From positions 73,884 to 137,883 of the forward strand of contig JAGGZT010000004.1 of assembly GCA_021161905.1 (NCBI GenBank): 64,000 nt of DNA, written 5' to 3'. The notes beneath the pieces were generated by a model. That model had not been told where the DNA came from, did not search any database, and saw only the letters and a program-made list of their open reading frames with translations. The position numbers and the translations under genes are program-made. This DNA comes from Acidobacteriota bacterium. GTDB lineage: Bacteria > Acidobacteriota > B3-B38 > Guanabaribacteriales > JAGGZT01. Of the stretch, positions 1 through 64,000 are shown in pieces. The stretch's first letter is position 1. Every line of letters begins with the position of its first letter.

Positions 1-1281
1 AATCGGCCGGAGCGAGCTTCACCTTTCCTACCTCGATAAAATTGGGTATCCGATGCTCCTTGGAGAACACCTTCTGAAGCCGGTTTACCGCAGAGCAGAA
101 ATCGGAGCGCAAAACCCTCTCCCCAGTGGTAGTAATGCGAGCAGTTGGTCCCTCAAATATGGGGGTTAATTTTACCCTGTTGGGTATTTTCCCCTCCTTT
201 TCATAAGAGGCGAAGAAGTTAACCAGAACGGAAAACACCTCGCCGGGAGAAAGGGAATAGCCATCCATAACAACAAAAGAGATGTTATCCACCACGGAAC
301 GGGCAAGAAGAAGTACTGAAGAGGGGGGATAGGAGGCTTCAGGAGCAAGATCGCGATAGAGATGAAGGAGTTCACTGCCTGAAACCGATCTTACCCCGGG
401 AAGGGAAAGGAGAAATTTGGTATATTCATCGAGATGCCTAAAGCTTAGCTCTATCTCCTCTTTTGAACGGAGAGGCGGTTTCACCCATTTACCAGGTGGG
501 GTATTCTTCCCCTCCTTGAAGTTAAGCCTATCCCAATAGGTCTTGGTAACGAACTCCAGAGGATGAGAATAGGTGCTTATCACTCCGCCACCCCGTTTCC
601 TTAGAAGCGACCAAGCCCGTTTTGCCTTTTCTTCTGCCCTTTTTAAATCATCCTCAGTAGCAAGGGCATGGAGTTTTATCACCGTGCTCCTCATTCGGTA
701 GATATTGAGTACGCCTAAATACCAGAAGGGCTGATTATCTATCCCTATGTGATCCCCCTCATCGAGGTAAAGCTTTATCCCCCACTCCCTGAGGACAGGG
801 TAAACCTGCGGTGCCCAAGCGGAGCCAGGTTGTCCATAACAGATGGGGACTCGTCCAAATACCCTCCTTACCGCCAGCTCCCCCTTCTCCTCGCGCCGTT
901 TAAACTCAGCGACGCCTTCAGCAAACCCCTTTCCCTTCAGATACTCTCCTATAGTGGGATGTATCGAATGATTGTAGCTATGGAAGCCAACTTCATGGAA
1001 AGCGAGGGCGGAGATGACTTCGGACAACCCCTTTTTCTCTATCTCCTCAGCCTTCATCCCTACCACCTTAAATACCGCTTTCACCCCATTCTTCCTCATA
1101 ATCTCCGCAATCCTTATCGCTGCCTCGTTGCTGGGATTCCCCGAGATATAATCCTCATAATCGAACCAGAAAACGACATAAACCGGAGGAGTATCCTTAT
1201 CCTTTGCGGTAGCAGGTGCTGAAAGGAGCAACCCAGGCAAAATAATGACGATGGAAACGAAAATGACCAAATATTTACGCA
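1..1281 (-). CDS. Secreted protein, 3' end cut by the window edge; tentatively polysaccharide-deacetylase-like (CE4/NodB-like)
   Basis: Minus-strand ATG at 1281-1279 with an AAGGAGA ribosome-binding site just upstream. N-terminus MRKYLVIFVSIVIILPGLLLSAPATAKDKDTPP is a signal peptide. Downstream motifs FWFDYEDY and GFHSYNHSIHP resemble NodB motifs. The ORF runs to position 1 with no stop, so it is partial. The family call is weak. Confidence 0.45.
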
Positions 1282-1448
1282 TTGGAGGTCTCCTTTAAGA
1301 GAAGTGTTATAGGTAGAACCCTCTGGATTTCAAATATATCAGTCCTTTCTTCGAAAAGTCAACCAAGAAGCAATTAGGGTTGAAACTCTCCTTTGACTTC
1401 TGGTATAGTAAAAAGGTCTTTATATTTTTTACTTATAGGAGAGGAATA

Positions 1449-2615
1449 ATGAAATTAGCCAAGAGAATGAGCAGATTAGGTACTGAGACCGCCTTCGAAG
1501 TATTGGCGAAAGCCAAAGAACTCGAGGCACAGGGAAAAAGTATAATTCACCTCGAAATAGGTGAACCAGATTTCGACACTCCGAAAAACATCCGCAAGGC
1601 GGGTGTTGAGGCGATAGAGAAGGGGTGGACTCACTATACCCCAGCTGCTGGTATACCTGAACTGAGAAAGGCGATCGCCGAATACATAAGCAAGACGCGG
1701 GGGATCGAGATTGACCCTAAAGAAGTGGTCGCCGTTCCCGGTGGTAAATCAATAATCTTCTTCACCATCCTCGCTCTGGTGGATGAGGGGGACGAGGTCA
1801 TCTATCCCAATCCTGGCTATCCCATCTACGAATCGGTGATCAACTTCGTAGGAGCAAAGGCGGTTCCCATTCCCCTAAAGGAGGAGAAGGATTTCAGGCT
1901 CGATATCTCAGAACTCGCGGGGCTGATCACTGACAGGACGAAGCTCATCATCATAAACTCCCCTCAGAACCCAACTGGTGGAGTACTCACCGAAGACGAT
2001 CTCTCCCAGATAGCTGAGCTCGTGAAGAAACATGACATATATGTTCTTTCAGATGAGATCTATAGCGAGATCCTCTATGATGGGGAGAAGCATCATTCGA
2101 TATCCAAGGTGCCGGGGATGAAGGAACGGACGATCATCCTCGACAGTTTCTCCAAGACCTTTGCTATGACCGGTTGGCGTCTGGGCTATGGGGTAATGCC
2201 CGTCGAGCTTGCGGAACAGATCACCAAGTTGATGATAAATTCAAATTCCTGCAATGCCGGTTTCACCCAAAAGGCAGGGGTGGAAGCACTTACCGGTCCC
2301 TGGGATGATGTAAGGGGTATGGTGGCGGAATTTACCAGGAGGCGCGATGTCATAGTCGAGGGATTGAATAAGATACCCGGTATAAGCTGTCGCAAGCCGA
2401 AGGGTGCTTTCTATGTCTTCCCCAATATAACGGGAACGGGAAAGGACAGCAAGTTTTTGGAAAGCTATCTCTTGGAGGAAGCGGGGGTAGCGGTTCTCTC
2501 GGGGACCGCTTTCGGGAAATATGGCGAAGGTTATCTCCGGCTTTCCTATGCTAATTCCTTAGAGAATATCAAAGAAGCACTCTCTCGGATAGATAAAGCC
2601 ATCCGAGCACTTTAA
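1449..2615 (+). CDS. Class I/II pyridoxal-phosphate-dependent aminotransferase (aspartate/aromatic aminotransferase family)
   Basis: Start MKLAKRMSRLG at 1449 follows TAGGAGAGG. The track ORF starts at 1380, but that N-terminal stretch looks like non-coding read-through. Motifs NPTGGVL, SFSKTFAMTGWRLGY (PLP-lysine region) and YLRLSYANS are typical of AspAT-type enzymes. Confidence 0.85.
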   Translation: MKLAKRMSRLGTETAFEVLAKAKELEAQGKSIIHLEIGEPDFDTPKNIRKAGVEAIEKGWTHYTPAAGIPELRKAIAEYISKTRGIEIDPKEVVAVPGGKSIIFFTILALVDEGDEVIYPNPGYPIYESVINFVGAKAVPIPLKEEKDFRLDISELAGLITDRTKLIIINSPQNPTGGVLTEDDLSQIAELVKKHDIYVLSDEIYSEILYDGEKHHSISKVPGMKERTIILDSFSKTFAMTGWRLGYGVMPVELAEQITKLMINSNSCNAGFTQKAGVEALTGPWDDVRGMVAEFTRRRDVIVEGLNKIPGISCRKPKGAFYVFPNITGTGKDSKFLESYLLEEAGVAVLSGTAFGKYGEGYLRLSYANSLENIKEALSRIDKAIRAL

Positions 2616-2642
2616 CCGAATCTCATCTCAAGGAGGGAGAAG

Positions 2643-4655
2643 ATGCCAATAATCGATTCCAAAACAGGAAAGGTGGTAAAAAAACTATCTCCAGCTGAGC
2701 TCAAAGAGGCAGCCAATCTTATGCGCGCTTACACCTTGGTAGCGCTTGCCGCCGCTCGTTCGGGCCATTCCGGAGGAAGTCTTTCGGTTATGGACATTAT
2801 GGCTGCTCTCTATCTCAACAAGATGCGGATCGATCCCAAAAACCCCTATTGGGAAGATCGCGACAGACTCATCCTCTCTACGGGCCATAAGGCGCCAGCC
2901 ATCTATATGGCGATGGCGTTTGCCGGATATTTCGATCCGGAAGAGGTTATGACCCTAAGGAAGCTGGGGAGCCCCTTCCAGGGTCATCCCCATTGGAAGA
3001 AGCTTCCCGGAATGGAGGCTTCAACCGGCTCCCTGGGACAGGGGTTGAGCATTGCCATTGGTATCGCCCTGAGGGGTAAGTTGGATAATAAAGACTATCG
3101 GGTCTACTGCATTATGGGAGACGGCGAGCAACAGGAAGGGCAGATATGGGAAGCGATAATGGAGGCGGGACATTACAAGCTGGACAACCTAACCGCCATA
3201 GTGGACAAAAACCGGCTCCAGATAGATGGCTGGGTACGCGAAGTAATGGATATCGACCCCTTAGCGGACAAATATCGCTCCTTCGGCTGGGAGGTAATCG
3301 AGATCGATGGCCACAACATTGAGGAGATACTGGAGGCGCTGGATAAGGCAGAGGGGATAAAGGGTAAACCCACCGTGATCATCGCTCATACGATAAAGGG
3401 TAAAGGGGTCGACTTTATGGAAGACCGGGCGGGTTGGCATGGCAAAGCACCTACTGTAGAACAGATGAAGGAGGCACTCGCTCAACTCAAGGTGGATCTG
3501 CCGGTGGACAAACTCCTCGCCAAGGCTGAAGAATACCAGAAGAAGGTGGAGGAGAAACTCAACGCCAAGATGCCCAAGTTCAGCCGGAACTACTGGTGGA
3601 ACGAAGCGAACAATATGAAGGTGGATATGGAGCCCACCAGAATGGGCTTCGGCAAAGCGCTCGATGAAATCGGTGATGACGAACGGATCATTGCCCTCGG
3701 TTGTGATATTTCCGGTTCGATCAAGATAAGCGATTTTTACGCCAACCATCCGGAGAGGAAGAACCGTTTCCTCTCAATGGGGATCGCAGAACAGAGCGCT
3801 ACCGGAGTAGCTGCGGGGCTGGCTAAAGAAGGAAAAATCGCCGTATTCGGAACCTATGCCGTCTTTTCTGCGGGAAGGAACCTCGACCAGGTGCGTACGA
3901 CCGTTTGTTACGGCGATTTCAATGTGAAGATCGCTGGAGCCCACGGCGGGGTTTCCGTTGGTCCTGATGGGGCTACCCACCAGGCATTGGAGGACCTCTT
4001 CCAGATGACCGGCCTCCCAAATATGCGGGTAGTCGTCCCCTGTGATTCCATCGAGACGAAAAAGGCAACCAAATATATCATCCTCGATCTGGTGGGACCT
4101 GCATATGTCCGATTTGCCCGAGAGGCCACTCCGATAGTCACCACTGAAGAGACCCCCTTCGTCTTCGGTAAAGCAAATGTTATAAGGTTTCGAGAGGAGA
4201 AACCTCGATTCATCGATGCCTTCGAGACGAAGCTGGAATCGGAGTACACCTCAGAAAACGAAGACATAACCATCATCGCTTGCGGACCAATGGTACCCGA
4301 GGCGATGCGCGCTGCTTACATCCTGAAGAAGGAGCACGGGATAGAGACAAGGATAATAAACCTCCACACTCTGAAACCGATCGATGAAGAGGCGATTATC
4401 CGTGCTGCCCGTGATACCGGGGTCATCCTCACCGCTGAGGAACATCAAGTAGGAGGATTGGGAAACCGGGTGGCAGCGGTAGTGGTTCGTGCCCGGGAGC
4501 TCTATAAGAAGCCGATCTTGATGGATATGGTTGGAGTTGACGATCGCTTTGGCGAATCTGGCTATCCCTGGGAGCTAATAAAGGAATTTGGCCTCTCCGC
4601 TGAACACATCGCAGTAAAGGCAAAGGAGCTCTATGACATAAAGAAAAAGGGCTAA
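2643..4655 (+). CDS. tkt: Transketolase, full length (N-terminal TPP-binding and C-terminal halves fused)
   Basis: AAGGAGGGAG ribosome-binding site. Motifs SGHSGGSLSVMDIMAALY, STGHKAPAIY, GSPFQGHPHW, GSLGQGLSIAIG, IMGDGEQQEG and NRLQIDG follow the transketolase pattern. The C-terminal pyrimidine-binding and TKC-like region is present. Confidence 0.85.
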   Translation: MPIIDSKTGKVVKKLSPAELKEAANLMRAYTLVALAAARSGHSGGSLSVMDIMAALYLNKMRIDPKNPYWEDRDRLILSTGHKAPAIYMAMAFAGYFDPEEVMTLRKLGSPFQGHPHWKKLPGMEASTGSLGQGLSIAIGIALRGKLDNKDYRVYCIMGDGEQQEGQIWEAIMEAGHYKLDNLTAIVDKNRLQIDGWVREVMDIDPLADKYRSFGWEVIEIDGHNIEEILEALDKAEGIKGKPTVIIAHTIKGKGVDFMEDRAGWHGKAPTVEQMKEALAQLKVDLPVDKLLAKAEEYQKKVEEKLNAKMPKFSRNYWWNEANNMKVDMEPTRMGFGKALDEIGDDERIIALGCDISGSIKISDFYANHPERKNRFLSMGIAEQSATGVAAGLAKEGKIAVFGTYAVFSAGRNLDQVRTTVCYGDFNVKIAGAHGGVSVGPDGATHQALEDLFQMTGLPNMRVVVPCDSIETKKATKYIILDLVGPAYVRFAREATPIVTTEETPFVFGKANVIRFREEKPRFIDAFETKLESEYTSENEDITIIACGPMVPEAMRAAYILKKEHGIETRIINLHTLKPIDEEAIIRAARDTGVILTAEEHQVGGLGNRVAAVVVRARELYKKPILMDMVGVDDRFGESGYPWELIKEFGLSAEHIAVKAKELYDIKKKG

Positions 4656-4688
4656 TCGGTCCTAACAACCTTGCTTAGAGAAAATAAA

Positions 4689-4710
4689 AAGGGCGGGTTT
4701 TCCCGCCCTT
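4689..4710. terminator. Bidirectional rho-independent terminator between convergent tkt and the radical SAM gene
   Basis: Perfect hairpin AAGGGCGGG-TTTT-CCCGCCCTT flanked by an A-run on one side and a T-run on the other. Confidence 0.8.
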
Positions 4711-4730
4711 AATTTTCCCCCCAATAAACA

Positions 4731-6365
4731 CTACCTTTCCTGCCTCTTTCTCCACTCCTCGAGTGGGATGGCGAATTCCCGTTCTACTCGTTCTCGATTG
4801 GTAGGACCTGAGTTGTAGCTGCAGAAGGGGTATATCTTGCCGTCAAGTGTGGAGTAATGGATAACACAACGACGAACCCTCTCCGTCTGGTAATTGTAAG
4901 CGTCCATAAAGTGCATCCCAGCAACGAACATATAGCTTATCCTATCTTTCCCCCATTTACCGCTTCTTCCTATCTTTTTATCGATCAACCCGTAGAGAGA
5001 TTCGATAAAGTCGAAGTAGGAGAGACCAGGTGGAGCATACTTCTCCCGATAATATTTCTTAAAGTTATGGTAAAAGAGAAGTTTTGCAGGAAGTTTAAGC
5101 CAAGAATGTTCCAGCCTCTCCGCCCGTTCATAGAGCTCGGTAAGGAACCCCTCGACATCAACGAACCTGGTAACTGGATAAACATTACCATCTTTGTCAA
5201 TGTAGATAAATGTTCCCAATCCACAGTGAGGATGGCAGGTAACATTCACCATTTTAGTCCCGGTAAGTGCCTTTATGAATTTGGGAAAAGGAGAGACGCA
5301 ACTCACTGGATACCAGTCGTCCTTGGTAGAGATAAGACCTGTTTGCTCCTCAATACAGCGCGCCATATCGGGAAGGGTAAACCGCATTTTCATCCGCTCA
5401 GTAGCATCTATCCTCCCGGTGAAGGTAACCGGCTGGGCACTGATCCCGGAGATCACATCTCGGTTCTCGATGGCATAAAGGAGGATAGGACCAACCTGAT
5501 GATCGTTAATCGTATTTACTATGGTGGGAACAAGAACTACCTTCATCCCCGCTTTGCGGAAGTTATCCACCACCTTATCCTTGATGGCGAAAAGCTTTCT
5601 CCCCCGCGTTTTCTCATAAACTGTGTCATCCACCCCATCAAACTGGAGGTAAATGGTATGAAGGCCTGCTTCCTTGCACCGAAGGGTAAAATCAAAATCA
5701 GCGAACTTCAAACCATTGGAGGCCACCTGGATATGAGTATAACCCAACTCTCTTGCTGCGGCTATTATCTCCACAAACTGGGGGTGAAGCGTTGGCTCGC
5801 CCCCGGCGAACTGAACCGCAGTGGCGGGATCTGGCTTCTCCTCGCGAGGACGTCTAAGCATCTCCAACACCTGATCGAAGGTGGGCTCCACCACGAAACC
5901 AGCAGCATTAGCATTGGCAAAGCAGATGGGACAACTGAGATTACACCGATTAGTGAGATCGATGTTGATCAAACAGCTGGTACTGGTATGAAGATTACAA
6001 AGACCACAGGAATAAGGGCAACCTTTGGTATTCTCGGTAAGGGGATTTTCAAACCCTTCCCCATCCATAAAGTGCCACCGCTCTGCCTTAAGATACAGGT
6101 CCACATCCGACCAGTAGAGGTCCTTGAAGTATCCATGCTCGGGGCAGGTCTTCTCCATCATCACTCTACCGTTTTCTTCGAACATACGCGCCGGAATCAC
6201 CTTCAAGCATTCAGGGCATAGCGATTCCACCGTTTTTGGCAAACCACGGGTGATCGGTTTTATAGGGGCGCCGGTACGAGTCTGGCGTATCTCCCTTTTC
6301 TCCTCTACCGCTGTCCCACCATTCCTCAGCGTTTTCCTCAAGTTAGAAAGTATCCCCATCTTCAC
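4731..6365 (-). CDS. Radical SAM enzyme with N-terminal zinc ribbon and an extra Cys cluster (Tes/tetraether-lipid-synthase-like architecture)
   Basis: 544 aa. N-terminal CPECLKV...CPEHG zinc ribbon, then CPYSCGLC, then the radical SAM CxxxCxxC motif in NRCNLSCPICFAN. FAGGEPTLHP is the glycine-rich SAM-binding motif. A ~250 aa C-terminal domain follows with few cysteines, so this is not a SPASM-type enzyme. Confidence 0.7.
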   Translation of the reverse strand: MKMGILSNLRKTLRNGGTAVEEKREIRQTRTGAPIKPITRGLPKTVESLCPECLKVIPARMFEENGRVMMEKTCPEHGYFKDLYWSDVDLYLKAERWHFMDGEGFENPLTENTKGCPYSCGLCNLHTSTSCLINIDLTNRCNLSCPICFANANAAGFVVEPTFDQVLEMLRRPREEKPDPATAVQFAGGEPTLHPQFVEIIAAARELGYTHIQVASNGLKFADFDFTLRCKEAGLHTIYLQFDGVDDTVYEKTRGRKLFAIKDKVVDNFRKAGMKVVLVPTIVNTINDHQVGPILLYAIENRDVISGISAQPVTFTGRIDATERMKMRFTLPDMARCIEEQTGLISTKDDWYPVSCVSPFPKFIKALTGTKMVNVTCHPHCGLGTFIYIDKDGNVYPVTRFVDVEGFLTELYERAERLEHSWLKLPAKLLFYHNFKKYYREKYAPPGLSYFDFIESLYGLIDKKIGRSGKWGKDRISYMFVAGMHFMDAYNYQTERVRRCVIHYSTLDGKIYPFCSYNSGPTNRERVEREFAIPLEEWRKRQER

Positions 6366-6563
6366 ACCCCCTTGAAAATCTTTTTAGAATATGCTCTCTT
6401 CTTTTTTGAGAAAAAAACTCTTCCTCCTTCCAATTTAGAACTTATTATACCACAATAACCCAGGGGAAAGACAAAATTTAAAAATTTTTTCCTTTTTATC
6501 TCCGCTATAATCTGATATAATTATTGTGAAATCTGATAATTAGGTGGGAGAAGGGGGTTCCTT

Positions 6564-7052
6564 ATGAAGAAAATAGCAATAGGGGTGAGTATCTTATTGG
6601 TAGCTTCACTTGCTTATGGTGGCGGTTTTTTGAAAGGTGGGATAATCGTTCATCCCGATGTGGGGGGAATCTCCGAACGATGGCTCATCTCCACAGGAAG
6701 TGACTATTACATCGGAGATATGGTGGCTTTGGGACTTGAGATCCAAACCGCCTACCATAGTTCGAATAACATCAGCTCCGTACCCCTAAATGGGTTCATC
6801 AACCTGAAGGTAAGACCCAACCTTTCTGGGGTAAAGCCGGTGGTAGGAGTAGGATTTGGCCTGATGAGCAATCTCCTTTGGGGAGATAATGTTGACCTAA
6901 CCTTCTCCAAAAACACAGGGATGCATCTCATCGGAGGACTTGAATTCGGAATGAGTCATGGACCCGCTTTTACTGTAGAGCTACAGGCACTCCGTTCATT
7001 CGCTACCGGCGCGAGCTTTACCTATGTTATCTTGGGAGGCGTGAGGTTTTAA
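6564..7052 (+). CDS. Small outer-membrane beta-barrel protein (OmpW/OmpA-like 8-strand barrel family)
   Basis: GGTGGGAGAAGGGGG ribosome-binding site. Signal peptide MKKIAIGVSILLVASLAYGG. Alternating hydrophobic beta-strand pattern and a C-terminal aromatic residue (...ILGGVRF). Confidence 0.6.
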   Translation: MKKIAIGVSILLVASLAYGGGFLKGGIIVHPDVGGISERWLISTGSDYYIGDMVALGLEIQTAYHSSNNISSVPLNGFINLKVRPNLSGVKPVVGVGFGLMSNLLWGDNVDLTFSKNTGMHLIGGLEFGMSHGPAFTVELQALRSFATGASFTYVILGGVRF

Positions 7053-7057
7053 TAAAA

Positions 7058-7099
7058 GACCCCCCTTCTTACTCTGCCGAGCAAAAGAAGGGGGGGTCG
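7058..7099. terminator. Bidirectional rho-independent terminator between the OMP gene and apt
   Basis: GACCCCCCTTCTT ... AAGAAGGGGGGGTC inverted repeat with a 15-nt loop, flanked by T/A runs. Confidence 0.65.
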
Positions 7100-7103
7100 C
7101 TTA

Positions 7104-7619
7104 TTAAAATTCTATAAGTGAGAAAACATCGTAATCCCTAAGCTTATTCCTTCCCTTCAAGAAAGTGAGCTCAATAAGAAAAGCCACCCCTAAAACCTTA
7201 CCGCCCAGCTTCTCCACCAACTCACAGGCTGCTTTCGCCGTTCCCCCAGTGGCGATTAGGTCATCCACGATGAGAACATTCTGCCCCGATTTTATTGCAT
7301 CGCGATGGAGCTCGATGGAATCGGTGCCATATTCGAGCTCATAGGTGGCGGAAATCGTCTCTGCGGGGAGCTTCCCCGGTTTCCGTGCCGGAATGAAACC
7401 CACCCCCAGCTTATAAGCAACTGCAGCGGCGAAGATAAAACCTCGAGATTCAATCCCCAACACCAAATCGACCGGTTTCCCCTCAAAGGGCTCAGCCAGG
7501 CGGTCAACCGCTTCCCGAAATGCCTCTTTATCCTTCAAAAGAGTGGTGATATCTTTAAAAATAATACCTTTCTTGGGAAAATCTGGTATATCCCGAATCT
7601 TCTCGGCTAAATTTGTCAC
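7104..7619 (-). CDS. apt: Adenine phosphoribosyltransferase
   Basis: [19 protein letters not shown] and the PRPP-binding motif [16 protein letters not shown]; 171 aa. Confidence 0.9.
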
Positions 7620-7641
7620 TGGTTATCCTCCTTTGGGATGG

Positions 7642-7914
7642 TTAATATTTGACCATAAACGACTGATATGAACCCTTCGGCGTCTCCTCCTTTACCTCTA
7701 CGGAAACGACAATAGCCGCCGGAGGACCTTTGGAGAGCCGGTGATAAAACTCCTTGATCCTCTCCTTCTCCCCCTCGGCATAAACCTCTACTCGGCCATC
7801 AGGAAGATTACGAACCCAACCGGTAATGTCGAGCTCACTCGCCTGAGCAATGGCGAAGTAACGAAAACCAACCCCCTGCACCCTTCCCGAGATGAAAAAC
7901 CTTCGGGCAATCAT
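7642..7914 (-). CDS. acyP: Acylphosphatase
   Basis: 90 aa with GRVQGVGFRYF and GWVRNLPDGRVEV acylphosphatase signatures. Confidence 0.9.
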   Translation of the reverse strand: MIARRFFISGRVQGVGFRYFAIAQASELDITGWVRNLPDGRVEVYAEGEKERIKEFYHRLSKGPPAAIVVSVEVKEETPKGSYQSFMVKY

Positions 7915-7952
7915 AAAGAAGACCTTACTTAAGAAAAAGTTAAGAGCAACAA

Positions 7953-8030
<78 letters not shown>

Positions 8031-8081
8031 ACCACTCTGCTAAAAATATAAATTAAAACCCCTCCCCTGACAAGCCCCTTT

Positions 8082-8699
8082 TTATTTGAGCAAATGCTTA
8101 ACAAGGAGGAACCCGAGGACCAGAGCGACCACAAATATGATGGTAAGGAGGTTGAAATAGCGTTCAATGAACTCCTTTATTTTGGCGCCAAATTTATAGA
8201 TCAAACCTCCAACCAAGAAAAAACGGGCAGAACGACTAATTGTAGAGGCAACAAGAAACACCACAAAGTTTATCTTGAACGCTCCCGCCGCTATGGTGAA
8301 CACCTTGTACGGTATAGGGGTAAATCCGGCGATCCCCACTGCCCAGGCGTTATATGTCTCATAAAGATGCTTTATCCGATAGTACTCATTCATTACCCCA
8401 TAGAAGGTAAGTATCCGCTCGCCAACAAGGTTGAAAAGCTGAAGCCCGATATAGTAACCGAACATTCCACCGATCACTGATCCTACAGAACATATCGCGG
8501 CGTAGAAAAAAGACCGCTTGGGCTTGCTGATCGAAAGGGCGATGAGGAGAACATCAGGGGGAACAGGGAAAAAGGAGGATTCGGCAAAAGCGAGCCCGAA
8601 TAAAGCAGGGCTCCCATACGGGGTCTCTGCCCAATGAAGAACCCAATCGTACAACCTCCGGATGATATGAGGACGCTTCTCTGAACTGCTTTTACCCAT
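8082..8699 (-). CDS. DedA/YqaA-family (VTT domain) inner-membrane protein
   Basis: LFGLAFAESSFFPVPPDVLLIALS is a VTT/SNARE-associated signature. 205 aa with about 4-5 TM segments. Confidence 0.65.
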   Translation of the reverse strand: MGKSSSEKRPHIIRRLYDWVLHWAETPYGSPALFGLAFAESSFFPVPPDVLLIALSISKPKRSFFYAAICSVGSVIGGMFGYYIGLQLFNLVGERILTFYGVMNEYYRIKHLYETYNAWAVGIAGFTPIPYKVFTIAAGAFKINFVVFLVASTISRSARFFLVGGLIYKFGAKIKEFIERYFNLLTIIFVVALVLGFLLVKHLLK

Positions 8700-8702
8700 T
8701 AT

Positions 8703-9461
8703 TCATCCTTCAAGAAACGAGGCAAATTCCTTTTCCCAATCCTCTTTCAACTGGGGAAGTAGTTGGTAATCCGTCAAATCGAGCTTAAGGGGGGTGATTG
8801 AGATATAGCCTCTTTTCAAAGCGCCAATGTCAGTATCCTCCGGCTCTCCCTCGGGATAATGTTGGGGACCAATCCAGTAATAGAGCTTCCCTCGGGGGTC
8901 AACCCGCTCCAGAACCGATTCCCCTCCGCTTCTCCTTCCTTGTCGCGTGATTCTGACCCCTTTGATCTCGGAAGAGGGCACATTGACATTGAGAAATCTC
9001 CCTGGGGGAAGGGGGGATTTAATAAGTTTAGAGGATAAAACCTTGGCGAACAAAGCTGGCTTTTTGAAATCACCATCGGAATCCTCAAAAGAGATGGCAA
9101 AGGATGAAACACCGAGCAACGCCCCCTCCATAGCTCCTGCAACGGTGCCCGAATAGGTGATATCGTCAGCAAGGTTCACCCCTCTGTTTATCCCGGAGAC
9201 AACAAGGGCAGGCTTTGCTGGAAGCAATTTAAGCACCCCAAGGAGAACGCAGTCGGTAGGGGTGCCACATACCGCATATCTCTGAGGGGCGATCTTCTCC
9301 GCTCGGAGCGGTTGATTAAGGGTAATGGCATGGCTTACCGAGCTCACCTCTCGCTCAGGAGCCACCACCCATACCTCGCCTACCGCCTCAAGCTCCTCAG
9401 CCAACATCTTTATCCCGGATGAAAGGATACCGTCATCATTGGTCACCAATATGATCGCCAT
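8703..9461 (-). CDS. surE: 5'/3'-nucleotidase SurE
   Basis: N-terminus MAIILVTNDDGILSSGI and the GINRGVNL motif. Length and overall pattern match SurE. Confidence 0.9.
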   Translation of the reverse strand: MAIILVTNDDGILSSGIKMLAEELEAVGEVWVVAPEREVSSVSHAITLNQPLRAEKIAPQRYAVCGTPTDCVLLGVLKLLPAKPALVVSGINRGVNLADDITYSGTVAGAMEGALLGVSSFAISFEDSDGDFKKPALFAKVLSSKLIKSPLPPGRFLNVNVPSSEIKGVRITRQGRRSGGESVLERVDPRGKLYYWIGPQHYPEGEPEDTDIGALKRGYISITPLKLDLTDYQLLPQLKEDWEKEFASFLEG

Positions 9462-9488
9462 AATTCCCTCGTGAAAGATAACAAAAAA

Positions 9489-9567
9489 TGGTCGGGACGA
9501 GAGGATTTGAACCTCCGACCTCTGGACCCCCAGTCCAGCGCGCTAAACCAGCCTGCGCCACGTCCCG
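9489..9567 (-). tRNA. tRNA-Pro (anticodon GGG)
   Basis: Reverse-complement cloverleaf: acceptor CGGGACG/CGTCCCG, anticodon arm CTGGA-CTGGGGG-TCCAG (GGG), T-arm GGAGG-TTCAAAT-CCTCT, encoded CCA. The 3' half is nearly identical to the tRNA-Pro(CGG) at 7953-8030. Confidence 0.88.
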
Positions 9568-9574
9568 ACCCGAT

Positions 9575-9970
9575 TCATTTATTAACATCTCGCTCCAAGA
9601 TTGTCAAGAGATCGCTAAGCTCTTTTTTCACCCTCCTCAATATATCCCTTGCCTCATCCCCGCCAGAGGCAGAAATGGGGGGAGCTCCCTCCTTTCTCCT
9701 TCCAGCCAGCTCTTCAACGAGTTTCTTCCTCGCACCAGCGATGGTGTACCTCTCTTCGTAAAGGAGTTTCTTTATCTTAAGAACAATCTCGACATCACGG
9801 CGGGAATAAATCCGCTGTCCCGAAGAATTCTTCTCTGGGGAAAGGGGTTTAAACTCCGTCTCCCAATACCTAAGGACATAAGGGGGAACACCAACGATTT
9901 CCGCCACTTCTCCTATCTTAAAGTAGAGCTTTTCGCCCAACATCCTGTTCTTAAGCTTATCACTTGTCAT
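9575..9970 (-). CDS. MerR-family transcriptional regulator
   Basis: N-terminal HTH YFKIGEVAEIVGVPPYVLRYWETEF, the typical MerR recognition helix, followed by a coiled-coil C-terminus. Confidence 0.85.
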   Translation of the reverse strand: MTSDKLKNRMLGEKLYFKIGEVAEIVGVPPYVLRYWETEFKPLSPEKNSSGQRIYSRRDVEIVLKIKKLLYEERYTIAGARKKLVEELAGRRKEGAPPISASGGDEARDILRRVKKELSDLLTILERDVNK

Positions 9971-10268
9971 AACGGGTCATCCGGGTGGAGTTCAAATTGA
10001 GACGCTTCACAAAAAGCTGGGATGGCTTAAACACAACCGAGTAGTGTGAGGGAATCGACTGTCTTTCCCCTGTTTGTGGATTCACCACCTCCCTTTCGTT
10101 CTTCCTTCTTATAAAAAAAACCCCAAAACTGGATATCTTAACCTTCTCCCCCCGTTTCAACCTCATAGCGATTAGGGAGAAAATAAGGTCCACCAGATTA
10201 AGCGCCTCTTTTTTTAAAAGCCCCCCATGCCTGTGATATATCACCTCAGCCAAATCCTTCTTTGTCAT
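9960..10268 (-). CDS. HU/IHF-family DNA-binding protein (integration host factor-like)
   Basis: MTKKDLAEVIY...RLKRGEKVKISSFGVFFIRRKNEREVVNPQTGERQSIP matches the IHF/HU arm motif (GFGxF...R.aRNP.TGe). It overlaps the MerR gene by 11 nt. Confidence 0.85.
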   Translation of the reverse strand: MTKKDLAEVIYHRHGGLLKKEALNLVDLIFSLIAMRLKRGEKVKISSFGVFFIRRKNEREVVNPQTGERQSIPSHYSVVFKPSQLFVKRLNLNSTRMTRYDK

Positions 10269-12550
10269 CGGAACAACTCCACATCCCTCTCCTTAAGCAC
10301 CAGAGGAAGGGTTATCTCGTCACCTGACTTTAACAATATCACCTCGTCCCTCCTCCCCACCCCCTCCTTAACCGCGCTAAGCTGATAAGCTCCTGGAGAG
10401 ACCCCTTTTATAAGGTAATCTCCCTCCTCTGAGGAGAGGGTGGTAGCAACGAGCTTCCCCTCCCGATCGACCAGCTTCACGGTAGCCCCAGAAACAAAGG
10501 TGCCCCTGATAGTCAACACCTTTCCTCTTACTATACCACCTGCTGAACCAAATCTTTTAAAGGGAACCTCGATAAATTTATCCATCCCAGCAAAAACTTC
10601 CACCTCCCTCGTCTCCTCAGTATATCCATCCTTTAAAAAGGAAAGGGAGAATCCCCCTTCGGGAAGCTTCAGGAATTGGAATTTCCCCTCATTGTCGGTG
10701 AAGGTAGCGTCCTCATAGGAAAGGTCCCCTCTACCTTTCAGTATCACAATCACCTCGCCCACTCCTTCCTTGGTCTCATCGTCCAAAACCGCTCCTCGCA
10801 AAACCCCATAGCCGGGAGCGAGCTCGAGCTGTTTCGAAATAATTTTGGAAGCACCAGGAGTGAAGACCGCCCGCGAACGGAAAACCCGCTTATAGCCCTC
10901 TTTTGACGCCTGAAGTATATAATTTCTTCCCCGCTTCAAATCGGAAAACTCAAATTCTCCGTTAGCACCCGTCTTGGTGGTCCTCACTTCCTTGGTGCTC
11001 TCATCTATTAGTTCGATGGTGGCATCGGGAAGGGGGAATTGATTAGTGGTATCGTAAAGTTCCCCAACCACTTTAAATACCGGCTTCTCCAGGATGAGCT
11101 CCACCGAAACTTCCTCTCCCGGACTAATAGCCAGGATTTTCTTCGACTCGCTTCCCGAAAGATAGCCTGAGGCGCGAGCGGCTATAGTGTATGTCCCTGG
11201 GCGAACCTCATCGAAAGAAAAAGAGCCATCAGGAGTACTCCTTACCTCCTTTATCACATAACCCACACCATCGAGGATGTCAACTCGCACCTCGGGAAGA
11301 GGCTCACCAAAATCCGATAAAACCCTTCCTTTGACCTTACCCGGAGCCTTTATCTCAGTTTCAGCAGTAATATCCCCTCTCCCCTTTGAACCAGAAGACC
11401 TCGGCGAAAGCTTTACCGTAGGAGTTTCATCTCCTAAGAGGGCTTCTTCCTCTTCCGCTTCCTCTAAAGAAGTAGAATCGATAGGTTGAGGCACCGCTAA
11501 CGGCTTTCTCCTTGCGGAGTAAAACCTTAAGACCCAGTAAGTGGCAAGACCAGCAGCACCAGCCAACCCTATGATTAAGAGGATACCCATTAGCTTGCCA
11601 AATATCAGAGACTTAACCCTAAGCTCGAAGACAACTACCTTGAACCCCCCATTAAGCGCCTCCTCAGGTAGAGCTATCTTCCTTCCCGTCTCATCCCAAC
11701 AGGGAGAGCCCGGATTGGTATTGCTTACCTCCGATATCTCCCGCACAATGTTGCCCTCAGCATCCATAACATATAAACTCACTAACGCCCATTCCTTCTT
11801 GGCACAATAGGCTATAAGATTACCATCGGGAGAATAGGAGAAGGAGATAAGACCCGGGATCTTTCTCACCAGCCTGATGTCACTACCGTTAAAATTCATC
11901 TGGTAGATCCCAAGGTCGTTGTAAAGACCAGAGATAAAAGCTATTCTACCCAATCTCCTGGGACAACTCGGTGAGGAGGCATAGACTAAATCCGTAAGCT
12001 GGTTAAGCTCGCTTCCATCCCGGTTCACTATAAAAATCTGCCGATCCTTAACAAATACCAATCGCCTCCCTTCTGGGGTCCAGGCTGGCTCGGTTCCTCC
12101 TTTAGTGTTAGGAAGAGGAAACCTCTCTCCATCAGGCAGGGAAAAGATAACCAAATCGCTATCCTCATTTAAGAAACGAACGCAAACGATAAACTTACCA
12201 TCAGGCGAGAACCTGGGGAAGCTATATCTGACCGGAACCTCTACCTTTCTCCTTCTCCGGAAAAGGACCACCTTCTCCTCATTTGAGTTGGTAAGCCGGC
12301 GAAGGGTATCACCCTTCAGTTCATAGATGAATATATCCTTCCCATTATCAAAGGCGACCGACTTGCCATCGGGAGACCAATCGATATGGGCTATAAGGGA
12401 AATACCCTTGAGCTTCTTGGCGGGAATGAGGTCCATTTGCTCAGATGGCTTCAACCTTTCCAGATCCTTCTTGGAAAGCCCCTGAAACCCAAAGAGGAAA
12501 CACTCAAAGCCAAGAAAAAGGAAGAAGATTGCGAAAGTCTTACCTTTCAC
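10265..12550 (-). CDS. Membrane protein: signal peptide, TolB-like WD40/PD40 beta-propeller, a single TM helix, an acidic linker, and four tandem CarboxypepD_reg-like (transthyretin-fold) domains
   Basis: 761 aa. N-terminal signal sequence. PD40-like repeats (DWSPDGKSVAF, FSPDGKFIV, SYSPDGNLIAY). TM LMGILLIIGLAGAAGLATYWVLRFY. Then four ~85 aa repeats of type GRVLSDFGEPLPEVRVDIL...TPDGSFSFDEVRPGTYTIAARASGY. Overlaps the IHF-like gene by 4 nt. Confidence 0.7.
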   Translation of the reverse strand: MKGKTFAIFFLFLGFECFLFGFQGLSKKDLERLKPSEQMDLIPAKKLKGISLIAHIDWSPDGKSVAFDNGKDIFIYELKGDTLRRLTNSNEEKVVLFRRRRKVEVPVRYSFPRFSPDGKFIVCVRFLNEDSDLVIFSLPDGERFPLPNTKGGTEPAWTPEGRRLVFVKDRQIFIVNRDGSELNQLTDLVYASSPSCPRRLGRIAFISGLYNDLGIYQMNFNGSDIRLVRKIPGLISFSYSPDGNLIAYCAKKEWALVSLYVMDAEGNIVREISEVSNTNPGSPCWDETGRKIALPEEALNGGFKVVVFELRVKSLIFGKLMGILLIIGLAGAAGLATYWVLRFYSARRKPLAVPQPIDSTSLEEAEEEEALLGDETPTVKLSPRSSGSKGRGDITAETEIKAPGKVKGRVLSDFGEPLPEVRVDILDGVGYVIKEVRSTPDGSFSFDEVRPGTYTIAARASGYLSGSESKKILAISPGEEVSVELILEKPVFKVVGELYDTTNQFPLPDATIELIDESTKEVRTTKTGANGEFEFSDLKRGRNYILQASKEGYKRVFRSRAVFTPGASKIISKQLELAPGYGVLRGAVLDDETKEGVGEVIVILKGRGDLSYEDATFTDNEGKFQFLKLPEGGFSLSFLKDGYTEETREVEVFAGMDKFIEVPFKRFGSAGGIVRGKVLTIRGTFVSGATVKLVDREGKLVATTLSSEEGDYLIKGVSPGAYQLSAVKEGVGRRDEVILLKSGDEITLPLVLKERDVELFR

Positions 12551-12567
12551 CTTTATTTCTCAGGTTA

Positions 12568-13602
12568 TTATTTTTTTGTGATCTTTATCTCGAGGTTCAA
12601 TTTAAGGCGAACGAGTTCAACATCCTTATCAACGGTGATAGAAACGGGAAGGGAGATTTCCTTCTCTTCAATTTTGGCAGCTTTCGGCTTCTTCAGGGAC
12701 GGTGTCCCCCTCTTCTCAGTCTTATCAGCAACGATGGAGGAAGCCTTCCTTTCAGAAGAAACAAAATCACTCTCGGTGATTATCTCATCACCTATATCAA
12801 GATCTCCTGCCTGAATTTCGTAAAAATCCTCCACCTCATCGACCTTATTCGCGCTAACCTTTACTCTTTTTACACTCACCTCCTGAATAATCTCCGAAAG
12901 ATCTCCCTCCCTTTCCTCAAGTGTCTTCGGAGGAGTAGTAGCAATAGCCTCCGGTGGGGAGGTAGCCAACACCTCGTGCGACTCCTTAATTGCAGAAGTA
13001 TCTATCTCCTCCCCTCCGTACTCCTGCGATATCCTGGTGAGAACCAACCTCGCTACCTCTCTAAGAGATTCATAAACCCCCACCCCCCTTATCGCTATCC
13101 CCTCGAAATAAGGGGCACCGTATTTGTTCAACATCGTATTGATATCGGAGACAGGCATAATGTTCGGCAGGTCCCGTTTATTATACTGAACCACATGGGG
13201 AATGTCTCTGAGCCTCCTTCCCTGCTCCTTCAAGTTCTTCTCCAAATTGTCCCAGCTCTCCAGATTCGCCTCAAGCATCTCCTTCTGAGAATCGGCAACG
13301 AAAACCAATCCATCGACACCTTGAAGTACCAACTTCCTGGTGCTGTTATAAAAGACCTGCCCCGGAACGGTGTAAAGCTGGATTCTGATGTGCATCCCTT
13401 TTATTGTTCCAAGCTCGATGGGAAGGAAGTCAAAAAAGAGGGTCCTATCATCGGCAGTAGTCAGGGATATCATCTTCCCCTTGTTCCCCTGGGGAAGGCT
13501 GTTGTAGATGTACTGGAGATTGGTAGTCTTACCACTAAGGCCCGGTCCATAATAGACTATCTTAGCGGTTATCTCCTTGGTAGCATAATTGAAGAATACC
13601 AA
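12568..13602 (-). CDS. mglA: MglA-family Ras-like small GTPase with a ~150 aa acidic C-terminal extension
   Basis: The first ~195 aa align residue-by-residue with Myxococcus MglA: KIVYYGPGLSGKTTNLQYIY, TADDRTLFFDFLP, the MglA-specific LYTVPGQVFY G3 motif, and VQYNKRDLP (NKxD). The C-terminal extension (~150 aa, acidic then lysine-rich) has no recognisable domain. Confidence 0.85.
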   Translation of the reverse strand: MVFFNYATKEITAKIVYYGPGLSGKTTNLQYIYNSLPQGNKGKMISLTTADDRTLFFDFLPIELGTIKGMHIRIQLYTVPGQVFYNSTRKLVLQGVDGLVFVADSQKEMLEANLESWDNLEKNLKEQGRRLRDIPHVVQYNKRDLPNIMPVSDINTMLNKYGAPYFEGIAIRGVGVYESLREVARLVLTRISQEYGGEEIDTSAIKESHEVLATSPPEAIATTPPKTLEEREGDLSEIIQEVSVKRVKVSANKVDEVEDFYEIQAGDLDIGDEIITESDFVSSERKASSIVADKTEKRGTPSLKKPKAAKIEEKEISLPVSITVDKDVELVRLKLNLEIKITKK

Positions 13603-13682
13603 CTCTTTCTCTCCTCTTAAAACTACCGTATTTTTTAAAAGTTTACCACAAGAGAGGAGGAGGCGTCAATCAAATTAGCTTC

Positions 13683-14993
13683 CTACTCGCTCTTTCTAAG
13701 CTTTATCACCAGCGGCGTCCCGGTGAAATCAAACGCCTCGCGGAACCTGTTCTTCAGATAACGAAGATAATTCTTGGAGATCCGATCCGGATCGTTAACG
13801 AAGAGGACAAAAGTAGGCGGGCTAACCGAAACCTGGGTACCATAATAGATCTTAGGAAACCCCTTCCTGGACGCCGGAGGACGATATCGAGAAATAATCC
13901 CTCTTAAGAACTGATTCAAAACACCGGTGGGTATCCTTCTTCTCCTATTTTCTGCCACCTTCTCCGCTGCCTCAACCGCTCGGTAAACGCCCCTTCCCTC
14001 TTTCGCTGAAATGAAGAGGATGGGCGAATAGTCAATCGGTTTAAGCCTTTCCTTGATCCTCGCCCGATATGCCTCTTCCAGCCCCTTCCTTTTCGGAAGG
14101 AGATCCCACTTATTCATCGCTATCACCAGTCCCACTCCAGCACTATGAGTGAAATGAGCGATAGCGACATCTTGGCTGGTGATTCCTTCCTCAGCATCAA
14201 GAAGAAGAATAGCCACCTCCGCTCGCTCGAGACTCCCTCGTGCTTTAAGAACACTCACCACTTCGAAACGCTCCTTGATCCTGCTTTTTCTCCTTATCCC
14301 CGCCGTATCGATTATCCGATATCTCTTTCCCTTATAGGAGAAAACCAAATCAACCGCATCGCGTGTAGTTCCCGGCTTTTCATGAACGAGTACCTTCTCC
14401 TCTCCAATAAGTCGGTTGACCAAGGTTGACTTGCCCACATTGGGCCTTCCCACCACCACCAGCTTCGTCTCTTCCTCCGGTTCCTCCTCTTTCGAAACCG
14501 AGGGGATCAAAGAGACCACCCGATCGAGCAACCTCCCTATTCCCCGATTATGCTCCGCGGAGATAGGGATTACCTCGGAGAGTCCAAGTTCATAGAACTG
14601 GTACAGATTGACGAGATGTTTTTCTTCATCGATCTTGTTCACCACCAATATAAAGGGCTTATCGTAGCGACGAATAAGCTGGATCAACTCCTCATCCAGT
14701 GGGGAAACCCCGGTCTTGGCGTCAACCACAAAAAGGAGGACATCCGCCTCCTCTACAACTGAGAGTACCCGCTCCCGCACCTTCTCGAAAAGAGAATCAT
14801 CAGTGAAAAGATCAAGGCCTCCGGTATCGATGAGATTGAACCTCTTACCCTCCCACTCCACCTCCGAGATAAGACAATCCCGGGTGATACCCGGGGTGGG
14901 ATCTACAATAGCCCGCCTGCTCCGGGTAATCCGGTTAAATAGGGTTGATTTACCCACATTGGGCCTTCCCAGTATCACTACCTGCGGATACAT
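13683..14993 (-). CDS. der: Ribosome-associated GTPase Der (EngA), tandem GTPase domains plus KH-like C-terminus
   Basis: Two P-loops (GRPNVGKSTLFNR and GRPNVGKSTLVNR) and two DTxG/NKxD sets; 436 aa. Confidence 0.95.
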   Translation of the reverse strand: MYPQVVILGRPNVGKSTLFNRITRSRRAIVDPTPGITRDCLISEVEWEGKRFNLIDTGGLDLFTDDSLFEKVRERVLSVVEEADVLLFVVDAKTGVSPLDEELIQLIRRYDKPFILVVNKIDEEKHLVNLYQFYELGLSEVIPISAEHNRGIGRLLDRVVSLIPSVSKEEEPEEETKLVVVGRPNVGKSTLVNRLIGEEKVLVHEKPGTTRDAVDLVFSYKGKRYRIIDTAGIRRKSRIKERFEVVSVLKARGSLERAEVAILLLDAEEGITSQDVAIAHFTHSAGVGLVIAMNKWDLLPKRKGLEEAYRARIKERLKPIDYSPILFISAKEGRGVYRAVEAAEKVAENRRRRIPTGVLNQFLRGIISRYRPPASRKGFPKIYYGTQVSVSPPTFVLFVNDPDRISKNYLRYLKNRFREAFDFTGTPLVIKLRKSE

Positions 14994-15104
14994 CTTCCTC
15001 CTCGGAAATTGCCCCTACCTTATACCACATACCAGAAACGGATTCAAGGAAACCTCCTTGACCTCAAGGGAAAATGAGGATATCTTAAACCGAAGAGGAA
15101 AAAG

Positions 15105-16052
15105 ATGGAGGAAAAACCTTATTTCTATCACGAACTAACCGAAGAAGGGGAAAAAATACTCCTCAGAAAAAGGAGAAAAAAGATATGGTTGAACCTCCTT
15201 CTATTTCTTCTCACCTTGGGGACAACCCTCTTCGTGGGAATACTAAACTATCTCGCCTTCGAGGAGGTGGACTTAGGAAGGAGTGGGTTGATAGGAAACC
15301 TCCTCAGCCATCCAGAAGTTATCCTTAAAGGTCTTTATTTTGCGGGAACTATTATGGCGATTCTCCTCGCCCATGAATCGGGACACTACTTAGCCTGTCG
15401 TTATTACGGGATAGATGCCACCCTTCCCTACTTCATCCCCGCTCCTACTATCGTCGGGACCTTCGGCGCCTTTATAAAGATCCGATCCCCCATCGTAAAC
15501 AGACGAGCGCTTTTTGATATTGGGATAGCTGGTCCCCTGTCTGGCTTCCTCCTCGCCCTTCCTACCCTATACTATGGCCTTCGGCTCTCCCGAGTGATCC
15601 CCATAGCTGTTACCCATCAGGGACTGTACTTCGAGATCGGTGAACCATTGCTCTTCAAGATAATGGAACATCTATTCCTTCCCCCTATTCCTGACGGTTT
15701 CGACCTTCTACTCCATCCGATGGCTTTTGCCGGCTGGTTTGGGTGTTTGGTTACCGCTTACAATCTTTTTCCGGTGAGCCAGCTCGATGGAGGACATATC
15801 GCCTACTCCATCTTTCGCAAGGCTTATTCAAAGATATCCGGTCTCGTTTTCTTGGCTATTCTCAGTTTGGGGATAGTATATCGTTTTTACGGCTGGTTCT
15901 TTTGGGCGGTTCTCATCCTCATTCTCGGATTTCGCCATCCACCAACCCTGGATGACGATATAGAACTGGGAAGGAACAGATTAATCCTTGGCTTTATCGC
16001 CCTCGCCATCTTTGTCCTCACCTTTACCCCGGTGCCGATTAAACTTCGCTAA
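15105..16052 (+). CDS. Site-2 protease family (M50) membrane metalloprotease
   Basis: HESGHYLACRYYG (HExxH) sits in a TM helix. A second motif region FFWAVLILILGFRHPPTLDD follows. Multiple TM segments. Confidence 0.75.
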   Translation: MEEKPYFYHELTEEGEKILLRKRRKKIWLNLLLFLLTLGTTLFVGILNYLAFEEVDLGRSGLIGNLLSHPEVILKGLYFAGTIMAILLAHESGHYLACRYYGIDATLPYFIPAPTIVGTFGAFIKIRSPIVNRRALFDIGIAGPLSGFLLALPTLYYGLRLSRVIPIAVTHQGLYFEIGEPLLFKIMEHLFLPPIPDGFDLLLHPMAFAGWFGCLVTAYNLFPVSQLDGGHIAYSIFRKAYSKISGLVFLAILSLGIVYRFYGWFFWAVLILILGFRHPPTLDDDIELGRNRLILGFIALAIFVLTFTPVPIKLR

Positions 16053-17173
16053 TTCTTAAGGAGTTTTTTAGCAAACCAACCCTCGACCACCTCTATCGCC
16101 CCTTCAGGGCATACCTCCTGACAGCAAAAACAGCTGATGCATTTACGGTAATCAATGACTATCCTTCCCTCCTCCTCTCGTGCCGCCTTCGGGGGGCAAA
16201 CAGAGACACACTGACTGCAAAGCACACATTGTTCCTCGTTCACTACTGGTCGAGGAGAGAGGTTTTTTCTAAAAAGGCGGGTAAAAAGCGAAAGGAGCCC
16301 GCTTCTTACAGATGAGACCCGAGGCATCTTAAAGTCGGAGAGAAGGAAACCAGAAGGATCATCCCCTACAAGCTCCAAATCTTTTGGGTCAAATAGATGC
16401 CTCCTCTTGGCTTCAAATAGGTGAGGTAGAGTATCAGGGGAGACCCCTAAGAGAGAGGTGATGGCAAAATCTATTGCCAACGGATCCTTCCCCACCATCA
16501 CGAAGCCAAGTTTCCGGGGAGTTCCCCCACTTCCTGGACCATCCCCCTCTAAACCAACAACGCCATCAACAATAGTAAGCGCAGGCTTTATCGCCAAGTA
16601 GAGATCAAGTAGCATCAAGGCGAAAAAATGGGGGTTATTTCCTGCCCTCAGATGCCACTGCGCCTTCCTCCTACCCACTATACAGCCAAAGAGGTTCTTC
16701 ACCGCCAAAGTAAGACCCATCAGGTTGTGGGTCTTCACCTTGGGAAGGTTTATTATCACATCGGCTTCTACCACCTCCTTTGCTATTTCTATCCTCTTGA
16801 AGGTAGCGGAAGGGGGCGGAGTAATGGAAACCGATTGAGAAAAGGGAACAAGCTCCGCCCCCGTCTTATCCGCTACTTCGGTAATCCCTGCCACCTCGGC
16901 TACCTTCGCTAAATCGCTCAGCGCCGGACTGTCGCCTATCAAGGGCTCCCCTCCAGCTCGAATTACCATTCGCGCTACCGCTTCTACCACCGCAGGATGA
17001 GTGGTGATCGCCTTCTCCTTAGGATTTGGAGAAAGGAGGTTCGGTTTGAGAAGAACCCTGCTTCCTCGGGGGATGAATCGCTCGATCCCTCCAATCAAGG
17101 AAAGGGCTTTTTCTATCCCTTCCTCTACCTCTCCATAAGAGGAGACCCGAGAAAGTGCAACCTTCTCCTTCAT
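16049..17173 (-). CDS. DUF362 domain protein with C-terminal 2x[4Fe-4S] ferredoxin domain
   Basis: The N-terminal 300 aa match the DUF362 pattern (VLLKPNLLSP...). The C-terminus carries CVLCSQCVSVCPP and CISCFCCQEVCPEGA cluster motifs. Confidence 0.65.
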   Translation of the reverse strand: MKEKVALSRVSSYGEVEEGIEKALSLIGGIERFIPRGSRVLLKPNLLSPNPKEKAITTHPAVVEAVARMVIRAGGEPLIGDSPALSDLAKVAEVAGITEVADKTGAELVPFSQSVSITPPPSATFKRIEIAKEVVEADVIINLPKVKTHNLMGLTLAVKNLFGCIVGRRKAQWHLRAGNNPHFFALMLLDLYLAIKPALTIVDGVVGLEGDGPGSGGTPRKLGFVMVGKDPLAIDFAITSLLGVSPDTLPHLFEAKRRHLFDPKDLELVGDDPSGFLLSDFKMPRVSSVRSGLLSLFTRLFRKNLSPRPVVNEEQCVLCSQCVSVCPPKAAREEEGRIVIDYRKCISCFCCQEVCPEGAIEVVEGWFAKKLLKN

Positions 17174-18103
17174 CTACCTCTTAATGTTCTTCAAGTACTT
17201 GAGGTAATCGCTCTTGGTGGTGAGGATGATCATGGTCTTTCCCTTCAAGGTTTTCCGATAGCTCTCTAATGTCCTCAAGAATGAGTAGAACTCAGGATCC
17301 CGATTGTAGGCTTGGGCATATATCTTGGTCGCCTCGGCATCCGCTTTACCCATTATCTCCTGAGCTTTACGGTAAGCCTCAGAGGTAATCCGCTTCAGTT
17401 CCTTCTCCTTTTCACCCTGGATCTCCGCAACCTTCCCCTGCCCCTCAGAACGATACCGCTCGGCGATCCGCTTCCTTTCAGATATCATCCGCTCATACAC
17501 CTTCCGCCGTACATCCTCGATGTAGTTTATCCGCTTGATACGAACATCGACCAACTTAATCCCATACTGGGGCATAATCTGAGAGGCGTTCTTAAGTATA
17601 GTTTCGCAGATCTTCTCTCTTCCCTCGAAGATCTTAACCGCAACTTCTTCTCTTAGTTCTCCCTCCTCGGTGATTAAGGGGCGATTGCTATTCCTCACCA
17701 CCTCGATAAGGAGATGAGAGGTCACCGCATCCCGCACCGCGGCATCGATTATATCGTCGAGCCTCGCCTGAGCCCCATCCTCGTCCCCCACTGACTGGAG
17801 AAAGCGAAGGGGATCCACTATCTTCCACCTGGCGAAGGTATCGACCCAGATATACTTCTTATCCTTGGTCGGGATCTGATTAGCCTCCCCATCCCACTCG
17901 AGTAGCCTTTTCTCAAAGTAGTTCGCCCGCTGGATAAAGGGGATCTTGAAGTGGAGCCCCGGTTCGGTGATCGCCCCTCCTACTGGACGGCCAAATTGAG
18001 TGATCACTACTTGCTCCATCTCATTTACGGTGTAAATGGAGGAACTGAGAACAATCAGCCCCAAGAGGGCGAAAATGATCAACGCGATGTGACGCCCTTT
18101 CAT
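17174..18103 (-). CDS. hflC: SPFH/band-7 protein HflC
   Basis: N-terminal TM then SPFH domain (YTVNEMEQVVITQFGRP). Located downstream of hflK with a 4-nt overlap. Confidence 0.85.
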   Translation of the reverse strand: MKGRHIALIIFALLGLIVLSSSIYTVNEMEQVVITQFGRPVGGAITEPGLHFKIPFIQRANYFEKRLLEWDGEANQIPTKDKKYIWVDTFARWKIVDPLRFLQSVGDEDGAQARLDDIIDAAVRDAVTSHLLIEVVRNSNRPLITEEGELREEVAVKIFEGREKICETILKNASQIMPQYGIKLVDVRIKRINYIEDVRRKVYERMISERKRIAERYRSEGQGKVAEIQGEKEKELKRITSEAYRKAQEIMGKADAEATKIYAQAYNRDPEFYSFLRTLESYRKTLKGKTMIILTTKSDYLKYLKNIKR

Positions 18104-19083
18104 TTCTTCTCCTCCTTAAGGTTGAGGAAGGGAAGGAGCCCCTTCTGATCAACATCGATTATATACTTTCTCTGAATAGTGGGGAGAACATCGCGCATCA
18201 TCTCGATATAGAGCCTTCTCTTGGTAACATCCTTTGCTTTCTGGTACTCCTGCCATAAGGCAATAAACCGATTTGCATCACCCTTCGCTCGGTTGACTCG
18301 GTTTATGGCATACCCTTCTGCTGCGCGAATCGTCTTTTCGGCCTCACCCTTTGCCCTGGGGATCACCCTGTTGTACTCCGCCCAAGCTTGGTTTATCATC
18401 CGCTCCATCTCCTGCCTCGCCTCGTTCACCTCGTTAAACGCCGGTTTCACCGGATCCGGAGGATCTACCCCCTGGAGCTTCACGGTAACTATTTTCACTC
18501 CGACTTTGTACTTATCGAGGAGGCGCTGCATTATCCTTTCAACCTCATTGCCTATCTCCACCCTACCTACGGTCAAAACATCGCTTATACTCCTATCCCC
18601 CACCACCTGACGCATAGCAGCTTCGGATACATTCCTAATGGTATTTCTCACATTCCGCACATTGAAGAGATAGGCGCGGGCATCCTTCACCTTGTACTGG
18701 ACAATCCATTCCACCTCGGCAGCGTTCAGGTCACCGGTCAACATCAAGGACTCATCAAGGAATTTCTTCTCCGCATATCGCGTCTTAACACCGGGTGCCA
18801 AGGTGCGAAAACCAAACTCCTCCTTGAAGATGTGCTTCACCTTAACTCGGTATAACTTCTCGATAGAGAAAGGTAACTTGACATGAAGCCCAGGCTGAGT
18901 GGTGCGGACATACCTCCCAAAACGAAGAATGACCCCCACTTCATCTGGCCTAACCGCGTAAAGGGTGGAGAAAACGATGTAGAGCCCCAATATCACCCAA
19001 AAAATCCACAGCCACCCTTTCCGCCAAAAGGCGGAACCCAAGGGACGCCTCAGGTCCACCACATCCTTAAAGTTTTTATTCAT
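18100..19083 (-). CDS. hflK: SPFH/band-7 protein HflK
   Basis: TM segment then SPFH domain (VRPDEVGVILRFGRYV...). Coiled-coil C-terminus. Part of the hflK-hflC pair. Confidence 0.85.
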   Translation of the reverse strand: MNKNFKDVVDLRRPLGSAFWRKGWLWIFWVILGLYIVFSTLYAVRPDEVGVILRFGRYVRTTQPGLHVKLPFSIEKLYRVKVKHIFKEEFGFRTLAPGVKTRYAEKKFLDESLMLTGDLNAAEVEWIVQYKVKDARAYLFNVRNVRNTIRNVSEAAMRQVVGDRSISDVLTVGRVEIGNEVERIMQRLLDKYKVGVKIVTVKLQGVDPPDPVKPAFNEVNEARQEMERMINQAWAEYNRVIPRAKGEAEKTIRAAEGYAINRVNRAKGDANRFIALWQEYQKAKDVTKRRLYIEMMRDVLPTIQRKYIIDVDQKGLLPFLNLKEEKK

Positions 19084-19263
19084 TTACCCCTCCTTAGATA
19101 TTCCTTTATTTTTCAGAATGTTAGCAAACTGAACAAAGCCTTGTGCAATTTGCTTTTATCCTCCTTTCTTCCGAGAGATACATCTGAAATCCACTCGCTT
19201 TTCCACAAATTGTTCCACAATTTTTGTGGAAAGAATCTTCATTATAATTATGCAAAAGAAAGA

Positions 19264-19698
19264 TCATTTATTCGCCAAAACACGAACCCTTCCCTTAAAT
19301 TTGAAGAGCAAGTGATGGACGACAAGAAGAAAAATATAACCAAGAATAGTTCCAATAAAGTCGAATAAAATATCTCTAAGCTCAGGGGACCTTCCGGGCA
19401 CAAAAGATTGGTGAAATTCGTCGGAAATACCATAGACGAGGGATATACCGATCCCCCAAAGCCACTCGAGAGAAACTTTCCGTTGCATCAAGCCCTTCCT
19501 TACTGCTCTAACGATAAGAAACGAGAGCAAAGAATATTCCCCCATATGAAGAAGGTAATCGGGGAATATGGAGGGAATACCTGGTTGAGAAAGTGAAGAG
19601 AAGTAGAAGATCACTCCCATATATCCCAAAACCGGGAACCAGAAATATAAAAATGAGCTTATCTTCTTCACTATCACGGAAAGGGATACATTATCCAA
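19264..19698 (-). CDS. VanZ-like family membrane protein
   Basis: 144 aa, 4 TM, with the conserved GISDEFHQSFVPGRSPELRD motif (DE.HQ...GR). Confidence 0.75.
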   Translation of the reverse strand: MDNVSLSVIVKKISSFLYFWFPVLGYMGVIFYFSSLSQPGIPSIFPDYLLHMGEYSLLSFLIVRAVRKGLMQRKVSLEWLWGIGISLVYGISDEFHQSFVPGRSPELRDILFDFIGTILGYIFLLVVHHLLFKFKGRVRVLANK

Positions 19699-19849
19699 CC
19701 AACGGCCAAAGCGAAGGCGAGAAACGAAAGGAAAAAGATGATCCCAAACCTCAACCTCTCTTTCTTCTCATTCTTCATAATGAGAGAGAAAACGGTGGAG
19801 ACAACCCCGGCATAGACCACCATCAAAAGGAAATGACTCAACATCATCA
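19672..19849 (-). CDS. Weak call: possible 58-aa hydrophobic small membrane protein, translationally coupled to the upstream gene
   Basis: GTGATGATGATG start overlaps the TGA stop of the 19850-20242 gene (TGATG junction). Product MMMLSHFLLMVVYAGVVSTVFSLIMKNEKKERLRFGIIFFLSFLAFALAVGWIMYPFP predicts two TM helices. It is absent from the supplied track because it is under 60 aa. The call rests only on the coupling signal and on hydrophobicity. Confidence 0.3.
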
Positions 19850-20242
19850 TCACTCCTTCCTGCCAACGGCGATATCATAAGCATCGAGAATGAGGAGGAG
19901 ATTCAAAAGACCAGCCACGATAAGAAATGTAGTCCCATAATTAAAGGCAAAACTGGTTATGTCGGGAGAGGTAAGCCCTCCATACTTGGCAATGAAATAA
20001 GGAAGGCCAACACCGAGATCCCCCAAGGCAGCTAATAGGGAAAGGAAGGAACCCTCAGAGATAGAGTATAGTTTCCCCTTGAGAAATATACCGAGAAGGA
20101 ACATCCCGATGATGAGAAGGAAGAAGATTACCCCCCTCCTCCATCTCTTGAGAAAGAGGTGCCCTCCACCGGGAAAAAGCCAGGCGAAAAAACAAGCAAA
20201 TACCACCCTTCCTTTCCCCATAGCCATCTCCAAGCCTCCCAA
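19850..20242 (-). CDS. Small 4-TM integral membrane protein of unknown function
   Basis: 130 aa. WLFPGGGHLFLKRWRRG follows the first TM helix. Four predicted TM segments. Separated from the CsgG-like gene by 4 nt. Confidence 0.6.
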   Translation of the reverse strand: MGGLEMAMGKGRVVFACFFAWLFPGGGHLFLKRWRRGVIFFLLIIGMFLLGIFLKGKLYSISEGSFLSLLAALGDLGVGLPYFIAKYGGLTSPDITSFAFNYGTTFLIVAGLLNLLLILDAYDIAVGRKE

Positions 20243-20246
20243 ATTC

Positions 20247-21125
20247 CTACTGTTTTTTCTTCTTTATCGTATCTTTAGCCTGTGGGCTACCAGAAAGAAC
20301 CCTGCAAACAGCATACTTCTCCTTCACCTTCACCACTTCGATTTCTCCCACCTTTTCCTCCTCTGCACCAAGAGGAAGTCCCGTATCGGGGTCAATCAAC
20401 TCCTCCCCTTTCCGGAAGACCTCGAAGACATCGCCCACCTCGACCCCCCAATTGCTTCCGATATTGATATATAGATTGGCGCCACTGACCTTTATCACCT
20501 TCCCCTTCACGCTCAATTGGGATAGATTTCCCACTTTCTCCACGATCTTCGCCACTATCTTCTCAACTGCCGGATGCATCACCTCATTAGCAAGACCATA
20601 ATTATAACTCTGATAGAAACTGGCGCTTTTTACCCTTGCTCCTACCAATCTTTTCTTATTTGCAGCTTCGGCGGCAAGCTCGATCTCGCCGGTGGTCGTA
20701 TTGATTAGGCGAGCATTGAGCACCACCTTGCCCGTGGTTACTCCTACCCCAAACCCCCTGAAGCCACCACCGGTTCTGCTTATGGCGAACTCGGTAATGG
20801 AACCGGTAAGGATGTATTGCACTCCAAGGAGCCTTCCCACCTTCGCCGCTGTCTCCGGGGTAACCAAGCCAGAGGCGCCAAGGTTCTGCTCCTTAAGTAC
20901 CGTCTCCAACTTCTCCCGCTCGATAACCGAGAACTTACCTGTATCTAACAAATCGGTCACAAAAACATCAGCTGCCGCTTCGCCTAACCTATCTCCCCAC
21001 CAATACCAATGGCTCTTGTTTTCAAAATTCACCACCGCAATCCTCACCTTAGCCTTCCCCTGGGCAAAAAGGAGAGAAGAAATAATCAGGATAAGGATCA
21101 AAGGAATAATACTTCTCCTTAACAT
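20247..21125 (-). CDS. CsgG-family (curli secretion channel-like) periplasmic/outer-membrane protein with an extra C-terminal beta-rich domain
   Basis: Signal peptide (LLFAQGKAK, no lipobox Cys). CsgG-like core VRIAVVNFENKS...GDRLGEAAADVFVTDLLDTGKFSVIEREKLETVL...YILTGSITEF. About 90 extra C-terminal aa. Confidence 0.6.
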   Translation of the reverse strand: MLRRSIIPLILILIISSLLFAQGKAKVRIAVVNFENKSHWYWWGDRLGEAAADVFVTDLLDTGKFSVIEREKLETVLKEQNLGASGLVTPETAAKVGRLLGVQYILTGSITEFAISRTGGGFRGFGVGVTTGKVVLNARLINTTTGEIELAAEAANKKRLVGARVKSASFYQSYNYGLANEVMHPAVEKIVAKIVEKVGNLSQLSVKGKVIKVSGANLYINIGSNWGVEVGDVFEVFRKGEELIDPDTGLPLGAEEEKVGEIEVVKVKEKYAVCRVLSGSPQAKDTIKKKKQ

Positions 21126-21146
21126 TAACTGATCCTCCTATTCTAT

Positions 21147-22445
21147 TTAAACCGCCTTTTCTGCCTTCTTCAAACCCCTTAAAGAAAACCTTTTCAATCG
21201 ATGGAAAACAAAATCTGAAACTTCTGCCTCCACTATTATACGCCCTTTTGATACCTTAAGGGAAATTATTTTCCCCTCTGATCTAAGCCTCGCCAATGCC
21301 TCTCCTTCGGCAAGAGGGAAGGAAAACCTTACCACCTCCCGTGGTGGCAATATCACGAAGGAGATACGATCTAAAAGCTGAGCTATCCCTTCTCCAGTCA
21401 AAGCAGAAATAAAGATCGCCTCCTCGCCCCATCTACGCCTCAGGTTGAGCAGTTCCCTTTCGTCCAGTTTGTCTATCTTGTTCAATACCGTTATTATAGG
21501 CTTCTCTTCGGTTAGGATTTCGGAGAGTACCTGCTCTACTGTCCTCTTGTGTTTAAGATATTCCGGATTGGAGATATCAACTACATCCAATATAAGATCC
21601 GCCTGCGCCACCTCTTCCAGAGTGGCCTTAAAAGCGGCAACCAACTGATGGGGAAGCTTTCTGATAAAACCCACTGTATCGGCAAGGAGGAAAACATCTC
21701 TATTTGGAAGGACAACCCGCCTGATCAAGGGGTCTAAGGTCTCAAAAACTCGAGAGCTCACCGAAGCGGAGGCACGAGTGAGCCGATTGAAAAGGAGAGA
21801 CTTCCCCGCATTGGTGTAACCGACCAAGGCGACCAGAGGTATTCCTACCCGCTTCTTCCTCCTCTTCCTCTGTTCCTCTCTTCTCCGGGCGATCCTCTCT
21901 ATCTCCCGTCTTATCCGGGTTATCCTTCTCTCTATCTTCCGCCTATCTATCTCCAGCTTTGTCTCCCCAGGTCCTCTGGTGCCAATCCCAGCACCCAATT
22001 GGGAAAGGTACTGCCCTCTCCCCACCAAACGGGGGAGAAGATAGGTAAGCTGTGCCAACTCTACCTGAAGACGCCCTTCCTTCGTGTGGGCTCTTTTAGC
22101 GAATATATCAAGGATGAGACCAGTGCGATCGATTATCTTCAGGGAAGTAGCCCGCTCAATATTCCTCTGCTGCGCCGGAGTTAGTTCTCCATCAAAAACG
22201 ATTAAAGTTGCCTTTTTTTCCTCTGCCTCCCTTGCTAAATACTCTATCTTCCCCTTTCCCACTAAATACCGAGGATCTAGTCTCTTTCTATGCTGAAGAT
22301 AAGACCCAACCACCTCCGCCCCTGCTGCTCGAGCAAGATGGACAAGCTCACAAAGAGAATCTTCAGCCTCCCCCTTCTCTCGATAATCGAGATAAACACC
22401 TATTATTAATGTCCGTTCTCTCTCGTTAGTATCGGCCACCTTCAC
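21147..22445 (-). CDS. hflX: GTPase HflX
   Basis: HflX N-terminal domain ([18 protein letters not shown]) followed by a GTPase domain with P-loop [15 protein letters not shown]. Confidence 0.9.
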
Positions 22446-22459
22446 CTTATACGCCTAAA

Positions 22460-22741
22460 TTACTTATCGCGGGTATCACTCTCCCCCTTATTCCGCTCTT
22501 CAAGCAAAGGTTCAAGGTTTAGCTTATTGCGAAATGTCTTAGGCGAGCTCACCGTGGATATGGCATGTTTAAACACAATCTGCTCCTGCCCATTAGCTTC
22601 GATCACCAGAGCAAACTTGTCAAAACCTTTGATCCTGCCCTTGATCTTAAATCCGTTCATCAAATGAAGAACAACGGGAACCCGCTCCCGCCGAAGGCGA
22701 TTGAAGAACTCATCCTGAATGTTATTAGGAGAATCTGCCAT
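22460..22741 (-). CDS. hfq: RNA chaperone Hfq
   Basis: Sm1/Sm2 motifs: VPVVLHLMNGFKIKGRIKGFDKFALVI and IVFKHAISTV. Confidence 0.92.
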   Translation of the reverse strand: MADSPNNIQDEFFNRLRRERVPVVLHLMNGFKIKGRIKGFDKFALVIEANGQEQIVFKHAISTVSSPKTFRNKLNLEPLLEERNKGESDTRDK

Positions 22742-23687
22742 CTTCTCTCCCTTTCTCGGTTAAAAATTGCTTAACCAAAATCTCTATTTTAGGATAAACT
22801 TCCTCCTCCTTTGTTACCTCAAACCAATTTATCCCCTCCTCCTTTCTAAACCAGGTAAGTTGCCTTTTCGCATAATGACGCGTTTCCCTCTTTATCCTCT
22901 CTTTTGCCTCCTCAAGTGAGAGCTCTCCTTTGATATGAGCGACGACTTCACGATATCCTAAAGCATTAAAGGCGTGGGCATCCTCAGGAATACCTCTCTC
23001 GATTAGTCTCCTTACCTCATCTACCCAGCCGTTTTCGAACATCTTCTCCACTCGTTCCTCTATTCGCTGATAAAGTAGTTTTCGTGGTAGGATAAGCCCT
23101 ATCTTCAAATTGGGATATCGCTCCTCCCCAAAAGGAGCTCTCTTTATATGCTCCGACATCGCCATCCCCGTGGCAAAATAAACCTCCAATGCCCGAATTA
23201 TCCTCTGACTATCGTTAGGTCCTACCCGACTGTAGGTAGCCTCATCTACCCATCTTAACACTCGAGCGAGATAAGACAACCCCTTCTTCCTCTCAATATC
23301 CTTAAGCCGAGCTACCAGAGCTTGGTTTCGGGGAGGACTATTGAATAGACCACGAAGTAGCGCCCTTAAATAAAGTCCCGTCCCTCCTACTATTATCGGA
23401 AGACACCCTCGCTCCCATACCTCCGCTATCTTCCTCTCGGCAAGCCCAGCAAACCTCCCCGCCGAAAACCTCTCCTCAGGCGAGGCGATATCGATAAGAT
23501 GGTGAGGTATCCCCCTTTTTTCTTCCTCGCTCAACTTTCCTGTCCCCACATCCAACCCCCGGTAAACCTGCATCGAATCCGCACTTATCACCTCTCCCTT
23601 GAACTTCTTGGCGAGATGAACCCCCAATCTACTTTTCCCCACCGCGGTGGGACCCACGATTATCACCAACCTTGGTCTCATCCGCAC
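22725..23687 (-). CDS. miaA: tRNA dimethylallyltransferase MiaA
   Basis: P-loop IVGPTAVGKS, SADSMQVYRGLDVGT, HHLIDI. Forms the classic miaA-hfq-hflX order. Confidence 0.9.
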   Translation of the reverse strand: MRMRPRLVIIVGPTAVGKSRLGVHLAKKFKGEVISADSMQVYRGLDVGTGKLSEEEKRGIPHHLIDIASPEERFSAGRFAGLAERKIAEVWERGCLPIIVGGTGLYLRALLRGLFNSPPRNQALVARLKDIERKKGLSYLARVLRWVDEATYSRVGPNDSQRIIRALEVYFATGMAMSEHIKRAPFGEERYPNLKIGLILPRKLLYQRIEERVEKMFENGWVDEVRRLIERGIPEDAHAFNALGYREVVAHIKGELSLEEAKERIKRETRHYAKRQLTWFRKEEGINWFEVTKEEEVYPKIEILVKQFLTEKGREDGRFS

Positions 23688-23887
23688 GGAACTATCACCA
23701 TAGACGGAAAAACCTCGCTAACACGAAGAGAAGGACAAAAAAAGCGATAATGAGAAACCCCACCTGCTGAGACTTAGGAATCGAACCTCCCACTCTTTCA
23801 CCTTGCAAGAGATACCAAAGAACCTAATTAATTGTATGAAAAACACCGCCTGATATCAAGTTATTTCGAAGAATATATACTTCCCCA

Positions 23888-26140
23888 TCAATAAATCCTG
23901 CTTATCGAAACGCCGGTATAGTAGTGAGTCAAGATATCTCTATAGCTCGCCCCCCTAAGCGCCATACCAAATGCTCCTACCTGACAAAGTCCTACTCCAT
24001 GACCCCATCCCTTGCCTACGAAAGTGAACCTCTGGATCCTTCCTTGAGCATCGTAATTACGCTCAATCACGAATAATGTATCGCGCAAACCAAGGAGACT
24101 CCGTATAGAAAGACCAGAGAAAACCTTCTCACCCTTTTCCCCTATTACCCTCAGTCTAATAACCCTTCCTGATACACCGAACTTCTCCGGGACGAGATCG
24201 ACAACTTCCCCGAGATCGATATAACGGTGAACCCTCTCGGTAAGCTCTTCCCGACTGTAAGAAACCTCCCAGCTATGATAAGGAGAACGACGATCATCAG
24301 CAATCCCTTCTTTGCTTGGGACCACCTTAATAAAATCTATGCTCCCGTTATTATGATGGAACAGTAGTTCATCACCGACGAAAACCCGTAATCGGTTCAT
24401 CCGGATCGCTTTACCACCAACTGCGGAGAAAAGATAAAGCTTGGAGGATAAGGAATAGGAAACTTCCTCGCTCTTCAACTTGATAACCAGTTTCTCCCCT
24501 TCCTTCTTGAAGAAGGTTCCCTTATCGAGCCAGGGGTAGCCAAAACGAGAGAGAAGGTTGTAGATGAGCTTCAAAACCAACCCCCGGGAAGGAGGAGAAG
24601 AGAGATGGTAGTTCCCGTCGGGAAAAGGGTTGATCACCCCTTCTTTTACCAATAGAGCGACTTTCTTCAAACTCTCTATAGAAAAAGGAATCTTCCGGGC
24701 GTCAGGTATGAGATAAGAGACATCCTTCTCTTCTATCATCAGCTGGGCACGACGACGCCAACCCAGCCCATCAACCAAAAAGGAGAGGACATCGAGCAAA
24801 GAGGGATAATCGGGGATGCTTACTTCTCCTCCCTTTTTCCCTATTATCCGGAGAGCCCTTGAGAAGAAATCCTCCACCTCTTTTCCATCAATTGGCTGAG
24901 AAAGATAGGCAGATGAGAGCTTCTCCCCTGAGATCACCCCAGTAAGGAACAAGAGGACAACCTTCTCCGTTATCTCCTCTCCATCTTCGGAATGGATCGA
25001 GGGGGGGGAGATACCTCCTTCGATCAACTCCTCCCCGTCCATCTCAGGATAACACTCTACTCCCCGAAGATAGGGCTCCTTTTCACCAGGAAAGATGTTC
25101 TCCACATTCTCGGTATGCCCACCGCAAGTGGAGGTATATAAGGCATTTATTGGTTCTCCTTCGTAAGTAATTACCTCGCCCATAGTCGCAAGAACGGCTT
25201 TAGTGGTAAGTTCCCGCTCCGCAGATAACCCGCGATAAACCTGACAGCTTGGGGTGGAGCAGATATCAAAGCCCAATGAGGCGAATTTACCGAGATTCCT
25301 CACCGCATAGGTCCTCGCCGCCACCGCTTGGGCTTTGAGGGCTTCGAGCTCCGGGAAGACATCGGGACTCATCTCACAAGGAACCACCCCCTTTAGATAA
25401 TCCTCGAGCCAGAGCTCATTCACCGCCAATAAACCGCCGCTCGGGGAAATATAGACCTCCACCACTCCTCGATAGGGATGACCATTTACCTTCAAGGGAT
25501 GGGAAAAATCGCGGGGTACAAAAAGAAGCTTCTTCCTAACTCGCTTTACTTCACCCTGAGGGAAGAGGGTAAGGAGGAGTTCACTCGCTCGAGAGGGGTA
25601 CTCGTTCGAAACGATGAAAGCCCCGTAAAAACCAAGCCGGGAGAGTTCAGAAAGGAGCTTAGTTGCTTCCTTACGATCCTTAAACCTCCCCACCCTCACC
25701 TGATAAACCGCTTTTTTTTCATCATAGTTAAGGGAAACAGGAAGAGAGATATCTTCCCTTAACCTCTCCACTATTCTCCTTCCATTCTCTTTCTTCGAGA
25801 AAGAGCCAACTTGGATCTGATATATTCTTCTTCCCCCTTCACCAAGAAGTTTCACCTCCGCTTCTCGAAAGAGGGCTTTTCCCAAAAGAAAATCACCCTC
25901 ATCTTTATCCACCAAATAGAACATCCCCTCAGATGAAATATCAACCTCCCTCGCCCCTTGGGAGAGGGAAACCCGGATCGTTGGCTCACGAAGAGATTTA
26001 CCAAAAAGGCGATAGATTACGAGGTTGGTCTTCCCCTTAGGAGGAGGATAAGGCGTTGGAGGTCCTTTACAGGCAAAAAGGATGGAAAATAGAAAAAAGA
26101 TTAAAAGGAGCTTGGAAACGAGGTGGAATCTATCTTTCAT
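23888..26140 (-). CDS. SpoIID/LytB-domain cell-wall protein with a SPOR peptidoglycan-binding domain
   Basis: Signal peptide. SPOR-like repeat (YQIQVGSFSKKENGRRIVERL...YQVRVGRFKDRKEATKLLSEL). SpoIID/LytB core (LKAQAVAARTYAV...DICSTPSCQVYRG...YTSTCGGHTEN). Confidence 0.75.
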   Translation of the reverse strand: MKDRFHLVSKLLLIFFLFSILFACKGPPTPYPPPKGKTNLVIYRLFGKSLREPTIRVSLSQGAREVDISSEGMFYLVDKDEGDFLLGKALFREAEVKLLGEGGRRIYQIQVGSFSKKENGRRIVERLREDISLPVSLNYDEKKAVYQVRVGRFKDRKEATKLLSELSRLGFYGAFIVSNEYPSRASELLLTLFPQGEVKRVRKKLLFVPRDFSHPLKVNGHPYRGVVEVYISPSGGLLAVNELWLEDYLKGVVPCEMSPDVFPELEALKAQAVAARTYAVRNLGKFASLGFDICSTPSCQVYRGLSAERELTTKAVLATMGEVITYEGEPINALYTSTCGGHTENVENIFPGEKEPYLRGVECYPEMDGEELIEGGISPPSIHSEDGEEITEKVVLLFLTGVISGEKLSSAYLSQPIDGKEVEDFFSRALRIIGKKGGEVSIPDYPSLLDVLSFLVDGLGWRRRAQLMIEEKDVSYLIPDARKIPFSIESLKKVALLVKEGVINPFPDGNYHLSSPPSRGLVLKLIYNLLSRFGYPWLDKGTFFKKEGEKLVIKLKSEEVSYSLSSKLYLFSAVGGKAIRMNRLRVFVGDELLFHHNNGSIDFIKVVPSKEGIADDRRSPYHSWEVSYSREELTERVHRYIDLGEVVDLVPEKFGVSGRVIRLRVIGEKGEKVFSGLSIRSLLGLRDTLFVIERNYDAQGRIQRFTFVGKGWGHGVGLCQVGAFGMALRGASYRDILTHYYTGVSISRIY

Positions 26141-26144
26141 ATAT

Positions 26145-26546
26145 TTATTTTATCTCTTCGGTAGCGATAGTAAGTCCCCGCGCTCCTGAACGGCGGGCGA
26201 AATCCATAATCTCCACAATAAATCCGTACTCCACCTTTCTATCCGCTCTGATTATAACCTGCTTGGTCTCACTTTGGGCAAGGGCTTTTTTAAGTAAAGA
26301 TTCGAGATTGGAGACCGCCACTTCACGTCCCTGAAAGAACACTCGCTTATTTCGGCTTACGGTAATTATCAACTCCTTCATCCGCTCTTGGGTAGCGCTT
26401 TTTGCCTTGGGGAGCTCGAGCTTCAAACCAGGTCTTTCCACAAAGGTGGTGGTCACCATAAAAAAGATGAGGAGAAGAAAAACAACATCGATCAAAGGAT
26501 GAATATCGATCTTTATCTCTCGAGGCTTCTTCTTCCTGAATTCCAT
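26145..26546 (-). CDS. exbD: ExbD/TolR biopolymer transport protein
   Basis: Starts MEFRKKK. An internal Met was chosen over the track start, which adds 12 aa. TM segment DVVFLLLIFFMVTTTF and ExbD periplasmic domain. Confidence 0.8.
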   Translation of the reverse strand: MEFRKKKPREIKIDIHPLIDVVFLLLIFFMVTTTFVERPGLKLELPKAKSATQERMKELIITVSRNKRVFFQGREVAVSNLESLLKKALAQSETKQVIIRADRKVEYGFIVEIMDFARRSGARGLTIATEEIK

Positions 26547-26556
26547 ACCCCCTCCT

Positions 26557-27207
26557 CTACTCGCTTCCCGCAGCTTTCTCAAACTCCTTCTTCCTCAGCT
26601 TAACACTCATCATTATCTTTAAAAAGCCCATTGAATGCTTTTCTATCTCTCGGATTATGCGCTCTGCCCTGTCAAGAAAGAAGTTATACATCACCAAGGT
26701 GGGGATAGCGATGGACAGCCCGGTAACGGTAGTAATAAGCGCCTCGGCTATGCCTGCGGAAAGAGCTCCTGCTTGCCCTACCCCGGTCACCGAGATGATG
26801 CGGAAGGTCTTTATCATCCCGGTAACCGTTCCCAAAAGCCCTAAAAGCGGAGAAATAGAAGCTATAGTGCCCAATGTACCAAGATATTTTTCCAGCTTTG
26901 CTGCCTCATGACGCCCAACATCGGCAACCGCCTCTCTGATCTCCTCCCGGGGGAGATCCCTGTTCTCAAGGGCAGTGAGAATTATGTTGCTCAATGCCCC
27001 TGGTTTTCTCCTCAAAAATTCCTCTGCCTTTTCAAAAAGCCCCTCACTTAGAAAAGCCCTTATAGTCCGTAGGTCATCTTCATTTATTATCTTTTTGGTT
27101 CTCAGGTTTATGAGTTTCTCAATTATTATGGCGAGGGAAAGCAGAGAACAAAAAATGAGCGGAATCATTACCGGACCACCGCTCTTCAACCACTCGACAA
27201 CTGTCAT
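26557..27207 (-). CDS. exbB: MotA/TolQ/ExbB proton-channel protein
   Basis: Three TM helices. Conserved LGLLGTVTGMIKTF and GIAEALITTVTGLSIAIP motifs. Confidence 0.85.
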   Translation of the reverse strand: MTVVEWLKSGGPVMIPLIFCSLLSLAIIIEKLINLRTKKIINEDDLRTIRAFLSEGLFEKAEEFLRRKPGALSNIILTALENRDLPREEIREAVADVGRHEAAKLEKYLGTLGTIASISPLLGLLGTVTGMIKTFRIISVTGVGQAGALSAGIAEALITTVTGLSIAIPTLVMYNFFLDRAERIIREIEKHSMGFLKIMMSVKLRKKEFEKAAGSE

Positions 27208-27221
27208 TTAATCCTCCTTTC

Positions 27222-28175
27222 TCATCTATCAGGGGGTCTCATATTATAGTAAAAAGCGAAGGTAACTCCAACCGAATCTTTTGGATATTCCTTGGGAAGG
27301 GCAGGGAGAGGATTGGAAAGCTGAATAGCGTTCAAAGCAGCAGCATCAAAAGGATCAATTCCAGAAGAATGTACAAGATGAAGCCCCACTACCCGACCAT
27401 CCTTGGTGATACGAAATCGAAGTACCGTCACCCCTCTTAAACCAAGTTCCCTTGCTGCATAAGGGATAAACCAATTGCTTTTCACTATCCTGTAGAGTAT
27501 CGCCGCATAGGGACCGAAATCGAAATCCTGGGTGTCAAATGAAATGGCACTATTCGTCTTAAGTGAGGAACGGCGGTTATCAAAGACCTCCGTTTCTATA
27601 TACTTATCCAGGTTATTCAAACTCTCCTTGAGGGAGCGAGAGGAGGGAACACCCATCTTAACCTTAGGCTTGGTGGGGGAAGGAGAAATAGAACTCCCTT
27701 TCTCCAAGGGAACCGTTCCTTTTAAATCGCTTGCCTTCAAACCCTTCCCCCTTTCCACCTGTTTTGTGGGTAATTCTGGTTTAGGAACCCCCTTCGAAAA
27801 GCTCTGAGTTCCACCCCGTCTCAATACAAAATCAGGACTATTCCCTTTTAAATAGGGCTTCTTCTCGGCAGAAAGATCAGGCTTCGGTGGAGCAGGACCT
27901 CCCGCCAACCTGTTTTTGTCGGAAAAATACGGGGTATTAGGGCGAACTTTCGCCTCTCGGTCATTGGGAACATCAACGAAGGTGAACTTGATCGGCTCTC
28001 TCTCTGCCTTGGTCTTAGACGGTGATTTCGCTGCGATCCTTATTGGACGGAGAAATTTAAACGGGCGATAGTAGAGGGTTGCGAAGAGGATAAGATGGAG
28101 AAGAAGAGCAAGTAGAAACGCCTCTCGAAATGAAAAGGGCCTCTCTAATTTAAAAGATATCTTTCTCGCTGCCAA
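27222..28175 (-). CDS. TonB-family protein (N-terminal TM anchor, Pro/Lys-rich spacer, TonB C-terminal domain)
   Basis: TM helix, then a proline-rich region (PKPDLSAEKKPYLK..., PKPELPTKQ), then a TonB_C-like end (YRIVKSNWFIPYAARELGLRGVTVLRFRITKDGRV). Confidence 0.7.
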   Translation of the reverse strand: MAARKISFKLERPFSFREAFLLALLLHLILFATLYYRPFKFLRPIRIAAKSPSKTKAEREPIKFTFVDVPNDREAKVRPNTPYFSDKNRLAGGPAPPKPDLSAEKKPYLKGNSPDFVLRRGGTQSFSKGVPKPELPTKQVERGKGLKASDLKGTVPLEKGSSISPSPTKPKVKMGVPSSRSLKESLNNLDKYIETEVFDNRRSSLKTNSAISFDTQDFDFGPYAAILYRIVKSNWFIPYAARELGLRGVTVLRFRITKDGRVVGLHLVHSSGIDPFDAAALNAIQLSNPLPALPKEYPKDSVGVTFAFYYNMRPPDR

Positions 28176-28274
28176 TCATACCCCCTAATTACTTTGACGC
28201 CCTTTATCATCCATTTATTTAAATTATACTTCCTTTGTAAATGGGGATACAACCTAAACTGAAAAAACGACGGG

Positions 28275-29084
28275 TTAAATCCTCCTATTCCACTCAGGGC
28301 TTATATACTTTTCTCGAAGAAGACCTGCCTCTTCCGCTTCCTTTTCAGTAAGTTCCTCTCTAATGAGATCCGCATTGAAAGCCTCGGAAAAACCAGCGGA
28401 AAGCGCCTCAATAAGCTCATCAGGCGACACATCTCTCCCCGCTGCTTCATTAACCGAGGTGAGGGAATAACCCGAGGGAAGAGAGGAATGGCCTGTAGCA
28501 CCGAGAAGCTTCGGTATGTCTATATCCAGAGGGATTGAGCCATGCTGAAGAAAAGCACCCCGCCCCCTCTTCTGAGCCGAACCAACTATCTTGTTCCCTG
28601 AAACAGCTAATTCGTAACGCGAGGGAGAAAAGAAACAAGGATTGGTCCCGATTCTCCCTCTCCTTCCCGGAGAAGCCTTATGGGGGGTAATCAATTCCGC
28701 CTCTATCCCCAACTTGGTGAAACCTTTAGCCAAGGCAAGGGAGATCAAACGATAGGTCTCAAGCACCGAATCTCCAAGCTGAGGATCATCGGTTCTCCCC
28801 ACCACCGAATAAGTCACCTCGATATCGTGAAGAACCGCCCTTCCTCCGGTGGGTCGACGAACGATGTTGATCCCATTCTCTCGACAATAATTCTCATCAA
28901 CTGCCGAGGAGTATCGTTGATTATACCCGAAAGATAAAGTCGGAATCTCCCAGCGGTAAAACCGGATGGAAGGAAACAAGCCCTCCCTCCTCTCGCAAGA
29001 GAGAAGGAGGGCTTCATCGATCCCCATATTAAGATAACTATCGAGGGCGTCATCCACAATGAGCCGAAACTTGGAGCGAGTCAT
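28275..29084 (-). CDS. Lipoate-protein ligase / octanoyltransferase family (BPL_LplA_LipB catalytic domain)
   Basis: Start placed at the internal MTRSKF (rc ATG 29084-29082). The first 49 codons of the longer track ORF look like non-coding read-through. Motifs RRPTGGRAVLHD and the lysine motif GNKIVGSAQKRGRGAFLQHGS. Confidence 0.7.
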   Translation of the reverse strand: MTRSKFRLIVDDALDSYLNMGIDEALLLSCERREGLFPSIRFYRWEIPTLSFGYNQRYSSAVDENYCRENGINIVRRPTGGRAVLHDIEVTYSVVGRTDDPQLGDSVLETYRLISLALAKGFTKLGIEAELITPHKASPGRRGRIGTNPCFFSPSRYELAVSGNKIVGSAQKRGRGAFLQHGSIPLDIDIPKLLGATGHSSLPSGYSLTSVNEAAGRDVSPDELIEALSAGFSEAFNADLIREELTEKEAEEAGLLREKYISPEWNRRI

Positions 29085-29103
29085 CGGGTGATGGCTGTAT
29101 CTT

Positions 29104-29610
29104 TTATTTCTTAGTTTCCTTAGAAGATGGAGAACTACTTTCAGGAGACAGCTTAAAGGAAGAAGAAGCTGCCTTAGGAGGCAGAGTTTCCTCGACCTTA
29201 CCCATATCCACCTTTCCTCTGAAGAAGGCACCTTCAGAGATCATCACCTTGGGGGATTTAATATCCCCCTCTACCGAACCAGAAGAAAGTATCTCCACTC
29301 GAGACTTAGCGGTTATATTCCCTACCACCTTTCCCTCAACCTTCACTTGATTAGCGAACAGCTCTGCCTTTACAAACGCGTTCTTCCCTATGGTAAGGTT
29401 TTTCTCTATATTTATCTTTCCGTCAAAGTTACCTTCTATCCTCACATCCTCGGAGCCGGAGAGGTCGCCCACCACCTTTATCATCTTGCCTATAACCGTG
29501 GTAACCCCAAATCCTGTTTCATCGGACATCGTTTCGCTCCTTCCTGTTGTGAGGGGATTGGTAGCTCCGGATGAAAACCCCTCTTTCTTTTTCTTATCAA
29601 AGATTCCCAC
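29104..29610 (-). CDS. Bactofilin (DUF583) cytoskeletal protein
   Basis: Beta-helical bactofilin repeat pattern (VVGDLSGSEDVRIEGNFDGKI...VKVEGKVVGNITA...VEILSSGSVEGDI) with a disordered Ser/Pro-rich C-terminal tail. Confidence 0.85.
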   Translation of the reverse strand: MGIFDKKKKEGFSSGATNPLTTGRSETMSDETGFGVTTVIGKMIKVVGDLSGSEDVRIEGNFDGKINIEKNLTIGKNAFVKAELFANQVKVEGKVVGNITAKSRVEILSSGSVEGDIKSPKVMISEGAFFRGKVDMGKVEETLPPKAASSSFKLSPESSSPSSKETKK

Positions 29611-29661
29611 TTTAACTCCCCCTTGAATTTAGGAAAACCAACCTACTCCATTACAAAAAAA

Positions 29662-29737
29662 TGGAGCGGGCAACGGGTCTCGAACCCGCGACCTCAAGCT
29701 TGGGAAGCTTGCGCTCTACCAACTGAGCTATACCCGC
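29662..29737 (-). tRNA. tRNA-Gly (anticodon CCC)
   Basis: Reverse complement GCGGGTATAGCTCAGTTGGTAGAGCGCAAGCTTCCCAAGCTTGAGGTCGCGGGTTCGAGACCCGTTGCCCGCTCCA. Anticodon loop TTCCCAA. 76 nt with encoded CCA. Confidence 0.9.
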
Positions 29738-29852
29738 TCCTTGCCACCCGATTAAAATGATAATTCCCTCTTCTTCCCTTGTCAATACCATTTTAGAAGA
29801 CATCTCCTCCCTTTCTTGCGGATTCAGAACGATGTTAGTAGAATAAGAGACG

Positions 29853-30722
29853 ATGAAAAAGAACAGCCTTGTTGACGAGATAAAGGCTCGAAGCCTATCG
29901 CTGAAATTACCCCAAGGTGAGGAGTGGGGGGTTATCCCCTTGAGTGAAGAAAAGAAGATCAGTACCGCTTTCTCGGTCCCTCTAAGGGAGGTTGAACTGA
30001 CCGCCCTCGAGATGAACATCATCCCCAAAAGATACCTAAGAAACATTGGAACTATCGGTATTGATGGTCAGAAGAAACTCCTTTCCTCTCTGGTAGCGGT
30101 GGTCGGTGCTGGAGGGCTCGGTGGTTTCATCATCGAACTACTCGCCCGGGCAGGGGTGGGAAGGATCACCGTAATCGACGGAGACCTGTTTGAGGAGAAC
30201 AACCTCAATCGCCAGCTCCTTGCGATCGAAAAAAACATCGGCAAAGAAAAGGTTCAATCAGCCAAAGAGAGGATAGCTACCATCAATTCGGCGGTCGAGG
30301 TGGAAGCGATCTTCGGTTTTCTCACCGAGGAGAAAGGAAGGGAGATCCTCTCCTCAGCCACCGTTATCTGCGATGCTTTAGACAACATTTCCTCCCGACG
30401 CATCTTGGGGAGGCTTTCCCGCCGTCTCGGCGTTCCCCTCGTTCACGGAGCAGTGGCAGGGTTTATCGGAGAGGTCACCACCATCTTCCCCGAGGATCCT
30501 GGGATCGAGCTCATCTACGGTGAAGAAGACATAGATAGAGGAGAGGAAGAGCTGGTGGGGAATCTGCCAGCAACGGTAGCCGCTGTTGCCTCCTTCCAGG
30601 TGCAAGAGGTGATAAAGATCATTACGGGAAGGGGAAAGCCTCTTCGGAAAAAGCTCCTCATAATAGACACGGAGAGCGGGACATTCGAAACGGTGGATCT
30701 GGTAAAGGGAGATAGGAGATGA
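29853..30722 (+). CDS. ThiF/MoeB/HesA-family E1-like adenylyltransferase
   Basis: Nucleotide-binding motif VAVVGAGGLGGFIIELLARAGVGRITVIDGDLFEENNLNRQ. A ~70 aa N-terminal extension. No C-terminal rhodanese domain. Confidence 0.8.
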   Translation: MKKNSLVDEIKARSLSLKLPQGEEWGVIPLSEEKKISTAFSVPLREVELTALEMNIIPKRYLRNIGTIGIDGQKKLLSSLVAVVGAGGLGGFIIELLARAGVGRITVIDGDLFEENNLNRQLLAIEKNIGKEKVQSAKERIATINSAVEVEAIFGFLTEEKGREILSSATVICDALDNISSRRILGRLSRRLGVPLVHGAVAGFIGEVTTIFPEDPGIELIYGEEDIDRGEEELVGNLPATVAAVASFQVQEVIKIITGRGKPLRKKLLIIDTESGTFETVDLVKGDRR

Positions 30723-30949
30723 GAGTAAAGGTAAAAGGGGTAGGCGCAGTCAAAAAGTATATTGAGGGAAGAAAGACCCCTTATGTGAACCTTCCTCCTG
30801 AGGCAAGTATATTGGACTTAATAAAAAAACTAAACCTGAACCCACAACTGGTGGCGATGGTCACAGTAAACGGAAGGGTGGTGGGAAAGGATTATAAGCC
30901 AAAGGAAGGCGATGAGGTCTTCCTGATGAACATATTCTCGGGAGGATAA
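30719..30949 (+). CDS. MoaD/ThiS-family ubiquitin-like sulfur-carrier protein with C-terminal Gly-Gly
   Basis: 76 aa ending ...FLMNIFSGG. Start overlaps the stop of the ThiF-like gene (ATGA). Confidence 0.75.
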   Translation: MRVKVKGVGAVKKYIEGRKTPYVNLPPEASILDLIKKLNLNPQLVAMVTVNGRVVGKDYKPKEGDEVFLMNIFSGG

Positions 30950-30983
30950 AAGCTTTTCCTCGGATTTAGCCCAACTACGATAA

Positions 30984-31015
30984 AACGCCCCGAGGGCGAA
31001 AGCCCTCGGGGCGTT
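30984..31015. terminator. Bidirectional rho-independent terminator between the moaD-like gene and the AOR gene
   Basis: Perfect 14-bp stem AACGCCCCGAGGGC-GAAA-GCCCTCGGGGCGTT with a GNRA-type tetraloop. Confidence 0.8.
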
Positions 31016-31034
31016 AATCCGTTCACCTCGAACC

Positions 31035-32885
31035 CTACAGCCTACCCGCCTTTTTCAGCTCCTCGATGGCGAAATCGAGCCCCAACTCGGAGAGCTTTGC
31101 TTCAGTGGGTATCCCGTTCTTATCCCAGCCGCGGAGTTTATAATAATCGTCGAGAAGAGCCTCAACCATCTCTTTGGTCAACTTGGCTCCCTTGGTGGGA
31201 CCATCGGGTATCGGATCCTCGATGAATCTCGCCGGAGGATAATCCCAGCTCCTCCCGAAGTCAGGATACTCCCGCACCCAGAAGCAGCGGGTAAGGTTCC
31301 ACACCCGCTCCGAGGTCTTGAGGTAGCCCTCAAGGTCGTAGTCGAAACCGGTGATGGCGTTTATGAGTGGAGGATAGGTCTCAAGCGGAAGATTCACCTC
31401 CACCCATTGGAGACGGCAGGCACCGAGCATATCAAAGAGGGGGCGGATGTGCTGCAATTCGATAACCTTAGCTGCCTTACCTTCAACCTTATCCCTTCCC
31501 ACCTCGATGTCATAGGTTATCGCCCAGGCACGATTATGATGGGCACCGATATCGGTGGTCATATAGGCAAGAGCCATCGCTGGCGCATGGTGGAACTCAT
31601 AACCCGACACCTCAAGCCCCTTCACCTGGATAGCGAACTTCTCACTTCCACCACCGAACTCCTTCGCCGCCTCCCTCACCCCTTTAGCGAGAATGGCGCC
31701 GATACCCTCCTTCTTCGCTATCTTCTCGATCAGGGCGTAAACTCCCTCTGGATCGCCAAAGGAAAGTTTGATCCCATCGGTATCCTTCTCGGTGATTATC
31801 CCTCGCTCAAAGCACTCGATGGCAAAGGCGCAGATATTCCCTGCTGAGATGCTGTCCAGACCAAGCTCATCAACCAAGTAGTTAGCATAAGCCACATCCT
31901 TTATATTGGTGAAACCGACATTTCCCCCGATGAGGGCGATCGTCTCGTACTCCGGTCCCTCCACATAAAATTCCTTACCCTTATAAGTAAAATGAGAATA
32001 CTTACCACAGGGAGAAGGACAGCTATGACAACCCTTATCTATCTTCACTATCTCCTCCCGCATAACGGGACCAGAGAGGTTTTTATACTCAGCAAGCCAA
32101 CCACTTGAGAAGTTCCGCACCGGGAACGCCCCGATCTCGTTCACCCACTCCACCACACCGGGGGTGCCGTATTTAATCCAGGTCTCGGTGGCAGGGGATT
32201 CCGCTATAATACGGAACATCTCCTTCGCCTGGCGGACATACCCTTCGAAATCGTGAACCGGAACACCCTTTGTCCCCTTCACCGCGATCGCCTTCACCTT
32301 CTTCGAGCCCATCACCGCACCAACACCGGTTCTTCCTGCCTGACGTCCGAAATCATGGGAGATACAGGAGATGGGAATAAGGTTCTCACCGGCAGGTCCG
32401 ATCACCGCTATCTGATAGTCCTCCCCTAAATCGTCCTTCAGCATCTTCTCCGCGGTGATCGCCCCTTTACCCCAATACTTGCTTCCATCTATCAGCTCAA
32501 CCTCATCATCGGTTATGACCACAACGGTCGGCTTATCCGCCACCCCCTCGAGGATCACCATATCGTAACCGGCGAACTTCATCTCCGCAGAGAGATGTCC
32601 GCCCACATTGGAATCGCCATAACTCCCGGTAGCAGGCGATTTGGCAGCAAAGGTGGTCTTACCACCGCCGGGGGCAAACATCCCGGAGAGGATCCCTGAG
32701 ACCATAAGGAGTTTATTCTCCGGACCAAGGGGATCTGCCCCCTTAGGCACCTCCCGGAAGAGATAGTAAGCAGCAAAACCCCTCCCCCCAAGATAACTCC
32801 TCGCCACCTCAGGGTCAGTAGGGGTTTTTTCTATCTTACCCGTGGTGAGGTTTATCCTTAAAATAGTCCCACCGTATCCGTTCAT
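31035..32885 (-). CDS. aor: Aldehyde:ferredoxin oxidoreductase family (tungsten/molybdenum-pterin, 4Fe-4S)
   Basis: Start at MNGYGG, with AGGAGGAGAAAG immediately upstream. The longer track ORF adds MRRRK. AOR_N motifs (GGTILRINLTTGKI, YLGGRGFA) and C-terminal AOR domain with Cys ligands. Confidence 0.9.
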   Translation of the reverse strand: MNGYGGTILRINLTTGKIEKTPTDPEVARSYLGGRGFAAYYLFREVPKGADPLGPENKLLMVSGILSGMFAPGGGKTTFAAKSPATGSYGDSNVGGHLSAEMKFAGYDMVILEGVADKPTVVVITDDEVELIDGSKYWGKGAITAEKMLKDDLGEDYQIAVIGPAGENLIPISCISHDFGRQAGRTGVGAVMGSKKVKAIAVKGTKGVPVHDFEGYVRQAKEMFRIIAESPATETWIKYGTPGVVEWVNEIGAFPVRNFSSGWLAEYKNLSGPVMREEIVKIDKGCHSCPSPCGKYSHFTYKGKEFYVEGPEYETIALIGGNVGFTNIKDVAYANYLVDELGLDSISAGNICAFAIECFERGIITEKDTDGIKLSFGDPEGVYALIEKIAKKEGIGAILAKGVREAAKEFGGGSEKFAIQVKGLEVSGYEFHHAPAMALAYMTTDIGAHHNRAWAITYDIEVGRDKVEGKAAKVIELQHIRPLFDMLGACRLQWVEVNLPLETYPPLINAITGFDYDLEGYLKTSERVWNLTRCFWVREYPDFGRSWDYPPARFIEDPIPDGPTKGAKLTKEMVEALLDDYYKLRGWDKNGIPTEAKLSELGLDFAIEELKKAGRL

Positions 32886-32896
32886 CTTTCTCCTCC

Positions 32897-33289
32897 TCAT
32901 TTTCTTTCGGTTAACGCCTTAGTGGGGCAGATGGCAACGCACTCGCCGCAGTAGTCGCACTTGAACATATACTCATACTCCTGATGGGGAACGATCACTC
33001 CCGTAGGACAGGCATCGGCACAAGCCCAGCAGAGGATGCATTTTTCCGGATCGACCTTATAGATTCCATTATCGTTGTAGATGGCATCGACAGGGCAGGC
33101 TTCAGCGCACTTCCCGCACTGGATGCAGATGGCTATCTTGTACTTTCCCGGAGCAGGGAATTCACCCTTCACCCAGATCGCCGACTTCTTGGGATTCGTC
33201 TCCTTAAAATGAAATATGGAACAAACCGTCTGACAGAGGAGACACCCACAACAGCGCTCCTCATCGACCTTTATACTTTTTATAGGCAT
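32897..33289 (-). CDS. Ferredoxin with multiple [4Fe-4S] motifs (likely electron partner of AOR)
   Basis: 130 aa with four Cys clusters: CCGCLLCQTVC, CIQCGKCAEACP, CILCWACADACP, CDYCGECVAICP. Confidence 0.85.
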   Translation of the reverse strand: MPIKSIKVDEERCCGCLLCQTVCSIFHFKETNPKKSAIWVKGEFPAPGKYKIAICIQCGKCAEACPVDAIYNDNGIYKVDPEKCILCWACADACPTGVIVPHQEYEYMFKCDYCGECVAICPTKALTERK

Positions 33290-33315
33290 ATTAGAACACC
33301 TCCCACAAACTTTAC

Positions 33316-35436
33316 TTATTTGATCACTGCCTTCCTGACACCAATATTATAGGAGGAATCCTCCACCTTAACCACTATTATATGCTCCCCTGGAGCAAGG
33401 GAGGGAAGCCGAAGTTTGAACGACTCCTTTCTGGAATCAAGCATACCATCCACCGAGGATAATCTTTCCCATTTCCCCGCGTCGATGGAATACCAAGCGT
33501 CCTTGATGAAGCTCAACTCATCGGAGGCGGAAAAGGACACCACTGCCCGCCCCTTTCCCCTGATCACCTGAAGCACAGACAACTTGGGTGGGGTATTATC
33601 GACCACGAAGAAATCGGATATCTTCTCCGTAGAAAGGGGGTGAGCCGGATTCGTCACCACATCTGAAACTACCACCTTTAGCTGGTATCTTCCATCGGGA
33701 ACCGATTCCGTATCCCAAGAATAAAAAGGCCGGGAAAGATCCTTTATTAGGGGCATCCAATTTCTCTCTCCTTCACCTCGAACGAAAAGACTGTAGCGAA
33801 GCTCATCACCATTCGGATCCACTCCCTTGAAGAGGAAGGTGAGCATCCCCTTGCGATATAGCATCTTTCCTAAATCCTCCCCAGCTGATGGCTTCCTCCC
33901 AAGTTTCAACGGTTTTTCCAGATGGGATTGGTATCCCGGAGGAAGAAGAGCGAGGAGCTCATTGGTGTACTGGGCTTCCCGCTTGAAATAGATACCCGGT
34001 GGATAAACCACTATCTTGTTTACTTTCGGGGGAAGGTTCTGGGGGAGATAGAAGAGGGACACCGAATGCAACCTCGGGGTGAGCTTTGGGTTTTCACTAA
34101 CCAGCTCCGCCCGAAACTGGATGAACCGGGCGGGCGGACTTTTCACCTCTGAACCTTCTGGATTCAAATAGGGCGGAGACCAGGGGCTCCAGGTAGCGTC
34201 CGGTTTCTCTGAATTTCCACTCCTGGTAAAGAGCCTGATATAGGTACCGGTCGGAGTCCTCCCGGAAAAGGATATCCTGCCGAAGCGGGAGATGGTTTTC
34301 GTATCCTTGACAGGGGAAAGATAGATCCCCTTAGCCCGGAACTTGGGCTCAAGCTTCAATAGTTCAGAGGAATTGCTCGTACCTATAAAAAGGGTGTTCC
34401 CCGTCGGAGCGAGCGCGGTTATATCCTTCTGGGAAACCTTCATTATAAGAGAGCTCTTCCCCTCCTCATCAATGAGAAGAAGAGTCCCTTTACTCCCCGT
34501 TCCTACAAAAACCCCCCTCCCCTTTATATAGGCGAGGGAAAATACCCGCTCCTTCTTGAGCTTCAACACCTCCTCCACCTTTTTCCCATCTGGTGAGATG
34601 CGGTAAACAACCGAGGCAAACTCGTCCTTCACCTCCTGCTTTGTTCCCTTCTCCTCTCCTTCGCTGGAACTCGGGGAAGCCTTTTTCCCTCCCTTTACCG
34701 CGGCAGCATATATCATCCCTTTATCATCGACGGCGAAAGCCTTCACCTCATAAAACGGGGTATCCCACAGAACCGAGGCTTTATTCTTCCCCTCCACCTT
34801 CAGTACCAGCCCGCTACCCGCAGTACCAGCAAGGAGAAAGCCGGCAGGATGCCAGAAGAGAGCGGTGATGTGGTCCTCCTTGGTCTCATAATGGAGATCG
34901 CCTTTACCCGCAGGGTCTACCTTGAAAATGCTACCGCTATCACCGGTTCCCGCATATAGGTTTCCCGCTGGATCAAAGGCAAGAGACCAGATATACCGCT
35001 TCCTCGGATTGAAGAAGGAAACAGCACTTCCCGAAGGGCTCACCCGATATATCTTCCCCCTGGGGGAGGAAGCGACGAAAAGGCTTCCCGATTTAGAAAA
35101 AGCGAGAGCATAGATCTCCATCTCAGGAGCCTTGAAGAAAAGGGAGCCCTTGCCCTGGGGAGAGACCCGAAATACCTTCCCTTCGCTACCCGTCCCCAAA
35201 TAAAGCTCGCCACCAGCGCCTACAGCAAGCGCCCAGATACGAGGGGCATCCGGCTTGAACAAAGAGGAAGAAAGGGGGGCGATAACTATCTCCCCCTCAC
35301 CGGTTATCGAGCTCGTCTTCGGCTCGCCAGAGAGAAAGCCCTTTCCCTTCACCTGCCACACCTTGACCGTGGAAGAAAGAAGAAAAGGGACAATCAGAAA
35401 TAAGAAAAAAGCAAGCGATAAGATTCTCCGTCTCAT
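33316..35436 (-). CDS. Secreted beta-propeller repeat protein (Reg_prop / NHL-like ~40-aa repeats) with a C-terminal Ig-like region
   Basis: Signal peptide. At least 7 repeats of type G.LY.GT...G.IY.V.P.G. C-terminal beta-sandwich-like region. Confidence 0.55.
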   Translation of the reverse strand: MRRRILSLAFFLFLIVPFLLSSTVKVWQVKGKGFLSGEPKTSSITGEGEIVIAPLSSSLFKPDAPRIWALAVGAGGELYLGTGSEGKVFRVSPQGKGSLFFKAPEMEIYALAFSKSGSLFVASSPRGKIYRVSPSGSAVSFFNPRKRYIWSLAFDPAGNLYAGTGDSGSIFKVDPAGKGDLHYETKEDHITALFWHPAGFLLAGTAGSGLVLKVEGKNKASVLWDTPFYEVKAFAVDDKGMIYAAAVKGGKKASPSSSEGEEKGTKQEVKDEFASVVYRISPDGKKVEEVLKLKKERVFSLAYIKGRGVFVGTGSKGTLLLIDEEGKSSLIMKVSQKDITALAPTGNTLFIGTSNSSELLKLEPKFRAKGIYLSPVKDTKTISRFGRISFSGRTPTGTYIRLFTRSGNSEKPDATWSPWSPPYLNPEGSEVKSPPARFIQFRAELVSENPKLTPRLHSVSLFYLPQNLPPKVNKIVVYPPGIYFKREAQYTNELLALLPPGYQSHLEKPLKLGRKPSAGEDLGKMLYRKGMLTFLFKGVDPNGDELRYSLFVRGEGERNWMPLIKDLSRPFYSWDTESVPDGRYQLKVVVSDVVTNPAHPLSTEKISDFFVVDNTPPKLSVLQVIRGKGRAVVSFSASDELSFIKDAWYSIDAGKWERLSSVDGMLDSRKESFKLRLPSLAPGEHIIVVKVEDSSYNIGVRKAVIK

Positions 35437-35454
35437 ATCCCCTCCCTTGACACT

Positions 35455-37251
35455 CTACTCCGTTATTCTAAGGGTCAATTCCCTTTTTCCTATGATCTTA
35501 TATTCTGTCTTCAACCTCTCCTCGTCGAGGAAGACAGCATCGATCTTCTTGAACCCGCCTTCCCCACCGGCATCACCCATCACCGCGAGGATCGATGGGG
35601 GAAGAGCAGGTAGATACTTGCCCTTAAGCAAACCGCTCTCCCCCTTGCGGGAAAAGAGGGCGTAGACGATGTTATTCCGCCGCATATTGCTAAGCAAGCG
35701 GATCAGGTCCTCGACACTCCGCGGCTTTATACCTCCCTTCAACTTCTCCCGCTCGAAGGCAGAGACAGAGGAAGCATCGCCCACCACTATCTTGACCTTG
35801 CCCGGGCTCATCTTCAGGGGAACCCTCAGATGAAACCTTCTCACCACAGGCTTCCCCCTCCTCGGCTTCAACCTCACCGACAGGGTTAACGGCTCACCCG
35901 GTTTTGCCCTCGCCTTATCGAGCCAGGCATCGATGAGGCTCGCCTCCCTAAGCTCATCGGAGTAATCGATGGTGAGCCTTATCCCCCTTATATCTACCTT
36001 TCTGAACTCGTTGTTATAGAGATAATGGACTATAGCTCCAACGATGGTGCTCGCCTCCTCAGATGCCGAAGTTCCGGAAAAAAGGTTATCTATCCTCACC
36101 GAAGGAAGGTCGCCAAGCTCGATCCTCCCCGATAGATGGATACTCATATCACCGGATCCCTTCTCCACCGATTGGATGATGTTCGCCAGGGTAAGCTGGA
36201 CCAAGAAGGGAGCGAAGACCGAATGAAGGGCAACATTGTAATGGAAAACCTCCTCTCCCTTCTTTGAACGGAGTTTGACCTCAATGGGGAGAAGGAGAGG
36301 TTTCCTTCCGAGTATGCCCAAAGTACCGGCGCTCCTATCCTGAACCACTGCTCCCACCTCTTTAGTAGGCACAGCAAGCTTGGAGGATTCAGCGAGGGAA
36401 GGAAGAATGGTAACCACTTTTGCCTTGGTGAGAGGAAGCGAGGTAGCTCCAAGGAGGAAAAATGGATGTCCGAAGGCGAGTACCCTATCACCTCGACGAT
36501 AGGTGAGGGTACCGGTAGCGGTAAGGTTTACATCCCCGGACACGAGCTGGACGCCAATCGCAGAGCCAGGGGCAAGCTCACTCCCATCATCTTCCCCGCT
36601 CAGCCCGCCTCCGAACTGAGTGGCAATAAAACCGTATTTTGCAAATACCGATTGATATCGACGGATAAGTGCTGGCGAGAACCCAGAGAAAACAAGGGGT
36701 GTCTCGATCGGCTTGAAACTTAACCCCGAAGCAAGCTCTCCCTTCAAGGGGAGGAAATTAAAGGAAGGAAGAACCGTCTTCTTCTCAGGCTTAAGAGGCA
36801 AGGGGAGCGGTTTCACAAAGCCTAAAAAATCACTTTGAAGAAATCCACCCTTTATTTCCTCTTTATCCTTCTCATCTATCTTCAACATATATTCTATGGG
36901 GGTGATCCCCACTATCGGTTCCTTAATAAAGGTTCCAATGCGGAGGGAAACGGCACCCACCAATTTCCCATCTATATAAACCGGGGACCCGCTCATCCCA
37001 GCCATAACCCCCGCAGCCTTCACCTTATCTCCGGAAAGGCGAGCTAAGATGAGGTCCATCTTGGGTCCAAGAGCATTTCTCAACACACCGAGGATCTCCA
37101 CATTGAACTCCTCTATCTTCTCTCCCTGAAAGACGGTTTTCCCTACCCCTTTCATCCCCACCTTTACCTGAGATAGGGGGAGGATTGGCTCCTCCGCGTA
37201 AGAGAGAAGGGAAATGGCAACAGCTAAGAAAAAAAGCGTTATCTTCCTCAT
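35455..37251 (-). CDS. Secreted peptidase S55 (SpoIVB-like) domain protein
   Basis: Signal peptide. GVMAGMSGSPVYIDGKLVGAVS resembles the SpoIVB catalytic-Ser region (GMSGSP). The C-terminal ~250 aa are unassigned. Family call from motif memory only. Confidence 0.45.
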   Translation of the reverse strand: MRKITLFFLAVAISLLSYAEEPILPLSQVKVGMKGVGKTVFQGEKIEEFNVEILGVLRNALGPKMDLILARLSGDKVKAAGVMAGMSGSPVYIDGKLVGAVSLRIGTFIKEPIVGITPIEYMLKIDEKDKEEIKGGFLQSDFLGFVKPLPLPLKPEKKTVLPSFNFLPLKGELASGLSFKPIETPLVFSGFSPALIRRYQSVFAKYGFIATQFGGGLSGEDDGSELAPGSAIGVQLVSGDVNLTATGTLTYRRGDRVLAFGHPFFLLGATSLPLTKAKVVTILPSLAESSKLAVPTKEVGAVVQDRSAGTLGILGRKPLLLPIEVKLRSKKGEEVFHYNVALHSVFAPFLVQLTLANIIQSVEKGSGDMSIHLSGRIELGDLPSVRIDNLFSGTSASEEASTIVGAIVHYLYNNEFRKVDIRGIRLTIDYSDELREASLIDAWLDKARAKPGEPLTLSVRLKPRRGKPVVRRFHLRVPLKMSPGKVKIVVGDASSVSAFEREKLKGGIKPRSVEDLIRLLSNMRRNNIVYALFSRKGESGLLKGKYLPALPPSILAVMGDAGGEGGFKKIDAVFLDEERLKTEYKIIGKRELTLRITE

Positions 37252-37272
37252 CGCTCTCCTCTGATGATATGT

Positions 37273-39246
37273 TCACATCCTCTTAGGCACCGAAATCCCC
37301 ATAAGGGAAAGGGTACGGATAAGCTGTTCCTTAAAGATAAAAACAAGCACCGCCCGCTCTAAGCGTCTTTCTTCGTCCTTTTCGTTTATAACCGGGTACT
37401 TATGATAATAGCTGTTGAACTCTTGCGCCAGATTGAAGGCATATTTGGCGAGCTGTGAGGGCTCAAGCGAGGAAACGGAAAGAGAAACTACCTCAGGCAG
37501 GCGGGCGATATCGAGGATGATGCGCCAGCTTTCTTTCCCTTCCTCCTTCTCTTCGAGTGATCTGAAGGATAAAGAGCTAATCGCCGATCTTAAATCATCC
37601 TCCTTAACCCCGAACCTCTCCTCAAGCTTCCTCAAAATGTTCTTCGCCCTAACCGCAGCGTACTGGATGTAGGGACCGGATTCCCCCTCGAAGTTGAGTG
37701 CCTCATCAAAATCAAAGGAGATAACCCTATTCCTCCCATACTTGATCATAAAATAACGGAGCGCCCCCACCGCTATATCCCGCGCTGTCTCAGCCAATTC
37801 ATCAGGGGAAAGTTCCGGATTCCGGGAACGAACCTCAAGCCTTGCCTTTTCCTCCAGCTTATCGATCAAATCGTCCGCCTTAACGCCAAGCCCCTTCCTC
37901 CCCGACATCTCGATATAGGGCTTTTCCTCCTCTTCAGGCGAGATGGGAAGTCCCAGCTCGCGGGCACAGGAAGGGGTGAGTGCCACCATCTCATAGGAGA
38001 AGTGGATTAGCCCCTCCGCCTCCTTCTTATAACCTGCTGATCTCAACCCCTCCTTTACCACCATCTGGGGATATGATTGACGGACATCGATCACATTGTA
38101 GACCCGCTCTCCCTTGCCAAAGGAGGGATGTCTTTCTTCACCATCCTGAGATGATGACCTAAAGACCACCTTACCATCGGGATAGGTATAGAACTTGCGA
38201 TAGAAGAAATCCCGTCCAAGGAGACCGAACTTCCACATATGATAGGCAATATCCTTCCCCACATAGGTCACCGTACCGTTCGAACGGACGAGGACCTTCT
38301 CCTTATCCTCGAGGTGGGCGAACTCATCGCTTCCGCTCAGATCCATTACGAAGCAGCCCTTATTCTTTCCTGAGGTGGCGAGATAAACCGCACCTCTTTC
38401 TTTTAATAGCTCAAACGCCTGCTCCCAGAATTTGAGACGGATAATATCCCCCTCCCAGGGCAGAAGATCGTAGTGAATGTTTATCCGTTCCATTGTTTTA
38501 AGGTGAGCGAGGACGATCCTTTTGGCGATGTAGCTCGCCATCTCAGCTATCTCCCCCTCCCCCTCCTCTATCTCCTTAAGCACCTCTGCTCTCCTTTCCG
38601 CCTCCTCTTTATTTTCCGCTAAATAGCTCGTTACCTTAGAATAAAGGTCCCAGCAGTAATAGTCGAACCTTTCCGAAATCTTCTCTACCTCCTCTAAGGA
38701 TTTCCCTTCCAGATACTTGAAGCCGAAAACGACATCCGCCACCTGAACCCCGGTATCGTCGATGTAATTTTGAACCTCAACCTCCTCACCAAGGAAGCGG
38801 AGCAGGCGGGCAAGGGTATCACCGAGGCAGGCGTTCCTCAAATGGCCTATATGAGCTGCCTTGTTTGGATTGATGCTCGAATGCTCTACGATAACCTTTA
38901 CCCCCAGCTTCCCCTTCCTCTTCTCGCCGAGCGAGGAGATGAGCTTCCTCAAAAAATCAGCTCGATCCAAGAAGAAGTTGATATAACCGGAACCGGCTAC
39001 CTCCACCTTCGATATACCGGAGATCGAGGAAAAGAAGGAGAGGAGCTCCTCGGCGATCTTCCGGGGAGGTTTTTTAAGGCTCTTTGCCAAAGAGAAGGCA
39101 ATCGGGGTGGCGAGATCGCCCATCTCAATGGAGGGTGGATGCTCGAGGATGACCGAAGGTGGTTCAATACCGTATCGATCTAAAATAGCGGACCGAATAG
39201 CATCCTTTATTATCTCATTTATACCAAGCATATCATCCTCGCTCAA
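37273..39246 (-). CDS. argS: Arginine--tRNA ligase
   Basis: Arg_tRNA_synt_N features (ISKVEVAGSGYINFFL). Class I HIGH motif in SSINPNKAAHIGHLRNACLGDTLARLL. DALR anticodon-binding C-terminus ending in M. Confidence 0.8.
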   Translation of the reverse strand: MSEDDMLGINEIIKDAIRSAILDRYGIEPPSVILEHPPSIEMGDLATPIAFSLAKSLKKPPRKIAEELLSFFSSISGISKVEVAGSGYINFFLDRADFLRKLISSLGEKRKGKLGVKVIVEHSSINPNKAAHIGHLRNACLGDTLARLLRFLGEEVEVQNYIDDTGVQVADVVFGFKYLEGKSLEEVEKISERFDYYCWDLYSKVTSYLAENKEEAERRAEVLKEIEEGEGEIAEMASYIAKRIVLAHLKTMERINIHYDLLPWEGDIIRLKFWEQAFELLKERGAVYLATSGKNKGCFVMDLSGSDEFAHLEDKEKVLVRSNGTVTYVGKDIAYHMWKFGLLGRDFFYRKFYTYPDGKVVFRSSSQDGEERHPSFGKGERVYNVIDVRQSYPQMVVKEGLRSAGYKKEAEGLIHFSYEMVALTPSCARELGLPISPEEEEKPYIEMSGRKGLGVKADDLIDKLEEKARLEVRSRNPELSPDELAETARDIAVGALRYFMIKYGRNRVISFDFDEALNFEGESGPYIQYAAVRAKNILRKLEERFGVKEDDLRSAISSLSFRSLEEKEEGKESWRIILDIARLPEVVSLSVSSLEPSQLAKYAFNLAQEFNSYYHKYPVINEKDEERRLERAVLVFIFKEQLIRTLSLMGISVPKRM

Positions 39247-39284
39247 AAGGGGCTACTGATTATACTACCTTTGGCAAAAGATGG

Positions 39285-39950
39285 TCAATCTCCGCCCTTT
39301 CTAAAATAGCATCGCTTCAACCCCTCAAGGAGAACAAACCTGCCAAGAGGAATAACAGAACACTCAAAGCTCTCTATAAACGCTTTATTCTCACAGAGCC
39401 CCCCGGAAAGATAGAGCTTTCTCGGACGGTTAACCAGAAGAAAACAGTTATGGGCTATCCCCTTAAGAAAGCCGGAAAACGCCTCCTCGTAAGGCACCCC
39501 TCCCGCTATCAGGTCGAACATCTTGGTCATCCCAAGGACACCGCAGGTCACCGGAATCCTCTTCGCCTCCCGGGGCACCTTATCAAGGGAGATGTGAAAA
39601 TAATTGGTGAGAAGCTCGATTATCTGCCCAGTGAAGGCACCGCATTCGGTATTCCAGTCCATCTCGACTATCTTCCCCCCCTCAACCCGTACATACTTTA
39701 CATCCCTCGCCCCACAGTCGAGAAGGGTGAAATCTGGCTCATCGATGAGGGCAAGCCCTCCCTCCGCTAAAGCAACCAGCTCGTTCACCCGCCTGGGATA
39801 AGAGGAGACATTATATCCAGTGGCAAGCTCGACCTCAAAATCATCCCTCAACTCCTTGAACCGACGGGTAGGGATGATCTGATAACCTCCCTCATCGAGG
39901 AAGTAGACCTTGGTGTAAGCGGTGCCGCCGTCTAAAAGGATCCTTTTCAT
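39285..39950 (-). CDS. ASKHA-fold ATPase, BadF/BadG/BcrA/BcrD or HgdC 'CoA-enzyme activase'-like (short form)
   Basis: 221 aa. N-terminal phosphate-1 motif ILLDGGTAYTKVYFL. Cysteine pair (LLDCGARD ... NTECGAFTGQ) like the [4Fe-4S]-bridging cysteines of activases. Confidence 0.45.
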   Translation of the reverse strand: MKRILLDGGTAYTKVYFLDEGGYQIIPTRRFKELRDDFEVELATGYNVSSYPRRVNELVALAEGGLALIDEPDFTLLDCGARDVKYVRVEGGKIVEMDWNTECGAFTGQIIELLTNYFHISLDKVPREAKRIPVTCGVLGMTKMFDLIAGGVPYEEAFSGFLKGIAHNCFLLVNRPRKLYLSGGLCENKAFIESFECSVIPLGRFVLLEGLKRCYFRKGGD

Positions 39951-40693
39951 CTCACATTAAATTTGATAAACGCCTCTATCTTCGCCACCGTAGCCTTGGT
40001 AAGTCGTTCATCGACCTCGACGAAGAGCCCCTGATATCTCCGAGCGAAGTTATAGGCAAGCGCCGTTTTCTGACAGAAACTGTGGGCGAAGAAGACAGTA
40101 GGGACATCAGGATCTACCGAAAGCTCAAGTGAAAGGTCCGCCGGGGTCTTGTTCTCCATACATCGGGTCCAACCGTAGATATGGGTCCCCTCAGGGAAGA
40201 GATCAAGGATATCAAAATCATAAGGGGGAACCCCCCAGAAACCGCAACGGGGCTTAGTCCTTCGAAGCTTGAGCCCTGGTGGAAGCGGTTTTATCACCGT
40301 ATCTACGATCAGCTCCATCTTCCTCCGCAAGGGGAGATCGCTTACCGAGATGGGAAAGCCCGCTCCCCTCATATTGGTGTTCCTCTCCGCCAAAACCGGA
40401 ATACCAGCAAGCTCAAACTCACTTGCCAAGTAGCGCATACCATCGCATTTTCCCTCCCCTACATCGGCAAGCACCAAAGAAAGTTTGCCACTTCTCGATA
40501 GGTGAAAGGCGTTCTCCGCCACCCGCCTGAGGATGGGACAATAGATCCGAGGGAGGATCCGCTCATCACGGGAAGCACCGGGAAGAGGGTTATCGAGATC
40601 GATGATGGTATACCCATCTTTGAGATAAGCCTCGATCGTCTCCCATCTCGGAACACCGGCGATACCGACTACCTTCTCTCCCATCTCATTCAT
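39947..40693 (-). CDS. Cysteine-rich hypothetical protein, no family recognised
   Basis: 248 aa. Conserved-looking Cys at IYCPIL, GEGKCDG, PRCGFWG, WTRCME, FCQK. Overlaps the ASKHA gene by 4 nt (coupled). Its own start lies 8 nt inside queC. Confidence 0.5.
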
Positions 40694-41375
40694 CCAATGG
40701 ATAGGGGTGCTGGTAAGGGATGGGATCGGGAACCCCTGCCTCCCTGAAGGCGCGACGCCTTAGAACACAGCTATCGCAAATACCACAGGCGATCTCGTTC
40801 TCCTTATAGCAGGACCAACTGAGCTCAAAGGGGGCGGAAAGCTCCACGCCCTTAAGCACTATCTCCTTCTTGCTCATCCCAATTAATGGTGTTAGGATCT
40901 CGATCTTCGTTTCCGGCTTTGTCCCAAGCTCTATCACCCTGTTAAAGGCGTGGAAGAACTCCCTCCGACAATCGGGATAGCCTGAGCTATCGACCTCTAC
41001 CGCGCCGATGAAGACTTTACTTGCTCCGATCGCCTCGGCAAAGGAGACACCGACCGAAAGGAGGTTGGCATTTCTGAAAGGAACATAGGAAGGAGGAATG
41101 TCCTTCCTCTTCAGGTCCGCCTTCCCCACCTCTATTCTGGGATCGGTTAGGCTCGAGCCGCCGATATCCTTGAAGTGATCGAGCCTGACCACCAACCTCC
41201 GGGAAACCTTGTAGAAATCCGCTATATCCTCAAAGGCTTTCCGCTCCCTCGCCTCAGTCCTCTGTCCGTAGGAGGCATGGAGAAAGGCAAGCTCATACTC
41301 CCTCGCTGCAATGGCAGCGGTGACCAGGCTGTCCATCCCACCACTTACAAGAACAACCGCTAACTCCCGTTTCAT
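40686..41375 (-). CDS. queC: 7-cyano-7-deazaguanine synthase QueC
   Basis: PP-loop VLVSGGMDS and the C-terminal zinc motif [14 protein letters not shown]. Confidence 0.9.
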
Positions 41376-41378
41376 ACC

Positions 41379-42017
41379 TTAAACCCCCCTTTCCGTTTGG
41401 GGCCAAATCAACTTATGAAGTTGAAGTTGAAGCCGGGCGTTCAAGCCATCTCGCACCATCAGCTCCGCAAGCCTCTCCGGCGGAAATAGCCTGTGGGCGG
41501 GAGAAAAAAGGACATTTCCCCTCTCAAAAAGTCGGTAGCGGGAGCAAACCTCCTTTGCCCAATTATAGTCCTCCTCCGAGGTGAGGACGAATTTCACCTC
41601 ATCCTTTTCCTTCAACTTCTCTATATTATCCCACAACATCCTATCAGCCATACCGGATCCAGGACATTTGATATCCATAACAATAACTACCCTCTCGTCC
41701 ACCTTCCCTATATCAAGGCTTCCATTGGTCTCGAGGAGGACGATAAAACCGGAGGAGAGAAATTGGTCGATCAAAGGATAAACCTCGGGAGAAAGAAGCG
41801 GTTCCCCACCGGTTATGGTAATAAGTCTTATCCCATAATCCTTAACCCTCTTCACCACCGAAGCGAGGGAAAGCTCCTCCCCTTCATAATATGCATAACG
41901 GGTATCGCAATAACTGCAACGGAGATTACATCCGGTAAGCCGGATAAAAACCGAGGGATACCCAGCGAAAGAGGATTCCCCCTGAATACTGGCGAATATC
42001 TCGTTTACCTTCATCAC
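41379..42017 (-). CDS. queE: 7-carboxy-7-deazaguanine synthase QueE (radical SAM)
   Basis: EIFASIQGESSFAGYPSVFIRLTGCNLRCSYCDT carries the QueE-type CxxxCxxC with the preceding QGEG-like motif; 212 aa. Confidence 0.9.
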   Translation of the reverse strand: MMKVNEIFASIQGESSFAGYPSVFIRLTGCNLRCSYCDTRYAYYEGEELSLASVVKRVKDYGIRLITITGGEPLLSPEVYPLIDQFLSSGFIVLLETNGSLDIGKVDERVVIVMDIKCPGSGMADRMLWDNIEKLKEKDEVKFVLTSEEDYNWAKEVCSRYRLFERGNVLFSPAHRLFPPERLAELMVRDGLNARLQLQLHKLIWPQTERGV

Positions 42018-42021
42018 TCCC

Positions 42022-42936
42022 TCAAAACAGGCTCGGTTGAGCCGGTCCTTCCTTAGAGATGTCGAGAAGCCGGGGAAAGGAGGAAAGAAGGGGCTCAGGA
42101 ACCCTCACCTTCTCCCCAAAGAGGAGGCTTTTTATCTCAAGAGCGTTCGCCACTGCCTGCCCCCGGTAGTGATTGTTGGTGATAACTATCGTTTTTTCCG
42201 CCCTCTTTGCCATCTTCACGATCCGCTTAAGCCAGGGATAAAGCTCCTCTCGGCTATAAAAATAGTTGTACCGCTCATCCCTCTCCGCATCATCCCGAAA
42301 CCAGTCATCGTAATTCTGGCCATGGAGCCGAACATAAGCCACCTGCGCGGTCACCTCAGAAGTGGGAGAAAGGGAATGGGCGAATACCGGTTGGTCAATA
42401 TTGCAGAAAGAAACACCCTTCTCCCTTAATAGGGTGTACGAACCTGGATGATCCCAAGAAGAATGCCTTACCTCCACTGTCAAGGGGTACTCCCGGAACC
42501 GATGTATAAGGGAGAGAAGGTACTCCCTATTTTCCTCGGTATTCTTGAATGACCAAGGGAACTGGATCAAGATGGCATCAAGCCTCTCTCCTTCAGCGAG
42601 GGGAGAGATTCCCCGTTTGAATTCCTCCTCTTGCTCCTTAGTGGCAAGTTCTCGCTCATGGGTAAAACCGCGAAAAAGCTTCACCGTAAAGCTAAAGTCC
42701 TCCTTCCCCCTTACTCGGCTAACCCAATCTCGAGCCATCTCCGCGGGTATCATCCGATAAAAGGTTACATTCACCTCAACCACATCGAGATAGTCCGCAA
42801 GGTAGGCAAGTGGATCAAACCCTCGCCCCTTCTTCTTCGGAAAGACTACCCCTTCCCAATCGGGATAGGACCAGCCAGCGGTGCCGATCTTCACCCTCCC
42901 CTTGAGGGATGGCTCAATTATCCCTTCTTTTCCCAT
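42022..42936 (-). CDS. DUF72 (UPF0759/YecE-like) family protein
   Basis: KIGTAGWSYPDWEGVVFP is the DUF72 signature; 304 aa. Confidence 0.8.
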   Translation of the reverse strand: MGKEGIIEPSLKGRVKIGTAGWSYPDWEGVVFPKKKGRGFDPLAYLADYLDVVEVNVTFYRMIPAEMARDWVSRVRGKEDFSFTVKLFRGFTHERELATKEQEEEFKRGISPLAEGERLDAILIQFPWSFKNTEENREYLLSLIHRFREYPLTVEVRHSSWDHPGSYTLLREKGVSFCNIDQPVFAHSLSPTSEVTAQVAYVRLHGQNYDDWFRDDAERDERYNYFYSREELYPWLKRIVKMAKRAEKTIVITNNHYRGQAVANALEIKSLLFGEKVRVPEPLLSSFPRLLDISKEGPAQPSLF

Positions 42937-44362
42937 TCAGAAACTCCTTTAAAAAAGTGGGGATCGAAATATTCTCCTCGGAATCAAGCCCCCTGTTTAA
43001 AAGATTAGCATATTTTCTCAGCTTAGAGCAAACCTCAAGGGAAAACTCATCCCCACCGGTTGGTACTATCGTATTGTTGTGAAGAAGGGGATCGGCATCA
43101 TCCGCAATAAGCCCGAGTGCGACCGCCTTTTCCCAATCGGCTGTTCCCGGTATCGGAGAGTACGAGGCAAGCCTCACCTTAGCCCCAAGCGAGTTCACAT
43201 AAACGATGCTCTCCACCACCTCGCGAAGTCTCTGCCCTGGAAGCCCCATCATCAGATAAACCTCTATCCCCTCCCGAGCAAAACCGGCATCGGAGAGGAA
43301 CCTCAACGCTCGCTCAAAATCCTCATTCGCCACCTTCCCCCCGATCGCCTTCTGCCTCTTCGGGTCCGCCGTCTCCAAGCTTAATCGTACAGTGATGAAG
43401 CCCGCCTCCTTCATCAGGAAAGCAAGCTCAGAGGTCATCATCCTTGGGGAAAGCCCGTTTGGGGTGTGAAGCTTCAGGTTCAACCTTCGATCGATAATCC
43501 CCTTGAGGATCACCTCTATATGCCTCTTTGAATTAACGAGAAGGGCATCGTCGTAAAACACGAGATGCTGTATCCTATATCGCTCTTTATAATACTCGAT
43601 CTCCTCGATAACCCGAGAAGGATCTCGCTGGCGGAAAGGGGAGAAAAGAAGCCTCGAGGCGCAAAAACTGCAGGAAAGGGGGCAGCCCCGAGAGGTCAAT
43701 ATGGGAAGAAAAGGACCAACGCACACCCCATCGTAATCGGGATAGGGGAGGGAATCAAGCTCAGCTGAGATCGAAAAATCCCTTTCTCGCCCCAAGAGCT
43801 CATCAACCAACCTAAGCGCAGGAACCTCCCCAGGACCCCTTATGATGAAATCGGCACCGGTCACCTCCTTGGCATGATGAGGTAAAAGGGTGGCATAAAC
43901 GCCCCCGAGCACCACTGGAACATCGGGGAACCTCTTCTTCACCATCTTTATCGCCTGAACCACTCCCGGATACCAGTAGGTCATCATCGAGGTAATAAGA
44001 ACGGCGGAAGGTCTTCCTACCTTATCGAGCTCTGCCTCGAATATATCGAGTGGAAGCCCATAACGAGCATACCTTCTCGGCACATTGGAGAGCAACCTTG
44101 GCTTTTCCACCTCTTCTCGGTGGAACTTACCCCTTCCATCGTCTTTACCCTGCGGCTTGCTTTTTTCCTCCCGAGCGAGTAGCTCAGGGTGGAGGCGGTC
44201 GAGGCAGTCGATTATCTTCGTTTCATAGCCGAACTTTCTAAGAAAAGAGGAAAGATAAAGAAGCCCCACCGGCTTCACCCAGAGATCGTAGGCGGCGAAG
44301 TCGTAGATCCACGGGTTAATGAGAAGGATCTTTTTTCCCGACAAACCATCCTCCTTTATCAA
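42914..44362 (-). CDS. B12-binding-domain radical SAM enzyme (class B rSAM)
   Basis: N-terminal Rossmann-like B12-binding region (KKILLINPW...YLSSFLRKFGYETKIID). Radical SAM TSRGCPLSCSFCAS. 482 aa. Overlaps the DUF72 gene by 23 nt. Confidence 0.8.
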   Translation of the reverse strand: MIKEDGLSGKKILLINPWIYDFAAYDLWVKPVGLLYLSSFLRKFGYETKIIDCLDRLHPELLAREEKSKPQGKDDGRGKFHREEVEKPRLLSNVPRRYARYGLPLDIFEAELDKVGRPSAVLITSMMTYWYPGVVQAIKMVKKRFPDVPVVLGGVYATLLPHHAKEVTGADFIIRGPGEVPALRLVDELLGRERDFSISAELDSLPYPDYDGVCVGPFLPILTSRGCPLSCSFCASRLLFSPFRQRDPSRVIEEIEYYKERYRIQHLVFYDDALLVNSKRHIEVILKGIIDRRLNLKLHTPNGLSPRMMTSELAFLMKEAGFITVRLSLETADPKRQKAIGGKVANEDFERALRFLSDAGFAREGIEVYLMMGLPGQRLREVVESIVYVNSLGAKVRLASYSPIPGTADWEKAVALGLIADDADPLLHNNTIVPTGGDEFSLEVCSKLRKYANLLNRGLDSEENISIPTFLKEFLNGKRRDN

Positions 44363-44438
44363 TTCTCTCCTTAGTGGATTATAGCTCTCAAAGAAAAATT
44401 AAGCCAACCCAATACCCTCCGGTATAATCAAGAGCCGA

Positions 44439-44466
44439 TTGACGAGAGAGAAGGGTTATGATAATT
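44439..44466 (+). promoter_or_regulatory. Near-consensus sigma70-type promoter for the 44487 gene
   Basis: TTGACG, a 16-nt spacer, then ATAATT. AAGGAGGG ribosome-binding site 6 nt before the ATG at 44487. Confidence 0.55.
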
Positions 44467-44486
44467 TTTAACTAAGGAGGGCAAAA

Positions 44487-45008
44487 ATGAGAAAGACCAA
44501 TAGGATTATTGTTTTGCTCGTCATTGCGGGGGCAATTTTAACAGCGAGCGCCTTTTCACAAGAAAAGGTAAAACCGGTTAACTTCCGGAAACTCATCCCC
44601 TTCTTAGGAGATATCCCTGGGTTTAAACCTGAGGGCAAAGCAGAGGGACAAACGGTCACCATGGGAAATATAAGCTACACGATGGTTCAAAGGGAATACG
44701 CGTCGGATGGGAAAAGGCTCACTGTGATAATTTTCCATGGAGGCTCCTTCGCCCCACCATACCTTATGTTTCAGCAGATGGCGAACATTCAAGTGGACAG
44801 CTCTGATGAATTCATCAAGTCAATAAAGATAAATGGCTTCAAGGCAGTGGAACATTATACCTACGGGAACAAGAGGGGTAAGGTGATGATATTACTGAAA
44901 AAACATCTCCTGGTGATGGTGGAAGAGGAGAAAGCGGAAAACATCGAAGAGACAGTGAAAATAGCCTCCTCACTACCGCTCAAGAAGATCGCCAATGCGG
45001 TCAAATAA
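44487..45008 (+). CDS. Secreted hypothetical protein
   Basis: Signal peptide MRKTNRIIVLLVIAGAILTASAFSQE. No recognisable domain. AT-richer than its flanks. Overlaps the nuclease gene by 14 nt. Confidence 0.6.
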   Translation: MRKTNRIIVLLVIAGAILTASAFSQEKVKPVNFRKLIPFLGDIPGFKPEGKAEGQTVTMGNISYTMVQREYASDGKRLTVIIFHGGSFAPPYLMFQQMANIQVDSSDEFIKSIKINGFKAVEHYTYGNKRGKVMILLKKHLLVMVEEEKAENIEETVKIASSLPLKKIANAVK

Positions 45009-45480
45009 TCTTGAGGAGAAGAAGCTGGGAAAGGGTTATTTAATATTTATCCTCCTATTTTTTCTTTTCACCCCCACTCCCAAAGAAGGGCGTTATCGGG
45101 TACTGAAGGTCTATGATGGAGATAGCATTCTCCTCCGTTTCCCAGACGGGAGTGTGGAGAAGGTTCGCTATATAGGGATAGATGCTCCGGAGCGATTTCA
45201 ACCCTACCATTCGGTAGCGAGGAAGAAAAATTGGGAACTTCTCCGAAAGGGGGAGATAAGGCTTGAGTTCGATGTGAAAAAACGGGATAGATACGGAAGG
45301 ATACTTGCCTATGTATATGCGGGGAAGATTATGATAAACGCCGAGATGCTGAGACTTGGACTCGCCCGGGTCTATTACGACAAGGAGAATACCCGCTATC
45401 TTGAGCTCTTCAAAAAACTGGAGGAGGAGGCAAGGAAAAAACATTTAGGTATCTGGAAGAAGAGGAGGTATCGCTGGTGA
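44995..45480 (+). CDS. Thermonuclease (staphylococcal-nuclease/SNase-like) with N-terminal signal/anchor
   Basis: SNase motifs VLKVYDGDSILLRF, VRYIGIDAPE and DRYGRILAYVY. Confidence 0.8.
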   Translation: MRSNNLEEKKLGKGYLIFILLFFLFTPTPKEGRYRVLKVYDGDSILLRFPDGSVEKVRYIGIDAPERFQPYHSVARKKNWELLRKGEIRLEFDVKKRDRYGRILAYVYAGKIMINAEMLRLGLARVYYDKENTRYLELFKKLEEEARKKHLGIWKKRRYRW

Positions 45481-45570
45481 AACGCTTTATCTTAATAAGC
45501 CTTCTTCTCCTCATCGGAGGGATACTAATATCTGTTTTTATCCTCGTTCCATACACCAAGCACGAGAAGG

Positions 45571-45834
45571 ATGATAACGGTCTATTTAGTGCGAAAAAGC
45601 CTCTCCAAAGCGGATCTTAGATCCCTTATCCCAGATGAGGAGATGAGAGCGAAGTTTAAAAGAAGCCTTTTAAGGTTCGTTAAGGAAGGAAGTAGAAGAA
45701 ACATACCGGAAGAGAAAATCAAAGAACTGAACGAACTTACCAGAGAACTAAGCAAAGATGGAGTTTTGGAAAGGGAAGAAGTGGAACTGCTCATCAAAAA
45801 GATGAATGAAATACTCACCTGTAGAGAAAAGTAG
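45571..45834 (+). CDS. Weak call: small basic/acidic hypothetical protein
   Basis: 87-aa ORF on the same strand as neighbours with coding-like composition. No motif. An alternative 46-aa TM peptide ORF starting GTG at 45478, coupled to the nuclease stop, is also possible. Confidence 0.3.
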   Translation: MITVYLVRKSLSKADLRSLIPDEEMRAKFKRSLLRFVKEGSRRNIPEEKIKELNELTRELSKDGVLEREEVELLIKKMNEILTCREK

Positions 45835-45860
45835 CGGAGATCTCCTTCAAGGATTTATAC

Positions 45861-45889
45861 TTGATTCCATATTGAAGGGCTAGTATAAT
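45861..45889 (+). promoter_or_regulatory. Consensus-like sigma70 promoter upstream of the kinase gene
   Basis: TTGATT, a 17-nt spacer, then TATAAT, about 70 nt upstream of the ATG at 45959. GAGGGGGAC ribosome-binding site. Confidence 0.55.
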
Positions 45890-45958
45890 AAAATCACTTT
45901 ATATATCCGATAAAAGATTAGAGGTTATAGTGAGTGTCAAATACTGTAGAGGGGGACG

Positions 45959-48673
45959 ATGAAGGAAGAAAGGATAGTTTGTCCTCATTGTAAAACAGAG
46001 AATGTAGCCGACGCCAAATTCTGCAAGGAATGTGGTCTTCCCTTAAAGGGCGAAATAGATGAAGAAGCAGAAACCCTCCCCATAGGTAAGACCGAAAGAA
46101 AAAGGGCGAGGAAGAAAAAAGAGGAAGCAATCACAACAGAAGGGCTTGAATTAGGGAAGAGATATAAGATAATCCGGAAGATCGGCGAAGGAGGGATGGG
46201 TGCGGTCTATGAGGCGGAGGACAACATCCTCAATGTCAGGGTGGCACTAAAGGTGCTCCTCCCCCAACTTACCTCTGATGAAGAGGTCCGTGAGCGATTC
46301 AAGAGAGAGCTCTTGGTTACCCGAAACCTCTCTCATAAAAACATCGTCCGGGTATTCGACATCGGCGAGGGAACGCTTGGCGATGCTCCGGTACTTTACA
46401 TATCGATGGAACTTCTCAGAGGGACGACCCTTAAGCGGAAGATAGAGGATGAGGGAGCGCTCGAAATGAACCAGGCGATAAACATCATCAAACAGCTCTG
46501 TTCCGCTTTGGAAGAAGCTCATAAATCAGGGGTGGTGCATCGGGATGTAAAGCCTCAGAACATCTTCCTCGACGAGCGGAATCAGGTGAAGCTGGTGGAC
46601 TTCGGCATCGCTCGGGTTGGGGGAACAAAGCACCTCACCGCCACTGGATATACCTATGGTACCCCCGATTATATGGCACCAGAACAGGCGGACCCAAAAC
46701 AGGAGGTGGATTACAGAGCTGATCTCTACTCTTTGGGAGTGGTGATATACGAGATGTTTACCGGAGAACTCCCATTTAAGGGGGAGACCCCGCTAAAGGT
46801 GATTATGCAACACTTGAAAGAACCGCCACCTCCTCCCCGCTCGGTAAAGCCAGATCTCCCCATCTGGATAGAACGGATCATCTTAAAAGCAATGGAGAAA
46901 GAAAAGGAGAAACGGTATCAGAGCGCAATGGAGATAGTGAAGGACTTCCTTATCCAAAGGTTTCTCGAGGAGAGTAGAGAGAAAAGGTATAGAAGCGAGG
47001 CAGAGATAATCGAAGACTTGAGAAGCACCATAGTTGCTGAAGAAAAACCGGAGACAAAAGAAGAAAAAGAGAATGTAAAAAGACTGGAAAGAATGATGGA
47101 ACGGGAGCTCCGGGAGGAAGCGAAGTTCAAGGAGCTCATCCGGAGGGAGGAAAGAAAGGCAGCCTCCCTCCGTATTATGGTGTTCACCATCGCCCTCTTC
47201 GTTGCCCTTTCTGGGTTGGTACTTTATTACTTTATGGCGATAAGGGGGAAGAAGTCTCTCCCTCAGCCGGCTAAGATGGAGGCGGTCGCTTATTTTAAGC
47301 AACATGGGGTGATGCCCCTCTACTACGATGAGAACATTCCGGTCTCGGAGAAGGTGAGAAAGCTCAGAAAGAAGGCTGAGTTGGCAATAAAAGAGGGGAA
47401 GATTGTTGAGCCAGATAATGATTGTGCCCTTCGCTATCTAAACGATATCCTCTTCTACGAACCAACCGACCAATACGCCCAGGCCACAAAGGAAAAGCTT
47501 GCTGCCCACCTTCTGGTTCAGGGGGATGAGGCGCTGGCACAGGGGGAGAAGGAAAAAGCAAAAAAGAGTTATCTCTCCTATCTGGAGATATTCCCCAAAA
47601 ATAAAGAGGTTAAAAGTAGGCTGGCTTTACTTAATCCATCTCCAACCGAGGAAAAGCCTGAAAAAGCAACCTCTTCCCAACCATCTCTTTCCCCTTCCTC
47701 ACCGAAAAGCATCGAGGAACTCTTCACCGAGCTCGAAACCATTTTCAATAAAAGGGACTACTTCACCTCCCGAAGATTGGTAGAGGAGATACTCGCCAAG
47801 GACCCAGAAAATCCCATCGCTCTTGACTATTTAAAGAAGATAAACCAAGCGGAGGAGCGGTTGGTGAGGCTACGAGCGGAAGCCAAGAACCTTCTCGAAA
47901 GTGGTATCTACTATCAGGCGGAGAAAAAGGCTACCGAGATCCTAAAGGAGAACCCCGAAGATAACGAAGCAAGGCAGATACTTTCGGAAGCAAGAAGAAG
48001 GAGGGCAAGGATCCCCAAGGATATGGTACTGATACCCGCCTCCTCCTTCCTTATGGGTTCTCCCAGCCCTAGCGCTGGAGAAAAACCGATGAGGAAGGTC
48101 TATCTAAAATCTTTCCTCATAGACAAATATGAGGTTACCAACCAAAAGTACTTCCGGTTCATCTCAGCAACCGGGCACCGAATCCCCTTCGTTTACGCCA
48201 ATTGGGCACAACCTTACAACTGGCGAGGAGGACACTTCCCTGAAGGGAAAGAGAATTATCCGGTAGTACTGGTGAGCTATGCCGATGCCTTGGCATACGC
48301 CAACTGGGCGGGGAAAAGACTTCCTACTGAGGCAGAATGGGAAAAGGCGGCTCGCTATCTTGATGGACGGAATTATCCTTGGGGAAATATCTTCAAACCC
48401 GGCTATGCCAATTCAGCAGAGATGGGGATCAACGTTCCAGTAAGAGTAGGTAGTTTTCCTCAAGGGGTGAGCTTTTACGGTGTATTCGATATGGCGGGAA
48501 ATGTCTGGGAGTGGACCAGCGATTGGTTCTCCAATGGCCACTCATTCCGGGTGATAAAGGGAGGGTCCTTCCTCGAAGGTAAGGCAAAACTATTAACCTA
48601 TGCCCGGGAAGGAGAACGACCGAGCGCCATGCGGATAGATGTTGGATTTCGTTGTGTGAGGGATGTCAGGTAG
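45959..48673 (+). CDS. Ser/Thr protein kinase with N-terminal zinc ribbon, TM helix, TPR-like region and C-terminal FGE-sulfatase (SUMF1) domain
   Basis: Zinc ribbon CPHCKTEN...CKECG. Hanks kinase motifs (GEGGMGAVYEA, VALKVL, HRDVKPQNIFL, DFGIAR, GTPDYMAPE). TM LRIMVFTIALFVALSGLVLYYF. FGE domain (MVLIPASSFLMGS..., YRLPTEAEWEKAAR, WEWTSDWF). Confidence 0.85.
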   Translation: MKEERIVCPHCKTENVADAKFCKECGLPLKGEIDEEAETLPIGKTERKRARKKKEEAITTEGLELGKRYKIIRKIGEGGMGAVYEAEDNILNVRVALKVLLPQLTSDEEVRERFKRELLVTRNLSHKNIVRVFDIGEGTLGDAPVLYISMELLRGTTLKRKIEDEGALEMNQAINIIKQLCSALEEAHKSGVVHRDVKPQNIFLDERNQVKLVDFGIARVGGTKHLTATGYTYGTPDYMAPEQADPKQEVDYRADLYSLGVVIYEMFTGELPFKGETPLKVIMQHLKEPPPPPRSVKPDLPIWIERIILKAMEKEKEKRYQSAMEIVKDFLIQRFLEESREKRYRSEAEIIEDLRSTIVAEEKPETKEEKENVKRLERMMERELREEAKFKELIRREERKAASLRIMVFTIALFVALSGLVLYYFMAIRGKKSLPQPAKMEAVAYFKQHGVMPLYYDENIPVSEKVRKLRKKAELAIKEGKIVEPDNDCALRYLNDILFYEPTDQYAQATKEKLAAHLLVQGDEALAQGEKEKAKKSYLSYLEIFPKNKEVKSRLALLNPSPTEEKPEKATSSQPSLSPSSPKSIEELFTELETIFNKRDYFTSRRLVEEILAKDPENPIALDYLKKINQAEERLVRLRAEAKNLLESGIYYQAEKKATEILKENPEDNEARQILSEARRRRARIPKDMVLIPASSFLMGSPSPSAGEKPMRKVYLKSFLIDKYEVTNQKYFRFISATGHRIPFVYANWAQPYNWRGGHFPEGKENYPVVLVSYADALAYANWAGKRLPTEAEWEKAARYLDGRNYPWGNIFKPGYANSAEMGINVPVRVGSFPQGVSFYGVFDMAGNVWEWTSDWFSNGHSFRVIKGGSFLEGKAKLLTYAREGERPSAMRIDVGFRCVRDVR

Positions 48674-50585
48674 GGGTATTCTTGGTCACCGGGGTTCCAC
48701 AATAAGGGCAGACCACCCACTCTATATGGAGGGCTTTCCCACAATTTTCACACACATTTCCTAACGGTTCCCCACAGAAGGGGCAGGCTTCAAAGGAGGC
48801 ACTCACCGACCGCTTACAATTAGGACAGATGGTAACCAGGTCCTCTTTCTTTCCGACAACTCGGAATATTTCCTCGATAGTGGTTACTCCCTTCTTCACC
48901 TTTTCGATACCATCCTCAGTTAAGGTAACGAACCCTTCAGATAGAGCCACCTCCCTAATAGCGTGATCCGATGCCCCCGCATGGATTAGATCCCTTATCC
49001 TGGGAGAAATGGTGAGCATCTCGGCAATAGCGGTTCTCCCAAAATATCCGGTATTATTGCAAAACTCACACCCTTTCCCTCGATAGAACTTGAAATCGAT
49101 ATTCTTCTTATCCAGATTGAAGTTCTGCAGTATCTTCCTCGGCGGACGATATTCCGTTTTGCAATGGGGACAAACCTTCCGCACCAATCGCTGGGCAACC
49201 ACCCCGATCAAGGAGGAGGCGAGGAGAAAGGGGGGGACCCCTAAATTTATCATCCGCGAGATGGCGGAAACCGCATCATTGGTATGAAGGGTGCTGAATA
49301 CCAAGTGCCCGGTCAATGAAGCCTGAACAGCGATCTCCGCTGTTTCAGGGTCACGAATCTCCCCCACCATAATGATATTCGGGTCCTGTCGCAGGATGGA
49401 TCGAAGCACATAAGCAAAGGTAAGCCCTACCTTCTCGTTTATCTGAACCTGGTTAACCCCAGTGAGGTCATACTCAATGGGGTCCTCAACGGTGATGATA
49501 TTAACCGTTTCCGATTTGAGCTCATTTAGGCAGGCATAGAGGGTGGATGACTTTCCGGAACCGGTAGGACCAGTAACCAAAATCATCCCTTCCGCCCGCT
49601 CGATGAAGCTCCTCAATTTCTCCTCATTATAATCGGAGAAACCAAGGTTCTCCAGGTTGAGCATAGCCTCGCTCTGGTCAAGGATCCGAATGACCACCTT
49701 TTCGCCGTAATGGGTGGGAAGAGTAGATACTCGGAGATCAACCTCCTTCCTCCCCACCTTAGCCCTCACCTTTCCATCTTGGGGGAGCCTTTTTTCCGTT
49801 ATATTCATATTGGCTAATATCTTCACTCGCTGCACCAGGATCGCCTGGGACCACTTGGGGAGCTTGATCACATCCTGAAGAAAACCATCTATCCTGTGTC
49901 TTATCTGAACCGCCTCTCGTTGGGGTTCAATATGAATATCGCTCGCCCGCTTGTGGATGGCATCCTTTATTATGAGATCAACCATCTTGACAAACGGGGC
50001 TTGCTCCTCACGGATAGTCTCCTCTTCCTCTTCCTCCTTCTCCTCTTCGATCACCTCAATCCCAGCGCTATCAAGCATAATATCACCGGCGAAATCCTTT
50101 ATTGAATCTTCTATATGGTAAAATTTCTTTATTCCTTCGATAATCTCACTTGGGGTGGAGACCACTGGTTTTACCTCATAACCAGTGATGAACCTTATGT
50201 CATCGATGGCATTTAGATCGAGAGGATCAGCCATCGCCAAGGTAAGGGTCTTGTTCTCCACCTTTATCGGAAGACAGGTATACTTCTTGGCAAACTTCTC
50301 CGGCAAGAGCTCCACCGCCTCTGGCTCCACCGGGGTATTGTGAATATCAACTACCGGGATCTTCAACTGAAGGGCTAAGATGACCGCAATATCCTCCTCC
50401 GTCACAAACTTAAGATCGATTAACGCCTGGCCCAATCTCTTCTTGGTCTTTTGTTGGAGCTCCAAGCCAGTATTGAGCTGATCCACAGTGATAAGACCAG
50501 CTTCGAGAAGGAGATCACCCAACTTCTTCTTCGAGGTGATTACCTTCTTATCTCTCTCTTCTCGATCTATTTCTTCGTTAGCCAT
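48666..50585 (-). CDS. Type II secretion / type IV pilus assembly ATPase (GspE/PilB family) with a C-terminal triple zinc-ribbon extension
   Basis: T2SE_Nter/MSH-like N-terminus. Walker A VTGPTGSGKSST. Internal CPHC...C tetracysteine. About 60 extra C-terminal aa: CPNCKRS...CPFCGEPLGNVCENCGK...CPYCGT. Confidence 0.85.
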   Translation of the reverse strand: MANEEIDREERDKKVITSKKKLGDLLLEAGLITVDQLNTGLELQQKTKKRLGQALIDLKFVTEEDIAVILALQLKIPVVDIHNTPVEPEAVELLPEKFAKKYTCLPIKVENKTLTLAMADPLDLNAIDDIRFITGYEVKPVVSTPSEIIEGIKKFYHIEDSIKDFAGDIMLDSAGIEVIEEEKEEEEEETIREEQAPFVKMVDLIIKDAIHKRASDIHIEPQREAVQIRHRIDGFLQDVIKLPKWSQAILVQRVKILANMNITEKRLPQDGKVRAKVGRKEVDLRVSTLPTHYGEKVVIRILDQSEAMLNLENLGFSDYNEEKLRSFIERAEGMILVTGPTGSGKSSTLYACLNELKSETVNIITVEDPIEYDLTGVNQVQINEKVGLTFAYVLRSILRQDPNIIMVGEIRDPETAEIAVQASLTGHLVFSTLHTNDAVSAISRMINLGVPPFLLASSLIGVVAQRLVRKVCPHCKTEYRPPRKILQNFNLDKKNIDFKFYRGKGCEFCNNTGYFGRTAIAEMLTISPRIRDLIHAGASDHAIREVALSEGFVTLTEDGIEKVKKGVTTIEEIFRVVGKKEDLVTICPNCKRSVSASFEACPFCGEPLGNVCENCGKALHIEWVVCPYCGTPVTKNTPT

Positions 50586-50590
50586 TTTCC

Positions 50591-51034
50591 CTATTGATTC
50601 TTGTATAAACCATCCTGAAGGAAGATCCCATTGGAAAAAACAATGTCATCGATCGTGTTCGGTTTCCCATCTATTCCATCGGAGAAAATATAGTAGTTAA
50701 CTCCATCAAAGGAAAAATAACGAAGAGGCTTTCCAAAAGCATCCCTTATCGGCACCACCCTTAAATAATTCCCTTTCTCCAGCGCTTTCTTCAACTCCTC
50801 CATTCTATCGGTAATAGGGAAGAGACTCTGATCCGATTGGTAGAGAAGAAGAGCTTTAGCCAAATAGGATATGCTCGCCTCCGTCGTTCCTTCCCGTGCT
50901 TTATCCAACGCCTCTCGATAAAGCGGGATGGTTATTATAGCTAAGATGGAAATAATCGCCACACTGACCAATACCTCAATTAGGGTTGCTCCCCGCTCCC
51001 TTAATCGATGCTCGTTTTTCCTCATCTCTATCAT
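50591..51034 (-). CDS. Type IV pilin / pseudopilin-like protein (prepilin-type N-terminus)
   Basis: Leader MIEMRKNEHRLRERG, then ATLIEVLVSVAIISILAIITIP. The G-x-TLIE methylation motif and hydrophobic helix are present, but the residue after Gly is A instead of F/M. Confidence 0.7.
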   Translation of the reverse strand: MIEMRKNEHRLRERGATLIEVLVSVAIISILAIITIPLYREALDKAREGTTEASISYLAKALLLYQSDQSLFPITDRMEELKKALEKGNYLRVVPIRDAFGKPLRYFSFDGVNYYIFSDGIDGKPNTIDDIVFSNGIFLQDGLYKNQ

Positions 51035-51044
51035 CCACTCAGAA

Positions 51045-51662
51045 TCATTTCCCCACTGTGGAAAGTGTATCTATTATCCTCCCTGTCTTAGCAACTACGA
51101 TCTTAGCTCTTCTCCCTCCAAAACTTCCCGTCCAGCTTAGAAGATAACCCAATTCCCTGTCTTTTTTATAGCTTAACTCCTTACTTAATAAGAAAGAAAG
51201 CTTGAATTCAGGCAGATACTGGGGAATAAGCTCAGAGAGCTTATTGGGGTATTCTCCATTATTAAGCCGGCTGTAATTCTTGAGAGCCATATTTATAAAA
51301 TCAATATTTGTATTGATATATTGGCGATAATTCTCATTTAAACTTCTCTTTCTCTCAAGGTAAAGACGACTATAGAAAACACCCTCCGCCACCGCCAAAC
51401 CAAGCATAATGAACATCGCTATCCTTAACCGGGAAACTGTCTTCTTCTTTCCCTTCAGATAAAGTTCTCGTTCTCTTCTAAGCTTCTCTATCTTCTTCTC
51501 TTCCTTCTCAAAATTGACCAGCGACTCCTCAATGGCGCATCTAAAACAATAATACCGCCCCTTTACCTTCTTCATAACACAATCTTCACATAGAGGCTCT
51601 CCACATTTAAAGCAATGAGCAATTATCTCCTTCCCATGAATCGAACACTTAGCCATCTTCAC
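51045..51662 (-). CDS. B-box/zinc-ribbon N-terminal domain membrane protein of unknown function
   Basis: CSIHGKEIIAHCFKCGEPLCEDC...YYCFRCA zinc-binding module, coiled-coil, one TM (IAMFIMLGLAVAEGVFY), periplasmic C-terminus. Confidence 0.55.
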   Translation of the reverse strand: MKMAKCSIHGKEIIAHCFKCGEPLCEDCVMKKVKGRYYCFRCAIEESLVNFEKEEKKIEKLRRERELYLKGKKKTVSRLRIAMFIMLGLAVAEGVFYSRLYLERKRSLNENYRQYINTNIDFINMALKNYSRLNNGEYPNKLSELIPQYLPEFKLSFLLSKELSYKKDRELGYLLSWTGSFGGRRAKIVVAKTGRIIDTLSTVGK

Positions 51663-51815
51663 TCATCCACTACAGAAAATCCCCCTCTTTCCAAATACTT
51701 AAGCTTTTTCTTTTCTAATATCATAAGATAACTGAAATGTCAACCGGAAATCTAAAAAGGCCTTTCCCTTCAATAAAGGGCATTTTTCTCATTTCTATGC
51801 TATAATAACTTATCC

Positions 51816-52538
51816 TTGAGGGAGGGGTTTTATTTTAAAGAGATCGAGAGGAAAATGAAGCTCTATAAGATAGCCAATGCCTTGACCTTGAGTAGGATCT
51901 TAATCCTCCCTCTGTTTCTCATTTTCCTTATGAATTCCTCTCTCAATTCTCACTATCGCTTGATCTCTTACCTCCTGTTCATCTACTTCTTCCTAAGCGA
52001 TCTGGTGGATGGCTATCTGGTGAGAAAGGGCGGGGAGAGGAATTATGTAGGACAGTTCATCGACCCTCTGGCAGACAAGGTCTTTCTCGGGGTGAGCTAT
52101 ATTGTGCTCACTACCCATTGGGGGCGTCCTCCGGGCATAATCGTCCTCATCATCGCTGGAAGGTATATAATACTTGGCTTCCTATGGTTCACCGCTTTCT
52201 TCGTATCGGAGAGAAGCTTCTTCGAGTTCCTTCGGATGGAAAATGTACTTACTACCCCTACTCTATTGGGGAAAGCAACCACCTGGGGCGAGGTCATCCT
52301 CTTGGGAAGTATAGTATTCAATCTCCCCTCTTTCATCAGGGTCCCCTTCTATTTCCTCGTTCCCACCTTCTCCATCATTACCGGGGGGAATTACCTCTAT
52401 CTCGCCTTAGATCGAATAAAAAACTATCAATCCGCCAGCACCGAAGAGGAGCGAGAAGCCCTCAAACGGATGAACGATTTTCTAAGACGATGGGGAATAT
52501 TTAAGGAGAAGACGGGATCCTCTCCTCTAAGGGAATAA
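51816..52538 (+). CDS. CDP-alcohol phosphatidyltransferase family protein
   Basis: DLVDGYLVRKGG...GQFIDPLADKV matches D-G-x2-A-R-x8-G-x3-D-x3-D. Start may be the internal MKLYKIANAL at 51855. Confidence 0.75.
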   Translation: MREGFYFKEIERKMKLYKIANALTLSRILILPLFLIFLMNSSLNSHYRLISYLLFIYFFLSDLVDGYLVRKGGERNYVGQFIDPLADKVFLGVSYIVLTTHWGRPPGIIVLIIAGRYIILGFLWFTAFFVSERSFFEFLRMENVLTTPTLLGKATTWGEVILLGSIVFNLPSFIRVPFYFLVPTFSIITGGNYLYLALDRIKNYQSASTEEEREALKRMNDFLRRWGIFKEKTGSSPLRE

Positions 52539-52563
52539 ATCATCTCTCTGAGAAACCTTTTTC

Positions 52564-54801
52564 TCATTTGCGCCAGAGATAAGAGAATTTAAAGAAGAAC
52601 CGACGTGCAAGCTCGGCGAAACCGGTTCCAGGGTAATCCGGGCTGTTTTCGTATCTCCCTCCATATCCTATAAAAAACACCGTACCCGGCACATAAGTGT
52701 AGCTCAAGAGAAGATCGGTGGTCACTCGGTTATAGTAAGTGTTATATTCAATGATGCCCCGGAGGAAAAGTTTCTTGGTGAACTGGTAAACCGTTTTCGA
52801 TCGCCAGATATTTACATCGTAAACCGTCTCCCCACCTATGGAACGATAGAAGGTATATCTGGTGAATCTAAGCTCCTCTTGGATTAGTGGTGAGGGGCGA
52901 AAATTGAGCGACCCACTTATTCGTCTCGAATGCCCGAGATAGGGGTTCTCCTCATCGTAGTTTATCCCCATCCCCGCTGAATAGGAAAAAAATCCAGTGA
53001 GATATGTGGTAGGCTGGGAGGAAACGATTATCGAATAAAGGGAACCCTCAAAATCGATGCCAGCATACCGCTCCATTCGGTAGATATAACGGAGGGAGAG
53101 AGCTGTCTGCCTGCTTAGCTCAAAACTTAACCCCAACCGTTTGTTCTCCTCAACATCGATCCCGCTATGATCATAATAGCGATCCACATAGATCTCAGGC
53201 CTCACCGTGAGCAGCCAAGGACGATTGGGATAAAATTTATAATGCAAATAACCAGCTAACTGCCTGATATCCGTGCGCCTGATGAAACCCGCTTCAGCGT
53301 TAAAGTTGGGGTAGATATCGAGGTAATCGAACTCGGTATAGAGATGCCGTCCGCTCCGAGCAAAGGCGAAGGTGAACGCTGGATCGGAGGAATCCTCTCC
53401 ATCAAGGTTTCGGCTATGACTACCAAGTTCCTGAAAGAAAAGGAGATACTTCTTACCTAAGAAAAGTTTGCCATCGACTCCGAACACCCGGTTATGGGAA
53501 CCGGCGAACTCGCGATCGGTCAGGATCGCTCCTATCTCGGAATTCCTTAATATATCCCGTTTTATCCTGATTATGTTAAATAGAGCCTTCTCCCCCAGGT
53601 ATTCGTTCTCCTCCCCACTCACTTTCTCCCCAGGTCCCTCATCAAGAGCGCTGATAAAACCGATGGTAGTCTTACCTATCTTCCCGGTGAGTTTCGCTCC
53701 ATATAATGGATCGAGTATCCTCCTCGTATAAACCACCTCGATCGGGGTGGTAAAGATATCCTTCCCTTCGAGAAAGAAGGGTCTTTTCTCCTCAAAATAA
53801 AGAGCATAGCGGAGATTAACATCCACTTGGCCCGCATCCGCCTCCACCTGGCTAAAATCCGGGTTAAGGGTAAGATCGAGGGTCAGGTTGGAGCTGATTC
53901 CATACTTCACCCCAATACCAAAATCAGGCTTAACCTTGCCATTTATAAACCTCCCCTCATCCTCATTGAAGTTTCCTGCCTGAGAGGTGGTGATGAAGGG
54001 AAGAAATTCCAGGGTCCGTTTGTAACCCACCCCAGAAAAGCCGACGAGTTCTCCTAATTGATCGAGAATGCTCGCCCTATTGATGGAGATAGGAGGCCAA
54101 CTCGCTTGCTCGCTTTTCCGCTGGATGGTTCGGGCGACGGCAAAACCGATGTTCTTGAACTTGGGAGGGAAACGAAGGCTTCTAAACGGTATAGCCACCT
54201 CTACTGTATAACCTTTTTCATCCACCTTCCCATCCGAGTAAAACACGGTATCAAAGCTCATATCATCGTTGCCCTCGGCTTTAATCAAACCATCGCCCTG
54301 AATACCGTAAGGGTTTATCAAAAAGATATAACCTCTTCTCTTGGCATTAAAGGTGTCAAGAACAATCACCACAAAGTCGTCGGTGAAGATCTTATCCCGG
54401 GGGCAGTAATGGGCGGTTATCTTATCAGGACTGGTATCAAAACAGCGGAAGGCGAAATACAGATTATCGGAATCATAGGCGACATAGGCGACTGTCCTCT
54501 CCGAAGCGGGAACACCATCAACCGGCTTGAACTTATAGAATCCGGTTACTTTAGCTGCCTTTGCCCAGGCCGGATCATCAAGCACCCCATCGATCTTTGG
54601 GGGCTCTTTGATCCTGGGAACAACTACAATTTTCGATAACTCATTATTAGATCCTCCACCTAAAAGAGAAGAAGAAATTAAAAAGGAAAATAGAATAGCC
54701 AAAAAGAAAATATTGCTCACGGATCTTTCGTTAAACATTTGCCATATCTCTCCTTTCTCCATTAAATCCATCTTACACCACATAGATAAACGAATCCCCA
54801 T
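52564..54801 (-). CDS. Large outer-membrane protein with N-terminal CBM9-like/DOMON-like domain (DUF5916-type)
   Basis: Signal sequence. KIDGVLDDPAWAKAAKVTGFYKFKPVDG...DSDNLYFAFRCFD resembles CBM family 9-like modules. A long beta-rich body ends ...FFFKFSYLWRK, an OMP-like C-terminus. Confidence 0.5.
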   Translation of the reverse strand: MGIRLSMWCKMDLMEKGEIWQMFNERSVSNIFFLAILFSFLISSSLLGGGSNNELSKIVVVPRIKEPPKIDGVLDDPAWAKAAKVTGFYKFKPVDGVPASERTVAYVAYDSDNLYFAFRCFDTSPDKITAHYCPRDKIFTDDFVVIVLDTFNAKRRGYIFLINPYGIQGDGLIKAEGNDDMSFDTVFYSDGKVDEKGYTVEVAIPFRSLRFPPKFKNIGFAVARTIQRKSEQASWPPISINRASILDQLGELVGFSGVGYKRTLEFLPFITTSQAGNFNEDEGRFINGKVKPDFGIGVKYGISSNLTLDLTLNPDFSQVEADAGQVDVNLRYALYFEEKRPFFLEGKDIFTTPIEVVYTRRILDPLYGAKLTGKIGKTTIGFISALDEGPGEKVSGEENEYLGEKALFNIIRIKRDILRNSEIGAILTDREFAGSHNRVFGVDGKLFLGKKYLLFFQELGSHSRNLDGEDSSDPAFTFAFARSGRHLYTEFDYLDIYPNFNAEAGFIRRTDIRQLAGYLHYKFYPNRPWLLTVRPEIYVDRYYDHSGIDVEENKRLGLSFELSRQTALSLRYIYRMERYAGIDFEGSLYSIIVSSQPTTYLTGFFSYSAGMGINYDEENPYLGHSRRISGSLNFRPSPLIQEELRFTRYTFYRSIGGETVYDVNIWRSKTVYQFTKKLFLRGIIEYNTYYNRVTTDLLLSYTYVPGTVFFIGYGGRYENSPDYPGTGFAELARRFFFKFSYLWRK

Positions 54802-54916
54802 CCAATAAGGTTTACTTTAATAGTACAAAGGGGGATTTGAGATAGGGTGAAAGGATATGAAAATAAACTACTTTTTCTCGAAGGAGCTCCGAATGAAAAG
54901 CGGAGGTTTCCTCATC

Positions 54917-56227
54917 TTAAGCAATAACTACCTTACCTTCCCTCCCTTGGGTATTTCTGGTGGCATTTCTTGTATCTACGATCAGGGAGGAATTATCCAC
55001 TACGAACTGATAATCTACCTTGCTATGATCGGTAACAATGAGAACGCAATCTGCCGTAGAAAGCAGCTCGGCAGTGAGGGGAACACTCGCCAGATCGAGC
55101 TTCACCTTCCTCATCTTAGGGATCTTGGGGACAAAGGGATCGTGATAACTCACCTTAGCACCTCTTTCAAGGAGAAGGCTTATTATCTTGACCGCTGGCG
55201 ATTCCCTAACATCGCCCACATCCCGCTTATAGGCAACCCCAAGTACGAGAATGTGAGCCCCTTTTAAAGCCTTCCCCCGATCGTTTAAGGCATCTATCAC
55301 CCGGGAAACTACGAAATAGGGCATCTCAGTATTTATCTCACCAGAAAGCTCGATAAACCTAGTGGGGAAATCGTACTCTCGAGATTTCCAGGCAAGGTAG
55401 AAGGGATCGATGGGGATACAATGCCCTCCCAGTCCTGGACCAGGATAAAAGGGATGGAATCCAAAAGGCTTAGTCGCTGCCGCCTCGATTACCTCCCAGA
55501 TATCTATACCCATTCTGATGGCGAGCATCTTGAGCTCGTTTACCAAAGCGATGTTTACACTACGATAGATATTTTCAAGCAATTTTGTCATCTCAGCAAC
55601 ACGGGGGGAGGAAACAGGTAGCACTCGTTCAAAAGCAAGAGAATAAAGCCGTTCTACCATCCTTCTGCAAGAGGGGGTAATGCCACTTACCACCTTAGGG
55701 ATACGCCACATCGGATAGCGCTTGTTTCCTGGATCCTCGCGTTCTGGGGAATATCCGAGATAGAAATCCTCTCCTACCTTCATCCCAGTCCTCTCCAGAA
55801 TAGGAAGAAGGACCTCCTCGGTAGTTCCAGGATAGGAGGTTGACTCCAACACCACCAATTGCCCCTTTCGAAGATATCTCGATATCTCTTTGGTGGTGTT
55901 GATCACGAAGGAAAGATCCGGCTCCCTCCCCTCCCCGAGGGGGGTAGGCACGCATATCAGGATGGCATCCGGACGGGAAAGGCGGGAGAAGTCAGCAGTG
56001 GCAGAAAAAATACCTTCCTCAACATAGCGGGAGAGGTCGCGGGAAGAGAGAGTAGTAAGATAACTTTCACCCTGTGAGATGCTTGCTATCTTCTCCTTGT
56101 CTATATCAAAGCCAAGCACCCGCACCCCTACCCTGAGGAAGCTAACCGCCAAGGGAAGACCAACATAACCAAGACCGATGACACCGATAACTACCGTTCT
56201 TCCTTCGATCTTCTCTTCAAGCTCCAT
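54917..56227 (-). CDS. Nucleotide-sugar dehydrogenase (UDP-glucose/GDP-mannose dehydrogenase family; WecC/WbpA-like)
   Basis: N-terminal Rossmann VIGLGYVGLP. Catalytic Cys region GGHCIPIDP. UDPG_MGDP_dh C-terminal domain. Confidence 0.85.
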   Translation of the reverse strand: MELEEKIEGRTVVIGVIGLGYVGLPLAVSFLRVGVRVLGFDIDKEKIASISQGESYLTTLSSRDLSRYVEEGIFSATADFSRLSRPDAILICVPTPLGEGREPDLSFVINTTKEISRYLRKGQLVVLESTSYPGTTEEVLLPILERTGMKVGEDFYLGYSPEREDPGNKRYPMWRIPKVVSGITPSCRRMVERLYSLAFERVLPVSSPRVAEMTKLLENIYRSVNIALVNELKMLAIRMGIDIWEVIEAAATKPFGFHPFYPGPGLGGHCIPIDPFYLAWKSREYDFPTRFIELSGEINTEMPYFVVSRVIDALNDRGKALKGAHILVLGVAYKRDVGDVRESPAVKIISLLLERGAKVSYHDPFVPKIPKMRKVKLDLASVPLTAELLSTADCVLIVTDHSKVDYQFVVDNSSLIVDTRNATRNTQGREGKVVIA

Positions 56228-56353
56228 CTTCCTCCCCCTCTATCTTATTTTTAAATAACATAGCACCTCCCTCCTCATCTGTAAAGTGAAGAGGTTCTTT
56301 AGGGAAACGGTAATTTACTCAATAAGTCTGTATGGAAAAGGGGAAAGAGGTGG

Positions 56354-57487
56354 TTAAGAATCAGGCTCCTCCTTTTTGATCCTCAACCCTTGGATCCCTC
56401 TTAACACAAGGTAGCCACCAAAGAGGATAAGCGCAATAGGGACGATGAAGTCGGCAAACTCAGGGAATTTCCCGGCAAGAAGTATTAGAAAGGAAAAGAC
56501 GAGGAAGAAAAAGCCGGTTATCCGTGCCCAGCGGAATGTCCTCCTCTCAGCCGGAACAAGGGAAATAAGAAAGAAGGAAACCGAGAGCCCAACAAAGAAG
56601 ACAAAAGCCTCAACTACCGATGGCCACCAAGAGTAAAAGGCATCTAATGGATAGAGGGATAGAGTGGCAAATAGTCCAAAGAGAAATACCCCCCACCAAT
56701 TCCTCCTATCCAAGAGATACAGGGAGAGGAAGGCAAAAGCCAGCCCTGAAAGGAAAATGGTTCCAGCAATGGGGGTAGGAACTGGGGAGGTAGCCACTAT
56801 CGTCACCACCCCAAGGACAAGAAGCATAAAACCGAGGAAATAAAGGGAAAGGGATCTCCTCCTCTTAAAAAGGGCGAGAAAGAGCAATCCTATCCCAAAA
56901 AGGAACCCCCCTCCGGCAAGTCCTCCGGCACTATATATCCTCAAAATTGAGCTGAAACTCACGATGCCGAGTAGGATCAGGAACCAAGCGGGATAAAGAG
57001 CCCACCTTTCCTTCCTGAACAGAAGGAGGAAAAGAAAGAGGGCACCTGAACCGATAAGGAATACTCCACCGGTTACGCCATCCCGATGAAAGAAGGTATC
57101 CGTCAACACCGTTCCGCTCAACACCAACAAAAACCAGCTGGGATATATCGCCCAGTCTTTTCTCTCTTTTAGAAAGAACGCCGGCAGAAAGGAGAAAGCA
57201 AAACCAGCAAGGACGAGTGCCCCGAGAAACTCGTCCTTCATTATCTCAAAGTAACCAAGTAAGCCAATCGCCCCTAAAGTGAGAACTATGCCCCCCGGAA
57301 TAAACCATCTCCAGGATTCTTCCTCCTTAAAGGAATGAAGAATAAAGGTAAACCCTATAGCGAGAAGACCAACCGAAAAGACGAGCTCGACTTCAACAGG
57401 GAGAAAGCCAAAGGTGTCAAGAAGAAACAATCCACCAAGGGCGATCAGAAAAATACCCACTAATAAGCGGAATATCCTTTTACCCAT
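56354..57487 (-). CDS. Polytopic membrane protein with internal tandem repeats
   Basis: 377 aa with at least 10 TM segments. A motif recurs four times: EESWRWFIPGGIVL, ERKDWAIYPSWFLL, KERWALYPAWFLIL, DRRNWWGVFLFGLF. Confidence 0.55.
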   Translation of the reverse strand: MGKRIFRLLVGIFLIALGGLFLLDTFGFLPVEVELVFSVGLLAIGFTFILHSFKEEESWRWFIPGGIVLTLGAIGLLGYFEIMKDEFLGALVLAGFAFSFLPAFFLKERKDWAIYPSWFLLVLSGTVLTDTFFHRDGVTGGVFLIGSGALFLFLLLFRKERWALYPAWFLILLGIVSFSSILRIYSAGGLAGGGFLFGIGLLFLALFKRRRSLSLYFLGFMLLVLGVVTIVATSPVPTPIAGTIFLSGLAFAFLSLYLLDRRNWWGVFLFGLFATLSLYPLDAFYSWWPSVVEAFVFFVGLSVSFFLISLVPAERRTFRWARITGFFFLVFSFLILLAGKFPEFADFIVPIALILFGGYLVLRGIQGLRIKKEEPDS

Positions 57488-57615
57488 CTTTTTTACTCCT
57501 GATTTATAAAACGGGGTTAAGGGGGAAAAAGTTCCTCCCTTCTATCTACCTTCCCCCTCTTCTAAAAGAAGCTTCTCTCCCTCTCCTCTCTTATGATAAA
57601 ATAAAACTGGGGCAA

Positions 57616-59340
57616 ATGGAAAGGCACGATAAAGAAGATACTGCTTTTAGTAGCAAGAGGGAGGAAATAGATAATAAGAAGATAGCAAGCGCGAAGGAAG
57701 TAATATCCCAGCTGATCAAAACAATTAAGGCATTTCGTCTTTACCCTCGAAACAATCCCATATTTATCCAATTTATCTCGGGGTTAAAGAATAACTTATC
57801 CGCCTACTTTGACAAATACAACGCCCTTACTCTCACTATAAAACCGAACGAACTTCTGGTGGACGGGGAAAGGGTATATTTCAAAAAGAAAAGAGAGGAA
57901 AGTCTCTCCTTCTTTTTCTATCGAGATGGCTTGAGAAAATTATCCTTTATCCCTCCTTTGGATGAAAGAGAGCTCATTGGTTTTCTTGAAGTGATAAAGG
58001 AAACGCAGCTCCACGAAAATCCACTCGATGACTTAGTAACCCGCCTCTGGGAGAGAAATTTTTCCCAAATCGCCTATGAGGTGGCAGAAGAACAAATCCC
58101 TACCGAGGAAGGGATCGAACTCCTTCTTGAAGAAGCATGGAATACCTCAAAAGAATACAGTGGAGGAGAGGTGCCAGAGGATGAAGGAAGAGCTGAAGCC
58201 CAGAAGCAGAAGAGTCTTGACTTCCTCGTTGAGGAACTGAAGAAAACGAAGGACAGCGAAGAAAAAGAAGATACGCTGACCCGACTCCCCCTTACTGAAG
58301 AGGAAATAGTCTATATACAAGAAGAACTCGCTAAGAGTAAAACAGAGGAGATACTAACCCGGGTGGTTGACTCCCTGCTTTACATAATCAAGACGGAAGG
58401 AGAAGATCAGCCAGAAGTCTGGGCGCTCCTTGGGGAGACCTTGACTGGATTCTTCAATAAAGGGGAGATAGCCCAAGCAACAAGTCTTCTTGAGAGATTG
58501 AATGAGGTCAAAGAAGATATCGGAGAAGAACGGTTTTCGGCGGCATTAAAGAGGATGTTTAAAAAAGATACTCTAACCAAGTTAGCCACCTACTTAAACC
58601 AACAAGGGGAAAAGGATGAAAACCTTATGTATTACTTCTTCTCCCTACTGGTGAAACCGGCTCTTCCCCAGCTAATAGAGCTACTTGGAGAACTCGAAGA
58701 GAGAAAGGACCGTTCTCTCCTCTGTCAGGTAATTGCTGATCAAGCTAAGGACCAAATCGAGGTAATCGCCTCGAAACTGATGGACAAAAGATGGTATTTA
58801 GTGCGGAACTTGGTGTTCATCCTGGGCAAGATGGGAGACCAAAGGGCATTAAAGCATCTAAGAGGGGTAGCTCATCATCCGGACTCAAGAGTAAGGCTCG
58901 AAGTTGTTCGCACCCTGGCACAGTTAGGAGGGGGAGGAGCCTACGAAGCAATCAGCCTGTTCCTCTATGATCGCGATCCAAAAATCCGCTCTCTCGCTGC
59001 CCTCACCTTGGCGGAAGGGAAATATCCCAAAGGAGGGGAGATCCTTTTCGACATCGTAAGGGATAAGGAGTTTAGGAAAAGAGAATTGGACGAGAAGATA
59101 ACTTTCTTCAAAGCATTGGGAAAAGTGGCTCCCCGGAGAGCCATCTCTTACTTGGAGAAACTACTCTTCAAACGCTCCTTCTTCAGGAAGAAACTAACAA
59201 ATGAGATGCGTTTAGGAGCCGCTTACGCCCTTTTTGAGATAGGGACGGAGGAAGCGAAGAAGATCCTGAAACGGGGGAGAGAAAGTAGAAGGGAAGAGGT
59301 AAAGAGGGCGGTCTTAACCGCGGGAAAAGGTAAGAGATAA
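57616..59340 (+). CDS. HEAT/PBS-lyase-repeat protein with an N-terminal domain paralogous to the downstream HD-GYP protein
   Basis: C-terminal HEAT-like repeats (RWYLVRNLVFILGKMGDQRALKHL, DSRVRLEVVRTLAQLG, DPKIRSLAALTLAEG). Acidic middle region. Confidence 0.6.
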   Translation: MERHDKEDTAFSSKREEIDNKKIASAKEVISQLIKTIKAFRLYPRNNPIFIQFISGLKNNLSAYFDKYNALTLTIKPNELLVDGERVYFKKKREESLSFFFYRDGLRKLSFIPPLDERELIGFLEVIKETQLHENPLDDLVTRLWERNFSQIAYEVAEEQIPTEEGIELLLEEAWNTSKEYSGGEVPEDEGRAEAQKQKSLDFLVEELKKTKDSEEKEDTLTRLPLTEEEIVYIQEELAKSKTEEILTRVVDSLLYIIKTEGEDQPEVWALLGETLTGFFNKGEIAQATSLLERLNEVKEDIGEERFSAALKRMFKKDTLTKLATYLNQQGEKDENLMYYFFSLLVKPALPQLIELLGELEERKDRSLLCQVIADQAKDQIEVIASKLMDKRWYLVRNLVFILGKMGDQRALKHLRGVAHHPDSRVRLEVVRTLAQLGGGGAYEAISLFLYDRDPKIRSLAALTLAEGKYPKGGEILFDIVRDKEFRKRELDEKITFFKALGKVAPRRAISYLEKLLFKRSFFRKKLTNEMRLGAAYALFEIGTEEAKKILKRGRESRREEVKRAVLTAGKGKR

Positions 59341-59342
59341 AG

Positions 59343-60836
59343 ATGGAGGAGAAGAGAAAAACCGTTCGGCTTCAGATAAGGAGGGTGATATCTGAGGACT
59401 CCGATATCCCCCTATCCTCGGCTATTACCCTCAAACTGCACCGCCTAAGTAGCCGCTTTGTAACCAGTCTTTATGTGGTCATAAAGATGTTGCAGATACA
59501 CCGGATAAACAACCAAGCGGTGATAACCGCTCTTGACCGGTTGATGGAAGCCGCAAAAGCACTCTTTGAGCTCGACCCAGAGATAAACCTTCAGATCTAC
59601 GATGATTTTATCTTCGTAAACAACCTCCGGCTTAAGCTTGAGATCGAGGGTTATCTCAGTTTCCGTTACATCATCGAAGAATTCACCACTAGGGGGATAG
59701 GAAGGCTCACCATCACCGAAGGAGTGGAAAGGGAGGAGTTTATCCAATTTGCCCTTGCCTTTAATGAGCTTGAGCGAGGAGAAAAGGCTTTTGACATCCT
59801 CAAAACATCTCTTAATGAAAAAGGGGTAAAACACCTTGATGTCGGGAAACTCATCCCTCCTACTGAGAGGAGAAGGGGATCAACCGATCTCAAAGAGGTA
59901 AAGGAAGCATCCAAAAACGCCTTTTTCCGAGCCATTCAGTTAGTGAAAAACGCTGCCTTAGGAGGAAAGGAGGAGAAAAAACTCAGCTTGAAAAAGGGAA
60001 AAAGGCTTGTTCAATCACTTATCGATCTGGTGCTTGAAGATGAATATTTCCTCATCGGACTTACCTCCATCAAGAATTATGACGACTACACCTTCAACCA
60101 CTCGGTAAATGTTTGCATCCTTTCCCTCGCTTTAGCAAGCCACCTCGGCTTATCCCGAACTGAACTCTGTAACCTTGGAGTAGCCGCTCTGTTCCACGAT
60201 ATGGGCAAGCTCCTTCTTCCCAAAGAGATCTTATTCAAACCGGGGAAGTTGACCGAGGAGGAATGGCGACTGATCAAGAAACACCCCATCTTGGGGGTAA
60301 AAGCACTACTTAAAAACGGTATCTATGGAGAATTTGGATTTACCTCCATCATCGTCGCCTTTGAACACCATCTGAGATTGGACTATTCGGGTTATCCTGA
60401 GCTTCCTACTCCGAGGAAACCCAGCTTCTTAACCCGAATAGTGAGCATTGCCGACGCTTACGACGCAATGACTACCTCTCGCTGTTATCAAAAAGCCCTT
60501 CTGCCGGAAGAAGCTCTGAAGAAGATATATGATACCAGCCCCAAACTTTACGACCGGGCATTGGTCAAAGTATTCATCAATATGCTCGGCATATATCCTC
60601 CGGGTAGCTTCGTGCTTTTGGATACAGGAGAAAGTGGGGTGGTCTATAGACCAAATCCAACCAAGCTGGATAGACCCCGGGTCAAACTGGTGTTCGATGC
60701 CAAGAAAAACCCCCTCCCTGGGCAACCGGTGGACCTCACCGAAGAAGACCCAAGGAAGGGTTATAAACGGAGTATCGCCTCTTCCCTCAACCCCTATCAC
60801 TATGGGGTGAATGTGGGGAAACTCCTTTCCGAATAA
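59343..60836 (+). CDS. HD-GYP domain protein (c-di-GMP phosphodiesterase family)
   Basis: HD motif HSVNVCILSLALASHLG...FHDMGKLLLP and the HD-GYP signature HHLRLDYSGYPE. Starts 3 nt after the stop of the upstream gene. Confidence 0.8.
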   Translation: MEEKRKTVRLQIRRVISEDSDIPLSSAITLKLHRLSSRFVTSLYVVIKMLQIHRINNQAVITALDRLMEAAKALFELDPEINLQIYDDFIFVNNLRLKLEIEGYLSFRYIIEEFTTRGIGRLTITEGVEREEFIQFALAFNELERGEKAFDILKTSLNEKGVKHLDVGKLIPPTERRRGSTDLKEVKEASKNAFFRAIQLVKNAALGGKEEKKLSLKKGKRLVQSLIDLVLEDEYFLIGLTSIKNYDDYTFNHSVNVCILSLALASHLGLSRTELCNLGVAALFHDMGKLLLPKEILFKPGKLTEEEWRLIKKHPILGVKALLKNGIYGEFGFTSIIVAFEHHLRLDYSGYPELPTPRKPSFLTRIVSIADAYDAMTTSRCYQKALLPEEALKKIYDTSPKLYDRALVKVFINMLGIYPPGSFVLLDTGESGVVYRPNPTKLDRPRVKLVFDAKKNPLPGQPVDLTEEDPRKGYKRSIASSLNPYHYGVNVGKLLSE

Positions 60837-61880
60837 CTACTTCGTCTCTATATCTATGTCACCGCTGGTCGAAGAGATACGCAGGGTAGCACCTCCTTTT
60901 CCTACCGTTCCAACGAGTTTTCTCTTCCCCTTCTTAAAGCTTACCTTGAGCATAGGGACTGAACAGCGTATAGAACCGCTCATAGTATGAGCATCAAGAT
61001 CAAAGGAGGAATCCTTAGAAAGGATAAGACTTATATCACCTGAGGTGGTGCTAAAGATATAGGTACCACCATCGGTCAACCGCCCTTCGAAGGCAACCTC
61101 GCCGCTGGTAGTTCCCACCTTAACCTTACGGCAATCGCTCACACCGAAAAGCTTTACCTCTCCACTCACCGTCCCCGCTGAGATATTACCGGACACCTTT
61201 CTCCCGGTAATATCACCGCTCACCGATTTCAATCGAAGATCACCCATGGTATCGAACGCCTCGATATCACCGCTCACCGTAGAGGCATCGACCTCTTTCA
61301 CTCCGCGAAGCTCGATATCACCGCTCACCGATTCAGCATCGACACTTCCCCCCTTCTCTACGACGATGTCTCCACTGACCGATTCCAGTATAAGCTCTCC
61401 CATAACAGCGGTGATATCCATATCCCCGCTAACCGTATGGATGTCAAGTGAGCCATTTCTGGGGACAAAGAGCTTGTAATCCACCCACACCCGAAGGGAA
61501 CGGTGGAAGAACCCCCTAAATTTTGGGTAGGAGGTACTTATCCGAATGAGGTCTTTACGCGCATTGATCTTTATCTTGACCCTGTCGGCATTCTCCTTGG
61601 CTCTCGCTTTGGTAGCCGCTTTGGAATACTTGATGGCGATGATCCTTACTTCGTTTTTGTCCCAAGAGGTGACCTCGATATCACCAGACACATTCCTGAG
61701 GATCGCCTTTCCCTTTGGGCTTAGGGGATAGGTTTTATCCAGCTTTTCCTGATAATCAGCCTTTACTATCCCTCCCCCCACCTTATCCTTTGCTGTAAGG
61801 GAGTATCCGAGAAGAGGAAATACGAGAAAGAGAAGGAGAGATACCCCTCCCGCCAATTTAGCCAATCGATTTACCTTCAT
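60837..61880 (-). CDS. DUF4097-family beta-helical 'putative adhesin' protein
   Basis: Start chosen at MKVNRLAKLAGG, with AAGGAGG 5 nt upstream. N-terminal TM/signal. At least 9 repeats of the VSGDI(E/T/S) unit. Confidence 0.65.
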   Translation of the reverse strand: MKVNRLAKLAGGVSLLLFLVFPLLGYSLTAKDKVGGGIVKADYQEKLDKTYPLSPKGKAILRNVSGDIEVTSWDKNEVRIIAIKYSKAATKARAKENADRVKIKINARKDLIRISTSYPKFRGFFHRSLRVWVDYKLFVPRNGSLDIHTVSGDMDITAVMGELILESVSGDIVVEKGGSVDAESVSGDIELRGVKEVDASTVSGDIEAFDTMGDLRLKSVSGDITGRKVSGNISAGTVSGEVKLFGVSDCRKVKVGTTSGEVAFEGRLTDGGTYIFSTTSGDISLILSKDSSFDLDAHTMSGSIRCSVPMLKVSFKKGKRKLVGTVGKGGATLRISSTSGDIDIETK

Positions 61881-61911
61881 ATCCGCCTCCTTGATTAAGC
61901 TGGTTTTATGG

Positions 61912-62535
61912 TTAACGCATTTTCTCAAATATTATTCCCTCCAAAAGGGTTACCTTCTTCCGATAGATATCGAGGAGGCACCTCCTCAATTCAGGATTAT
62001 CCGGGTGTTTGGCTATTGCCTTTTGGCAAGTGTCGATCGCCTGGTCGATGATCGCCAAGTTTTTCTCTATCACCCTCCGTAGTTCCGGATCAAGGCTGCT
62101 TTTCTCCTTTTTGAATTCTCCTGTAAGTAATTCGAGCGCCTTTTCGTAGTGATATTCTGCCTCTATAAAATGAGCAATAGCAATATCAGAAGGAGTTAAA
62201 GGAGGACTACTCCCCCCCCGAAGAATGAAGAATAGAGAAAGGAAACCACCAATAAGAAGAAGCAAGAAGAAGACAGTCGCTGTTAAGAGCCTCGGCGAGG
62301 CAAAGGAGATCGAAAAAGGTCTACCCCTTCCCAGAAGTTCAACTAAGGATGGAGAAAATGGGCGAACGCCCTCTTTCAATCTCTTTGCTTCTGCCTTAAG
62401 AAGCCTTAAATCGGTTAATAGATCGCGGCACTTAGGACAAAGCTTAAGATGTTCTCCAAGTTCTTCCCTTCTACTCTCCTGCAGTTCTCCATCTATCAAC
62501 TGCAGGATGTATCTTTCCGCCCTCTTACAATCCAT
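61912..62535 (-). CDS. Zinc-finger anti-sigma factor (ZAS-like) with a single TM
   Basis: N-terminal C...H.....CPKC motif (MDCKRAERYILQLIDGEL...HLKLCPKCRDLL). TM ATVFFLLLLIGGFLSLFFI. Lies immediately downstream of the ECF sigma gene with a 3-nt gap. Confidence 0.65.
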   Translation of the reverse strand: MDCKRAERYILQLIDGELQESRREELGEHLKLCPKCRDLLTDLRLLKAEAKRLKEGVRPFSPSLVELLGRGRPFSISFASPRLLTATVFFLLLLIGGFLSLFFILRGGSSPPLTPSDIAIAHFIEAEYHYEKALELLTGEFKKEKSSLDPELRRVIEKNLAIIDQAIDTCQKAIAKHPDNPELRRCLLDIYRKKVTLLEGIIFEKMR

Positions 62536-62538
62536 CGC

Positions 62539-63075
62539 TTAACTCCTCCCTCTCAGGAGGTCTAAAAATGGAGAAAGCTTCTTCCTTAATCTCAACCTCG
62601 CCCGAAAGAGCTGAGATTTCACCGTACCGGAGGAACATCCCCTTATCTCGGCAATCTCCTCATGGGTGAAACCCTCAATATCGTGTAGGACGAACATCGC
62701 CCTTTGCCCAGCAGGAAGCGATAACAAAGATTCCTCAAGCTTTCTCCTGAATTCAACCTTGCTGGCGAAATCCAACCCCTTACCTCTTCCTTCCTTTATC
62801 ATAAACAACTTCTTCAATTGCCTTACCCTCCTCCACCTCAGATGGGAGATCGTCTTATTGACTGTTATCCGATAGATCCAGGAGAATATCTCACTTTCAT
62901 TCCGAAAACCATCAACCTTCTTAAGGAGGGTGAGAAATACCTCTTGAACTATATCCTCAGCTGCCGCTTCCTCCCCTATCATCCGAAGGGCGATTCGGAA
63001 AACCTTATCCTTATGCTGGCGGTATAACTCTTCCACTCTCTCCGAAAGCGAACCTTTGCCTCGTTCAGCCATCAA
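62539..63075 (-). CDS. ECF-type RNA polymerase sigma-70 factor
   Basis: Region 2 (DIVQEVFLTLLKKVDGF...FSWIYRITVNKTISHLR) and region 4 HTH (HEEIAEIRGCSSGTVKSQLFRARLRLRK). Confidence 0.85.
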   Translation of the reverse strand: MMAERGKGSLSERVEELYRQHKDKVFRIALRMIGEEAAAEDIVQEVFLTLLKKVDGFRNESEIFSWIYRITVNKTISHLRWRRVRQLKKLFMIKEGRGKGLDFASKVEFRRKLEESLLSLPAGQRAMFVLHDIEGFTHEEIAEIRGCSSGTVKSQLFRARLRLRKKLSPFLDLLRGRS

Positions 63076-63125
63076 CTCTCAACTCTTCCTTTCGTTGGAC
63101 GAATAAAAGAGGAATATAGTTGTCA

Positions 63126-63157
63126 ATAAAAAAACAGCTTTCTCCGGGAGAGAAAGC
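63126..63157 (-). terminator. Rho-independent terminator of the 63181-63996 gene
   Basis: On the minus strand: GCTTTCTC-TCCCG-GAGAAAGC hairpin, followed by TGTTTTTTTATT. Confidence 0.8.
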
Positions 63158-63180
63158 CGAGAAAATAGCACGCCTCTATC

Positions 63181-63996
63181 CTACTTTATCCACTTAACCC
63201 GAATACCCCCTAAGCCAATCTCTACTTCACCTTTAAGCCGGTACTTAGCGGTAGCTAAATTATCGCTTACATACCTTCCTGAGCTTACCCGGGAGAAACC
63301 AGCGGAGGATAACTTCTTCGCTCCAAACCCAGAGGCATCGAGTTCAACACCCAATTCTCGAGGAAAAATGAGGTGAATTCCCCCTATCCCTCCGGCAATA
63401 GAGGCGAAAATGTCCCTCTGCCACTTACCGGAAAAATCGAGGGTAATACTCCCAACCCCTCCATTTACCTCCAACCGGCGACAGTTGGCGTTTCCGAGCT
63501 TTTTCACATTAATGCTTCCTACTCCCGCCTCAAGCTGAAATATATCCATAACATCTGGGTTGGGAGTGCCAAAGTAAACATCTGTGTCGCCTGCCCCAAT
63601 CGAAAGGGAGAAATCAGAAAGGCGAAGTTTAGAAAGGTTCATCCGAGCCTTACCAGCTCCAAAGGAACTCTCTAAAGAAATAGGCACAGAAGGGGGGAGT
63701 CTTACCACTGTCCTCACTCTTTTCCGCCCCCCAAAAAAGGACCCTTTTCTCTGTTTTACCTTGATTTTCAAAAAACCCTCATCGCCCCTCTTCACATAAG
63801 AGATGCGCACCTTATATCGGGATGTATAATCCACCCTGGCATAGAATGCCTCGTCCTCCTTGCCAGAGGAGAGAATAATCTGCCCCTCAGCGACAGAAAG
63901 CTCAACCCGGATAACTTTCTCCCCAGATAGCTTCTGGCTTTTTATCGCAGTTTCAGCCCTAAGGAGAGATGAACAAACGAATATTAAAGAAACCAT
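63181..63996 (-). CDS. Secreted DUF2807/DUF4097-like beta-helical (LiaF C-terminal / head-GIN-like) protein
   Basis: Signal peptide MVSLIFVCSSLLRAETA. Repeated G-rich beta-helix rungs (SIGAGDTDVYF, EAGVGSINVK, NGGVGSITLDF, IAGGIGGIHLIF). Confidence 0.55.
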   Translation of the reverse strand: MVSLIFVCSSLLRAETAIKSQKLSGEKVIRVELSVAEGQIILSSGKEDEAFYARVDYTSRYKVRISYVKRGDEGFLKIKVKQRKGSFFGGRKRVRTVVRLPPSVPISLESSFGAGKARMNLSKLRLSDFSLSIGAGDTDVYFGTPNPDVMDIFQLEAGVGSINVKKLGNANCRRLEVNGGVGSITLDFSGKWQRDIFASIAGGIGGIHLIFPRELGVELDASGFGAKKLSSAGFSRVSSGRYVSDNLATAKYRLKGEVEIGLGGIRVKWIK

Positions 63997-64000
63997 TACC

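Follow-up and report, generated by a model that had tools for sequence, protein, structure and literature searches.

A six-gene block around queE and queC in an Acidobacteriota bacterium includes a widespread, predicted miniature ATP-powered Fe-S reductase

Six minus-strand genes surround queE and queC in the window, the whole 64-kb stretch of DNA that we analyzed. They are best explained as a clade-specific array of four separable modules rather than as one pathway, a reading to which we give a probability of about 0.62. The first three modules would be a stand-alone class B radical SAM enzyme, a DUF72 TIM-barrel protein that is probably a DNA-repair nuclease, and a queE-queC pair that supplies preQ0 for ordinary queuosine. 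The fourth would be a self-contained two-gene "mini-archerase." One of its genes, here called unkX, had been described only as a Cys-rich unknown and turns out, by homology, to be the likely cognate Fe-S partner of the adjacent ASKHA ATPase.

Gene order and conservation of the block

The features considered here are as follows.

42914-44362, minus strand: B12-binding class B radical SAM enzyme (B12-rSAM), 482 aa, TTG start
42022-42936, minus strand: DUF72 (YecE-like) protein, 304 aa
41379-42017, minus strand: queE, 212 aa, GTG start
40686-41375, minus strand: queC, 229 aa
39947-40693, minus strand: unkX, 248 aa
39285-39950, minus strand: ASKHA "archerase" ATPase, 221 aa
37273-39246, minus strand: argS (NF002447, 571 bits), outside the module
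44378-44407, minus strand: sigma-70-like promoter match 5' of the B12-rSAM gene, 10 of 12 matches, weak evidence
39288-39259, minus strand: promoter-like site in the ATPase-argS spacer, 11 of 12 matches

The open reading frame list agrees with the original prediction on the six minus-strand genes, their coordinates, and all five junctions, which measure -23, +4, +3, -8, and -4 nt from B12-rSAM to the ATPase. Pfam and NCBIfam profiles likewise bear out the five named domain calls (B12-rSAM, DUF72, QueE, QueC, and activase-like ATPase). All six genes are contained in a minus-strand run of 11 genes (31035-44362), and the co-directional argS lies 38 nt downstream of the ATPase gene. Elsewhere in the 64-kb window, 14 of 36 co-directional junctions (39%) are 5 nt or less, and against that background five consecutive tight junctions are only mildly unusual (approximately 0.39^5 = 0.009). 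The block is probably co-transcribed. The total count of promoter-like sites showed no excess over the shuffled-sequence expectation, and a search for a riboswitch linking the block genes found none.

The original prediction had asked whether this gene context recurs across genomes. It does within one clade, and we found it nowhere else: the window, L007, and L010 share the order from B12-rSAM to the ATPase at 52 to 65% identity. The upstream flanks differ in all three lineages; L010 also has a different downstream flank. argS follows the ATPase gene in two of the three; it does so in L007 and in L008, which is 92% identical to L007, and not in L010. In L008 a CAAX-protease gene is inserted between queC and unkX, so those two genes are not obligatorily coupled. 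The conservation of order exceeds the usual chance adjacency and could reflect a shared function in the clade.

The unkX-ATPase pair and its known relatives

The ATPase scores just under the gathering score of the BcrAD_BadFG model (29.7 versus 31.5 bits) and reaches 50 bits with TIGR00241. When phmmer was run against the PDB, the best match was HgdC (1hux, 1e-10), followed by DCCP-R (7yyl_E, 6e-10) and HadI (4eht, 1.5e-7), and MbdQ/P was also matched. Across 76 family members, C103, C136, and the phosphate and adenosine motifs are 100% conserved. Both cluster cysteines are kept in the alignments to HgdC, DCCP-R, HadI, and MbdP/Q, which supports the earlier assignment of the last gene as a probable electron-delivering activase.

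unkX has no match among Pfam and NCBIfam profiles, including the HGD-D Pfam model. A model of the unkX family, however, gave above-noise matches to BCR, HAD, and DCCP subunits only. Four of its cysteines (positions 52, 83, 178, and 207) are invariant, and two of these coincide with the DCCP motifs PRxxC and GExxCDG. Such matches identify unkX as a probable miniature homolog of the catalytic, Fe-S-containing subunits found in benzoyl-CoA reductases, 2-hydroxyacyl-CoA dehydratases, and double-cubane cluster proteins, although an exhaustive search found no sequence bridge from unkX to the long HadB/BcrB/DCCP-type proteins.

The arrangement resembles that of DCCP and its reductase DCCP-R (CHY_0487/0488 of C. 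hydrogenoformans; YjiM/YjiL of E. coli) in that a catalytic gene, encoding a homodimer in the case of DCCP, adjoins an ASKHA ATPase gene. unkX is nevertheless much shorter than DCCP (248 versus 388 to 421 aa), is missed by the HGD-D model, and has four invariant cysteines rather than a 7-Cys motif, which makes a complete [8Fe-9S] double cubane unlikely. The physiological substrate of DCCP is likewise unknown (PMC7317905). The same ATPase family also serves the HadBC/HadI and HgdAB/HgdC dehydratases and the class I benzoyl-CoA reductases BcrBC/AD, BzdNO/PQ, and MbdON/PQ, and the expected mechanism, ATP-energized single-electron injection, would be shared with them. Those enzymes are heterodimers of two paralogous 370- to 440-aa subunits that act on CoA thioesters and are encoded in catabolic operons, whereas unkX is a single short subunit encoded among housekeeping genes. 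The neighborhoods of the pair that we examined showed neither a CoA-ligase or CoA-transferase gene nor any other pathway gene.

The ATPase gene adjoins unkX in 76 of 85 unkX loci, usually with a 4-nt overlap. The pair spans many phyla, with representatives in Desulfobulbia, Acidobacteriota, Nitrospirota, Auribacterota, Melainabacteria, Clostridia, Planctomycetota, and Dehalococcoidia. Its flanks vary and are of a housekeeping character, including LptF/G, NadA, DapA, Nfo, RNase J, Obg, PdxST, IlvD, and aminoacyl-tRNA synthetases. No phage or defense-system link was found for the block, and no defense-system profile matched.

QueE, QueC, and a possible queuosine role for the pair

The queE product scored 267 bits with TIGR04349 (E value of 1e-79; equivalog cut-off, 300) and 218 bits with TIGR03963, was matched by E. 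coli QueE as a phmmer query at 9.8e-18, and carries the radical SAM motif CX3CX2C. We assign it on these scores as QueE, 7-carboxy-7-deazaguanine synthase. The neighboring product reached 175 bits with TIGR00364, above the cut-off of 150, and 230 bits with PF06508, which identifies it as QueC, 7-cyano-7-deazaguanine (preQ0) synthase. A QatC defense protein was considered for the latter and rejected, as the QatC score was only 27 to 30 bits.

As originally noted, queD, queF, folE, and tgt are absent from the 64-kb window: as phmmer queries, E. coli QueA, Tgt, QueD, QueF, QueG, and FolE gave no match there, and Pfam found none of these six families in the other window ORFs scanned. The accompanying premise that canonical loci pair queC and queE with queD, queF, or tgt does not hold generally, since in E. 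coli K-12 queD, queE, queF, and queA-tgt occupy separate loci. The remaining que genes of the present organism would be expected elsewhere in its genome, as in E. coli. A canonical queuosine/preQ0 locus is queCDEF of B. subtilis. Measured against such loci, QueE and QueC here are ordinary family members, and queE-queC adjacency is common; in contrast, queD and queF are not adjacent to queC, and unkX and the ATPase gene fill the two positions after it, hence the putative idea of a QueF replacement.

According to that idea, which we regard as possible but clearly the less likely reading, the pair would do the work of QueF (preQ0 nitrile to preQ1 amine) or of the epoxyqueuosine reductases QueG/QueH as an ATP-driven system not orthologous to them. 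queE-queC-unkX-ATPase would then form a four-gene functional unit, with only the radical SAM and DUF72 genes as passengers. Among the 85 loci, queC is near unkX only in the window's clade and, independently, in lineage L081; in both it lies directly 5' of unkX, and in the window and L010 the two genes overlap by 8 nt or 1 nt. QueC ranks first among the pair's immediate neighbors in a tally of 33 lineages and is the sole specific neighbor that recurs on separate branches. In one poribacterium, unkX is followed after 23 nt by a gene for a QueT-family transporter (52 bits; gathering score, 33.7). The queC and QueT lineages fall on two different branches of the unkX tree, which places the origin of adjacency to queuosine genes on two or more branches; given this and the rank of QueC, the pair is perhaps not independent of queE-queC. 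Aminoacyl-tRNA synthetases, RNase J, and Obg beside the pair in several lineages would also fit a tRNA-modification enzyme. Nitrile reduction by the pair is chemically plausible, given that triple bonds are among the substrates of DCCP and that cyanide inhibits it (PMC7317905).

Against this stands the finding that approximately 90% of the unkX loci sampled have no que gene within 10 kb. The QueT adjacency comes from a single genome and is absent from a 79%-identical relative (L026), the gene separating queC from unkX in L008 is unrelated, no preQ1 riboswitch was found, and in other lineages the pair adjoins ThiC, NadA, PdxST, or IlvD. QueF, moreover, requires NADPH only, which leaves no obvious need for a low-potential system driven by ATP.

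B12-rSAM, DUF72, and the standing of the block as a unit

The B12-rSAM protein has B12-binding (51 bits) and Radical_SAM (78 bits) Pfam domains and reached no NCBIfam equivalog. Its clade is marked by the N-terminal motifs NPWIYDF and MTYWYP, and relatives are encoded at at least 561 metagenome loci. In the neighborhoods of 79 other orthologue loci (43 to 52% identity), we found no queE, queC, unkX, or ATPase gene and no consistent partner; a DUF72 gene occurred near one, as a weak match on the opposite strand. B12-rSAM belongs to an uncharacterized class B clade that is normally a stand-alone gene. The DUF72 protein (PF01904, 190 bits) has its nearest homologs outside the clade in Acidobacteriota, and the three sampled (54 to 58% identity) were all solitary. 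DUF72 is akin to UV-damage endonuclease, and its genes are enriched near polB2 (PMC11791011). A literature search found no paper connecting DUF72 with deazaguanine. The gene is likely a passenger in the block.

The original prediction had joined all six genes in one tailoring pathway leading to a non-queuosine product, in which B12-rSAM methylates or rearranges preQ0 or another 7-deazapurine, DUF72 processes it, and the activase system reduces it. The order shared by three lineages with differing upstream flanks, junctions somewhat tighter than average, and the lack of queD, queF, and tgt in the window speak for it. We consider it improbable, since B12-rSAM, DUF72, and the pair occur mostly without queC and queE elsewhere, the very unlinking that the original prediction had named as telling against it: the linkage is absent from the 79 B12-rSAM loci, the 3 sampled DUF72 loci, and approximately 80 unkX loci. 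The relative of DUF72 is, in addition, a DNA-repair nuclease. The toyocamycin/sangivamycin, Dpd, and phage DpdA systems do use queE and queC as a preQ0 source, but known hallmarks of deazapurine tailoring are missing here: no TGT/DpdA-like protein was found in the window, and the ORFs scanned held no nitrile-hydratase domain and no dedicated phosphoribosyltransferase domain, the one match of the latter kind being an apt-like gene approximately 32 kb away. Relatives of B12-rSAM and unkX were also absent from viral contigs.

Just as doubtful is the proposal that the pair serves radical SAM and other 3-Cys [4Fe-4S] enzymes in general as an ATP-driven source of low-potential electrons or as a reductive (re)activator, and is present here because QueE and B12-rSAM are its clients. 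Fe-S and radical SAM enzymes are repeated immediate neighbors in unrelated lineages (QueE and B12-rSAM in the window's clade; in Auribacterota, two radical SAM genes that overlap the start of unkX; members of the ThiC family in two lineages that are divergent; NadA, which lies 8 nt upstream in one genome of Nitrospirota and approximately 3 kb off in Acididesulfobacter; IlvD downstream in L177), but this grouping is post hoc, such enzymes abound in anaerobes, most lineages lack such a neighbor, no fusion to a client was found among 1.84 billion representatives, and in every characterized relative the HadB/BcrB/DCCP-like part is where catalysis takes place rather than an electron relay.

The four-module reading leaves the pair with a mechanism that can be modeled on solved homologs. 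The ATPase is predicted to dimerize around a [4Fe-4S] cluster with C103 and C136 as ligands and to take an electron from ferredoxin or flavodoxin. ATP hydrolysis would then drive a very-low-potential electron into an Fe-S cluster held by the four invariant cysteines of unkX. As a stripped-down HadB/BcrB/DCCP relative, probably a DCCP-like homodimer, unkX would act on a housekeeping substrate, by either a difficult reduction or a radical dehydration. A 7-deazaguanine intermediate is the best-supported guess for that substrate, though a tentative one, and a role in the queuosine pathway is a lead rather than a result. The new part of the block is the pair itself, apparently a widespread and undescribed miniature ATP-powered Fe-S reductase.

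The unkX protein and its ATPase partner

The 248-residue protein unkX and the 221-residue ATPase encoded next to it form a miniature, hitherto undescribed member of the machinery of ATP-driven Fe-S reductases and dehydratases, one that is widespread in anaerobic lineages. Known systems of this kind, the archerases, are two-component and include 2-hydroxyacyl-CoA dehydratase (HAD), class I benzoyl-CoA reductase (BCR), and the double-cubane cluster protein (DCCP). In the window, the pair closes a block of six genes.

Genes of the six-gene block, in block order
42914-44362, minus strand: B12-rSAM, 482 residues, TTG start; B12-binding and Radical_SAM domains
42022-42936, minus strand: DUF72, 304 residues; DUF72 match of 190 bits
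41379-42017, minus strand: queE, 212 residues, GTG start; TIGR04349
40686-41375, minus strand: queC, 229 residues; TIGR00364
39947-40693, minus strand: unkX, 248 residues; no Pfam or NCBIfam model
39285-39950, minus strand: ASKHA ATPase, 221 residues; BcrAD_BadFG/acyl-CoA-dehydratase-activase-like

An alignment of 30 unkX members from many phyla contained four invariant cysteines, C52, C83, C178, and C207, along with further motifs that include a 16-residue stretch, HxYGWxRCMEN, and FCQK. The original prediction had listed the protein as a Cys-rich unknown. It gave no match to Pfam or NCBIfam at an E value of 0.01 or better, and the family as a whole escapes both collections. The AlphaFold model built from this alignment reached a pLDDT of 87 and a pTM of 0.83, and a Foldseek search with it returned eight matches at a probability of 1.00, consisting of DCCP, 2-hydroxyisocaproyl-CoA dehydratase, and the 3-methylbenzoyl-CoA reductase MbdO/N. 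By its modeled structure, unkX has the fold of HgdB, BcrB, and DCCP. Searched as a profile against the PDB, unkX hit DCCP only (E value of 0.11), in an alignment crossing the PRxxC and GExxCDG cysteine motifs known for DCCP (PMC7317905). In this weak alignment C52 and C83 match the cysteines of those two motifs, with a spacing of X30 versus X29 in DCCP, and C207 aligns with the C-terminal FCQ motif.

Three-cysteine motifs in archerases supply the ligands of a [4Fe-4S] cluster and seven-cysteine motifs those of an [8Fe-9S] cluster. Known members of the superfamily are 370 to 440 residues long and carry one motif or the other (PMC7317905). In contrast, unkX family members span 239 to 308 residues, and unkX falls outside both the FldB/C family (HGD-D, IPR010327) and its 370- to 440-residue length range. 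Exhaustive searching across 1.84 billion representatives turned up neither unkX fusions nor long relatives, and nothing bridging unkX in sequence to the long proteins; the seemingly long ORFs at three related loci from other genomes (L009, L035, and L039) are artefacts of arginine-rich read-through and not fusions.

The ATPase scored below threshold with both family models, at 29.7 against a gathering threshold of 31.5 for Pfam BcrAD_BadFG and at 50 against 125 bits for the activase model. It aligned to HgdC (1e-10), DCCP-R (6e-10), HadI, and MbdQ/P, and in the alignment to solved homologues C103 falls on the cysteine of CAAGTG and C136 on that of TCTVFA. Both cysteines and the nucleotide-binding motifs are 100% conserved in 76 members of the ATPase family. 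In solved homologue dimers, two such cysteines bridge a [4Fe-4S] cluster, and this pair of cluster cysteines is common to the archerase ATPases and the present one. The earlier reading of this gene as an activase is borne out by these alignments and by the invariance of both cysteines.

More than 1015 unkX homologues were found, and species-representative genomes encode a relative at 585 loci or more. The ATPase gene directly adjoins unkX, typically with a 4-nt overlap, at 76 of the 85 loci that have an unkX ORF. By analogy with the solved systems, unkX is predicted to be the cognate electron acceptor of the ATPase.

Gene neighborhoods and a possible role in queuosine synthesis

The genes flanking unkX are varied housekeeping genes, encoding NadA, DapA, Nfo, RNase J, Obg, PdxS/T, IlvD, ThiC-family proteins, and several aminoacyl-tRNA synthetases, with LptF/G in Desulfobulbia and two radical SAM enzymes (rSAMs) in Auribacterota. 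When 39 immediate same-strand neighbors were tallied over 33 lineages sharing no more than 70% unkX identity, QueC came out on top, with three occurrences plus the window, tied with LptF/G, whose rank represents a single clade event. A neighbor-joining tree of unkX placed the queC-adjacent clade of the window apart from the branch that holds L081, a locus with queC upstream of unkX, and a poribacterium with a QueT transporter gene 23 nt downstream. Since these are separate branches, adjacency of queuosine genes to unkX arose two or three times, and queuosine is the sole specific pathway that recurs across unkX branches.

This recurrence motivates the hypothesis that the pair is an ATP-driven replacement of QueF or of QueG/QueH in the queuosine pathway. 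The separate tree branches and the rank of QueC in the tally speak for it, but que genes are absent from about 90% of unkX loci, the QueT adjacency comes from one genome, and no riboswitch for preQ1 or cobalamin that would link the genes was found with Rfam at gathering thresholds in the window and five related loci. The replacement is accordingly a tentative idea that we judge unlikely on balance. Rfam matches in the window were three tRNAs and nothing else.

We give a rough probability of 15% to the reading in which the pair would serve 7-deazaguanine metabolism specifically, as an ATP-driven Fe-S reductase of low potential. In the most attractive version, the pair would reduce the preQ0 nitrile to preQ1 in the manner of nitrogenase and take the place of the NADPH-dependent QueF in anaerobes; the alternative would be a third epoxyqueuosine reductase. 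Our literature search found no link between archerases and queuosine.

The window's own queuosine proteins were both recognized by their family models, QueC by TIGR00364 (175 bits over a cut-off of 150.3) and QueE by TIGR04349 at an E value of 1e-79, although its 267 bits fall short of the equivalog cut-off (300). As the original prediction had noted, queD, queF, folE, and tgt are not present, and neither these nor queA or queG was detected in the 64-kb window by phmmer with E. coli K-12 proteins or by Pfam on the other scanned ORFs. The remaining pathway genes (folE, queD, queF, tgt, queA, and queG/queH) were missing from every related locus as well. The accompanying premise, that queC and queE normally travel with queD, queF, or tgt, does not hold as a rule, the genes being scattered in E. 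coli.

Neighbors of unkX are often Fe-S or radical-SAM enzymes, which suggests that the pair may be a general reductive activator, but the pattern was grouped post hoc, and we consider this role very improbable. LptF/G, RACo, DHH, and FKBP were rejected as partners of the pair because they reflect Desulfobulbia-specific synteny, and QueT was rejected as a general partner, being confined to one poribacterial genome (L003, L004, and L024 all come from a single organism).

Several other neighbors deserve record. Two unkX lineages that rank among the most divergent encode a ThiC-family radical-SAM-type enzyme of about 440 residues (PF01964) on the same strand, immediately upstream of unkX (L174:3482-4807, with unkX at 5001-5777; L176:3675-4997, with unkX at 5001-5807). 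No ATPase gene adjoins unkX in L174, and the L176 contig ends just past unkX. In Auribacterota (L040:6601-9932 and L063:3344-6642), two radical SAM genes precede unkX with their ends overlapping it; one product has 264 residues, and the other has about 845, with Radical_SAM_N2 and DUF2344 (TIGR03960-like). Two Clostridia genomes assembled from metagenomes carry an endonuclease-IV-like TIM-barrel gene (AP_endonuc_2) straight after the pair (L060:1765-2625 and L076:6282-7184), which echoes the UVDE-like DUF72 of the window and may be coincidence. Aminoacyl-tRNA synthetase genes lie a few genes from unkX in unrelated lineages (L034:10979-12484, L002:10160-11851, and L179:7289-8350 and 9818-10672), comprising class II D/K/N type, class Ic, class Ib, and GlyQ/GlyS enzymes, besides argS in the window clade. 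A gene for a DUF362 and ferredoxin domain protein is found at 16049-17173 (minus strand) in the window, and a DUF362 gene follows the pair at seven Desulfobulbia loci (e.g., L069:11910-12752).

Conservation and interpretation of the six-gene block

The original prediction had joined all six genes in one pathway tailoring preQ0 or a 7-deazapurine toward a product other than queuosine. Its gene models were sound: the coordinates of the six ORFs and their junctions (in block order, a 23-nt overlap, gaps of 4 and 3 nt, and overlaps of 8 and 4 nt) matched the ORF listing exactly, and family scans bore out five of the six labels, unkX being the protein that matches no model. The block is part of an 11-gene minus-strand run (31035-44362), with argS 38 nt after the ATPase gene and an S55-type peptidase gene after that. 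Outside the block, 14 of 36 co-directional pairs in the window (39%) also have junctions of no more than 5 nt, so that five in a row (~0.39^5, or ~0.009) are only mildly unusual against this background; same-strand tight packing in a compact genome mimics a pathway operon. Promoter-like sites precede the first gene and also occur within the ATPase/argS spacer, at the count expected from shuffled sequence.

The full order was found at three of the 85 unkX loci, namely the window, L007 ("candidate division B38"), and L010; L008 and L001 hold partial blocks at contig ends. The three complete blocks are 52 to 65% identical, protein by protein, and their flanks differ, with DUF1847 upstream in L007, whereas the block of L010 is preceded by gcvP genes and followed by a Shedu gene. 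The block is therefore conserved within one clade. Synteny of that clade reaches past the six genes, since in both the window and L008 argS is followed by a 598-residue protein with a weak SpoIVB/S55 peptidase match (35455-37251, minus strand; L008:4683-6485) and then a beta-propeller protein. In L008, a gene for an Rce1-like CAAX protease (439-1161) sits between queC and unkX and is lacking in the 92% identical L007, indicating that queC and unkX are not obligatorily coupled. The Shedu-type defense gene (SduA_C) of L010 (11609-12616) is directly downstream of the block, where the window has argS.

At the loci sampled outside the clade, the first two genes stand apart from the other four. B12-rSAM has an N-terminal B12-binding domain (PF02310, 51 bits) and a radical SAM core of the CxxxCxxC type (PF04055, 78 bits), as in class B rSAMs, and reached no characterized subfamily cut-off in NCBIfam. 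It belongs to a large, uncharacterized clade that is represented at no fewer than 561 metagenome loci and shares the conserved N-terminal motifs NPWIYDF and MTYWYP. The window's own contig accounts for one of the best 80 of these loci; queE, queC, unkX, and the ATPase gene are absent near B12-rSAM at all 79 others (43 to 52% identity), and DUF72 appears at one of them, weakly and on the opposite strand. No conserved partner emerged, the commonest neighbor occurring at only 14 of 78 loci, and B12-rSAM is normally a stand-alone gene. Three DUF72 homologues sampled outside the clade (54 to 58% identity, Acidobacteriota) likewise lie among unrelated genes. The literature describes DUF72 as a TIM barrel that is related to UV-damage endonuclease and enriched near translesion-polymerase operons (PMC11791011); no literature link to deazaguanine was found.

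A single tailoring pathway is partly supported by the gene order kept in three lineages of one clade, but the unlinking of B12-rSAM and DUF72 elsewhere, which the original prediction had itself named as refuting, largely refutes it. We regard a joint pathway of all six genes as having a slim chance, and the new deazapurine pathway proposed for the block is probably absent. Nucleoside-forming or nitrile-modifying domains were not found among the window ORFs scanned, and a toy/dpd-type 7-deazapurine tailoring or DNA-modification cluster was rejected, with no TGT-like match in the window. An anti-phage Qat system, in which QatC is partnered by QatA, QatB, and QatD, was also rejected: QatC gave 27 to 30 bits only, over the C-terminal Zn motif, and the other five block proteins had no specific PADLOC match. 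A defense system, Qat-like or Shedu-linked, was discarded because PADLOC reported generic rSAM and QueC similarity alone. IMG/VR contained no true relatives of B12-rSAM or unkX, and a phage or DNA-modification link was rejected on that ground.

Elsewhere in the window, a 904-residue protein (45959-48673, plus strand) carries a zinc ribbon at its N terminus and an FGE-sulfatase (formylglycine-generating-enzyme-like) domain at its C terminus, both fused to a Ser/Thr protein kinase domain, and a 170-residue ORF (9488-10000, plus strand) overlapping an opposite-strand tRNA gene (9492-9567) is probably not a real gene.

Proposed mechanism and significance

By analogy with solved homologues, the ATPase cluster would be loaded by reduced ferredoxin or flavodoxin, and ATP binding and hydrolysis would drive a conformational "archer" movement of the ATPase. 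An electron would then be injected at very low potential into the unkX Fe-S site, and unkX would use it either in a demanding reduction or to dehydrate a substrate by radical chemistry. Our analysis shows the fold, the conserved candidate ligand residues, and the gene pairing; cluster type and ATP coupling are predicted. An aldehyde:ferredoxin oxidoreductase gene (AFOR_N and AFOR_C; 31035-33289, minus strand) adjoining a poly-ferredoxin gene indicates a strictly anaerobic host that uses W- or Mo-pterin and fits a low-potential redox theme.

Archerases catalyze reductions that are among the hardest in biology, and their chemistry includes Birch-type benzoyl-CoA reduction, dehydrations by way of ketyl radicals, and the DCCP-catalyzed reduction of acetylene. 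With its dedicated ATPase, unkX is the smallest version yet seen of this ATP-energized Fe-S machinery. A role in 7-deazaguanine metabolism, if true, would provide the first physiological substrate of a DCCP- or archerase-like system outside CoA-ester metabolism. The family is minimal and highly conserved, occurs in housekeeping contexts, and gives repeated hints at preQ0/queuosine genes, and so one 248-residue protein and one 221-residue ATPase offer a tractable entry to the substrates of the DCCP branch.
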